From assembly GCA_032718475.1 (NCBI GenBank), contig JAUCBJ010004839.1:1-64000 (forward strand): a stretch of DNA of 64,000 nt, given 5' to 3'. A program made the translations under genes and the position numbers. The notes under the pieces are model-generated. The model was not told the origin of the DNA, ran no database searches, and was given only the letters and a program-made list of their open reading frames with translations. Source of the DNA: Nemertoderma westbladi. Its lineage: Eukaryota; Animalia; Xenacoelomorpha. Shown here piece by piece: positions 1 to 64,000 of this stretch (positions are counted from its first letter, which is position 1; the number at the start of each line of letters is the position of its first letter).

Positions 1-589
1 GGCAACCTTCCCAAGTCGGCTGTCCAATCGAACAGCTCAGATCCCTCCTAAAGGATTCCAACGCCTTGGAGGGGGGAACTGGTTAGCAAAGAAAACAAAT
101 CAGTCATATCCCAGAAAAACCTTTACAGTAGGTTTCAGAGTATTTTAGCGTATGGGGGAAAAACTGGGTTGCGGGGCGAAGGGCCAATTACATCCCACAG
201 AAGCTTTTACAGTGATTAGTCAGACATTCATTACTGGAAAAATAATTATATGTTTTTACAGATATAAATTAATATTTAACAGGTAAAGAAAGTATATAAA
301 TTATATATTGTTTTAATTTATGTATGTGCTTTTAATATTCATTTTTTCAGTATAGGTAATTAATATCAGTTTGTTACCGATTTCCAATAAACCGACTGTT
401 TTTATTTGTTGTAAATCTTGTAACAATACAATGTAAGTCACTTTATTTGTAAAATTAGTTAACAAGTTTGACAAAAAATGAATACTTTTATATCAACAAA
501 AAAAGTATTGTTGAATTAAATTTCCAAGTAATTTCCATGATATTAATAATAATATTGCATTTAAATAGATAGCGCTGATGGTATCCACA

Positions 590-653
590 GGCATGGACTT
601 CTAGAATATTAATTTATACTTCCGGTATAAATAACATTCTAGAAATCCATGCC
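590..653. repeat. Near-perfect ~30-bp-arm palindrome (tiny MITE-like hairpin)
   Basis: ggcatggacttctagaatattaatttatac ... gtataaataacattctagaaatccatgcc, flanked by aca on both sides. Confidence 0.6.
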
Positions 654-829
654 ACAGGTTATTTTATATTCTTGAATATTATAATATCATAATAGAGCCT
701 ATATTACCTATTTTGCTATTTCGCTTTATATAACGGTATTTCACTATGGAAGAAGCTTCGATGGACGATATTTATGCTGAAATAGGCCCAGATAAAAGTA
801 CGAGAAGACTTACAACAAATAAAACGACG

Positions 830-937
830 TAAGTGGTGGCAAAAAGTTAGACTTTTTGTCTTGCTTTCTTATTTGTCTCGTCACATTCGCCATATAATAA
901 CGCTCGATAAAATATTATACTTTTTTGCCACCACTTA
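830..937. repeat. Short inverted-repeat element
   Basis: taagtggtggcaaaaa ... tttttgccaccactta, 16-bp perfect inverted repeat. Confidence 0.5.
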
Positions 938-1224
938 AATATTTATTTTTTTGCGACCAAAAAGTATTATAATTATTTGCAATTTTCGGTCAATTTAACA
1001 TTAAATATATGTAGGTTATTATCATTTTATTTTTTATGTTTGCCATGGATCCGAGAGGCTACCCATCTAGGTCACCTTCTAGATTTACAAATTCTTGATA
1101 TCACAATAACAATAATAATTTTTTAATCTCCTTCTCCTTAAAATTTATTTATTATTTTATCAGTTAAATTATTAAATAAACTGTATTTCCTGTAACCACT
1201 AATTAGTTGTTGTAATGTTGCTAG

Positions 1225-1488
1225 GTAACGCTAAACGTATTCACAAAGAACCAGCTGACAGCGTCTGAGACGGTGGACTTAACGGACACCAATGACTACG
1301 ACTATATCAGTCAGAGATACCGCTTGTTGCTATGGAGTCCATCCGGAACTTCCTTCTATATCGGTGGCGTTCCCCCGGGTTACAAGGTACACAGTGACGT
1401 GCAGTCACGTGACTTCATGGGTTACATAGACAGTGTCCAATTTGCTACCAAACACATTGGAATTCATAATTTCATTTCGAGCAATAAG
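1225..1488 (+). CDS. Laminin alpha exon (LG1 end)
   Basis: ctag| VTLNVFTKN...FYIGGVPPG...FISSNK |gtaggt. Confidence 0.85.
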
Positions 1489-4400
1489 GTAGGTATGGCC
1501 GGTAGGTGGCGCCACACTATTTGCTGTATATCTTTTTATATTTTACAATACAGGCCTATTATCTGGATAGAAAAGTCACTGTCTGCCGTAAAAAGTCGTG
1601 TTTCAGAGTTGTTGACGATTTTACATTTTTTACAAGTTTTACTAAATCAATTACAAATTTTTATAAATATTTTAAACTAAATATGATAATCATTGTTATT
1701 AAGACTCGTAATATTAATTTTAACCAATCACGTGTTTCAGTTGGAACTCGGTGGCGAGATGCCTAGCAACTCAGACAGACGAAGTGTGCCGTCCGAAGGC
1801 GAATTCCAATTCGATGGTCGTGGATATGTTGCCATCGACCACGATATCGTTGCGAGGCACGTTAAAACTAAATTCGCGTTTACGATTAAAACTGACGTTT
1901 CGGATGCGCTACTGTTCTACTTCTTAAGTGGGTTTATAACATTTTATTATTTACTACTTTATTTTATTCCGGCGTGAAATACGGCGGCTCGTAATCACAA
2001 TTATTTTGCTGTATTTTATTTCCCGAGCAGCTCGCCAGTTGGTAATAGTTAGTAACTCTGGAAACATATCTTTGCTCGCTATCATTTTTATTGTGTTACA
2101 TATTCTATTTCTATGTGAAGAGCTTTCTATAGAAAACGGCCTTGCCTTGTGTTTACTTGTAGTCCTGAGCGTAGCCCCAAGAACCTGTATAAGTAAGTGA
2201 AACATTTACTTTTACGAGTAACAAACCCAACTAATGGTTTTTTGTATATTGTTTGAACATGTTTTTGTAGTAGACGTATAATATACAAATTTATCGAATG
2301 TGATTTTCAAATCAGGAAAAAATATAACACTTTTCTAACTGTTAAATTCAATAAAAAATCATCTAATAATCAATACATCCATTCAGAACTCCATTTTGAG
2401 AGCCATTTGCAGGTTGTATAATTGTGTTGGATCTTTGCAGGCAACAAAACCCAAGCCTTCCTATCTGTGGAGTTAGTTAACGGATATATCCGGATCCAGT
2501 TCGATCTCGGTGGCGGTAGACGCGAAGTTACTTTCGATAAAGGAGTTATAACTTCCACCGATGGAAGGGAAGAGGGTATAGTTGTTCGTCTCACGAGAGG
2601 AACTTTGTCCTTTTTGGGTCCGGGGGAGGTTTTCTCAAAAGAGTTTCTTGAGGTGAGTCATTGATTTTTTAATAATTACCCCGACCAAGGATTACAATAT
2701 AAACATTAAATTATTAATGAATAATTACTACTAATTTATTATATAAATTTTATTATTCCAGTTTAAAGATATAGATATTGATGAATTGTCTGAGGTTTAT
2801 ATTGGCGGTGTCCCACACGGTGCAATGCGACATTCGGGTATTATAACTACGGGTTTCCAGGGCTGTCTCAGGGATATTAAGCTAGGGAGAATTCGAAGAA
2901 TCAATTTAATCAACCAGAGAAAGTCTATTGGGGTTGCAGCAGGTAGGAATGGTTATTACTTAGTGAGGTTATGATCTTGTCAAAACCCGGCATTACCCTC
3001 CGGACACAACAGATCTAATGAAGTTAAGTGGTTATTTTATTCACGGATCTAAGAAAATTTGTGTTTATTTTACAGGTTGTTCTGGTTCACCTCCGGCTGT
3101 CTACAAAGGTGTGTTCAGTCAAGGATATATTCAGATGCCTCCCCCCGAGAAAGCAAGCGGAAAGCTGTTCATGATCGAGTTCATGTAAGAATATAAATAT
3201 ATTCAATCTGGTATCAAATTGGTTTAATTATATTTTCTGTCATGTTGAACTCCGATTTAAAGGTGATATTAACAGCAACATCCAGATGGTTTGGAGTTGT
3301 GTTGATGTCGGCCAATAGGGTTGATGCACGAAAAAATTGTTGGGCTAGAAACCATCGTATAAGGGGTAACAAGGTGCCCTGAATCGAGTGGCGGGGTGTG
3401 TTTTTTTGTAAAAACACGAGGAAACGGTCTATATGGCGGGTTTAAGAAAGCGCGGGAGGCCAATTTTGAAATTCGGCTGTGATTGGCTGCCACATATTTA
3501 ACGTCATTACGCAGTGCTCTGATAAATTATTATCTTGGTTTCTATGGAGAGAGATTTTCGATCGATTTAAATACACATTTAATCATAATTATTCCACACG
3601 TGGCTTATAACAATTGAAAGCGGAGAGTCGTGCGCGTTTTTTGACACTACAGTTAATTAAATTCACGACGAGGAACATTGATAAATAGATGTATTCAGCT
3701 GTATTTCCAGCAGCAATACCGGTACTGCATTCCAATCTGTATTGATTACGGTAGATTAGATTTAAAATAAACTTGTAATACCGGCCAGCCGGTACTATAA
3801 TACCCTAATAATTGGAAGTAGCAGTAGACTAGGCCCCTACTTGAATATTAAAAATGTGTACCGGTCACCGGTAAACCCAACTTAATGAAGTAAAGCTGCA
3901 ATACTCAGATACTGCAATAGGCTGAGTACTTACACCGGCCCGGCAATCTGCGAGTTTATAATTGTGAATTGATTCATTTTATCAATGTTCATTGCCATGA
4001 ATTTGACTAATTTTTGTGTCAAAAAACGCCCAAGACTCTCCGCTTTCAATTGTGGTCCACGTGTTCCATGTGTTCCACGGTTCCTAATAGGTACATTATT
4101 GTCCAGAATTGAAATTATCCGCGATACCAGGAAGGGAGTTCACTATCTAAGTTGTAAAGTGGTTTCCAGTTAATTTTATTGATTTCTGATATGAATTTAG
4201 TTTTTGAAAATTTAGAGAAATCGCGATATTTTTGTATTTCATTGGTTGTTTTCGACGGTTTCATAAGTGCTTTGCTTATTGAATGAAATGCTTTATTAGA
4301 TTTTCTATTTTCTGTTATATCTCACTCCACCTATTTTTATTGGTTCTTCCAGGTTCCGAACCGTCCAATCAGATTCAATGCTCATGTTTATCGTCAGTCC

Positions 4401-7400
4401 AACATCCAATGACGCGGTCTCTATTGAACTAGCCAATGGCTTCGTATCTGTTACTTTCTACGATAATGGTATTAACATTGGGCTAACTACAGCTAGCGAC
4501 GGCACACGATTGGATAATAATAAATGGCATTACGTTACATTGGGTCGATATAGTGAACGGAGCGAGTTAACTGTGAGTTAACTATCAACATCCCTGACAT
4601 TTCTGAATTCATACGTACTTTTATTACATTATGCTGAAGATTTCCGCCACCTCAGACTAAGTATGTGCCACCATGATGATGGTGATCGGTGCAGTGCCGA
4701 CGGACCCAGTAACATAGCGCCCCCTACCGGCGGACCCAGTAACATAGCGCCCCCTACCGGCATACCCAGTAACATAGCGCCCCCTACCGGCATACCCAGT
4801 AACATAGCGCCCCCTACCGGCGGACCCAGTAACATAGCGCCCCCTACCGGCGGACCCAGTAACATAGCGCCCCCTACCGGCGTACCCAGTAACATAGCGC
4901 CCCCTACCGGCGGACCCAGTAACATAGCGCCCCCTACCGGCGGAGCCAGTAACATATCGCCCCCTACCGGCGGACCCAGTAACATAGCGCCCCCTACCTG
5001 CGGACCCAGTAACATAGCGCCCCCTACCGGCGGACCCAGTAACATAGCGCCCCCTACCGACAGACCCAGTAACATAGCTCCCCCATATCTCACTGGTGAG
5101 CAATTAGCTGTCCACCACGCCTTTTCTTTCCAGCAGTCTGCCACGCAGGACGCAGTACACGGTTGTGTATAGAAACAGTGCCCAGCAAGCTTTACACGGC
5201 GTACTGCAGGGTGATGCTTTGTCTTGGAAATGAGATATTGCCATAGTTAATTCAGCAATATTCGGTTGAATAATTTTAGCGCAATCGAGATAGACTAATT
5301 CCACGATATGTATATTTCTCACAGTTTGATTGGCTATTTCATTTTCTTTTTAGATAAACGACTACCAAGCCGTCAAGTTACAAGTCTCTACGAACCTTTA
5401 TGTGGACGACGCGGTTATATTTCTGGGCGGGGCACCTAACTTTAAGGATTTCCAGGAATCTCCAACAACCGCGGAAGTTCTTAACCTCTACTCCGGCTGT
5501 TTACAGAGCGTTTATGTAACTTACGGTAAAAATATAGCAGACCTTATGAACTTTGTGGAGGTAAGTTTCTATTAATATCTTATTTAAACATTATCGAGCT
5601 TTGTGTTCTCGGACAATAATTATTATCGGGATATTTTGATACAATCATTATTTGCCATATTGATACCAAGTCAACCAAGTACCATTACTGATGTTACAAA
5701 AAAGTAGTGTCCTAATTATTATTTATTTATTTACATACTGATTTATTTACATAATAATTACTATATTTATTTACATACATATAATTTATTTACTATATAA
5801 TACTGACGCATTCAACGCCGACAACTGCTGAAAATACTGCGATAACCTATTTTAACTGTCTGACTGTACTGCTATTTTATTAACATTATACGCTACTCAA
5901 TACCCACCATGGTTCATGCTGAAGTTGCTAATAAAATCCAAAATGACACGATCTCACTGATAAGAGAGATAAAAACGAAGAAAAAGATATCCCTAGACGA
6001 GGAGCACCAACTAATAGATAGTCTCATGAAGATGAACTCGCTGTACAATGCCGTAGCCGGCAAACTGGCGGAATCGCTCGCTAGCCTTGCAGAGGCCCGC
6101 GCAGACACGATCACTGCAAAAACGAGGTAGTAGCTATCCTTTCAACCTACAATAAGGTCGCTGCACCAACTCCATCAGCTCCCAAATACAGTGCACAGAA
6201 CAGGAAAGGCGGTACCGGGAAGTACAACCATCCAACCCCACAATCCAATGGGCAAGGCCGCAGCTCAGCGAGTGAGCTCCTGGAACCAACCGCGACAGCG
6301 GCACCAGCACCGCCAACGACGTATACGAACACCGTCGAATAACCCCCTGCGAATCCAAACCCCTGGTGCGAGGCTCGGAATAAACGCAATACCGAAGCTC
6401 GGAATAAATGCTCGCGTCCCGCCCCCATCGTGGGGAGGAGATCCGGTACGGGTCTTGGGGTCGTTCCTCCACCAAGTCCACCCGTCTGCCTCGCGCACAT
6501 CTTACTGGGGCAATTCGCTGAGTCTGTCTACGCGGACGACGTAAAACAGTATCTAACATCGGAGAAACTGCCATTCGTTAACGTTATTCCTGCCCCATTG
6601 TGCACTGGTACCGGTATCCCGGAACCGTCACCTGTGATTCGCGCGTTCCACCTAAACATGTAACCAGGAGGACCGGGACGTTATGATGAACCCGGACAAC
6701 TGGGAGGATGGAGTTGTAATCAGGAACTACCGCCTAACAGATGTGGAGAGGATCACATTTAACCTCAAACCACGCATTACTGGAGCACACGTACCGACTA
6801 CCGCATCGGCATTGGCCACCCCGGTCGCGAGCCAGGTCCTGGCTGTGGACGGTGTACGGTGGACAAGAAATCACCACTGTTTTGTACTGGTTGCCTAAAA
6901 CAGTATATATACCTGGCGAGTTTATATAAACATCAACGTGGATGTAACAGATTTCTAACCGTTGAAAACTACAAACTTCTATCCGAGTTACCCATGTTAC
7001 CCCTAGTACTAAGAGAACAAACGATGCAAACTCTCTTCACATCATAGTATGGAATGTCAAGGGAGCAAAAAGCACAATGGATTTATCAACAGAAGACTCA
7101 TTCACAAACACTGATATCCTCGTTTTAACAGAAACCATGGACTCTGATCTATATATCCTGGGTTACCGTTGTCACAATGTCCCCTGCGAGAAAGCAGACC
7201 AGGTAGACCCAATGGGGGATTAACAATCGCTGTAAATGGAAAAAACTCGTTAACACAAAAGCAAATTATAAACAGCAAAACTCTCCTAGCTGTGCGGGTT
7301 GATAAATTCGTTGTCGTAGCCTGTTATTACACACCGAATACAGAGCCATCAGAAATATTACTCGAACTCGTATCCGCCATTAACACGATTCGTTCGAATT

Positions 7401-10400
7401 GCCATTTTCCAATCATCCTAGCAGGAGACTTTAACTGTCGTATCGACAGAACCGCTGAACGTGGCAACACGCTGTGCAGTGGCCTGTTAGGTGCCGGCCT
7501 ACATTGCCTGAATAATCCTGACGTTCCAACCTACTATTGTTGGAACGGATGTAGTTTTATTGATCTTGTATTCGCGGAGAGCGAACTCGCAGATGATATA
7601 ATATTGAAAGTACAACCTACGATAACTACGAAATATCAACGGGTATGTTTAGAATTGCCGCTCGGAGAAGTAACTAAACCTCAGCATAGAACTAAAGCCG
7701 TGAGGTCAATAGACGTTGACAAACTAGGCGAATTGTTAAATCCAGACGAGTTCCAATCAGCACTTCATGAAGGAGTCAACTCTGCATGCTCATATATTAC
7801 ATCAGCTATAATCAACTCTTCAACCACGCCAACCACACGAAAATCAAAACCTTGGTTTGACAAACAATGTCATGCCGCAACCCTGCAAACAATTTACTTT
7901 CAAGGAATGTCAGAAAAACATCATTAATTTGTTATAAATGTTGATAAATGTTATTCCCTTGTTTGATAGAATATTTAGATGTTCAATATATGTTATTTTA
8001 ACATTACTCTATAATGTCTTTGTCAGACATTAAATAAATGATAACTGTTGATGTTAAAAAAACGTAATTATAATGTGAGAACATAAACATTAGTCAAAAA
8101 TGTTTTATAAGTGTTTAGTTCTAACATTTTAAGAACATGGTTTGTTACATATCAGAACAATGTTATTTTGTCACATAAAATAAACATTATGCGATAGACG
8201 CTGTCACTTCTATTATCCAATCTGAGATTGATGATTGGCTAATTTTAAAATTCGCGGTAATGGAGGAATTTTCCACATGTAAATGGTATACAGTATGGTA
8301 TGTTGTACAATACTCATTCTGTCATGCCTGTATTCAATGTTTATTGTGTATATGTATTGTTATACTGCTGTACTGCAAGGCCTATCTCTATATTACTGTA
8401 GTGTAGTTACTGCAGGCCTACTGCTCTGTACAGTAGCTTATATTTTTGGTTTTATAGTTTTGGTTTTGTGATTTATTTAACCTGAACTCATAAATAAAAC
8501 ATATCTACCTGAATGCGAGTTAGCCTTTACCCTCTGGATTCACACATTACTGCATTAGACCTACCAATTACAGAATTCAAGTCTGCCAGGACCAGAAAGT
8601 CCCCTTAAACCAGAACTGACAGGTGGAGGATTGACTTATTTGTCTGTACTGATGGTGGATTTCAACAGCCGAGGACTAAAGATTGGAATTCTTATTATTG
8701 GGAGGTCCCAGTTTTCAGTTGAAGGGGCAGGGCACAGGGACAGCATTACTACAAAACTTTCGATTCGATTTCGATTTGAAAACTTCACATTAACTGTTAT
8801 TACAAACTATTTATTGTTTCAGTTTTTAGATTGTACTTTTGTAGGGCCTAGGCCTATTGATTTATTTTTACAGTTTAATAAATGAAGCTCACTCAGCTAT
8901 AATTATAATTAACATTTAATTTTTTAAATATGATTTGTTCAGATAGAGAGGATTTGCGATGCAATCAAAATCATCCCTCTCCAGGGAGATATCGATTCAA
9001 ATAAGTACTGATTACTCTCCCAGAAATAAATCTGTAACCTGTTTTTTTTTGTTTACCCGTAGGATATAATAATGTGCCTCTGTAGCCAACTGTAACCTGC
9101 TCCTTTTAATAATTTAACATTGTTGTGAGGTATTATTTATTAAACCCACTATGTACATTATTTTATATAGTCTACAAATTAGATCTATAAATCTAGTGAA
9201 TAATATTAACTCAAAGTATTTTAATTGATGCAATTCATTACGTTGTTGTCACTTATTATTACGTCATAAACATATTCTTTTTAAGTCTGTAATTAACTTT
9301 AACCGAAATATCAAAACCATTTACATAATGGGCCATACAGCCATATATTTGTTGTTTTACTTATTCTGCGATATTTTACTTTGATTTTGCTGTTTATTTC
9401 ATTATTTGTTCCTGACTGGTCATTATACAAAAAATTCAATTCATGTTAAACGTTTTAATTGTTATTAATTTGCATACAATTGCCTACAACAAAATTGTAT
9501 TCAATCAAACTGTGTTAGAGATTGTAGCCTGCCACTACCATATCAACATGCATAGGGAAATTATTAATTAATTATTCAATAAAGGGTTTGGCAATTATAA
9601 AGAACGATATAAGGAACGGCAATGGAGGGGGATTATTAGTTTGAGCAAGCGAACCAACCATAAAACATGAGAGAAGGGCTTAAATGTACGTATAATGTTA
9701 CGTTTTTAGCAAACAATATTTTTATGTTAAGAAATAACATAAAATTAACGATCTAAATAAACATTACGCCGTTGTTATTTTAATGTCAATAAAAACACAA
9801 TAATAATGATGAGGAATAACATAAAAGTAATGATATATGTAACCATCCTGGCTTTGTTATTTTAATGTTATTAAAAACGAAATAATAACGTTAGTATATA
9901 ACGTCATATTTCTTGGCCAATTTACAGTTTTTTTACCATTAATCTAACAATTTGAAATAATGTTATCTATGTCATTAAATAACATTTTAATAACAGCTTT
10001 TTAACAATACATTGTTTGCAGGGAAGGAAGAAACTGACATCGAGTCTACATGCCATGCGAGAAAGACCATCAATTTGTACATATAGAACCTATAGTGATC
10101 AGAAACGAGAATACAAACACATGTTACAAACACATGCTAAACATGTTAACAAACAAGAGAAAATTGTACCAGGCAAGGAAGGAACTGTCGAGGACTGTGA
10201 GTCTGACAAAACCTCGTTTTGGAACATATTGAAAGGTCCACAACCGAAACCTGTTGCATTCCAAGTTCCACAAGAATCGTGGCTTACCCATTTCAGCAAA
10301 CTGCTGACAGCAAGCCGCGCTCCGAACCTGCCAGACTTACCTGAAAATCCAAGCAACTATCTCGATGCGCCATTCAGAGCCGAGGAAATTACCGCGGTGG

Positions 10401-13400
10401 TGTCGAATCAGAAACTAAACAAAGCAGCTGGGCCCGATGGAGTAACCAACGAATCTCTGAAGTGGGGTTTTGGCCATCTCCTCCCATATCTACTCGCACT
10501 ATTCTCGCTGTGCTTCACAGCAGCGAGTTGCCCGACTGCGTGGCTTGCCTCCTATTTACTCCCTCTGTTCAAGGGGAAAGGGGCGAAATCCTCTCCCGAC
10601 AGCTATAGGGGTATAGTGCTTCTATCATGTTTATTAAAAACATATACCGCCATACTAAGCTCGAGACTATATAAATGGGCCGAGCTATTCGGTATTTTAC
10701 CAGAGCAACAATACGGTTTCCGCACAGCCAGATCTACGATTATGGCCGTTAAATGCCTCTACGACTGAATAAATGAAGCCCTAGCGCCATCAGATTCTAT
10801 GCAAGAAGCTGTCCAGTTACGGAGTTAGCCGGAAGTTCATACGTGTGATATAGGCCCTCATTGCCGTTAACTTTGTATGTATCTGCATTAGACCTTATAT
10901 CATGGACCCAATAAGTCAATCGCTCGGAGTTGTTCAAGGTGACCGACTCTCACCCCTGTTGTTCAGCCTCCTCGTCGCCGATCTACCTGCATTCATTGCT
11001 ATTGCAGCCTGTTGGGTAATTATGTATGCAGACGATCTTGTTATCGCCGATGAATCCATAGCCGTTGTACAGGATGGACTAAACAAACTATCTGAATATT
11101 GCGAGGTCAACGATCTAAAGGTCAACATATCGAAAACCAAAGCTGTTAAATTTCCAACGGTGGCCGGTTGGCTCGAAGCGATGTTCTGATATACAACGGT
11201 TCCCCCATCGAGTTTCAACCTTCATTCGAATATCTCGGTGTGACGCTATCAACTAAAAATGGACCTAGGTCCCATTACGACCACCTGTATCGCAAGGGGA
11301 TTGCCTGTTGTACGCGAATTGCGATAAAGATAAGTTGTCTCGATTGCCACCGCAAGGAAAATATGGCTAGCGATCGTCCTACCGTCTGTTTCTTACGGCT
11401 GCAACATTTTCGCAACAGAACCACATATAATCGAACTCGACCACATCCACCGCATACGTGCGTTTTATTGGAAACTCTGGTTTGGAATCAGTAAATACGC
11501 ATCGTCGACCGCAATCCTTTCCAGTATTGACCACCCCGACTCCTCAGCTATTAACCCGGTCAATCTAACTGGTTATAGGCGTCGGGTAGCTGGTCAGCTG
11601 GTAGCCAACGGTTACCATCATAAACTATGTGCCACTCGGAACTGTTGGCGGCCAATCGAGGAGTGTCGCTGTTTATTGTGTGGCCAATCAGCAATCAGCT
11701 CGGAGCACTATACAATGTGCCCGGGTATCCCAGCAACCAGTTCGGGCCTCCGTACAGGGATATTTCCTGCGGTCCTTACCCTAAACCAATGACCCCCCCC
11801 CCCCCCCCCCCTCAACCAAATAAAACTTTTTAATAGCACAATATTTTATATATTGTTTTATTTATTTTGTAAAACTTTTAATAACCACGTTGTTCATTTT
11901 GCTCCATATGTTTGGAATTACATACATACTGTACAATTTGCATTTATTTATTTGCGTTAATGTTTTATTATTATTATTATTTATTTATTTGTGTTATGTT
12001 TTATTATTATTATTATTTATTTTTATTTATTGCATTATGTGCAGTACCTTAGCCTTGGTTACAGATGAAATAAACAGTATATAGTGTAGTTGCTTATAAA
12101 TGAACTATTATGTTTTTTTTTTTACTTTTATGTTCTCTCTGTTGTTGTGTAACTTTTTCCTTACAGTCTACCCGTCACACTAATGTTCTCTCTGTTGTTG
12201 TGTAACCTTTTCCTTACAGGCTACCCGTCACACTAATGTTCTCTCTGTTGTTATGTAACCTTTTCCTTACAGACTACCCGTCACACTAATGTTCTCTCTG
12301 TTGTTGTGTAACCTTTTCCTTACAGTCTACCCGTCACACTAATGTTCTCTCTGTTGTTATGTAACCTTTTCCTTACAGACTACCCGTCACACTAATGTTC
12401 TCTCTGTTGTTGTGTAACCTTTTCCTTACAGACTACCCGTCACACTAATGTTCTCTCTGTTGTTATGTAACCTTTTCCTTACAGACTACCCGTCACACTA
12501 ATGTTCTCTCTGTTGTTATGTAACCTTTTCCTTACAGGCTACCCGTCACACTAATGTTCTCTCTGTTGTTATGTAACCTTTTCCTTACAGACTACCCGTC
12601 ACACTAATGTTCTCGTTTTTATGTAACCTTTTCAATACAGACTACCCTTCACACTAATGTTCTCTCTGTTGTTATGTAACCTTTTCCTTACAGACTACCC
12701 GTCACACTAATGTTCTCTCTGTTGTTATGTAACCTTTTCCTTACAGACTACCCGTCACACTAATGTTCTCTCTGTTGTTATGTAACCTTTTCCTTACAGA
12801 CTACCCGTCACACTAATGTTATCTCTGTTGTTGTGTAACCTTTTCCTTACAGACTACCCGTCACACTAATGTTCTCTCTGTTGTTATGTAACCTTTTCCT
12901 TACAGACTACCCGTCACACTAATGTTCTCTCTGTTGTTATGTAACCTTTTCCTTGCAGACTACCCGTCACACTAATGTTCTCTCTGTTGTTGTGTAACTT
13001 TTTCCTTACAGGCTACCCGTCACACTAATGTTCTCTCTGTTGTTGTGTAACCTTTTCCTTACAGGCTACCCGTCACACTAATGTTCTCTCTGTTTTGTGT
13101 AACTTTTTCCTTACAGGCTACCCGTCACACTAATGTTCTCTCTGTTGTTGTGTAACCTTTTCCTTACAGACTACCCGTCACACTAATGTTCTCTCTGTTG
13201 TTATGTAACCTTTTCCTTACAGACTACCCGTCACACTAATGTTCTCTCTGTTGTTATGTAACCTTTTCCTTACAGACTACCCGTCACACTAATGTTCTCT
13301 CCTCTGTTGTTGTGTAACCTTTTCCTTACAGAATACCCGTCACACTAATGTTCACTCTGTTGTTATGTTACTTTTTCCTTACAGGCTACCCGTCACACTA

Positions 13401-16400
13401 ATGTTCTCTCTGTTCTTGTGTAACTTTTTCCTTACAGAATACCCGTCACACTAATGTTCACTCTGTTGTTATGTTACTTTTTCCTTACAGACTACCCGTC
13501 ACACTAATGTTCTCTCTGTTATGTAACCTTTTCCTTACAGAATACCCGTCACACTAATGTTCACTCTGTTGTTATGTTACTTTTTCCTTACAGACTACCC
13601 GTCACACTAATGTTCTCTCTGTTGTTGTGTAACTTTTTCCTTACAGGCTACCCGTCACACTAATGTTCTCTCTGTTATGTAACCTTTTCCTTACAGGCTA
13701 CCCGTCACACTAATGTTCTTTCTGTTGTTGTGTAACCTTTTCCTTACAGACTACCCGTCACACTAATGTTCTCTCTGTTGTTATGTAACCTTTTCCTTAC
13801 AGACTACCCGTCACACTAATGTTCTCTCTGTTGTTATGTAACCTTTTCCTTACAAACTACCCGTCACACTAATGTTCTCTCTGTTGTTAGGTAACCTTTT
13901 CCTTACAGACTACCCGTCACACTAATGTTCTCTCTGTTGTTGTGTAACTTTTTCCTTACAGACTACCCGTCACACTAATGTTCTCTCTGTTGTTATGTAA
14001 CCTTTTCCTTACAGACTACCCGTCACACTAATGTTCTCTCTGTTGTTGTGTAACTTTTTCCTTACAGACTACCCGTCACACTAATGTTCTCTATGTTGTT
14101 ATGTAATCTTTTCCTTACAGACTACCCGTCACACTAATGTTCTCTCTGTTGTTGTGTAACCTTTTCCTTACAGACTACCCGTCACACTAATGTTCTCTCT
14201 GTTGTTATGTAACCTTTTCCTTACAGACTACCCGTCACACTAATGTTCTCTCTGTTGTTATGTAACCTTTTCCTTACAGACTACCCGTCACACTAATGTT
14301 CTCTCTGTTGTTATGTAACCTTTTCCTTACAGACTACCCGTCACACTAATGTTCTCTCTGTTGTTGTGTAACCTTTTCCTTACAGACTACCCGTCACACT
14401 AATGTTCTCTCTGTTGTTATGTAACTTTTTCCTTACAGGCTACCCGTCACACTAATGTTCTCTCTGTTGTTGTGTAACCTTTTCCTTACAGGCTACCCGT
14501 CACACTAATGTTCTCTCTGTTGTTGTGTAACCTTTTCCTTACAGACTACCCGTCACACTAATGTTCTCTCTGTTGTTATGTAACCTTTTCCTTACAGACT
14601 ACCCGTCACACTAATGTTCTCTCTGTTGTTATGTAACCTTTTCCTTACAGACTACCCGTCACACTAATGTTCTCTCTGTTGTTATGTAACTTTTTCCTTA
14701 CAGGCTACCCGTCACACTAATGTTCTCTCTGTTGTTGTGTAACCTTTTCCTTACAGGCTACCCGTCACACTAATGTTCTCTCTGTTGTTGTGTAACCTTT
14801 TCCTTACAGACTACCCGTCACACTAATGTTCTCTCTGTTGTTATGTAACCTTTTCCTTACAGGCTACCCGTCACACTAATGTTCTCTCTGTTGTTGTGTA
14901 ACCTTTTCCTTACAGACTACCCGTCACACTAATGTTCTCTCTGTTGTTATGTAACCTTTTCCTTACAGGCTACCCGTCACACTAATGTTCTCTCTGTTGT
15001 TATGTAACCTTTCCCTTACAGACTACCCGTCACACTAATGTTCTCTCTGTTGTTATGTAACCTTTTCCTTACAGTCTACCCGTCACACTAATGTTCTCTC
15101 TGTTGTTATGTAACCTTTTCCTTACAGACTACCCGTCACACTAATGTTCTCTCTGTTGTTATGTAACCTTTTCCTTACAGACTACCCGTCACACTAATGT
15201 TCTCTCTGTTGTTATGTAACGTTTTCCTTACAGACTACCCGTCACACTAATGTTATCTCTGTTTTATGTAACCTTTTCCTTACAGGCTACCCGTCACACT
15301 AATGTTGTATTCCGTTCCTGCCCCGACGACGGCCTGGATATCCAGTCGGACGACGCCAGCACCTCGGACACACCCGAGGGGGTTGAGGACGCGGTCGACC
15401 TTCCAACCTGCTCCTTATCGTCGGATAAATACATCGAACCGAGTGCAGCTGCTATTGGTGGGGGAAAGCGGTATGTTGTCCATACGATCTGATCGGGGGA
15501 TATTATTATTAACATCGGTATTTCGAAAAAAAAGTGTATTTTAAGAAACAAAGTTTATCCGTGACTCGGTTGTGTAAAGATTTATGATTCTGTATTGTAA
15601 ACAACTGTAAACGCGGGTCTATAAGACTGTTAAATAGTATCACTTCCCACGTAACACTACTGAGTATCGCACCTCCTGCATCTGTTTAGATTTGACTTTA
15701 TGGGTCTATTTGTTTTTTCTACAGGTTTCAACCCGGACTTTACAAGAGTTACGTCGCGTTTGAAACGACCAAATCAATGCGAGTCGAATTCAACTTCACG
15801 GTTGAGTTTAAAGCTGATCAGAAGGCCGGAGTTATTCTGTACATTGGTAGCCGACAGATTAATTCAGATGATTATCACGCCATATATATGTCGTCCGGCA
15901 AGGTAGGTTGTCGCGCAATATGTAAATATTTTCGGAATTAGGGTGACGTCATATTTATACTAGTGTTAGGACAGTTGCCCCCGTACAGTTGTAGCCCCCC
16001 GGACAATAGCCCCCCGTACAGTAGCCCCCGGACAATAGCCCCCCGTACAGTAGCCCCCGGACAATAGCCCCCCGTACAGTAGCCCCCGGACAATAGCCCC
16101 CCGTACAGTAGCCCCCGGACAATAGCCCCCCGTACAGTAGCCCCCGGACAATAGCCCCCCGTACAGTAGCCCCCGGACAATAGCCCCCCGTACAGTAGCC
16201 CCCGGACAATAGCCCCCCGGACAGTAGCCTCCCGGACAGTAGCACCGGACAGTAGCTCCCGGACAGTAGCCACCAGTTCACTAGCCCCCCGGACAGTTTA
16301 TTAGTAGTTTATTATTATTAGTTATTATTAAGGGGGTGGGAGGGGGTACACCATTTTGGTAAAAAATATCTTGAAATTATTTTTATGATCGATTATACTG

Positions 16401-19400
16401 CTCGATTAAATCTGAAAACCGCTATTTAATAGCTCTTTTAATTTTCAAGTTATGTAAATTTCCATTTAGGGAATCCTATTGAAATTACTATTACTACTGT
16501 ATGTATAATGAAAGGTCGATTATCTCCGAATATTTTTTTTATGAAATATTTTTTACTTCAAAACTCTAACTTCTACAATTTTTGAGCAATTAGTCTGAAA
16601 ATCTCTGTGGGTGTCTACATAGCCACCCTGCATAGAAGTATCAGACATTTTTTTTAAATTTTTAGTTATTAAAATTTAATACTATTTATAACAAACCTAA
16701 AAAATTAGCATAAATTTAGAGCGCCACCTAGCGGTGCAGAATTATTTTCACAAAATTTCGCCTGATAGTTATGTTGCCCCATCTTTGATCTATCATGTAA
16801 AAAAACTTTCATGTGATTTGATTCAAAACTGTAAAAGCCTTAGGGTTTTAAGCGCAACCACGTTTTATTTATTGTTAACTAGTATTAACTAGTATTAAAT
16901 AGCGAAAAAATAAAATTTTTCAAACCTGTCACGTAGAATAACATCTTAGGTACCTAAATTCCAAATTATAACCAAAACCAAATAATTTTGAAACGCTGAG
17001 AGTGATAAATCGAAGAGTTGTCCGAAAATGCCCCCCCCCCCCCCCCCCCCCCCCTTAATAATAGATTATCTCCATATTGTACCGGTACTTCACCTTATTA
17101 CAGCCTACAGGAGGTCCAACACACAATTTAATATAATAATCCCTTCACCTTCGGTCCAATACAACTTTACTCAACATTAATTTGATTGAGCAGATAATAA
17201 TAATATTAATTATTGGTTATTTTCTTTCACTTTAGATCGTCTTCTCTTATAAGTTAGGGAAAGAGGCGGGGGACAACGCGGCCACGTTGCTAAGCAACGA
17301 GATGTACAACAACGACACGTGGTACCGGGTCACAGCGACCCGAACCGGAAGGAAAGCGACACTCCGAATCGGGAATGAGTTCAAAGAAATCACCGCCCAG
17401 GGTACCTCGAAGTCGCTCCGATACGAGCCGCCCTTCCTCCTCGGGGGCGGACCGGACGGCGCGTCCCTCGCCAAGATCAACGCCATCGAGAGGTTGAGCT
17501 TCCCGGGGTGTCTGCGGGAGCCCCGGATATTCGGGGAGCCGCTGGTCTACACGGAGGAAGTCAATGTGTCCGAGTGTCCGGGTTTGTCAGAATCCGGAAT
17601 ATTCTTCGGAAAAGGTGCGTTTAGATGTTTATGTAAACTTGTGTTGATAATGTTAGCGGATTCAGTCCGCTATGCGCTCCAAACCACAAAATGGGGGAGG
17701 TGGTGGGGTGAGGGGGGGGGGGGCAATTTAGCAATATTGGCAGGAACATCCAATAAAAGGACCAAGCGAGCTGGTAGGTGGACTAATAATCCACCTCCGG
17801 TGAGCCAGGAGAGGTAATAAAGCCCAAGGGGACAGCTATATGGGGTGATTTATAAGGCAACCAATGGGAGGGCATTTAGTATCAACCCTAAGGCCATCAT
17901 GGTGCCTTGGCCCAATGGTCGTCATCTTGTTACCTAAATGTATATATAAATTGGTTGTGTGCAGTAGCAGTATCACTCACTTGGCTCTTATTCAGAGCAG
18001 AAGGTGATTAGTTTCCACCTAACTGTAAGCTACCTGTGAACCGTGCAATAAACAGCAAGTTGAGAACATTAGCATTAACCCATAATGTCGAACGGTTGGG
18101 ATCCCGAGGCCAACACAGGATCCCGTTACTGATAATTTTATCACTTTTTGTTAAATTGTGGAGGATATTTAATTCGATGGCTCTATCCATGCCAAACACA
18201 ATACCTCTTAACTTCTACAGCACATATTATGCTGTTTTGCCATTTTTAACGTAAACTATGAATTCTTCACTAATTATTGAGATAAACCTCGTTATATTTA
18301 CAGATGGTGGTTACGTGGAACTGTTTAACACAAGGGAAGGAGATGACGAGTACTTTATGGTCGGTTCCGATATGACTATCGAACTTTCTATTAAACCCAG
18401 GAAACACCACGGCGTTATATTTTACGTGGGGTTGCCGTTCTCGGCAAAAAGCGAATTGAGTGATTTCCTAGCGTTAGAGTTAGTCAACGGCCGATTGGAG
18501 GTTAGTTAGTAGAATTAGTCAACGGCCGATTGGAGGTTAGTTAGTAGAGTTAGTCAATGGCCGATTGGAGGTTAGTTAGTAGAGTTAGTCAACGGCCGAT
18601 TGGAGGTTAGTTAGTAGAGTGTTGTCAACGGCCGATTGGAGGTTAGTTAGTAGAGTTAGTCAATGGCCTATTGGAGGTTAGTTAGTAGAGTTAGTCAACG
18701 GCCGATTGGAGGTTAGTTAGTAGAGTTAGTCAATGGCCGATTGGAGGTTAGTTAGTAGAGTTAATTAGTAGAGTTAGTAAAAGGCCGATTGGAGGTTAGT
18801 TAGTAAAATTAGTCAACGGCCGATTGGAGGTTAGTTAGTAGAGTCAGTCAATGGCCGATTGGAGGTTAGTTAGTAGAGTTAGTCAACGGCCGATTGGAGG
18901 TTAGTTAGTAGAGTGTTGTCAACGGCCGATTGGAGGTTAGTTAGTAGAGTTAGTCAATGGCCTATTGGAGGTTAGTTAGTAGAGTTAGTCAACGGCCGAT
19001 TGGAGGTTAGTTAGTAGAGTTAGTTAGTAGAGTTAGTCAATGGCCGATTGGAGGTTAGTTAGTAGAGTTAATTAGTAGAGTTAGTAAAAGGCCGATTGGA
19101 GGTTAGTTAGTAGAATTAGTCAACGGCCGATTGGAGGTTAGTTAGTTAGTAGAGTTAGTCAACGGCCGATTGGAGGTTAGTTAGTAGAGTTAGTCAATGG
19201 CCTATTGGAGGTTAGTTAGTAGAGTTAGTCAACGGCCGATTGGAGGTTAGTTAGTAGAGTTAGTCAATGGCCGATTGGAGGTTAGTTAGTAGAGTTAATT
19301 AGTAGAGTTAGTAAAAGGCCGATTGGAGGTTAGTTAGTAAAATTAGTCAACGGCCGATTGGAGGTTAGTTAGTAGAGTCAGTCAATGGCCGATTGGAGGT

Positions 19401-22400
19401 TAGTTAGTAGAGTTAGTCAACGGCCGATTGGAGGTTAGTTAGTAGAGTGTTGTCAACGGCCGATTGGAGGTTAGTTAGTAGAGTTAGTCAATGGCCTATT
19501 GGAGGTTAGTTAGTAGAGTTAGTCAACGGCCGATTGGAGGTTAGTTAGTAGAGTTAGTTAGTAGAGTTAGTCAATGGCCGATTGGAGGTTAGTTAGTAGA
19601 GTTAATTAGTAGAGTTAGTAAAAGGCCGATTGGAGGTTAGTTAGTAGAATTAGTCAACGGCCGATTGGAGGTTAGTTAGTTAGTAGAGTTAGTCAACGGC
19701 CGATTGGAGGTTAGTTAGTAGAGTTAGTCAATGGCCTATTGGAGGTTAGTTAGTAGAGTGTTGTCAACGGCCGATTGGAGGTTAGTTAGTAGAGTTAGTC
19801 AATGGCCTATTGGAGGTTAGTTAGTAGAGTTAGTCAACGGCCGATTGGGGGTTAGTTAGTAGAGTTAGTTAGTAGAGTTAGTCAATGGCCGATTGGAGGT
19901 TAGTTAGTAGAGTTAATTAGTAGAGTTAGTAAAAGGCCGATTGGAGGTTAGTTAGTAAAATTAGTCAACGGCCGATTGGAGGTTAGTTAGTAGAGTCAGT
20001 CAATGGCCTATTGGAGGTTAGTTAGTAGAGTTAGTTAATGGCCGATTGGAGTTTAGTTAGTATAGTTAGTCAATGGCCATAATTGGAGTTTAGTTAGTAG
20101 AGTTAGTCAATGGCCGATGGGAGGTTAGTTAGTAGAGTGTTGTCAACGGCCAATGGGAGGTTAGTTAGTAGAGTTAGTCAACGGCCGATTGGAGGTTAGT
20201 TAGTAGAGTTAGTCAACGGCCGATTGTAGTTTAGTTAGTAGAGTTAATCAACGGCCGATGGGAGGTTAGTTAGTAGAGTGTTGTCAACGGCCGATTGGAG
20301 TTTAGTTAGTAGAATTTGTTAGTAGAGTTAGTCAAAGGCCGATGGGAGGTTAGTTAGTGGAGTGTTGTCAACGGCCGATTGGAGTTTAATTAGTAGAGTT
20401 TGTTAGTAGAGTTAGTTAGTACAGTTGGTCAATGGCCGATTGGAGTTTAGTTAGTATAGTTAGTCAATGGCCAATTGGAGTTTAGTTAGTAGAGTTAGTC
20501 AACGGCCGATGGGAGGTTAGTTAGTATAGTTAGTTAGTAGAGTTAGTTAGTAGAGTTAATTAGTAGAGTTAGTCAAAGGCCGATGGGAGGTTAGTTAGTA
20601 GAGTGTTGTCAACGGCCGATTGGAGTTTAGTTAGTAGAGTTTGTTAGTAGAGTTAGTCAAAGGCCGATGGGAGGTTAGTTAGTGGAGTGTTGTCAACGGC
20701 CGATTGGAGTTTAGTTAGTAGAGTTTGTTAGTAGAGTTAGTTAGTACAGTTAGTCAATGGCCGATTGGAGTTTAGTTAGTAGAGTTAGTCAATGGCCGAT
20801 TTGAGGTTAGTTAGTAGAGTTAGTCAATGGCCGATGGGAGGTTAGTTAGTGGAGTGTTGTCAACGGCCGATTGGAGTTTAGTTAGTAGAGTTAGTCAAAG
20901 GCCGATGGGAGGTTAGTTAGTGGAGTGTTGTCAACGGCCGATTGGAGTTTAGTTAGTAGAGTTTGTTAGTAGAGTTAGTCAAAGGCCGATGGGAGGTTAG
21001 TTAGTGGAGTGTTGTCAACGGCCGATTGGAGTTTAGTTAGTAGAGTTTGTTAGTAGAGTTAGTTAGTGCAGTTAGTCAATGGCCGATTGGAGTTTAGTTA
21101 GTATAGTTAGTCAATGGCCAATTGGAGTTTAGTTAGTAGAGTTAGTCAACGGCCGATGGGAGGTTAGTTAGTAGAGTTAGTTAGTAGAGTTAGTTAGTAG
21201 AGTTAATTAGTAGAGTTAGTCAAAGGCCGATGGGAGGTTAGTTAGTAGAGTGTTGTCAACGGCCGATTGGAGTTTAGTTAGTAGAGTTTGTTAGTAGAGT
21301 TAGTCAAAGGCCGATGGGAGGTTAGTTAGTGGAGTGTTGTCAACGGCCGATTGGAGTTTAGTTAGTAGAGTTAGTCAACGGCCGATGGGAGGTTAGTTAG
21401 TAGAGTTAGTTAGTAGAGTTAGTTAGTAGAGTTAATTAGTAGAGTTAGTCAAAGGCCGATGGGAGGTTAGTTAGTAGAGTGTTGTCAACGGCCGATTGGA
21501 GTTTAGTTAGTAGAGTTTGTTAGTAGAGTTAGTCAAAGGCCGATGGGAGGTTAGTTAGTGGAGTGTTGTCAACGGCCGATTGGAGTTTAGTTAGTAGAGT
21601 TTGTTAGTAGAGTTAGTTAGTACAGTTAGTCAATGGCCGATTGGAGTTTAGTTAGTAGAGTTAGTCAATGGCCGATTGGAGGTTAGTTAGTAGAGTTAAT
21701 TAGTAGAGTTAGTCAAAGGCCGATTGTTATTTAGATCGTAGAGTTAGTCAATGGCCGATTGGGGGTTAGTTAGTAGAGTTAGTCAATGGCCGATGGGAGG
21801 TTAGTTAGTAGAGTGTTGTCAACGGCCGATTGGAGTTTGTTAGTAGAGTTAGTTAGTAGCGTTAGTCAATGGCCGATTGGAGGTTAGTTAGTAGAGTTAG
21901 TCAACGGCCGATTGGAGGTTAGTTAGTAGAGTTAGTCAATGGCCGATTTGAGGTTAGTTAGTAGAGTTAGTCAATGGCCGATTTGAGGTTAGTTAGTAGA
22001 GTTAGTCAATGGCCGATTTGAGGTTAGTTAGTAGAGTTAGTCAATGGCCGATGGGACTTAGTTATTAGAGTTAGTTAGTACAGTTACTCAATGGCCGATT
22101 GGAGTTTAGTTAGTAGAGTTAGTCAATGGCCGATGGGAGTTAGTTATTAGAGTTAGTTAGTACAGTTAGTCAATGGCCGATTGGAGTTTAGTTAGTAGAG
22201 TTAGTCTTACTTGGCTAGTTAGCTATATAGTTAGTTTTACTTACCATAGGCGTATAGGGTTCCTGTGTTCTGTGGTCTGACTTCTGTTTGGGCTAGGTGG
22301 TAACAGAGTTGATGGTGCGATTAATTTAGGTCATTGGTGCATTATAGAGATAGGCTTGGCTAATTCCCTGTGCAGCTGACGAGGTGTCGAGGATTAGCGC

Positions 22401-24235
22401 GTACTGGTCCAAGACACCGAAGCGCAACCATATTTTTCACAAATTAATTATTTTTGCCTCAGTCATACCCCTTTCACGGGGACAAAATTGTCATATATTT
22501 TCTTATATTTTTCTTATATAGGCTTAGCTATTGTGCAGTTTATTAACGGTATCGTTTAGTGTATGGCGGGTAGGCTTAGGATTAGGGTTGCGACACATAC
22601 CTGTATGTTTAGCATGTATTTATATTTGTTTGTGTTTGTGTGTTTGTTGTTCTTCGATGACCCTAGGGGTCGAGAAATATTTTGGGCTAAATGTCCTAAT
22701 TCTATAATTTTATTGGGGGTGTAAGACTCCTGTTCTTCCTTTTTAAGTTAATATATTTCTAAATATATGACTGACTGACAAACCAACCAACCGAACGACG
22801 GACAGACTACATTCCACCAAATACTAAAACTGACATCGGAAATGTAATCAGCGACCCCGAGAACCCCTGTAAATACTTTTAGCTCGGTGGTGTGCCTTAT
22901 GTCAGACACTATTAACCAACCAGACCGCATGCAGGCAATTGTGCGCGGGAAGGTTTGAACTTTGAAAGGTGATTATCTCCGAATGACGTTTTTTCGCTCG
23001 AAAAATACTTCCCCTCCGCCATTTCTTAACCGTTTTTTTTGCAAATTTTGATTTATATGAAAGGTAATTTTATAAGCTTCATTAAATTTTGACCAGATTT
23101 TTTTTTTATTTCATAATATTTCCCCAAGTTTTTTATGAAAAATTAAAAAAAACATGGGTTTTTAATTTTTTTTATTTTAATTTTTTTTTTAATCGTCAAT
23201 TATCAGAGTAAATGAAAATACAAAAAGTGGTCGAAAAATAAAGTGAAAAAAAGTTTGATAAAGTGCTGGTTCCCAAAAATATCGTATTGAATAATAAAAT
23301 CTTTTTAGCGAAAATTTTTAAATCTTACGCGAGCCGCTAGGGGGCGCCAAAAATTTTTCAAAATTTTTTTCAAATTTTTATTTACTGTACTTTAGTTCAT
23401 TCTCTTTTCGATGGTATATCGTTTTCTATGCATTTTTGCATTTTTGAAAAAATAAATTTTAATCTAAATAATTTGTGGATATATAATTGTTGTGTATTAT
23501 TTTTTAGGCTTCTGTTAGCAACGGTGCAGAAACAATATCATCGGTATACGATCCTCGTGACGTCATCCGTGACGCACCCGTGTCGCTATGCGACGGCCAA
23601 TGGCATTCGGTGAAGGTCACCAAGGGGAAGGCATCGCTCCAATTAGAAGTTGATGGAATTATCGGGGTTTTAAGGAATGGTGATGGTTCGGATTCCAGCA
23701 GTATTAGCAGCGATACAAAGTCATCTCTCTATCTGGGAAGCTTTGATCGTAAGTGTTATTGGTTACCATGGATACAATAAAGTTCTAGAACCGTCGGAGT
23801 CAGTAATTATTCAAATTGTAACCAAGTACATATCTTTTTTAATTATACTAAATAATTAATTAAGTTCGCAACACTAGGGGTCCCCTCACGACGGAACAGA
23901 TAGAGGGGGGGGGGGGGGGGGGGGGGGGCATTCGACATTATTATTCCCTCGCCATGGAAATATCGATGAAAATAACAGCTGATTATTCCCAGATATTGGA
24001 CAGCTCTTTCTAAGATCATGTAATAATTGATAAATTAGTTTTATAATCAATCGTATATAATATATATATATATTATTTATCAGGAAACAGTGTTGATGGC
24101 AGACAGCTGAGTAACCCTGACAATCATTACGTTGGATGCGTTAAAGGTATTCAAATATTTGGCAAACGCCAATCCCATTTGTCAAAACACCCAAGATCCG
24201 GAGATGTTTTCCTTTCGGCGTGCCCGTTGGAATAG
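1225..24235 (+). CDS. LAMA: Laminin alpha chain, 3' part (LG1 partial to LG5), 13 exons; 5' part lies upstream of the window
   Basis: Manual splicing of 1225-1488, 1741-1927, 2441-2652, 2762-2942, 3076-3184, 4353-4572, 5354-5560, 15286-15470, 15725-15902, 17236-17614, 18304-18500, 23508-23748 and 24084-24235 gives 2712 nt in one frame with GT-AG introns. It has five LamG-type modules (FYIGGVP, FDGRGY, FQGCL, DNNKWH, SLCDGQWH, YVGCV), an acidic LG3-LG4 linker and a terminal CPLE*. Subfamily not resolved. Confidence 0.88.
1741..1927 (+). CDS. Laminin alpha exon (LG2 start)
   Basis: tttcag| LELGG...FQFDGRGYVAI...LLFYFL |gtgggt; phase 1 matches next exon. Confidence 0.82.
2441..2652 (+). CDS. 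Laminin alpha exon (LG2)
   Basis: ttgcag| NKTQAFLSVELVNGYIRIQFDLGGG...EFLE |gtgagt. Confidence 0.88.
2762..2942 (+). CDS. Laminin alpha exon (LG2 end)
   Basis: ttccag| FKDIDID...YIGGVP...FQGCLRDI...GVAA |gtagga. Confidence 0.88.
3076..3184 (+). CDS. Laminin alpha exon (LG3 start)
   Basis: ttacag| GCSGSPPAVYKGVFSQGYIQM...IEF |gtaaga; too short for the ORF track. Confidence 0.82.
3610..4053. mobile_element. MITE-like element with ~38-bp terminal inverted repeats
   Basis: acaattgaaagcggagagtc (3610-3629) versus gactctccgctttcaattgt (4034-4053); inverted repeat extends inward through gcgttttttgacac / gtgtcaaaaaacgc; no ORF. Confidence 0.65.
4353..4572 (+). CDS. Laminin alpha exon (LG3)
   Basis: ttccag| FRTVQSDSMLMF...LDNNKWHYV...SELT |gtgagt. 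Confidence 0.88.
4701..5085. repeat. 30-bp intronic minisatellite, ~13 copies
   Basis: Unit cggacccagtaacatagcgccccctaccgg. Confidence 0.95.
5354..5560 (+). CDS. Laminin alpha exon (LG3 end)
   Basis: ttttag| INDYQ...IFLGGAP...YSGCLQSV...NFVE |gtaagt. Confidence 0.88.
5909..6897 (+). pseudogene. LINE ORF1 remnant (stops and frameshifts)
   Basis: Coiled-coil-like N-terminus at 5909-6130 ending in TAG TAG; later fragments include NPDNWEDGVVIRNY; located upstream of the APE domain. Confidence 0.55.
7020..11700 (+). pseudogene. LINE ORF2 (AP endonuclease and reverse transcriptase), disrupted
   Basis: Fragments 7169-7880, 10024-10768 and 10902-11189. Frameshifts, a stop at 10766, the KAFD-type RT motif absent (internal deletion) and a 2.1-kb insertion. 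Confidence 0.85.
7881..10023. mobile_element. Non-autonomous CACTA/EnSpm(CMC)-like DNA transposon nested in LINE ORF2
   Basis: TIR ccctgcaaacaat / attgtttgcaggg; 2-bp TSD aa; many subterminal aacat/atgtt motifs; excision restores the frame KQCHAARKKL. Confidence 0.8.
12130..15306 (+). repeat. 53-bp tandem array (~60 copies) spanning the laminin intron/exon acceptor junction
   Basis: Unit gttctctctgttgttatgtaaccttttccttacag|actacccgtcacactaat; the last unit runs into the exon at 15286. Confidence 0.95.
15286..15470 (+). CDS. Laminin alpha exon (LG3 C-terminal Cys and LG3-LG4 linker)
   Basis: ttacag| ATRHTNVVFRSCPDD...GGGKR |gtatgt; the acceptor is the last unit of the 53-bp array. Confidence 0.82.
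15725..15902 (+). CDS. Laminin alpha exon (LG4 start)
   Basis: ctacag| FQPGLYKSYVAF...FKADQKAGVILYIG...MSSGK |gtaggt. Confidence 0.86.
15969..16296. repeat. 29-bp (14+15 dimer) C-rich minisatellite
   Basis: Unit ggacaatagccccccgtacagtagccccc. Confidence 0.92.
16332..17054. mobile_element. TTAA-flanked MITE with poly-G/poly-C termini (Kolobok-like)
   Basis: ttaa|gggggtgggagggggtacaccatttt ... aaaatgcccc(C)n|ttaa; no ORF. Confidence 0.6.
17236..17614 (+). CDS. Laminin alpha exon (LG4)
   Basis: ctttag| IVFSYKLG...YNNDTWYRV...FLLGG...FPGCLR...GIFFGK |gtgcgt. Confidence 0.9.
18304..18500 (+). CDS. Laminin alpha exon (LG5 start)
   Basis: ttacag| DGGYVELF...IKPRKHHGVIFYVG...DFLALELVNGRLE |gttagt. 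Confidence 0.9.
18475..22206 (+). repeat. 35-bp tandem array (~100 copies) spanning the laminin exon/intron donor junction
   Basis: Unit agttagtcaacggccgattggag|gttagttagtag; the first unit is the coding end (ELVNGRLE) of exon 18304-18500. Confidence 0.95.
22750..23460. repeat. Probable dispersed repeat remnant related to the 16332-17054 element
   Basis: Shares gaaaggt(c)gattatctccgaat (about 16510 and 22965), a ccgctagg(g/t)ggcgc motif and A/T-tract-rich texture. Confidence 0.35.
23508..23748 (+). CDS. Laminin alpha exon (LG5)
   Basis: ttttag| ASVSNGAE...SLCDGQWHSVKV...LEVDG...LYLGSFD |gtaagt. Confidence 0.9.
24084..24235 (+). CDS. Laminin alpha terminal coding exon
   Basis: tatcag| NSVDG...YVGCVKGIQI...GDVFLSACPLE* (TAG 24233-24235). 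Confidence 0.88.
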
Positions 24236-24273
24236 AACTGCAGACGGCGTGCCCGTTGGAATAGAACTGCAGA
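24216..24273 (+). repeat. 29-bp direct duplication spanning the laminin stop codon
   Basis: cggcgtgcccgttggaatagaactgcaga x2. Confidence 0.92.
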
Positions 24274-24439
24274 AGATATCAATCGTCGCATTCATTTAGG
24301 TCACCTAGTTTCTTACAATTAACTTTCTTTTTAGAATTTATTGATATTATTTAACTACAACTATATATACAGATATCGGAGTTTTGTTTTAAAATTATGA
24401 TACTTTTATAAATTTTATGTTCAATATCTGTTTAATTTT

Positions 24440-27400
24440 GAATTTAGTGCACACCAACTCCTAGACATTACCATATCTGGATATTTACTGAAATGTAGTG
24501 CACACCAACTCCTAGACATTACCATATCTGGATATTTACTGAAATGTAGTGCACACCAACTCCTAGACATTACCATATCTGGATACTTACTGAAATTTAG
24601 TGCACACCAACTCCTAGACATTACCATATCTGGATATTTACTGAAATGTAGTGCACACCAACTCCTAGACATTACCATATCTGGATATTTACTGAAATAT
24701 AGTTCACACCAACTCCTAGACATTACCATATCTGGATATTTACTGAAATTTAGTGCACACCAACTCCTAGACATTACCATATCTGGATATTTACTGAAAT
24801 GTAGTGCACACCAACTCCTAGACATTACCATATCTGGATATTTACTTAAATGTAATGCACACCAACTCCTAGACATTACCATATCTGGATATTTACTGAA
24901 ATTTAGTGCACACCAACTCCTAGACATTACCATATCTGGATATTTACTGAAATGTAGTGCACACCAACTCCTAGACATTACCATATCTGGATATTTACTG
25001 AAATATAGTTCACACCAACTCCTAGACATTACCATATCTGGATATTTACTGAAATGTAGTGCACACCAACTCCTAGACATTACCATATCTGTATATTTAC
25101 TGAAATGTAGTGCACACCAACTCCTAGACATTACCATATCTGGATATTTACAGAAATTTAGTGCACACCAACTCCTAGACATTACCATATCTGGATATTT
25201 ACTGAAATGTAGTGCACACCAACTCCTAGACATTACCATATCTGGATATTTACTGAAATGTAGTGCACACCAACTCCTAGACATTATCATATCTGGATAT
25301 TTACTGAAATGTAGTGCACACCAACTCCTAGACATTATCATATCTGGATATTTACTGAAATGTAGTGCACACCAACTCCTAGACATTACCATATCTGGAT
25401 ATTTACTGAAATTTAGTGCACACCAACTCCTAGACATTACCATATCTGGATATTTACTGAAATGTAGTGCACACCAACTCCTAGACATTACCATATCTGG
25501 ATATTTACTGAAATTTAGTGCACACCAACTCCTAGACATTACCATATCTGGATATTTACTGAAATGTAGTGCACACCAACTCCTAGACATTATCATATCT
25601 GGATATTTACTGAAATGTAGTGCACACCAACTCCTAGACATTATCATATCTGGATATTTACTGAAATGTAGTGCACACCAACTCCTAGACATTACCATAT
25701 CTGGATATTTACTGAAATTTAGTGCACACCAACTCCTAGACATTACCATATCTGGATATTTACTGAAATGTAGTGCACACCAACTCCTAGACATTACCAT
25801 ATCTGGATATTTACTGAAATTTAGTGCACACCAACTCCTAGACATTACCATATCTGGATATTTACTGAAATGTAGTGCACACCAACTCCTAGACATTACC
25901 ATATCTGGATATTTACTTAAATGTAATGCACACCAACTCCTAGACATTACCATATCTGGATATTTACTGAAATGTAGTGCACACCAACTCCTAGACATTA
26001 CCATATCTGGATATTTACTGAAATGTAGTGCACACCAACTCCTAGACATTACCATATCTGGATATTTACTGAAATGTAGTGCACACCAACTCCTAGACAT
26101 TACCATATCTGGATATTTACTGAAATGTAGTGCACACCAACTCCTATAGACATTACCATATCTGTATATTTACTGAAATGTAGTGCACATCAACTCCTAG
26201 ACATTACCATATCTGGATATTTACTGAAATGTAGTGCACACCAACTCCTAGACATTACCATATCTGGATATTTACTGAAATATAGTGCACACCAACTCCT
26301 AGACATTACCATATCTGGATATTTACTGAAATTTAGTGCACACCAACTCCTAGACATTACCATATCTGGATATTTACTGAAATGTAGTGCACACCAACTC
26401 CTAGACATTATCATATCTGGATATTTACTGAAATGTAGTGCACACCAACTCCTAGACATTACCATATCTGGATATTTACTGAAATTTAGTGCACACCAAC
26501 TCCTAGACATTACCATATCTGGATATTTACTGAAATGTAGTGCACACCAACTCCTAGACATTACCATATCTGGATATTTACTGAAATTTAGTGCACACCA
26601 ACTCCTAGACATTACCATATCTGGATATTTACTGAAATGTAGTGCACACCAACTCCTAGACATTACCATATCTGGATATTTACTTAAATGTAATGCACAC
26701 CAACTCCTAGACATTACCATATCTGGATATTTACTGAAATGTAGTGCACACCAACTCCTAGACATTAACATATCTGGATATTTACTGAAATGTAGTGCAC
26801 ACCAACTCCTAGACATTACCATAGCTGGATATTTACTGAAATGTAGTGCACACCAACTCCTAGACATTACCATATCTGGATATTTACTGAAATGTAGTGC
26901 ACACCAACTCCTATAGACATTACCATATCTGTATATTTACTGAAATGTAGTGCACATCAACTCCTAGACATTACCATATCTGGATATTTACTGAAATGTA
27001 GTGCACACCAACTCTTAGACATTACCATATCTGGATATTTACTGAAATATAGTGCACACCAACTCCTAGACATTACCATATCTGGATATTTACTGAAATT
27101 TAGTGCACACCAACTCCTAGACATTACCATATCTGGATATTTACTGAAATGTAGTGCACACCAACTCCTAGACATTACCATATCTGTATATTTACTGAAA
27201 TTTAGTGCACACCAACTCCTAGACATTACCATATCTGGATATTTACTGAAATGTGGTGCACACCAACTCCTAGACATTACCATATTTGGATATTTACTGA
27301 AATGTAGTGCACACCAACTCCTAGACATTACCATATCTGGATATTTACTGAAATGTAGTTCACACCAACTCCTAGACATTACCATATCTGGATATTTACT

Positions 27401-30400
27401 GAAATGTAGTGCACACCAACTCCTAGACATTACCATATCTGGATATTTACTGAAATGTAGTGCACACCAACTCCTAGACATTACCATATCTGGATATTTA
27501 CTGAAATTTAGTGCACACCAACTCCTAGACATTACCATATCTGGATATTTACTGAAATGTAGTGCACACCAACTCCTAGACATTACCATATCTGGATATT
27601 TACTGAAATGTAGTGCACACCAACTCCTAGACATTACCATATCTGGATGTTTACTGAAATTTAGTGCACACCAACTCCTAGACATTACCATATCTGGATA
27701 TTTACTGAAATTTAGTGCACACCAACTCCTAGACATTGCCATATCTGGATATTTACTGAAATGTAGTGCTCACCAACTCCTAGACATTACCATATTTGGA
27801 TATTTACTGAAATGTAGTGCACACCAACTCCTAGACATTACCATATCTGGATATTTACTGAAATGTAGTGCACACCAACTCCTAGACATTACCATATCTG
27901 GATGTTTACTGAAATTTAGTGCACACCAACTCCTAGACATTACCATATCTGGATATTTACTGAAATTTAGTGCACACCAACTCCTAGACATTGCCATATC
28001 TGGATATTTACTGAAATGTAGTGCTCACCAACTCCTAGACATTACCATATTTGGATATTTACTGAAATGTAGTGCACACCAACTCCTAGACATTACCATA
28101 TCTGGATGTTTACTGAAATTTAGTGCACACCAACTCCTAGACATTACCATATCTGGATATTTACTGAAATTTAGTGCACACCAACTCCTAGACATTGCCA
28201 TATCTGGATAATTACTGAAATGTAGTGCACACCAACTCCTAGACATTACCATATCTGGATATTTACTGAAATGTGGTGCACACCAACTCCTAGACATTAC
28301 CATATCTGGATATTTACTGAAATGTAGTGCACACCAACTCCTAGACATTACCATATCTGGATATTTACTGAAATGTAGTGCACACCAACTCCTAGACATT
28401 ACCATATCTGGATATTTACTGAAATGTAGTGCACACCAACTCCTAGACATTACCATATCTGGATATTTACTGAAATGTAGTGCACACCAACTCCTAGACA
28501 TTACCATATCTGGATATTTACTGAAATGTAGTGCACACCAACTCCTAGACATTACCATATCTGGATATTTACTGAAATGTAGTGCACACCAACTCCTAGA
28601 CATTACCATATCTGGATATTTACTGAAATGTAGTGCACACCAACTCCTAGACATTACCATATCTGGATATTTACTGAAATGTGGTGCACACCAACTCCTA
28701 GACATTACCATATTTGGATATTTACTGAAATGTAGTGCACACCAACTCCTAGACATTACCATATCTGGATATTTACTGAAATTTAGTGCACACCAACTCC
28801 TAGACATTACCATATCTGGATATTTACTGAAATGTAGTGCACACCAACTCCTAGACATTACCATATCTGGATATTTACTGAAATGTGGTGCACACCAACT
28901 CCTAGACATTACCATATTTGGATATTTACTGAAATGTAGTGCACACCAACTCCTAGACATTACCATATTTGGATATTTACTGAAATGTAGTGCACACCAA
29001 CTCCTAGACATTACCATATCTGGATATTTACTGAAATTTAGTGCACACCAACTCCTAGACATTACCATATCTGGATATTTACTGAAATGTAGTGCACACC
29101 AACTCCTAGACATTACCATATCTGGATATTTACTGAAATGTAGTGCACACCAACTCCTAGACATTACCATATCTGGATATTTACTGAAATGTAGTGCACA
29201 CCAACTCCTAGACATTACCATATCTGGATATTTACTGAAATGTGGTGCACACCAACTCCTAGACATTACCATATTTGGATATTTACTGAAATGTAGTGCA
29301 CACCAACTCCTAGACATTACCATATCTGGATATTTACTGAAATTTAGTGCACACCAACTCCTAGACATTACCATATCTGGATATTTACTGAAATGTAGTG
29401 CACACCAACTCCTAGACATTACCATATCTGGATATTTACTGAAATGTGGTGCACACCAACTCCTAGACATTACCATATTTGGATATTTACTGAAATGTAG
29501 TGCACACCAACTCCTAGACATTACCATATTTGGATATTTACTGAAATGTAGTGCACACCAACTCCTAGACATTACCATATCTGGATATTTACTGAAATTT
29601 AGTGCACACCAACTCCTAGACATTACCATATCTGGATATTTACTGAAATGTAGTGCACACCAACTCCTAGACATTACCATATCTGGATATTTACTGAAAT
29701 GTAGTGCACACCAACTCCTAGACATTACCATATCTGGATGTTTACTGAAATTTAGTGCACACCAACTCCTAGACATTACCATATCTGGATATTTACTGAA
29801 ATTTAGTGCACACCAACTCCTAGACATTGCCATATCTGGATATTTACTGAAATGTAGTGCTCACCAACTCCTAGACATTACCATATCTGGATATTTACTG
29901 AAATGTAGTGCACACCAACTCCTAGACATTACCATATCTGGATATTTACTGAAATTTAGTGCACACCAACTCCTAGACATTACCATATCTGGATATTTAC
30001 TGAAATTTAATGCACACCAACTCCTAGACATTACCATATCTGGATATTTACTGAAATTTAGTGCACACCAACTCGTAGTCATTACCATATCTGTATATTT
30101 ACTGAAATTTAGTGCACACCAACTCCTAGACATTACCATATCTGTATATTTACTGAAATTTAGTGCACACCAACTCCTAGACATTACCATATCTGGATAT
30201 TTACTGAAATTTAGTGCACACCAACTCCTAGACATTACCATATCTGTATATTTACTGAAATTTAGTGCACACCAACTCCTAGACATTACCATATCTGTAT
30301 ATTTACTGAAATTTAGTGCACACGAACTCCTAGACATTACCATATCTGTATATTTACTGAAATTTAGTACACACCAACTCCTAGACATTACCATATCTGT

Positions 30401-33400
30401 ATATTTACTGAAATGTAGTGCACACCAACTCCTAGACATTACCATATCTGGATATTTACTGAAATGTAGTGCTCACCAACTCCTAGACATTACCATATCT
30501 GGATATTTACTGAAATGTAGTGCTCACCAACTCCTAGACATTACCATATTTGGATATTTACTGAAATGTAGTGCACACCAACTCCTAGACATTACCATAT
30601 CTGGATGTTTACTGAAATTTAGTGCACACCAACTCCTAGACATTACCATATCTGGATATTTACTGAAATTTAGTGCACACCAACTCCTAGACATTGCCAT
30701 ATCTGGATATTTACTAAAATGTAGTGCACACGAACTCCTAGACATTACCATATTTGGATATTTACTGAAATGTAGTGCACACCAACTCCTAGACATTACC
30801 ATATTTGGATATTTACTGAAATTTAGTGCACACCAACTCCTAGACATTGCCATATCTGGATATTACTGAAATGTAGTGCACACCAACTCCTAGACATTAC
30901 CATATCTGGATATTTACTGAAATGTGGTGCACACCAACTCCTAGACATTACCATATTTGGATATTTACTGAAATTTAGTGCACACCAACTCCTAGACATT
31001 GCCATATCTGGATAATTACTGAAATGTAGTGCACACCAACTCCTAGACATTACCATATCTGGATATTTACTGAAATGTAGTGCTCACCAACTCCTAGACA
31101 TTACCATATCTGGATATTTACTGAAATGTAGTGCACACCAACTCCTAGACATTACCATATCTGGATATTTACTGAAATGTAGTGCACACCAACTCCTAGA
31201 CATTACCATATCTGGATATTTACTGAAATGTAGTGCACACCAACTCCTAGACATTACCATATCTGGATATTTACTGAAATGTAGTGCACACCAACTCCTA
31301 GACATTACCATATCTGGATATTTACTGAAATGTAGTGCACACCAACTCCTAGACATTACCATATCTGGATATTTACTGAAATGTAGTGCACACCAACTCC
31401 TAGACATTACCATATCTGGATATTTACTGAAATGTAGTGCACACCAACTCCTAGACATTACCATATCTGGATATTTACTGAAATGTGGTGCACACCAACT
31501 CCTAGACATTACCATATTTGGATATTTACTGAAATGTAGTGCACACCAACTCCTAGACATTACCATATCTGGATATTTACTGAAATTTAGTGCACACCAA
31601 CTCCTAGACATTACCATATCTGGATATTTACTGAAATGTAGTGCACACCAACTCCTAGACATTACCATATCTGGATATTTACTGAAATGTGGTGCACACC
31701 AACTCCTAGACATTACCATATTTGGATATTTACTGAAATGTAGTGCACACCAACTCCTAGACATTACCATATTTGGATATTTACTGAAATGTAGTGCACA
31801 CCAACTCCTAGACATTACCATATCTGGATATTTACTGAAATTTAGTGCACACCAACTCCTAGACATTACCATATCTGGATATTTACTGAAATGTAGTGCA
31901 CACCAACTCCTAGACATTACCATATCTGGATATTTACTGAAATGTAGTGCACACCAACTCCTAGACATTACCATATCTGGATATTTACTGAAATGTAGTG
32001 CACACCAACTCCTAGACATTACCATATCTGGATATTTACTGAAATGTGGTGCACACCAACTCCTAGACATTACCATATTTGGATATTTACTGAAATGTAG
32101 TGCACACCAACTCCTAGACATTACCATATCTGGATATTTACTGAAATTTAGTGCACACCAACTCCTAGACATTACCATATCTGGATATTTACTGAAATGT
32201 AGTGCACACCAACTCCTAGACATTACCATATCTGGATATTTACTGAAATGTGGTGCACACCAACTCCTAGACATTACCATATTTGGATATTTACTGAAAT
32301 GTAGTGCACACCAACTCCTAGACATTACCATATTTGGATATTTACTGAAATGTAGTGCACACCAACTCCTAGACATTACCATATCTGGATATTTACTGAA
32401 ATTTAGTGCACACCAACTCCTAGACATTACCATATCTGGATATTTACTGAAATGTAGTGCACACCAACTCCGAGACATTACCATATCTGGATATTTACTG
32501 AAATGTAGTGCACACCAACTCCTAGACATTACCATATCTGGATGTTTACTGAAATTTAGTGCACACCAACTCCTAGACATTACCATATCTGGATATTTAC
32601 TGAAATTTAGTGCACACCAACTCCTAGACATTGCCATATCTGGATATTTACTGAAATGTAGTGCTCACCAACTCCTAGACATTACCATATCTGGATATTT
32701 ACTGAAATGTAGTGCACACCAACTCCTAGACATTACCATATCTGGATATTTACTGAAATTTAGTGCACACCAACTCCTAGACATTACCATATCTGGATAT
32801 TTACTGAAATTTAATGCACACCAACTCCTAGACATTACCATATCTGGATATTTACTGAAATTTAGTGCACACCAACTCGTAGACATTACCATATCTGTAT
32901 ATTTACTGAAATTTAGTGCACACCAACTCCTAGACATTACCATATCTGTATATTTACTGAAATTTAGTGCACACCAACTCCTAGACATTACCATATCTGG
33001 ATATTTACTGAAATTTAGTGCACACCAACTCCTAGACATTACCATATCTGTATATTTACTGAAATTTAGTGCACACCAACTCCTAGACATTACCATATCT
33101 GTATATTTACTGAAATTTAGTGCACACGAACTCCTAGACATTACCATATCTGTATATTTACTGAAATTTAGTACACACCAACTCCTAGACATTACCATAT
33201 CTGTATATTTACTGAAATGTAGTGCACACCAACTCCTAGACATTACCATATCTGGATATTTACTGAAATGTAGTGCTCACCAACTCCTAGACATTACCAT
33301 ATCTGGATATTTACTGAAATGTAGTGCACACCAACTCCTAGACATTACCATATCTGGATATTTACTGAAATGTAGTGCTCACCAACTCCTAGACATTACC

Positions 33401-33836
33401 ATATCTGGATATTTACTGAAATGTAGTGCACACCAACTCCTAGACATTACCATATCTGGATATTTACTGGTATGTAGTGCACACCAACTCCTAGACATTA
33501 CCATATCTGGATATTTACTGAAATGTAGTGCACACCAACTCCTAGACATTACCATATCTGGATATTTACTGAAATTTAGTGCACACCAACTCCTAGACAT
33601 TACCATATCTGGATATTTACTGAAATGTAGTGCACACCAACTCCTAGACATTACCATATCTGGATATTTACTGAAATGTAGTGCACACCAACTCCTAGAC
33701 ATTACCATATCTGGATGTTTACTGAAATTTAGTGCACACCAACTCCTAGACATTACCATATCTGGATATTTACTGAAATGTAGTGCACACCAACTCCTAG
33801 ACATTACCATATCTGGATATTTACTGAAATGTAGTG
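24440..33836. repeat. 51-bp satellite, left arm (~184 copies)
   Basis: Unit tagtgcacaccaactcctagacattaccatatctggatatttactgaaatg. Confidence 0.97.
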
Positions 33837-35758
33837 TAATTGAAGAGACAGCAACAATACCTGCAATATCCTACTGTAAAGTTTGTGAATCAAATCATAA
33901 ATCCGACCTTCTCACCAAAACAATAAACTCTAAGTAAGCGAATATATTGCAGTATCGATCTCTTATAACCGGTGAGGCAGAAAACAGTCTACGAGCAGAC
34001 AAACTTCGATGAAACAAAATCCCGCGCAGCGAATCCTAAAATCAGGCTGACTCACTGACGGACTAAGGGGCTCGTATACTTTGCCGCGGTGTGATTTATA
34101 TGGTTTGGGCAAAGAGACGCTAGCTAGGTACAGGCAGACTTGGAGATGTCTAACTAGCGGGCAAAACACAGTACGGACAAAGTTAATTTTATATATTTCG
34201 AGGTGTAAATAATTTCTAACGCGCGTGTGTTAATTCTGAACAGTCAAAAACAGTTTTGCTCCTTCACATATATAATTACTGGGTACGGTGTGCATTTTAC
34301 GAATATTCTAATTTTATAACTTGTAGGTCCAATACTCACGAATGATAAGGTTCCTTCCCCTCTTGCGTATTTCCAGGACTCAAATTCAGGCATAAGGTTA
34401 ATACTACGCCCAGAGTTCGGCAATTTTAGGTACCAGGTCCCTGATACTAAGAAGAGATGTGTTAGTTTACTACTGTAGGCGTACGGGTACTAATAGCTAT
34501 CCTGGCTCCTATCTAGAATTTTAGTCACCCAGGTAGTCCGGGTAACTTCCTATTAGGGCGTTGGCGGGGACACGGTAGATGTTAGTATCCCTGATAGCCT
34601 CAATTTATTTGCGCCTAGTGTAAACTGCCCTACCGCCTGAACGGTACAATCCCAATTCAGGTGAAAACACAATAACCCTCCTAACCTACAAGTTCTAATG
34701 CAATGGACACTGTCGTACTGCAAATAGTCGCACACGCACCTGTACTTAGCAAGAGTTAAGCGTACAGTTTGCTGCACCCTAACCAATGTGTATGCCTTGT
34801 ACCGGTGTGCCTACGTCCTATCTGCGTACTAGTATCTGCCTGCGCTCTCTCTCTCCCCCCGTAGGAATGTGAAGGTCTACTGTGGGTTTTTCCTGAATCA
34901 AGACAGTACAGTCCCTATGATGTAATTTTAGGCTTGCAGCGTGTCACTACGTCTACCTTTTGATCTTTGGTCTTACACTTAGGTAGCAAGGATCGAACGC
35001 TGTCTAACCTTTCAGGCGATGGGCGAATAACTATAGATGGTATTGCGGGTGTCTCTCGTCTACATTCCCGTGATGTTCCCGTTCATTGCTGCGGCCCGAT
35101 CTCTAGCCGGCCATCCTGTCCCTGAGTTTGTTCACCGTAGTGAATTCATAGTAAAACAGATAGAAAGCTGAGAGAATATTCTGACTTTATTACAGAAGAC
35201 ACAATTATAATACAATGTAATCTGAGAATAAACTAAGCACGACAGAATATTGATAAGATAATCTGAGAAAGATTGAGATATAAGATTGAATGTATAAGAA
35301 GTTTGTGTAAGCAAGTATACTAATGAACGAAATCGCACCTTTATATACTAAATTTGTGCCGCAATCAATCGAGAAAATTCTCGATTGTTCTATGGGTTCT
35401 AACGAGGTTTTAAAGATAGCTTATTGGTCCAGCTAATATATAACTTGCACGACATTGGTTACAATCAAATAACTACAGCCTTATTGGTACAGACAAATGC
35501 AATTAATTTGTAGCGGTTAATTTAAATGAGTTGAAATTCTGCACAAAAAATAATTCGCACTTACTAGGATTCGAACTCAATACCTACTACACATATAATT
35601 TCCAACGCTCTACCGACTGAGCTACTGAACCACTTGACCGATGGGTGTACAATAGATATAATAAATACAAATGAGGACTCAAAGCAATCTTTTACAAAGT
35701 TAATCCGAATAAATAGAAATTTTGAAAATCCACGGCATTTAGGGAATATAATTCTATA
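33837..35758 (-). repeat. 3' LTR (1922 bp)
   Basis: Matches 51383-53304 at offset 17546; only three substitutions noticed by eye (near 34134, 34298, 34415). Confidence 0.95.
35556..35631 (-). ncRNA. tRNA-like Pol III cassette in the 3' LTR
   Basis: Minus strand TAGCTCAGTCGGTAGAGC (A box / D arm), GAGTTCGAATCC (B box), then T6; acceptor and anticodon stems do not pair. Confidence 0.6.
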
Positions 35759-35766
35759 CCGCTCCA
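35759..35766 (-). other. Short polypurine-tract candidate
   Basis: Minus strand (t)ggagcgg directly abuts the 3' LTR. Confidence 0.45.
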
Positions 35767-36388
35767 TGAAAACAGGATATTATCGTGCATAAAATATACG
35801 GTTTTCACCAATAATCAATCAAACTATCGAATACTTAGGGCGTACTTACATATTTACAATTAAATTTCAAACAATATTTCCTTTCTACGTAATGATTCGA
35901 TACAAAATAATTACAAATTCAAACTTTACGTATTTAAGGCTTTGCTAAGTAAGTACAATATAAATCTAAATTAAATTCACCAATATAAATCTATTGCATC
36001 TTAATATTGCATAAATTCAAACAATTACAAATACAAATAAATGAAAACAATAAGAAAGGCTCGCGAGTCTTCCATCTACTCTTACTTTCTATTTCACTGT
36101 AAATACAAATACTGCTTATAAGATATAAATTGCATAATATTCGGAACAATATAAATTGCATAAGTTCGGAATAATATAAATTGCATAAGTTCGGAATAAT
36201 CACGTAAATATAAAATATAAATTCTTACAAATATAAATCTTTACTAAATATAAATCTGACTAAATGTGAGTCTTACTAAATATGAGTTCTTCCAGAATAT
36301 AAAACTTTCTAAATATAAAACATATAATTCAAATCAATCACAAATCATAAGAAAGGCTCACGAGTCTTCCGTCCACCCTTGCCCTCCC

Positions 36389-39300
36389 TTATCGTTTAGT
36401 AGATCGAGCCCTGCCGCGTCCTCGAAAACTTCGCACAGGTGACTTTGCTCGCGATATGGGACTAATGGGACGAGTCACTGGTTTACTTGGGACGTTGAGA
36501 GACGGTGCGACTATTTCCTCGCAAATTCGTCTATTTGGCATCCCAAAACCTCGACCGATTCCTCGTGACCGATCAGTCGTCACTACAGTTGGTAGAACGT
36601 CTGGGAACGCGCGAGAAGTGGACGATGCAGACCCAAGAGTAGCTTGCGCCCCCTGTTGATCAGCTGGTGTATGTCCCGATCCTCCTACTGGTTCTCTTGG
36701 AAGTGATACCGTATCCCGAGTAACTCGAATGGTCGGCTCAGCTCCCTTGCGTTCTTCTACATTAATAATTTTCTTTAATTGTTGGCCCACTTTCTGGACC
36801 CGTATGATCCTACCCTGTCCGTCCTCCCGAGGGTGACGTGCAGACGGCGCAACCGGAGTGGCTGGTATATTTGTCGCCTCTAGGACCTCTTCTTCCTCGA
36901 ATACGCTCGCTCGTATACGTTTGTGGTAAAACGCGGCTCGGTACGCCCATGCGACGGTTAACCAAGCTCCTTTATTCCGCTTTTCAGTTCGGAAACGATC
37001 GAATTCACCATACGTGATGCGATTAACGACTTTCTGAAAATTCCACGTGTTTTTGTTATCTGGGTGAATCTGTAATAGATACTCGCGCACTACTCGGATT
37101 CCACTGTCGTGGGGCAAAATATCGACTACCTCGATAAGTTCGTCATATTGGGGCATAGCGGAGATGTATCCTTCCGACATCATCGTTTGGGGATTTACCG
37201 CCCAAAATCCAAGATGCGCTCTCATCGGAAATCGTCTTCTTTGTGCCGATACATGTTCGTCGGCTAAATCTTCCCACTCATCGAATAATTTTCTCACGAG
37301 TTTTACAGATTCGTGTTCATAAGGTATGTCTCTTAGTTGGCATTCAGATGCTCGATGTCCCTTTATATTGCAGTAAGTACATTGAGCCATAAATCTCCAG
37401 CAAGTATAAAAGGTATGAGACCCTTGATCCCCACACCATCCACAGATTAGCTGAGTCGTAGTAATGTGCTTTCCACTGCACTTTGTCATATGATGTCCAG
37501 CGACGCCACATTTACTACACATCGTATTGGTAGGGTACCACACTCGTTCGTATATAAGATCTCCAATCGGTCGAGCGCTTCCTCCCATACTATAATCGTA
37601 ATCATCTGGGTCTATGGGTTGGTAGGTTTCTGAAGGTTGTATACAAACTATAGCATCTGTTGATTCAAGTTGTCGAATCTCCGTCTGAGATTTCTTCGGG
37701 AGGTTCCTTTCTATCTCAAGAAGTTCCTCTAAAGGATCGTCGGCGATCGTAGTAGTTACTTCGAATTCATCACCAAGGTGACCGATAGGCGCGCGCGTCT
37801 GCCGTGATTCTTCCGTAATCTCCACGATACGTTCTCCTTCATAGGGTAACAATGTAAACATAGATGGTCTTTCGATAAGAGATCCCGCACAGCGAAGATA
37901 CACGTCTCGAAATATACTAAATCCTGCTCGAGTAAAGGCATTACACTGAGCGTCGGAGTTGTAGAAGGGTTCAAGGAATCGTCTAAACACGTCGGTACGA
38001 ATTCTCCCTTCCATGTAGAACGTATGATCTTCTCCGAGACAAAGTGGATGTCTTTTGAGAGTCCGAGACACAATGTCGGCGATTAGGCAAACATTCACTG
38101 ACGACTCTATTGCTAAATAATATTGTAAGACCGCTCTTGGAGGTGACGTAATAGCCCAATACACGCATCCTCTCCATTTAAGCTGTGATTCAAACTCACT
38201 CATATCTGGAGTATCACCTTCTCCATAAGTTTCAATATACTTGTTTCTTTTACCTTCCTTATAATCCCAATTGAATAACAGGTAGGAAATGTATCCAGTT
38301 CCAGTCTTCTGAGTATTATACTCACGAAAATATCCCTGTTCTATAGACCACAGAATAAGAGGTCGGGTGTCGACGTATGGTGTCGGTAGTCGGTCATCGC
38401 TGTCCGTCATGCCGGCGAAGTCGCTAATTAAATCCTCCCTTACTCCTGATCCAACCTTTACAACAGTTTTATCTAAAATCATGTTTCTTACCATCTTCGG
38501 TAACATTCTAGCGTCAATATTACAAGCTTGGTCCATCTTCTTTACTATATCGGTGATAAGATGGTGTCGCTTTGTATTCGCTGGAGGTATCGGCATTCGT
38601 TTGTCGCTTCTCTGTCTACTGAAAACGTGCAGGACTCCGTCCGCCGCTCTAATCTGTATAGTCTTAGAAGTCAAACTCTGCTGATGACTGCCTCCCTCGT
38701 TATCGTAAAACATATAACCGTTTTCCTGAAACGATCTAAACGTCCTAGTCCATTCATCCAACAATTCTTCTGAAGGTTGCCAAATCTTCTCTATATCCTT
38801 ATCCTCATCGAAACGAATAACCTTACCTCGCCAATCTGCGGCAATATCCGTATCCGACTCGAAGGTTCCGGTTCCAATCCATAAGCGAATCGTCTTGGTT
38901 AGATATCCTTTTAGATTACTCGGAGCTATGTCGGCACCAGCTCTATCCAATTCCTTAAAATCTTGAATATGAGGTGGAACGTTGTTCACGACCTTTTGAG
39001 TAATATGTCTACGTAAATCATATATCTTACTCATATCGCTGAAAACAACTGCAGGAAGAAACTCCAAGTTTGAAATGATTTCTGGATGATCCACGATGGG
39101 TATTTCGTACGTCGTATCCTGTCGGACTGGTATACTAATAGGGAAATTGAGTGTCGTACTCAATGGTTTCGTAGTTGAAGTACTATACGGTTGCATTTCT
39201 CTTGTCCTCTCCGGGGATGCAATCTGTAGTCTCTGAATAACGTTTTGAGCAAAGTTTATGCTCTCGAAAACTTCCGGTGTCATCTCCTTAGCTGAAGTTT

Positions 39301-39694
39301 GATCGTGTGACGTCCAATGGCAAGGTAGGCTCGCGAGTCTTCCACCCCATTCTTCCATCTCACCTTTCTCGAAAGCCTTGTAGGCTCTGTATAGGCTAAG
39401 AGCTTCTTTCTTTTCGCGGGTTGACTGATTTGCCTCGTCCCGCTTTCGTCCTTCTGGGCTCCTCCCGGAGGCGCACCCACGAGGCGGACGTGTTTCCACC
39501 ACCCCTGGGGCCAGTCCGACAGATGTTATTATCAGACCGGGCCGGAGGGTGGCCTGATGCTTCCCGGGTTCTGTTTTCGGTCCCCCGATCACACCAGCAC
39601 AGCTCGTCGAACGTGTAGCCAGATGGGCGGCTACTGTCAACTTACTGTGGCCTGACTGTACATTGAGCCAACTCAAAGTATAACAAAGAGTCAA
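36389..39694 (-). CDS. Cargo ORF: DEDDy 3'-5' exonuclease-like domain (WRN-exo/RNase D/EXD type) plus three Cys/His zinc knuckles; first ATGs at 39358 and 39283
   Basis: YMFYDNEG (ExoI), TIQIRAADGVLHVF, LPKMVRNMILDKTVVKVGSGVREDL (ExoII), YVDTRPL, YW...LQYYLAIE (ExoIII-like). Knuckles CSKCGVAGHHMTKC, CGWCGDQGSHTFYTC, CTYCNIKGHRASEC. RG/RS-rich tail. Confidence 0.75.
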   Translation of the reverse strand: MTLCYTLSWLNVQSGHSKLTVAAHLATRSTSCAGVIGGPKTEPGKHQATLRPGLIITSVGLAPGVVETRPPRGCASGRSPEGRKRDEANQSTREKKEALSLYRAYKAFEKGEMEEWGGRLASLPCHWTSHDQTSAKEMTPEVFESINFAQNVIQRLQIASPERTREMQPYSTSTTKPLSTTLNFPISIPVRQDTTYEIPIVDHPEIISNLEFLPAVVFSDMSKIYDLRRHITQKVVNNVPPHIQDFKELDRAGADIAPSNLKGYLTKTIRLWIGTGTFESDTDIAADWRGKVIRFDEDKDIEKIWQPSEELLDEWTRTFRSFQENGYMFYDNEGGSHQQSLTSKTIQIRAADGVLHVFSRQRSDKRMPIPPANTKRHHLITDIVKKMDQACNIDARMLPKMVRNMILDKTVVKVGSGVREDLISDFAGMTDSDDRLPTPYVDTRPLILWSIEQGYFREYNTQKTGTGYISYLLFNWDYKEGKRNKYIETYGEGDTPDMSEFESQLKWRGCVYWAITSPPRAVLQYYLAIESSVNVCLIADIVSRTLKRHPLCLGEDHTFYMEGRIRTDVFRRFLEPFYNSDAQCNAFTRAGFSIFRDVYLRCAGSLIERPSMFTLLPYEGERIVEITEESRQTRAPIGHLGDEFEVTTTIADDPLEELLEIERNLPKKSQTEIRQLESTDAIVCIQPSETYQPIDPDDYDYSMGGSARPIGDLIYERVWYPTNTMCSKCGVAGHHMTKCSGKHITTTQLICGWCGDQGSHTFYTCWRFMAQCTYCNIKGHRASECQLRDIPYEHESVKLVRKLFDEWEDLADEHVSAQRRRFPMRAHLGFWAVNPQTMMSEGYISAMPQYDELIEVVDILPHDSGIRVVREYLLQIHPDNKNTWNFQKVVNRITYGEFDRFRTEKRNKGAWLTVAWAYRAAFYHKRIRASVFEEEEVLEATNIPATPVAPSARHPREDGQGRIIRVQKVGQQLKKIINVEERKGAEPTIRVTRDTVSLPREPVGGSGHTPADQQGAQATLGSASSTSRAFPDVLPTVVTTDRSRGIGRGFGMPNRRICEEIVAPSLNVPSKPVTRPISPISRAKSPVRSFRGRGRARSTKR

Positions 39695-40610
39695 CCGGCA
39701 GGTGGACCAGTCGATAGCGATCGAGCACCAAGGTCGCCCTTGGGCCTAACCGACGGTCTTGTCCCATGTGGGCTTGCGCTACCCAACATGGAATTTTGAC
39801 TCGTTTTCACCTGCCTCGCCGGCAATATTGAGGGGAAGTAAGTTCCACAAACAATATTGACTAGCTCGAAAGCTAGGAACAAGTAACCACTTACCCGTCC
39901 TGTACACGTGTACTCAACAGATGTTCACGAAATCAAGTACACTACGGTAAACACAAATCTGACACATACCATGCACACACAGAGGACATAATCGGGTAAA
40001 GACAAAATCGGGGTCAAATCGGGAAAGACAAAATCAGAGGGGACAAAATTGTATCAACTCATAAAGAGTCGAGAGTACCTTATTTTACCGACAGGGTAAA
40101 ATAACTTTGTGTGCACAAAGTATGCTGGGGCGCAGTAAAGATATGGTCCTACTAATACCAGCGGCGTCTTGTCCAACTGGCAAGGGTTCCCATACCCACT
40201 CGCAGTGGCCACACATACAATCACGTGTACTCACGTACCTACAGCAACAGAAAGCCCAAAACCCGAACAAATCCCAAAGACCAATCAGCTGAACATGGAG
40301 ACAATAACATATAGTATCAAAAAAACGGAACAGCTGATGGCCAAAGGAACCCATCCAAGCCCCAAGCAAACTGCCACTGGTTGCTCACATACAAAACATA
40401 GTTCACGCCACATGAGCCACAAATCACGCCATGCCACCACCCCTACTGTGACTGGCAGTACGGCAACAGGCCGACTAGACGGTACCACGGCACCATGGCG
40501 ATTCATGGTTCGTTAGACACGAGGGCCTTCAGTGACTCCCTAGCACTATAGAACAAATTTAACGTGCCCCTAGACCCTCACGAGTCCGCCGCCGCCTGTT
40601 TACGCCACCC

Positions 40611-41309
40611 CTATAGAGACCTCACCTCTTTAGGTAGCGTAAGTTCAAATACATCGGGTTCAACAACCTTAGGTGGGTAAATGACAGTTTCTCCCGCCTT
40701 TGGTCCGGTCATAGCAAATGAATGATATGGATTCGATAAAGGATACCCTCCTTCCTGGTAGCGTAGTTGTTGATGATTCGAACACCTCGCCAATATCGGT
40801 TCGGGATTTTCCTTATTCAAACGCATCGGAATCGCATTTCGTTGTTCGCGCATACAAGAACCGCATTGATAATAAAGTTTATAAACTGAAAATGCTTCCT
40901 TGGTTTCTCTATCGTCCCCTCGAGTTCGTCTGTAAAGATGCATTCCATCGAATTCATCGCGTACCGCAGGCATAGGTTCATGCGCCTTTAGGTATTGCAT
41001 GGTATGATACAAACGACTAATTTCAGTATCGGGGTCTTCGCTAATGTCTCCCGTATCACACAAAGCATCGTACGGGTAAAGTTCGTTGAAGGTTTGACGC
41101 AAACTTTCGATTCTTTCGTTTAATGCGTTTTGTCTTCTCTTTAATACGTTCGAGTCATATTTAGTTCTCGCGAGTTTCGCTGTACTTTCCGATAATTCTT
41201 TTATACCGAATATAGTATAATCCTTGGCTCCAAATCTTTCGAATGGCGCTGCTGCCTCCTCTTGGATATCATATCCCCATCTCGGCTCTCCTTGTATCCC
41301 TTTCTCCAT
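40611..41309 (-). CDS. Cargo ORF, 232 aa, unknown function (helical N-half; CxxC...CxxH)
   Basis: Intact ATG-to-stop ORF on the element's sense strand between integrase and the exonuclease ORF. Confidence 0.6.
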   Translation of the reverse strand: MEKGIQGEPRWGYDIQEEAAAPFERFGAKDYTIFGIKELSESTAKLARTKYDSNVLKRRQNALNERIESLRQTFNELYPYDALCDTGDISEDPDTEISRLYHTMQYLKAHEPMPAVRDEFDGMHLYRRTRGDDRETKEAFSVYKLYYQCGSCMREQRNAIPMRLNKENPEPILARCSNHQQLRYQEGGYPLSNPYHSFAMTGPKAGETVIYPPKVVEPDVFELTLPKEVRSL

Positions 41310-41971
41310 AATTAGGGTGTAGTTACATAATCATTACTACTAGAGGGAATACAACAGAGTTTGTAGTTAGTTGTGAGGAGACGTGAGAGTTTCGTCTGCC
41401 CTTTGGGCTCGACAACGCTCTAACCTCCTACCCATAGCCTAAGATCTAGGGTTTCTTTAATGACACGCTGCTTCTTATCTAAAATTTTTTGCCGAAATAA
41501 AAACGAATTTGGGCTAAACTGGCCGTGAGTCTAAAATACTCACCTTTTGATCCCAAACTATTATCAGAAAATAAGCAGTCAAGAATTAGTAATAAATATA
41601 GGGGAGTCTATTTATTGACGTAACTTATTGAAACAAGACCGTGTAAAATTTAATTAAAAAATTTTTAAGAAAGGCTCGCAAGTCTTCCTCTCTTGTTTCT
41701 CTAATTTTAAGTTCCACCCGACTGTACCCTGAAATCTATTCACTGGAGAAAATTTTAAAATTTTTCAAATCCAAATGGATTGTCTAAAATTTCAAAAATG
41801 TCTCAATATTGTGAGTTCCAAGTAGAATTCCATTTCTTATACCTACAAATCCCGCTCCTATGTGACACATAAGGGTACTACCCTCAATGTTCACATATAA
41901 AGACAATGGAATTCTACCGCTGTCCTTACTACGGTGTACAGGTACGTGGAAATCTATTTGTAAACTCCTAA

Positions 41972-43318
41972 TTATTTACTAGTATTAGGTGGAGATTTGT
42001 AGTCTCCAGACTCGTTACGAGTCTCTTCAAGAAGTACGAGACGTTGAGTCGGTCTGTCTACTGTACGACCGTCAATTGTCCGTACCGTCGCAGTCCTTGT
42101 CACTCCATCCATAGATGGATGTGTGGCTAAAATGACACCTGTTATCCAGAAGCGTCTTTTTAGATTCACTTCTGCCAACAGCACGTGATCTCCCGGCTTT
42201 AATGCCCGGGTGTTATTGTACCATGTTGTTCTGGCAGAAATAGAGGGCAAATAATGGTTTTGCCATATTTCCCAGAATTTGTTACCCAGTAGTTGCGTGA
42301 TTTTCCACGCTTTTCTACCGTAACTGTCGCTTTCTATTGGAATAGAAATCGGCGTTAATGTCGTCGGTGCCTGCATAAGCAGGTGTGCCGGTGTTAAAGC
42401 AAACTGGGATTGTTTGTCATCGGGTACTAATACTATTGGTCTAGTATTTAGTATTGCCTCGATTTCAACAAACAATGTTGTCAGTTGGTCGTCTGTTAAT
42501 ATGTGGTTTACTGGAATGACCTTTGCCATGGCTGTCTTTATAGATCTAATCAATCTCTCCCAGACTCCGCCTCTCCAAGGACTATCTGGAGGATTAAACT
42601 TCCAAACAATCTTGTGAGGTTGTAGTTCGTTCGAGATTTGATCATGATCTAATTTCTTAAAGGCTCTAGCAATCTCATTCCGAGCACCAACAAAGTTTGT
42701 CCCTTGGTCTGAGTACAAGCATTTTACTAGTCCGCGTCTAGCGATAAATCGCCGCAGTGCTAGTATAAACGCGTTGGTGGAAAGATCCATCACACGTTCA
42801 ATGTGAACTGCCCTACTGGACATACATGTGAAAATCAGTCCCCAGCGTTTTACTAGTATGCGTCCACGTTTCGTATGTATGGGACCAAAGCAATCCATTC
42901 CAGTCTCTGTAAAAGGTGGTCTGAATGCTTGAAGACGTGCTTTTGGTAGTTCACTCATTTCTTGGGTACCTATTCTAGAATGTACCTTTTTACAAATAAT
43001 ACACGTACGTGTCACTGAACTTAATGCTTTACTGGGTCTAATTAATACAAATCTAGTACGTAAGTAGGAAAGACAGTGGTGTCTTCCAGCGTGTTTCAGA
43101 TGTAAATGTGCGTCCAGTATCATTGCACGTTGTAGTTCGTGATGTTGCGGTATTATTATTGGGTACCTAAAGTTTGTGTTAAAGTCAATATTTTGAAGCC
43201 GAGATTTATGACAAATTAAGCCATTATAAATTATCGGACTCCAACTCAGTATTGGTGACGACTTGATTGGTAGACCTTGATTTATAGATGTGAATTCGCG
43301 CGCGAAATATCGCAGTTG
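41972..43318 (-). CDS. Integrase portion of pol
   Basis: HLHLKHAG...CIICKK; GMDCFG; LYSDQGTNF; GGVWERLI; C-terminal GVTRTATVRT...RPTQRLVLLE. Confidence 0.9.
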   Translation of the reverse strand, partial: QLRYFAREFTSINQGLPIKSSPILSWSPIIYNGLICHKSRLQNIDFNTNFRYPIIIPQHHELQRAMILDAHLHLKHAGRHHCLSYLRTRFVLIRPSKALSSVTRTCIICKKVHSRIGTQEMSELPKARLQAFRPPFTETGMDCFGPIHTKRGRILVKRWGLIFTCMSSRAVHIERVMDLSTNAFILALRRFIARRGLVKCLYSDQGTNFVGARNEIARAFKKLDHDQISNELQPHKIVWKFNPPDSPWRGGVWERLIRSIKTAMAKVIPVNHILTDDQLTTLFVEIEAILNTRPIVLVPDDKQSQFALTPAHLLMQAPTTLTPISIPIESDSYGRKAWKITQLLGNKFWEIWQNHYLPSISARTTWYNNTRALKPGDHVLLAEVNLKRRFWITGVILATHPSMDGVTRTATVRTIDGRTVDRPTQRLVLLEETRNESGDYKSPPNTSK

Positions 43319-46300
43319 GTAATGGCAATTAACTTAATCTCACACCTGTCAATCTCAGCCAATGTAAGTCGACGTGTAAAGTCACGTTTGCCTTTAACGT
43401 ATTGTACAAAACGTACAATCCACGCTAATTTTCGGCAAGCGTTTGTCCAAGAGTCTGTTAAGTTTACAATACGGTCGACATGAGTATTTGTGACGTCATC
43501 AGGTAAGTCAATGGAGATTTTGGAAGGTTTTGAATTACTAGAAGGGCCCACGGGTCCGCCGGTAAGTATTCCCTTGTTGACTGTTGATCCGTCCGGGTCT
43601 ACAAGTAATTTGTCCTTCTTCGTCTTCTTACCTTGATTGTCAGTACTTTGTAAGTCGATCGTTAATGGTGGTTTGAACTCTATGGGGTCAGCAGGTTTCG
43701 GTAAACTTATTTTTCTGCCGACATTAATCCCAGGTCTCACCATAGGTTGCAAGTTCGGTATGTCTCTTGAGCGCAAAGTAACACCTGTATTTACATTAGC
43801 GTAGGTACTACCCACATCTGTAATACATGAGGTTTCACCGTGCTTATGGTTGCTCAAGTGTGTCAAAATTGGTAGTTTGTCAATACAAGGCCGCTCCAAT
43901 AGGGAAACTGCGGCTTTATTGTTAGTCGGTACATTACTAATGTCCGGTAGAACATTTTGTGATGTTTCTGACAAAATGTCTAGTCGACTGTCTAGTAATG
44001 TGTCTGGCGATACGTCTGGTAACGTATCTGGTTGTTTGTCAATAGAAGGCCGCTCCAATAGGGAAACTGCGGCTTTACTGTTTGTCAGTACGTCACTAGT
44101 GTCTGGTAGAACATTTTGTGATATGTCTGACAAAACGTCTGGTTGACCGTCTAGTAACGTGTCTGGTTGACCGTCTGGCGATATGTCTGGTGTAGAAAGG
44201 CTCGCAAGTCTTCCTCTCTTGACCTTTGAAGTTATATCTTTCCATTTCGCCTTCGGTTTTTTCTTGAGTTTCGCCGCCGTTGTCCTTTTCTTTGTCTTCC
44301 CCTTTTTTGGTTTCTTGATTTCGGCGTCCTTGGGAATGGTGTTGGACTTGTTGTCGTATAACGGAGGCCAGTCTTGTGTCGATTTCTGCAAGAATTGGGG
44401 TCCGTGTTGCCAAAATTCTTTGTTCTCCGGTTTACAGAATTCCTCAGGCATCATTCCTCGCGACGCAATATCAGCTGGGTTTTGTGGTCCGGGACAATGT
44501 CGCCAATCCCCTTTTATTGAACGGTCTAGAATTTCCGCGCGACGGTTAGCAACGAATGTCTTGAATTCAAGTGTGTCGTTGTTTATGTAAAATAAAACCA
44601 ACGTCGCGTCAGTCCAATAAAATATCTGTAAACTCGACTGTAGTTCTGTCTGTATGAGGTTCACGATGGTGGTTGACAGGGTTGCGGCTTGTAGCTCGGC
44701 TCGTGGTGTCGTCATATACTTAGTAGGCATAGTCTTAGCCTTAGAAGTAATGAGCGAAACATCGAACTCGTCTGATTCTACTTGTCTGCGTAAGTACGCT
44801 GCCACACCAAAACCGTTGTCACTGGCGTCAGAAAAACAGTGTAGTTCCAAGTTGTCAGGAAATGTACTTTGCAATGGAAAGTAAACCCTGGGTATGAAAT
44901 AATCCTCTAGCGAAGATAATTCCGCCTCCCAGGTCTTCCATAAGTCCACTTGGTCTGATGAGATCGGCTCGTCCCATGTTAGTCCATCTTTCCATATACT
45001 GCGCATATAAATGCGGGCTTGCAGTATCACTGGACTGATGAATCCTAACGGATCGAACAATCGGCTCAATTTTGACAAGCATGATCTCTTGGTCAGTGTG
45101 TTCCCTTGACTGTCCAGTCTCACCTTCACTCGAAAGTTGTCTGTGTTTGGGTCCCAAAAGAGCCCCAACACCTTAGTCGTCGGTAGTGGTTCGAACTCTA
45201 GGTCTATGTCACCTCCTCCACGCTCAGTAGTTCCGAATGAGTCTACTAATTCGGCACTGTTTGAGGCGAATTTGGTGAGGTTAAAACCTCCGCCCGCTAA
45301 GCAGTCCCGTAATTGATGTGCTACTGTTGTAGCACGTTCTACTGTGTCGCAACTCTGTAACTCTAGCGGCCTGCTTTAGGGCGTACATCGTACAATTTGG
45401 GCTGTCTCTGGCACCGAAAACGCGAACTTGCATTTGGTAAGTTGCCGGTGGTAGACTTAAATCTCCTTCCGGGTACCAGAGGAACCGCAAACTGTCTCTG
45501 TCTCGCTCTAACGCTTTTACTTGGTGAAACATCGCTTCAACGTCACAAGTAAAAGCTACTTGACGCTGACGGAAGCGCATAATCACCCCCATAAGATAAT
45601 TATTCATGTTCGGTCCATCCATCAACTCACTATTGAGGGACATTCCCTCAAACAGAGCCGCACAGTCATTGACTACACGTACTTTGTCTGGTTTGTCGGG
45701 ATGTCTCACATAGTGATGTGGCAGGTAGTATGTTTGGTCAGTCTCTATCTCTGGGTTAGTCATTCGGATAGCGTATCCTTTCGTCAAATACGTCTCCATC
45801 TGAGTGTTGTACTGCAGATGGGCTTTCTTGTCCTTTAATAGACGTTGCCGTATTGAGTGTAGACGTCTTAAAGCCAGTGGGTAGTTGTTTATAAGTTTAG
45901 GACTTTGGCTATGCCATAACATCCCTACCTCATAATGTCCGTCTTTCGTCTGGCGGATAGTATCTTCCATGATCTTCAGAGATTGTTTCTCCTGTTCCGA
46001 CATGCAAGGTTCGTAGCTACCAGGTTCAGCTGTATCTTGTTCTAACCACCTGATAGTCTTCTCCGTTAATTTTTTGTCCAAGGCGGCTTGTTCCAACTGA
46101 TGAATTTTCAACGCGTCATCGTCAATATCGACGGGCACTGTTGAGGTTATTGGGGTAGGTAGACTCGCAAGCCTATCATCTGTCGTCGATGGAATCTCTA
46201 GCTGTCTCGTCTTCTCCCCAAGTTCTAAACTCACCTTGTGGGTTAGCTGCTCCTTGTGACTTATCATACTAGTTACCCGTCTGTCATGTTTTGTCGACTG

Positions 46301-49300
46301 TAGCGTAGTATGGTTCACGTCGAGTGAAAAGGAATGAATTGAATTTGTAGTTAATAAACTACATGTACTCTGTACATCGTCTTCCTCGTCACTTACGTCT
46401 AGTGTGCGCACAGGCGCTCGAGTATACCACCCTATCGGCGTTCTGCAGGCGTATGCGTTTCCCGCTACAACTGCCGATGGTCTGGTTTCCCACACCTGAT
46501 GTAGGTTGAATTGGTCCGTCCCGATCAGCATTGCTACCGATCTATAATTGACAGGACATTCGGGTACACCAAGGTGTCTGAAATACTTACGGTCCTCCAG
46601 AGATTGTTCCGGCACTGGACCTAGTAGGTTACTAAAGTCCTTCGTGGCCGCAAAGGTTAGATCTCTAAAGGGCAACAAAGACCTCTCCCTCTCGCTGTGT
46701 TGCGATTTTGGAAGAAGAGAGTCTAAGTCCAACTTAACTCGTGTCACTGGTATTGCACGCTGTCCGTGCATACTACTTACTGTATAACTGACGTGCTTAC
46801 CTTGTTTTAGATCCGTCACAACGTCAGCTATCTTTTCGTCCACGTAGCTATGGGATGAGGCTGAATCTAGAATCGCATAGATCCTCTTGCTCCCTTTTGT
46901 GCCAGTAACCTTGATCGGGATTACACTGAACCCCTTCAGTTGATCAGTAGTCAGGAGCGCGATCGACGGTTGTTCGTCTCCATTGGAATATTCATCGTCG
47001 TCTTCTGATTCTTCGTCCGACGATCCGGATTGTTCTGAGAAGCAATCCTCAATATGGGTCACGAATGTTGGAGTCGTTTTTGATTCTCGTTTTCGGTAGG
47101 CCGCATCACATCTCGCTGCTGCTTCCGGGTGTTCCCTGGCGAAGCGTTTCGTCGGCGTGTGGCTGTCTGTGTGGAGCAGACCGTCGTGGTTGCGTCCACA
47201 GGATGGACAAGTGTCAGTATTTGGGCAATCCTTACGCACGTGTCCGTGTCGCGTACACCGCCAACAAGAGTCCAGTGGCCGTATCTGCAGCCGTCGTTCT
47301 TCCGAGTTCAACTCGCAAAATTGTCGACAACCTCGTAACTTGTGACCAATATACCGCTTACCTAGATGCTCGCAGTATTGGCAGCCGTTGAAGTCGGTGC
47401 TGAGTTGCTGTCTCGTCTGTTTCGTCCCAATGGGCGCAGATACTCTATTACCGTCTGAGAATTGTCGTGATTCCGTCGGTGTGGCGTAAGTGGCCGTCTT
47501 AGTGGATGTTGTCTGGGGTTTTTGTCGGTTAGAGGATGGCAGTATGATTCCTTCTGCCACGATGTGCTGGTCGGTGTAGTTAGATCGAGTTTCTACTACC
47601 GCCTCCCTGGATATTAAAAGGTACACATCTTCTAATTTTAAGAATCCTCCCCGCTCCTCTCGCTGGTATTCGACCTTCCTCCACTCCCAACGAAGTTGAT
47701 GGTGGAGTCGTCCTATTATCTTTAATAGGACTGTAGGGGTATTCCCGTAATCAAGTTGTCCAATTGATTTTAAGGTAGTGATAGCGTTCTTGATTTCGTC
47801 AGCTAGTTTTAGTAAGTCGACGGGTTTAGTGATAGCCCCTCCCTTACAGAGTTCCTCTATTACTGACCTGGCCATGCTCACTGTACCTCCGTATATCGAA
47901 GTTAAACGATCGTACGCTAGTTCGAAAGCGTCCGGTACACCGACGAAAGTCTCCGCCAAACGTTTAGGTTCTCCTGACAACGTTTGGAGCAAGTAATTGA
48001 ACTTCTCCCGTGATGTAAAGGCGCACACGGCGATCTGGGATTCGATATAGTTCGCCAGTGTTTTGAGCTACCGGAAAACTTCGGTGGTTGTTGTACCGGC
48101 AATCCCTGTCTGGCTGCGAATTTCGCTATCTCCTCGGCGACGTTCAAAGTTTCGCGTCCTTGGTTGGCAACCGGGTTGTTGTTCTCCCTTCTTGGCGCTT
48201 TTCTTTGATACGATGTGGGGTTTGAAGGTACCGGTCTTTGTGGTTCCTTCGGGTGTCTATTGTGTTCGAATTCGGAATTTCTCGAACTGTCGGTTTGAGC
48301 TTCCTCCAGACGTTCCTCGATCTGAGCCAACTTGTTGACAACTGGTCGCAGAATGTCGGCGAACTGTTGCGTACTAATTGCGTCCGTTGGTTGTAACGCC
48401 TTCTGTGTTGGTGTATTCTGTGGAGGATTGTCTACAAAGGAGTTGTCTGAACGCTCGCGTTTATATTCATCGGCCGCCCCTGTTCTAAATACCTCGCGTT
48501 TCGGGTAATCCGATTCGCTCGAAGTACTACTATCATCTGGATATGGTGGTCGACGTGCTCGCGTCCGTTGCGTCGTACTAATTCTAACGGTTCGTTTCGG
48601 AACATCGTCTCGCTTTCGTTGTTTGGTAGGCTCACAAGTCTTCCTCGAAGTCGTAGATTGCGATGTAAACTGGTTGAACGGTCGCGTATCCACTGTTCTC
48701 CGTTGTTCGGTAGGCTCACAAGTCTTCCTCGAAGTCGTAGATTGCGATGTAAACTGAACCGGTGGTCGGACGACAGCGTTTGAATCAACTGGCCTTGTAG
48801 GTCAAAACGTCATTGGGTAAGCGTAGTGGGTAACGGGTTTAGGTGTCGACGGTGGACTCACCTGTTTTGTCGTCAGTAGCGCAGGTCCGGTCAATAAACT
48901 ACTACGATCCGTAATCGGTGGGTTACTTACCTTGCCTTTCGGAATGGGCGACGACGTTGCTCTTGAAGGTATAAGCTTGTCCGGAATAACAAACCTGTGT
49001 TCCGTCATACCGTGGATAGGAGAAATATCACTACTACCCGCAATCGAAACAGGTTCCTTTGTCATAACCGGTGCAAACATATGAGTTACCTGTGGGAATC
49101 GTTGACACACGTCTTTTACTAATTGTCGTTCCCGTCCGGGTGCTCCTACGCTTCCTTCCTTCTTCCGTTCCTGAATTTGGCGATGTCTTACCTCTAACTG
49201 GTCCAAATCATGTCCGTCACGAGATCTCATCGATCGATCGCGGGCCTTTTGATCCAGATCTTCCTCAGCGTTCGCTAATTCTCTCGCCTTCTTCTCAAGT

Positions 49301-50535
49301 TCGAAATGAAGTTTAGCTGTCTTCTCTCGTTGTTCCGTTTGTCGTTGTTGCGCCTCACACTCTGCTTGTCGTATAGCGGATTGAGCTTTTATTTGCCGTG
49401 TTTTCATTTCGGCCCGTGCTTCCGAAACTAACCTGTCTCGTTCTAATTCCGCCGCTGCCGCTGCCGCTTGTCGCTCTGACTCTGCCGCTGCCGCTTGTCG
49501 CTCTGTCTCTGCCGCTGCCGCTGCCGCTTGTCGGGCAATGTCTACCTCTAACCTTTCTACTTCAGCTGCTTCTAATTCAGCTTGTTCCTGTAGATGAGAG
49601 ATTCTCGCTATATTCGCAACGCGTAGCTTCTCTTCCTCTACTGCTGCTTGCATCACTAGAAGTTGAGCTTGTTCCTCCATTTCTCGTCGTTGTCGGTAGA
49701 ATTCTTGCTGTTGTCGAGCAACTTCTGACGTAACCATACTTCCCTCGCAGATTTCGCTACGAATACTTACCAGCGATTGATTTAGTATTCCCGGTGCCGA
49801 TTCGATTTGTGCGAATGAAGTTTCCCTCATATATTCCGGCACTGTTTCCAAATCGCCGACGTCTTCGCCGCACATGCGTAAGTGGTCCGTCAGGTGTTTT
49901 AATTGTCCATCCAGTCGGTACAGTTCCTGTTCTTCCTCGGGTTGTAATAATTCGTCCGAAACCGACTCACCTAACAACTGGTCCGCTTGTTCCTGTTGTA
50001 TCTGTCTAATCGTCGACTTAAACTGAATCAGTTTCTCTCTAGTGATCATTAGTTTCTCGAGGATTCTAAGTTGAGTATCCATGTCCTGTCTCTGTCTAGC
50101 TAGATCTTGTAGGCCAACTAGATTATCTACGGACTTATATACTTTACTCTGTACTCTAACCTGGAGGGTGTAGAACTCGAATCGAGACATCGGAGCGGTC
50201 AACCCGTCTAATATGCGTTGGCCTTCTCCAATACTCCTGGTAATATGCGCCATGTAACCTCCGACGCTTCTAACCACACTTTCTGTGCTTCCTGCTGAAC
50301 TTACCATTTCCGTTTCCCTGTATCTAGGTTGCGGAACAGTTAGAAAGTCCTCGGTCCTGCCGTCACCTCGTACTACGGCATCCGGTACTCCCGTTGGATG
50401 TACTGGTGACGCACACGGTGTAGGTTCGGTAGGCTCGCGAGTCTTCCCCTGTTGTTCTTCCGCTGCTGACTTATCTCCGTCACACGAGTCATAGTCGGTA
50501 GGTGTATTCTTCGTATAGTCTTGTTTGTCACTCAT
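41972..50535 (-). pseudogene. BEL/Pao gag-pol polyprotein, disrupted
   Basis: Coiled-coil N-terminus; KFSG...EKFNYL gag; three Cys/His knuckles; protease AILDSAS; RT YYLPHH, KVRVVNDC, DVEAMFHQV, FGARDSP; RNase H LHCFSDAS, PRAELQAA, YWTDA, NPADIASRG; integrase HHCC plus D,D,E. Lesions: TGA at 48802-48804, frameshifts near 48050 and 43318, deletion near 45361. Confidence 0.92.
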
Positions 50536-50618
50536 TTCGGTAGTTGTAAGTCAAGTAAAGTGAGTGTCAAAGTATCGAGTTTTACCGTATTTATACAAAA
50601 CGGTACTAATTACAGTCT

Positions 50619-50745
50619 TATAAAATTAGCCTACCGGCCGATTTTATAGCAGATGGATAAAATTAGCCTAAACGGCCAATTTTACAGCAAATAAATGTCA
50701 CGGAATAAGTATATAATAAAATTAGCCTAACGGCCAATTTTATAA
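50619..50745 (-). repeat. Three tandem hairpin-forming repeats in the 5' leader
   Basis: taaaattagcc-ta(a/c)c-ggcc(a/g)atttta at about 50621, 50658 and 50717. Confidence 0.75.
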
Positions 50746-52885
50746 CAAATAAATCGGATAACGATATGCGTTATCAAAAGGTAAATTAAATACAATAATA
50801 CGGACTAATTCAGCAATGAACAAAGAAATCATACGGAATGCATAAATACTTGAGACAGTGGAACCCACAATAATTTTAATTAATACGGTAATGCCTAACT
50901 TATTTATGCAACTTTTCGAACTCACCCACTCCAATAATTCTCCAGAAAAACAGATTCCCAGATACAAACCGAACGTGAACCTTTCCGTTTCCAGCGTTGC
51001 GGACGAAACGCGATTTTCCCAACCAAAGTTGTTGGGTTATCTATCTCCCAAACTTGCTAAACACGGTCTTGCTCCCGTTACAGTCTAGAAATGAGTTCTG
51101 AATCCTGAAAAAACAAAAGAGTTAGGTTTTACTTTACGAAAATTTTGTACCGGTACAATATGGTATTTAAACCCTTTTAAACACCGGTATTCAATTCCAA
51201 AAATATTTTACACGCGGTTCAAATCAAATTTTATTTCAAAAAATTAGCACTTAGCTAATCAAATACAAACTTTTACCTCAAAATACAAAATTTTCAAATA
51301 ACTTTAGTCCTACCGAACCGTAGTTCAGTAAAACACATTCCTACTAATTTAGGAAATATGTTAAATAATACCACATTCCTACTAATTGAAGAGACAGCAA
51401 CAATACCTGCAATATCCTACTGTAAAGTTTGTGAATCAAATCATAAATCCGACCTTCTCACCAAAACAATAAACTCTAAGTAAGCGAATATATTGCAGTA
51501 TCGATCTCTTATAACCGGTGAGGCAGAAAACAGTCTACGAGCAGACAAACTTCGATGAAACAAAATCCCGCGCAGCGAATCCTAAAATCAGGCTGACTCA
51601 CTGACGGACTAAGGGGCTCGTATACTTTGCCGCGGTGTGATTTATATGGTTTGGGCAAAGAGACGCTAGCTAGGTACAGTCAGACTTGGAGATGTCTAAC
51701 TAGCGGGCAAAACACAGTACGGACAAAGTTAATTTTATATATTTCGAGGTGTAAATAATTTCTAACGCGCGTGTGTTAATTCTGAACAGTCAAAAACAGT
51801 TTTGCTCCTTCACATATATAATTACTGGGTACGGTGTGCATTTAACGAATATTCTAATTTTATAACTTGTAGGTCCAATACTCACGAATGATAAGGTTCC
51901 TTCCCCTCTTGCGTATTTCCAGGACTCAAATTCAGGCATAAGGTTAATACTACGCCCAGAATTCGGCAATTTTAGGTACCAGGTCCCTGATACTAAGAAG
52001 AGATGTGTTAGTTTACTACTGTAGGCGTACGGGTACTAATAGCTATCCTGGCTCCTATCTAGAATTTTAGTCACCCAGGTAGTCCGGGTAACTTCCTATT
52101 AGGGCGTTGGCGGGGACACGGTAGATGTTAGTATCCCTGATAGCCTCAATTTATTTGCGCCTAGTGTAAACTGCCCTACCGCCTGAACGGTACAATCCCA
52201 ATTCAGGTGAAAACACAATAACCCTCCTAACCTACAAGTTCTAATGCAATGGACACTGTCGTACTGCAAATAGTCGCACACGCACCTGTACTTAGCAAGA
52301 GTTAAGCGTACAGTTTGCTGCACCCTAACCAATGTGTATGCCTTGTACCGGTGTGCCTACGTCCTATCTGCGTACTAGTATCTGCCTGCGCTCTCTCTCT
52401 CCCCCCGTAGGAATGTGAAGGTCTACTGTGGGTTTTTCCTGAATCAAGACAGTACAGTCCCTATGATGTAATTTTAGGCTTGCAGCGTGTCACTACGTCT
52501 ACCTTTTGATCTTTGGTCTTACACTTAGGTAGCAAGGATCGAACGCTGTCTAACCTTTCAGGCGATGGGCGAATAACTATAGATGGTATTGCGGGTGTCT
52601 CTCGTCTACATTCCCGTGATGTTCCCGTTCATTGCTGCGGCCCGATCTCTAGCCGGCCATCCTGTCCCTGAGTTTGTTCACCGTAGTGAATTCATAGTAA
52701 AACAGATAGAAAGCTGAGAGAATATTCTGACTTTATTACAGAAGACACAATTATAATACAATGTAATCTGAGAATAAACTAAGCACGACAGAATATTGAT
52801 AAGATAATCTGAGAAAGATTGAGATATAAGATTGAATGTATAAGAAGTTTGTGTAAGCAAGTATACTAATGAACGAAATCGCACC

Positions 52886-53033
52886 TTTATATACTAAATT
52901 TGTGCCGCAATCAATCGAGAAAATTCTCGATTGTTCTATGGGTTCTAACGAGGTTTTAAAGATAGCTTATTGGTCCAGCTAATATATAACTTGCACGACA
53001 TTGGTTACAATCAAATAACTACAGCCTTATTGG
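52886..53033 (-). promoter_or_regulatory. Putative LTR Pol II promoter: three CCAAT boxes, HSE-like palindrome, TATA box
   Basis: Minus-strand CCAAT at 53029-33, 53000-04 and 52969-73; TATATAAA at 52886-93; AATAAA at 52732-37 downstream. Confidence 0.6.
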
Positions 53034-53101
53034 TACAGACAAATGCAATTAATTTGTAGCGGTTAATTTAAATGAGTTGAAATTCTGCACAAAAAATAAT
53101 T

Positions 53102-53177
53102 CGCACTTACTAGGATTCGAACTCAATACCTACTACACATATAATTTCCAACGCTCTACCGACTGAGCTACTGAACC
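53102..53177 (-). ncRNA. tRNA-like Pol III cassette in the 5' LTR (U3)
   Basis: A box, B box and T6 terminator, as in the 3' LTR copy. Confidence 0.6.
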
Positions 53178-53304
53178 ACTTGACCGATGGGTGTACAATA
53201 GATATAATAAATACAAATGAGGACTCAAAGCAATCTTTTACAAAGTTAATCCGAATAAATAGAAATTTTGAAAATCCACGGCATTTAGGGAATATAATTC
53301 TATA

Positions 53305-56300
53305 TAGTGCACACCAACTCCTAGACATTACCATATCTGGATATTTACTGAAATTTAGTGCACACCAACTCCTAGACATTACCATATTTGGATATTTACT
53401 GAAATGTAGTGCACACCAACTCCTAGACATTACCATATTTGGATATTTACTGAAATGTAGTGCACACCAACTCCTAGACATTACCATATCTGGATATTTA
53501 CTGAAATTTAGTGCACACCAACTCCTAGACATTACCATATCTGGATATTTACTGAAATGTAGTGCACACCAACTCCTAGACATTACCATATCTGGATATT
53601 TACTGAAATGTGGTGCACACCAACTCCTAGACATTACCATATTTGGATATTTACTGAAATGTAGTGCACACCAACTCCTAGACATTACCATATTTGGATA
53701 TTTACTGAAATGTAGTGCACACCAACTCCTAGACATTACCATATCTGGATATTTACTGAAATTTAGTGCACACCAACTCCTAGACATTACCATATCTGGA
53801 TATTTACTGAAATGTAGTGCACACCAACTCCTAGACATTACCATATCTGGATATTTACTGAAATGTAGTGCACACCAACTCCTAGACATTACCATATCTG
53901 GATGTTTACTGAAATTTAGTGCACACCAACTCCTAGACATTACCTTATCTGGATATTTACCGAAATTTAGTGCACACCAACTCCTAGACATTGCCATATC
54001 TGGATATTTACTGAAATGTAGTGCTCACCAACTCCTATACATTACCATATCTGGATATTTACTGAAATGTAGTGCACACCAACTCCTAGACATTACCATA
54101 TCTGGATATTTACTGAAATTTAGTGCACACCAACTCCTAGACATTACCATATCTGGATATTTACTGAAATTTAATGCACACCAACTCCTAGACATTACCA
54201 TATCTGGATATTTACTAAAATTTAGTGCACACCAACTCGTAGACATTACCATATCTGTATATTTACTGAAATTTAGTGCACACCAACTCCTAGACATTAC
54301 CATATCTGTATATTTACTGAAATTTAGTGCACACCAACTCCTAGACATTACCATATCTGGATATTTACTGAAATTTAGTGCACACCAACTCCTAGACATT
54401 ACCATATCTGTATATTTACTGAAATTTAGTGCACACCAACTCCTAGACATTACCATATCTGTATATTTACTGAAATTTAGTGCACACGAACTCCTAGACA
54501 TTACCATATCTGTATATTTACTGAAATTTAGTACACACCAACTCCTAGACATTACCATATCTGTATATTTACTGAAATGTAGTGCACACCAACTCCTAGA
54601 CATTACCATATCTGGATATTTACTGAAATGTAGTGCTCACCAACTCCTAGACATTGCCATATCTGGATATTTACTAAAATGTAGTGCACACCAACTCCTA
54701 GACATTACCATATCTGGATATTTACTGAAATGTAGTGCTCACCAACTCCTAGACATTACCATATCTGGATATTTACTGAAATGTAGTGCACACCAACTCC
54801 TAGACATTACCATATCTGGATATTTACTGAAATGTAGTGCTCACCAACTCCTAGACATTACCATATCTGGATATTTACTGAAATGTAGTGCACACCAACT
54901 CCTAGACATTACCATATCTGGATATTTACTGAAATGTAGTGCTCACCAACTCCTAGACATTACCATATCTGGATATTTACTGAAATGTAGTGCACACCAA
55001 CTCCTAGACATTACCATATCTGGATATTTACTGAAATTCAGTGCACACGAACTCCTAGACATTACCATATCTGTATATTTACTGAAATTTAGTGAACACC
55101 AACTCCTAGACATTACCATATCTGGATATTTACTGAAATGTAGTGCACACCAACTCCTAGACATTACCATATCTGGATATTTACTGAAATGTAGTGCACA
55201 CCAACTCCTAGACATTACCATATCTGGATATTTACTTAAATGTAGTGCTCACCAACTCCTAGACATTACCATATCTGGATATTTACTGAAATGTAGTGCA
55301 CACCAACTCCTAGACATTACCATATCTGGATATTTACTGAAATGTAGTGCACACCAACTCCTAGACATTACCATATCTGGATATTTACTGAAATGTAGTG
55401 AACACCAACTCCTAGACATTACCATATCTGGATATTTACTGAAATGTAGTGCTCACCAACTCCTAGACATTACCATATCTGGATATTTACTGAAATGTAG
55501 TGCACACCAACTCCTAGACATTACCATATCTGGATATTTACTGAAATGTAGTGCACACCAACTCCTAGACATTACCATATCTGGATATTTACTGAAATTT
55601 AGTGCACACCAACTCCTAGACATTACCATATCTGGATATTACTGAAATGTAGTGCACACCAACTCCTAGACATTACCATATTTGGATATTTACTGAAATG
55701 TAGTGCACACCAACTCCTAGACATTACCATATCTGGATATTTACTGAAATTTAGTGCACACCAACTCCTAGACATTACCATATCTGGATATTTACTGAAA
55801 TGTAGTGCACACCAACTCCTAGACATTACCATATCTGGATATTTACTGAAATGTGGTGCACACCAACTCTTAGACATTACCATATTTGGATATTTACTGA
55901 AATGTAGTGCACACCAACTCCTAGACATTACCATATTTGGATATTTACTGAAATGTAGTGCACACCAACTCCTAGACATTACCATATCTGGATATTTACT
56001 GAAATTTAGTGCACACCAACTCCTAGACATTACCATATCTGGATATTTACTGAAATGTAGTGCACACCAACTCCTAGACATTACCATATCTGGATATTTA
56101 CTGAAATGTAGTGCACACCAACTCCTAGACATTACCATATCTGGATGTTTACTGAAATTTAGTGCACACCAACTCCTAGACATTACCATATCTGGATATT
56201 TACCGAAATTTAGTGCACACCAACTCCTAGACATTGCCATATCTGGATATTTACTGAAATGTAGTGCTCACCAACTCCTATACATTACCATATCTGGATA

Positions 56301-59300
56301 TTTACTGAAATGTAGTGCACACCAACTCCTAGACATTACCATATCTTGATATTTACTGAAATTTAGTGCACACCAACTCCTAGACATTACCATATCTGGA
56401 TATTTACTGAAATTTAATGCACACCAACTCCTAGACATTACCATATCTGGATATTTACTAAAATTTAGTGCACACCAACTCGTAGACATTACCATATCTG
56501 TATATTTACTGAAATTTAGTGCACACCAACTCCTAGACATTACCATATCTGTATATTTACTGAAATTTAGTGCACACCAACTCCTAGACATTACCATATC
56601 TGGATATTTACTGAAATTTAGTGCACACCAACTCCTAGACATTACCATATCTGTATATTTACTGAAATTTAGTGCACACCAACTCCTAGACATTACCATA
56701 TCTGTATATTTACTGAAATTTAGTGCACACGAACTCCTAGACATTACCATATCTGTATATTTACTGAAATTTAGTACACACCAACTCCTAGACATTACCA
56801 TATCTGTATATTTACTGAAATGTAGTGCACACCAACTCCTAGACATTACCATATCTGGATATTTACTGAAATGTAGTGCTCACCAACTCCTAGACATTGC
56901 CATATCTGGATATTTACTAAAATGTAGTGCACACCAACTCCTAGACATTACCATATCTGGATATTTACTGAAATGTAGGGCTCACCAACTCCTAGACATT
57001 ACCATATCTGGATATTTACTGAAATGTAGTGCACACCAACTCCTAGACATTACCATATCTGGATATTTACTGAAATGTAGTGCTCACCAACTCCTAGACA
57101 TTACCATATCTGGATATTTACTGAAATGTAGTGCACACCAACTCCTAGACATTACCATATCTGGAGATTTACTGAAATGTAGTGCTCACCAACTCCTAGA
57201 CATTACCATATCTGGATATTTACTGAAATGTAGTGCACACCAACTCCTAGACATTACCATATCTGGATATTTACTGAAATTTAGTGCACACGAACTCCTA
57301 GACATTACCATATCTGTATATTTACTGAAATTTAGTGAACACCAACTCCTAGACATTACCATATCTGGATATTTACTGAAATGTAGTGCACACCAACTCC
57401 TAGACATTACCATATCTGGATATTTACTGAAATTTAGTGCACACCAACTCCTAGACATTACCATATCTGTATATTTACTGAAATGTAGTGCACACCAACT
57501 CCTAGACATTACCATATCTGGATATTTACTGAAATGTAGTGCTCACCAACTCCTAGACATTACCATATCTGGATATTTACTGAAATGTAGTGCACACCAA
57601 CTCCTAGATATTACCATATCTGGATATTTACTGAAATGTAGTGCTCACCAACTCCTAGACATTACCATATCTGGATATTTACTGAAATGTAGTGCACACC
57701 AACTCCTAGACATTACCATATCTGGATATTTACTGAAATGTAGTGCACACCAACTCCTAGACATTACCATATCTGGATATTTACTTAAATGTAGTGCTCA
57801 CCAACTCCTAGACATTACCATATCTGGATATTTACTGAAATGTAGTGCACACCAACTCCTAGACATTACCATATCTGGATATTTACTGAAATGTAGTGCA
57901 CACCAACTCCTAGACATTACCATATCTGGATATTTACTGAAATGTAGTGAACACCAACTCCTAGACATTACCATATCTGGATATTTACTGAAATGTAGTG
58001 CTCACCAACTCCTAGACATTACCATATCTGGATATTTACTGAAATGTAGTGCACACCAACTCCTAGACATTACCATATCTGGATATTTACTGAAATGTAG
58101 TGCACACCAACTCCTAGACATTACCATATCTGGATATTTACTGAAATTTGGTGCACACCAACTCCTAGACATTACCATATCTGGATATTACTGAAATGTA
58201 GTGCACACCAACTCCTAGACATTACCATATCTGGATATTTACTGAAATTTAGTGCACACCAACTCCTAGACATTACCATATTTGGATATTTACTGAAATG
58301 TAGTGCACACCAACTCCTAGACATTACCATATCTGGATATTTACTGAAATTTAGTGCACACCAACTCCTAGACATTACCATATCTGGATATTTACTGAAA
58401 TTTAGTGCACACCAACTCCTAGACATTACCATATCTGGATATTTACTGAAATTTAGTACACCCCAACTCCTAGACCTTACCATTTCTGGATATTTACTGA
58501 AATGTAGTGCACACCAACTCCTAGACATTACCATATCTGGATATTTACTGAAATGTAGTGCACACCAACTCCTAGACATTACCAGAGCTGGATATTTACT
58601 GAAATGTAGTGCACACCAACTCCTAGACATTACCATATCTGGATATTTACTGAAATGTAGTGCACACCAACTCCTAGACATTACCAAATCTGGATATGTA
58701 CTGAAATATAGTGCACACCAACTCCTAGACATTACCATATCTGGATATTTACTGAAATGTAGTGCACACCAACTCCTAGACATTACCATATCTGGATATT
58801 TACTGAAATGTAGTGCACACCAACTCCTAGACATTACCATATCTGGATATTTACTGAAATGTAGTGCACACCAACTCCTAGACATTACCATATCTGGATA
58901 TTTACTGAAATGTAGTGCACACCAACTCCTAGACATTACCATATCTGGATATTTACTTAAATGTAGTGCTCACCAACTCCTAGACATTACCATATCTGGA
59001 TATTTACTGAAATGTAGTGCACACCATCTCCTAGACATTACCATATCTGGATATTTACTGAAATGTAGTGCACACCAACTCCTAGACATTACCATATCTG
59101 GATATTTACTGAAATGTAGTGCACACCAACTCCTAGACATTACCATATCTGGATGTTTACTGAAATTTAGTGCACACCAACTCCTAGATATTACCATATC
59201 TGGATATTTACTGAAATGTAGTGCACACCAACTCCTAGACATTGCCATATCTGGATATTTACTGAAATTTAGTGCACACCAACTCCTAGACATTACCATA

Positions 59301-60031
59301 GCTGGATATTTACTGAAATGTAGTGCACACCAACTCCTAGACATTACCATATCTGGATATTTACTGAAATGTAGTGCACACCAACTCCTAGACATTACCA
59401 TATCTGGATATTTACTGAAATGTAGTGCACACCAACTCCTAGACATTACCATATCTGGATATTTACTGAAATGTAGTGCAAACCAACTTCTAGACATTAC
59501 CATATCTGGATATTTACTGAAATGTAGTGCACACCAACTCCTAGACATTACCATATCTGGATATTTACTGAAATGTAGTGCACACCAACTCCTAGACATT
59601 ACCATATCTGTATATTTACTGAAATGTAGTGCACACCAACTCCTAGAAATTACCATATCTGGATATTTACTGAAATTTAGTGCACACCAACTCCTAGACA
59701 TTACCATATCTGGATATTTACTGAAATGTAGTGCACACCAACTCCTAGACATTACCATATCTGGATATTTACTGAAATTTAGTGCACACCAACTCCTAGA
59801 CATTACCATAGCTGGATATTTACTGAAATGTAGTGCACCCCAACTCCTAGACATTACCATATCTGGATATTTACTGAAATGTAGTGCACACCAACTCCTA
59901 GATATTACCATATCTGGATATTTACTGAAATTTAGTGCACACCACCTCCTAGACATTACCATATCTGGATATTTACTGAAATGTAGTGCACACCAACTCC
60001 TAGACATTGCCATATCTGGATATTTTCTGAA
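53305..60031. repeat. 51-bp satellite, right arm (~132 copies)
   Basis: Same unit; resumes in register at the TSD. Confidence 0.97.
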
Positions 60032-62030
60032 TTGTCTGTATTTTTCTTATTCCGTTTTAATAATTATTATAATGTTTAATGATTTCATATTGTAACAATT
60101 TATCGTTTTACTTTACAATTTTCATTAAGAACATGATGTTATTGGGGCGGGGGGGGGGGGGGGGGGGGGTCTTACGAAATTTGGACTGTAGGGTAGGATG
60201 TGGGGAAACATAATTTCAAATTTTAAAAACTTCTAATTTTTACAAGGGTTTTACAAGGGTTGTAATGGATTTCTCGTGCTCCTTGGTACGATAAGCTCCT
60301 AAAACGGCTTTAAATTTCAAAAAGGTTCCAGGTAGTGCTCTACTTTCGCTTAGTGTTTTGGTTTTCCGGCTAACATAAAATATTTCCACTAGAACACGGT
60401 CCTTCAATGACTTGTTATTTACGGACATCCACAACTTTTCAATATAGTACAAAAACACAGTGATTTTCTATTCTTCCCAAATAATACTGTATATTGCTTC
60501 CTTCTAAATAAATGAAATAGCTTACTGTAACACTGTATAAAAACCTCTGGGTGGGGTAAAAGATAGAAACCGGGTGAGGGGTGCTTTGGGTCAGTTAGGA
60601 TCCAAAGTATAGCCTCAAAATAATCCAAAAAGCTAAGAAAATATACCATATTTTTAGCCGTTTTGTTTTGCTAAAAATACACCGGAAAAAATACACAAAT
60701 AAAGGGGAGAAATATAATAATAATCAATTGTTTTGAAAAACGTCTTAATAAATCGTGAAAAAGTCATGGGCTAATAAAGTCTAAGAAAATTGTAGCACGT
60801 CTAAAAGCTGTAAGCAGGTTACCGTCTGAGTCCAAACAGGGGTGGTACCGATTGGACTTTAAGGATTAGCTGCAATTTGTTCTCAGACCATAGAGGTTTA
60901 TTTGGGCGAACCACAAATAAACATATAGCCTGCGGACAGTGCACCAGCACTACCGTGGGCAGGAGAGCCAAGCCGGTGGTGGAGACGCTGCCACTTTTGC
61001 CTGGTAGGCAATAGCGAGCACACAGGCGCTCCGGGCTTGTCTAGCCAATGTGCTCAGACCAACGGCGGAACCGAACCGTCTTACGTTACTGGCGACCTCA
61101 AAGCCTTTCGCTGGCCCGATCCAGCAACAAAGAGGGCCCCAACTCGGAACAGAGCTGACTTCTAGGCCAGGGACCTCTGCTGTACTGAGGAGCAGAGCTC
61201 AACAGTTATGCCTGAGGCTGAGTGAAAACTCTTGAAGTTTTAGTCCCGATGCGTCTCTATTTATAGCCTGCTGTGGGGTCAATATGGAGTTGACCCCCAA
61301 TTATCACCTGCGCGCAGGTGGACTTTCTGGGTAGAGAATTTACGTTCAAACAATGTTAAATATAATTACCCAATATAATAGACCAATTAATATTGGTGCC
61401 TGGATGGAGTTTAGAAGGTGACTTGTCAATCACTTTTAACTGCTATTGGGTGGCGGCCATAGGCTGCGTGCTGGGGGCCGGTGTAAGGGAAGGGGTGTAT
61501 TGCATAACAATGGACCATGTATAGTGCATTGGATGGAGTGTATAGGGCGGATCAGCCAAGGCTTGACACTCCCGCCACGACTAAGGATGTCTGGCTTGGG
61601 GCAATAAATCGTAATGTGAGATATGGGATAATATTCTGAGAAGAATATTTTGGTGAATATTTTCGGGATGAATATTGCGTCGAATATTTTGAGATAAATA
61701 TTACGACTGAATAAGGAAAGGGGGAATAATTATATTGTAATTATTTCGTTATTAAAATCAGAGTCACGAGGAAGTGTATTTTATATGTTTGCCTACGGAG
61801 GCGCGAAAAATCGATTTCAAGGGTCTTCTTCACATGATTTGTTATTATACATTTATTATAGGAAGGGATCTAGGGGTCTCAACCTCGAATGATAAGTTTA
61901 TTTTACCGAAAATAACTTATCTTTTTTTGGCGCAATTGTAGGACTAATTCCATCACATGCGTACTTTTTAACCGGGTAGTGTACAAATTTGAATCGCGTA
62001 ATTTTTATTGAAATTAATATCTCATATCTC

Positions 62031-62082
62031 TCCAAACCACGTACGCGTTTCGACCTTACTGGGTCTCTTCAGCGTGATTGGA
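62031..62082 (-). ncRNA. Minimal type I hammerhead ribozyme
   Basis: Minus strand uccaaucacg CUGAAGA gacc-caguaa-gguc GAAA cgcg UA cgugguuugga: complete core, stem I, stem II and palindromic minimal stem III. Confidence 0.8.
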
Positions 62083-62149
62083 TTAGATAATGGGATTAGA
62101 CTGGGGTCGATAAATTATGGACCAGTTAAATAACTGGGAGCAAATTTTT

Positions 62150-64000
62150 GGATAGGAATAGATAGGAGTAGCGCCCTCCCCTACCTTCGGGTAGCAGATA
62201 GGAGTAGCGTCTACCCCTACCCTCGGGTAGCACGTAGGAGTAGCGCCCACCCCTACCCTCGGGTAGCAGATATGAGTAGCGCCCACCCCTGCCTTCGGGT
62301 AGCAGATAGGAGTAGCGCCCACCCCTACCTTCAGGAAGCAGATAGGAGTAGCGCCCACCCCTACCCTCTGGTAGCAGATAGGAGTAGCGTCCACCCCTAC
62401 CTTCGGGAAGCAGATAGGAGTAGCGCCCACCCCTGCCTTCGGGTAGCAGATAGGAGTAGCGCCCACCCCTACCCTCGGGTAGCAGATAGGAGTAGCGCCC
62501 ACCCCTACCTTCGGGAAGCAGATAGGAGTAGCGCCCACCCCTGCCTTCGGGTAGCAGATAGGAGTAGCGCCCACCCCTACCTTCGGGTAGCAGATAGGAG
62601 TAGCGTCCACCCCTACCCTCGGGTAGCAGATAGGAGTAGCGCCCACCCCTGCCTTCGGGTAGCAGATAGGAGTAGCGCCCACCCCTACCTTCGGGTAGCA
62701 GATAGGAGTAGCGCCCACCCATATCTTCGGGAAGCAGATAGGAGTAGCGCCCACCCCTACCCTCGGGTAGCAGATAGGAGTAGCGCCCACCCCGGCCTTC
62801 GGGTAGCAGATAAGAGTAGCGCCCACTCCAACATTGGGGTAGCAGATATGAGTAGCGTACACCCCTACCTTAGGGTAGCAGATAGGAGTAGCTCCCACCC
62901 CTACCTTATGGTAGCAGATAGGAGTAGCGCCCACCCCTACCTTCGGGTAGCAGATAGGAGTTACGCCGACCCCTACCTTCGGGAAGCAGATAGGAGTAGC
63001 GCCCACCCCTGCCTTCGGGTAGCAGATAGGAGTAGCGCCCACTCCTTCCCTCGGGTAGCAGATAGGAGTAGCGCCCACCCCTGCCTTCGGGTAGCAGATA
63101 GGAGTTACGCCGACCCCTACCTTCGGGAAGCAGATGGGAGTAGCGCCCACCCCTGCCTTCGGGTAGCAGATAGGAGTAGCGCCCACCCCTACCTTCGGGT
63201 AGCAGATAGGAGTAGCGCCCACCCCTACCTTCGCTTCGGGTAGCAGCTAGGAGTAGCTCCCACCCCTACCTTCCCTTCGGGTAGCAACTAGGAGTAGCGC
63301 CCACCCCTACCATAGGGTAGCAGATATGAGTAGCGCCTACCCCTACTTTCGGGTAGCAGATAGGAATAGCGCCCACCCCTATCTTATGGTAGCAGATAGG
63401 AGTAGCGTCCACCCCTACCTTAGGGTAGCAGATAGGAGTAGCGCCCACCCCTACCTTATGGTAGCAGATAGGAGTAGCGCCCACCCCTACCTTCGCTTCG
63501 GGTAGCAACTAGGAGTAGCGCCCACCCCTACCATAGGGTAGCAGATATGAGTAGCGCCTACCCCTACTTTCGGGTAGCAGATAGGAATAGCGCCCACCTC
63601 TATCTTATGGTAGCAGATAGGAGTAGCGTCCACCCCTACCTTAGGGTAGCAGATAGGAGTAGCGCCCACCCCTACCTTATGGTAGCAGATAGGAGTAGCG
63701 CCCACCCCTACCTTCGGGTGGCAGATAGGAGTTACGCCGACCCCTACCTTTGGGAAGCAGATAGGATTAGCGCCCACCACCCCTACCTTATGGTAGCAGA
63801 TAGGAGTAGCGCCCACCCCTACCTTCGGGTGGCAGATAGGAGTAGCGCCCACCCCTACCCTCGGGTAGCAGATAGGAGTAGCGTCCACCCCTACCTTCGG
63901 GTAGCAGATAGTTGTAGCGCCCACCCCTATCTTATGGTAGCAGATAGGAGTAGCGTCCACCCCTACCTTAGGGTAGCAGATAGGAGTAGCGCCCACCCCT
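62150..64000. repeat. 36-bp minisatellite running off the window end
   Basis: Unit gtagcagataggagtagcgcccacccctaccttcgg. Confidence 0.95.

Follow-up and report, generated by a model that had tools for sequence, protein, structure and literature searches.

A long open reading frame (ORF3, 36389-39745) lies in the env position of a retrotransposon in a 64,000-nucleotide stretch of Nemertoderma westbladi DNA, raising the question of what its product is and what it does for the element. That whole stretch is the window analyzed here, and all features described are on its minus strand. ORF3 spans 1118 codons from stop to stop, with a first ATG at 39358 that would give a protein of 989 aa; the chance of such a stretch without a stop is ~7e-29. 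It is placed between the integrase (43333-41972) and the 3' LTR (33837-35758). The first-pass annotation had described an uninterrupted 3.3-kb frame here, and the absence of stops is confirmed, but its start at 39694 is a TTG codon, its boundaries were incomplete and a 239-codon ORF was missed. Its remark that no obvious transmembrane segment is present is borne out by a maximum 19-residue hydropathy of 1.38, against the usual membrane-helix threshold of 1.6, and an env role for ORF3 was rejected because the protein has no hydrophobic segment.

Sequence evidence supports assignment of the host of ORF3 to a young, multi-copy BEL/Pao LTR retrotransposon of 19,468 bp, in agreement with the annotation, through matches to DUF1759, Peptidase_A17 and DUF5641. 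The 5' LTR (51383-53304) and 3' LTR are each 1922 bp long, end in TA...TA and show 3 differences. The element is flanked on both sides by a 5-bp target duplication, TAGTG, the length typical of BEL/Pao, and is inserted inside a 51-bp satellite. The region from gag and protease to the start of RT (45284-50550) is spread here over three frames (50550-48805, 48801-47920 and 48067-45284), with a Pfam match to DUF1759 (E 3.8e-6) and, by motif search, LDSA at 46870 and a Cys-His box at 47368-47266. The end of RT and RNase H (43282-45375) matches Peptidase_A17 (E 3e-42) and carries DAS at 44829; in this copy there is a frame break in RT near 45300-45370, and the motif search found no YxDD in its expected RT place. 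The integrase (41972-43333), in a separate frame in this copy, matches DUF5641 (E 9e-21) and Integrase_H2C2 (E 8e-5), and a search of metagenome and viral contigs turned up no relatives. Gag, protease, RT, RNase H and lastly integrase follow in this order with Pao-type domains and sequential LDSA, DAS and HHCC motifs. No clear polypurine tract was seen directly before the 3' LTR, and ARAGORN and Rfam gave no matches. A 16-nt motif is repeated eight times on the sense strand.

The element resembles other Belpaoviridae in the Gag Cys-His box, the protease-RT-RNase H-integrase order, the Pao-specific Pfam domains and the 5-bp target duplication (PMC8742986; PMC3118150). It differs from them in size (19.5 kb versus 4.2-10 kb), in LTR length (1.9 kb versus 0.2-1.2 kb), in lacking an 18-nt tRNA-Arg/Gly site directly after the LTR, in a third gene that is not env-like and in its TA..TA ends (PMC8742986; PMC3118150); the 18-nt site and the 4.2-10 kb size are typical, non-defining traits of BEL/Pao (PMC8742986).

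Between integrase and ORF3 lies the missed 239-codon ORF (40611-41330, ATG at 41309), which has no family match and whose short likeness to the ORF3 N-terminus is non-significant (E 0.11). This copy carries a 1195-nt stretch (39441-40635) that other copies lack, and in those copies the 239-codon ORF is in frame with ORF3; nothing similar to the stretch occurs elsewhere within the window. Its ends are not GT-AG, and a simple intron was rejected because the observed joint has AC..CG ends. Two further joints, 37830/41150 and 37942/41170, are internal deletions that remove the probable exonuclease domain described below in some copies.

How ORF3 could be expressed is indicated by joint 50926/41339, which links the leader to a point 30 nt short of the 239-codon ORF's ATG and was found in one contig of one run (X4, guessed to be DNA), with a short side of 30 nt. 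It is the only one of 14 joints examined with GTGAGT...CTCTAG ends. The donor GTGAGT lies at 50920-50925, and the acceptor AG, with a branch-point-like CTAAC and a pyrimidine tract, at 41340-41375; a strict acceptor scan did not list this acceptor. A second run, X5, guessed to be RNA and with a depth below 9, was left out of the evidence for expression, and read depths were not taken to give copy numbers. On the strength of this one-contig GT-AG joint, ORF3 is probably expressed from a spliced, env-like subgenomic RNA.

Within ORF3 we located a probable DEDDy (WRN/EXD-like) 3'-5' exonuclease domain (38045-38743, aa 335-567), with D348, E350, D438 and candidate Y543/E547. The motif order of WRN-exo, EXD, mut-7 and RNase D, as read in the annotation, was recovered in full: FYDNE (38710-38696), IQI (38659), LPKMVRNMI (38503), KVGSGVRED (38458-38432), YVDT (38377), W530 and LQYYLAIE (38128-38105). 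An ordered chain of seven WRN-like blocks, taken from 29 bacterial proteins and chosen with the query known, scored 63.1 on the whole of ORF3, compared with 36.9 ± 4.3 for 60 shuffles, every one of which it exceeded (maximum 45.1; ~6 SD); four other proteins of the element scored 28-40. ESM Atlas gave the domain a score of 0.93, with 30/30 matches to PF01612 and a recognition value of 2681; 168 features were held in common, just below the 170 typical of same-family matches, and a wider query reached only 0.79-0.80. Among 18,950 NCBIfam models, the sole match was DnaQ over aa 344-408 (E 0.023). A profile was built from the 29 bacterial WRN-like proteins, leaving out 120 Acinetobacter homologs because they were too alike. 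Against this profile hhalign scored 23.2, compared with 13.0 ± 2.5 for shuffles (0/150 reached 23.2), with a probability of 4% and no match in global mode; hmmsearch gave an E of only 0.29, the top of 71 ORFs.

The DEDDy identity proposed in the annotation is supported by ESM Atlas, the NCBIfam DnaQ match and the WRN-like profile, but Pfam returned neither PF01612 nor any other exonuclease for ORF3 (HMMER filters drop weak matches). Pfam and PHROGs searches on sub-regions gave chance-level rows only (QueC, PRO8NT), and a BLASTP comparison with a single WRN-like protein from bacteria gave nothing significant. Neither ORF3 nor the domain had a match among PDB sequences, or homologs in 5.8 billion proteins, 1.84 billion representatives, or metagenome or viral contigs (exact look-up 0/3); plasmids yielded only three chance rows (E 3-4). 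A single-sequence AlphaFold model had a pLDDT of 31. An alignment-guided model reached a pLDDT of 60 and a pTM of 0.52, Foldseek placed it with EXD2 (E 4e-4), and VIA gave Z 8.8 with an rmsd of 4.0 over 149, a circular result that adds no independent support because the guiding alignment came from a PF01612-type family.

The first two exonuclease motifs are the better placed. For ExoI, D-x-E after a hydrophobic strand is present as D348/E350, with a looser-gap chain picking aa 309 instead. For ExoII, the Asp after K-x-G-x-G is present, and K430-G432-D438 fall in register by hmmsearch, hhalign, MAFFT and the chain; MAFFT puts D348, E350, Q364, K430, G432 and D438 on invariant columns. For ExoIII, the annotation had proposed Tyr-x3-acid with Glu in place of Asp. 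The residues Y543-x3-E547 are indeed there and fit best for blocks that start from the Tyr (11.4 versus 4.0), but their assignment depends on register: they are tied or beaten for earlier-starting blocks, and MAFFT and the chain favour aa 521-534, where there is no acid. Judged from sequence, the domain very probably has a DEDDy-type fold, nearest to the WRN/EXD type; that the product is a catalytically active exonuclease is predicted at slightly better than even odds.

The knuckles and the tail noted in the annotation are also present. Three CCHC zinc knuckles (37340-37519, aa 743-802) lie at 37519-37478, 37444-37400 and 37381-37340; a 90-aa piece matched Pfam zf-CCHC at E 0.003, below the family cut-off, and matches to retroviral nucleocapsid fingers were weak (best E 0.034). 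The basic RG/RS-rich tail (36392-36568) has 15 K/R versus 2 D/E in the last 59 aa.

The cargo gene is under purifying selection. Among the best-supported 40 of 77 differences between sister copies in the exonuclease stretch (37950-38850), 29 are synonymous and 11 non-synonymous, 27 fall at third positions, and pN/pS is 0.10-0.16 (p ≤2.5e-8); changes in the E350 and D438 codons are synonymous among these 40. No indels appear among the differences listed for this stretch, and relatives at ~83% identity are gap-free, with 84 and 87 differences in pieces of 500 and 553 nt.

The annotation had mentioned DEDDy cargo genes in rotifers, and this precedent is confirmed: bdelloid LTR elements Juno1/2 and Vesta2/5 carry a DEDDy ORF3, which is common to Athena/Terminon retroelements (PMC5408684; PMC6431247). 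The rotifer genes are like the present one in being a non-envelope third gene after pol with a DEDDy-type domain, probable in the present case, and no membrane segment; they have one D-to-E change, a function that is predicted only, and typically spliced messages (PMC5408684; PMC6431247). Their hosts are Juno, Vesta, TelKA, Mag-type or Penelope-like, and the LTRs there, 159-551 bp long, have TG..CA ends; BEL/Pao is not named among them, and the text consulted describes no knuckle array, in contrast to the three CCHC knuckles found here (PMC5408684; PMC6431247). The rotifer motif given there is DEED (PMC5408684), whereas here D438 is the third acid and the fourth position holds E or lacks an acid; because the third acid aligns as D438, ORF3 was not classed in the rotifer pool. 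In the literature found, DEDDy cargo of LTR elements is described only for the rotifer Juno/Vesta elements and Terminons; the BEL/Pao host and the different motif change appear to be new, and a literature word search found no report of a BEL/Pao element with exonuclease cargo.

Among cellular proteins, WRN-exo, EXD2, Nibbler-MUT-7, Egalitarian and EXD1 (PF01612) share the motif order; the ExoII stretch of ORF3, LPKMVRNMILDKTVVKVGSGVRED, agrees with its counterpart in WRN, and all Atlas neighbours belong to PF01612. Identity to bacterial members is ~17-25%, with insertions here of ~30 aa after strand 3 and ~20 aa before ExoIII. The Trypanosoma brucei RNase D TbRND (PDB 7c42) has a DEDDy domain followed by CCHC fingers, the arrangement predicted here, and its fingers bind the trimmed RNA (PMC7797062). 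TbRND is a 375-aa cellular protein with four fingers ~28 aa past the domain, whereas ORF3 has three ~175 aa past it in ~1000 aa or more (PMC7797062), and the likeness is likely convergent.

The LTRs suggest how the element might prime itself. An 11-nt primer-binding site (51372-51382), not of the TGG-type tRNA kind, lies directly after the 5' LTR and is repeated at 51334-51344; it is exactly complementary to LTR nt 888-898 (52407-52417; 3' LTR copy 34861-34871), a candidate self-primer. Complementarity to the LTR is shared by only 12 of 15,614 internal 11-mers, two of which are the primer-binding site and its repeat. In RNA folded from nt 888, the primer site pairs with the LTR 11-mer at a mean probability of 0.90. 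The predicted RNA start is also at LTR nt 888, and the 11-mer is overlapped by TCACATT, which we take to resemble the initiator consensus. We rejected a longer stem of the Tf1 kind next to these 11 bp (103/300 shuffles were as good) and also a folded, tRNA-like primer lying upstream of them (z from -0.6 to 0.6). Tf1/sushi self-priming is alike in that 11 nt of the LTR are complementary to a site right after it. It differs in its hosts, being known from Ty3/gypsy chromoviruses, with some Copia lineages predicted to use it, whereas this is a BEL/Pao element with no supporting stem found beside the 11 bp (PMC7175516; PMC6317226).

Taking these observations together, we tentatively propose, at a probability of about 0.35, that ORF3 encodes an accessory DEDDy-type 3'-5' exoribonuclease acting in trans, most likely on fragments of the element and on the immature small RNAs from which silencing draws. 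The spliced subgenomic RNA would yield an accessory protein from the env slot, and its production apart from Gag-Pol would fit action in trans. Its three knuckles and basic tail may grip single-stranded RNA, the substrate presumably being RNA rather than DNA, and the enzyme might then shorten or clear the fragments and small RNAs that feed host silencing, the weakest step of the proposal. There are precedents: the ends of pre-piRNAs are trimmed by Nibbler, a member of the same family (PMC11347159), and the arenavirus NP exonuclease destroys immune-triggering RNA (10.1101/2025.09.09.675144). Alternatively, the fold could be weak or dead and serve binding only, as an Egalitarian/EXD1-like adaptor that localises, shields or packages element RNA. 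This is possible, if doubtful. In Egl all five DEDDy residues are retained, but mutating them leaves its RNA binding and function unaffected, and EXD1 is inactive (10.1101/2025.08.03.668247); the Glu or missing acid at ExoIII, the weak resemblance of the knuckles to nucleocapsid fingers, a PDB-listed structure of Egl-BicD together with the localisation signal of the I factor, and the 16-nt repeats as candidate binding sites point the same way. The retention of D348, E350 and D438, the synonymous changes at E350 and D438 among the best-supported 40 of 77 differences, and the best local fit of Y543-x3-E547 for YAATD-onward blocks argue instead for catalysis.

The protein could also be a replication helper that trims the element's own ends, such as the self-primer to an 11-bp duplex or a cDNA 3' overhang, which we consider unlikely. 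Rodriguez et al. prefer a role in processing the RNA ends of the element itself, and enzymes of the RNase D family trim the ends of structured RNAs (PMC5408684). The exact 11-nt complementarity and its predicted pairing, the departure from the ICTV description in having no tRNA-type site (PMC8742986), the TA..TA ends and the lack of a clear polypurine tract would fit, and the spliced form was seen in a run presumed to be of DNA, which may mean that the subgenomic RNA is packaged. Tf1, however, needs nothing beyond RNase H to produce its 11-nt primer, and primer trimming therefore stays a rival (PMC7175516); the rejected stem and tRNA-like fold and the absence of a BEL/Pao exonuclease from the literature word search also weigh against it. 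A fully self-contained, tRNA-free element, which primes from its own LTR transcript, trims the primer to the 11-bp duplex with a knuckle-guided exonuclease from the spliced message and possibly sabotages piRNA ends in Nibbler-like fashion, is improbable. Less probable still is that the motifs only resemble DEDDy ones and belong to some other kind of alpha/beta domain in an accessory protein under selection: the blank standard searches (Pfam, PDB, protein databases) and low model confidence would suit this, but three methods agree on the superfamily, Atlas over the whole domain, DnaQ at ExoI and the WRN-like profile at ExoII, and the motif chain stands far above shuffles. That ORF3 is a recently captured piece of host gene carried without benefit is largely refuted. 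The domain-removing deletions among copies would accord with such a passenger; the low pN/pS, the gap-free relatives, the absence of introns in 3.3 kb and of any close cellular homolog found do not.

A DEDDy-type accessory exoribonuclease, as we prefer to read ORF3, would be a single soluble domain and an easy subject for assay. If the self-primer were its target, this would be a priming chemistry for which no description was found for LTR elements in the literature, and would change the understanding of LTR priming. If small RNAs were targeted, ORF3 would be a rare element-encoded anti-silencing enzyme in an animal. A second DEDDy capture, in BEL/Pao and with another motif change, putative RNA-binding fingers of its own, selection and env-like splicing, suggests an env slot open to accessory genes in general, and that control of RNA 3' ends has repeatedly been worth its cost to such elements.

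The minus-strand element at 53304-33837 has Pfam matches to DUF1759, Peptidase_A17 (E 3e-42), Integrase_H2C2 and DUF5641 (E 9e-21), and is therefore assigned to BEL/Pao. Its length of 19,468 bp is roughly double that stated for Belpaoviridae in the ICTV profile (PMC8742986). Both 1922-bp LTRs (5' LTR 53304-51383, 3' LTR 35758-33837, minus) are flanked by a 5-bp target duplication within a 51-bp satellite. This satellite, the insertion target, is present in at least 316 copies at 24400-33836 and 53305-60100, and both strands carry long repetitive ORFs arising from its 17-codon unit. The gag-pol of this copy (41972-50550, minus) is split over five frames, and a motif search found no RT YxDD motif in it. 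With its gag-pol broken and without YxDD but only 3 differences between its LTRs, this copy has probably moved recently, helped in trans. Other copies of the element are represented by contigs from sequencing runs X1, X2 and X4, and those from X4 have extra letters at the RT frame break. RNase H is separated from integrase by a long low-complexity insert (43400-44300) that contains a 159-bp tandem duplication. Two pieces resembling exons of a gene with a laminin-G domain were observed at 1225-1677 and 17236-17814 (plus); the second, the only one searched, matched agrin, neurexin and laminin (best E 2e-13), which marks the host as an animal. The element may be intronic. Broken plus-strand ORFs at 7148-11789 resemble, by eye, a non-LTR element (endonuclease-type GDFN motif, RT leader).

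The uninterrupted ORF (ORF3) described by the first-pass annotation in the env position, between integrase and the 3' LTR, was borne out, spanning 39745-36389 (minus) with 1118 codons from stop to stop. The long frame stood, but the start proposed for it is a TTG codon, and the first ATG is at 39358. The exonuclease motifs named earlier are all present in the claimed order, the three CCHC knuckles were located at 37519-37340, and a basic tail corresponds to the reported RG/RS tail. In agreement with the noted lack of an obvious transmembrane segment, the maximum 19-residue hydropathy is 1.38.

ORF3 is real and under selection. Among the best-supported 40 of 77 differences at 37950-38850, drawn from four runs and at most three samples, 29 were synonymous and 11 non-synonymous (pN/pS 0.10-0.16; p at most 2.5e-8) and 27/40 fell at third codon positions, the counts being of sites and not of independent events. 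Changes in the codons of E350 and D438 were synonymous in this set, and none altered D348, Y543 or E547. There was no indel among the listed differences in this interval, and pieces about 83% identical are gap-free over 500 and 553 nt. In a separate contig comparison, 8/10 listed ORF3 changes were synonymous (two common to the 40-difference set), as were 2/2 listed in a 239-codon upstream ORF between integrase and ORF3 (41330-40611, minus).

Contigs from X1, X2 and X4 join position 40636 directly to 39440, which brings the upstream ORF and ORF3 into one frame; the element family therefore has two forms, the long one seen in the window and a short one with a single longer frame. A joint 50926/41339, found in a single X4 contig of depth 211 whose shorter side covers 30 nt, was the sole GT-AG joint among 14 examined of 15 listed, with 66 further joints existing. 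The skipped 9586 nt start with GTGAGT and end with CTCTAG, which is preceded by a branch-like CTAAC and a pyrimidine tract; the joint lands 30 nt before ATG 41309 of the upstream ORF, with two out-of-frame ATGs between. The output of a strict acceptor scan did not include the 41339 acceptor. The layout of this joint, seen in that one contig, is that of an env message, and the ORF3 message is probably spliced like env. Copies with an internal deletion removing the exonuclease domain were also observed in X1, X2 and X4 (two joints, 37830-41170).

LTR nt 888-898 (52407-52417) are perfectly complementary to the 11 nt that follow the 5' LTR. This primer site is present in two copies within 51334-51382 (minus), which account for two of the 12 internal 11-mers, among 15,614, that are complementary to the LTR. 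It resembles the arrangement reported for Tf1, where RNase H cuts the first 11 bases, which pair with the primer site (PMC7175516). When the RNA was folded from LTR nt 888, the 11-bp helix showed a mean pairing probability of 0.90; with earlier starts it was shared out between the two copies, and a further stem beside it was unsupported. In one X2 contig the end of the LTR is joined to the second site, so that the element copy it represents has only one site immediately downstream of the LTR. The LTR 11-mer is followed by a G6(AG)n run. The LTR ends are TA..TA, not TG..CA (33837, 35758, 51383, 53304), and no clear polypurine tract was seen before the 3' LTR. A tRNA-like stretch at LTR nt ~135-214 (53090-53170 and 35544-35624), with an A-box match, a T6 run and a B-box-like GAGTTCGAATCC spotted by eye and not matched by regex, recalls the tRNA-derived LTR pieces described for Helenus elements (PMC10886601); ARAGORN and Rfam made no call on it. 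All eight occurrences of the 16-nt motif GGAAGACTYGYGAGCC in the window lie at 36058-50447 (minus; 0.01 expected by chance) in sense orientation relative to the element, some in coding sequence, where their frames differ, and others in non-coding sequence. The motif, a near-palindrome at its core, is a candidate protein-binding or dimerisation site.

The proposed DEDDy exonuclease was upheld as a probable fold by ESM Atlas, profile comparison and a motif chain. With tight bounds (aa 335-567), ESM Atlas gave a score of 0.93, a level of 0.9 being attained by 4 to 10 of 100 shuffled proteins, with PF01612 (the WRN/EXD/RNase D family) in 30/30 matches, a recognition of 2681 and 168 shared features; a wider query gave 0.79-0.80. 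DnaQ, covering the ExoI part, was the sole NCBIfam match (E 0.023). Using a WRN-like profile of 29 bacterial proteins, left from 80 after a 75% identity filter, hmmsearch ranked ORF3 top of 71 ORFs, though at E 0.29. The hhalign score was 23.2 against 13.0 +/- 2.5 for shuffles (0/150 equalled it), and exceeded 22 only in the three ExoII-containing windows of the 36 across the element's proteins. An ordered chain of seven blocks, hand-picked by the analyst, scored 63 and 75 versus shuffle maxima of 45 and 53, and MAFFT alignment with 40 bacterial WRN-like proteins placed D348, E350, K430, G432 and D438 on invariant columns. For ExoIII, Y543-x3-E547 was best for blocks starting at Tyr and the acid-free register 521-534 otherwise. 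An alignment-guided model (pLDDT 60) matched EXD2, diDNase, Exd1, RNase D, TbRND, Nibbler and Egalitarian (Egl), a result that is circular. That the domain is not DEDDy would fit the blank results for ORF3 and its domain in Pfam, among PDB sequences and in four homolog searches, and the absence of a confident model from single-sequence AlphaFold; set against the uniform PF01612 matches, the DnaQ match, and hhalign and chain scores above shuffles, it is improbable. Judged from sequence, ORF3 is probably DEDDy, a DEDDy fold of its domain is highly likely, and exonuclease activity of the predicted domain is slightly favoured.

As to function, we tentatively propose, at a probability of about 0.35, that a soluble ORF3 protein would be produced separately from Gag-Pol and act in trans, the inferred target being fragments derived from the element together with immature small RNAs, and that silencing would be blunted as a result. 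Its exonuclease domain, nucleocapsid-like fingers and basic tail would bind single-stranded RNA and guide its 3' end into the active site, as reported for TbRND, whose fingers bind RNA and pass on its 3' end in this way (PMC7797062). Relatives are described as trimming piRNA and miRNA ends (PMC11347159). Possibly, the protein is instead a binding adaptor like Egl or EXD1 (10.1101/2025.08.03.668247); that the enzyme trims primer or cDNA ends of the element itself is unlikely. The present results do not discriminate among these three readings. That ORF3 is a passenger gene is very improbable.

The word 'exonuclease' is absent from the accessible text of a BEL/Pao survey (PMC3118150), and literature searches, which mostly covered titles and abstract starts, turned up no exonuclease gene in any BEL/Pao element, with Repbase, supplements and most subscription papers outside this scope. 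DEDDy ORF3s with a DEED motif, of predicted role only, have been reported in rotifer Juno and Vesta elements and Terminons (PMC5408684), a description repeated in PMC6431247. DEDDy ORF3 cargo is thus already known from rotifer elements, and its occurrence in BEL/Pao is what appears to be new here.
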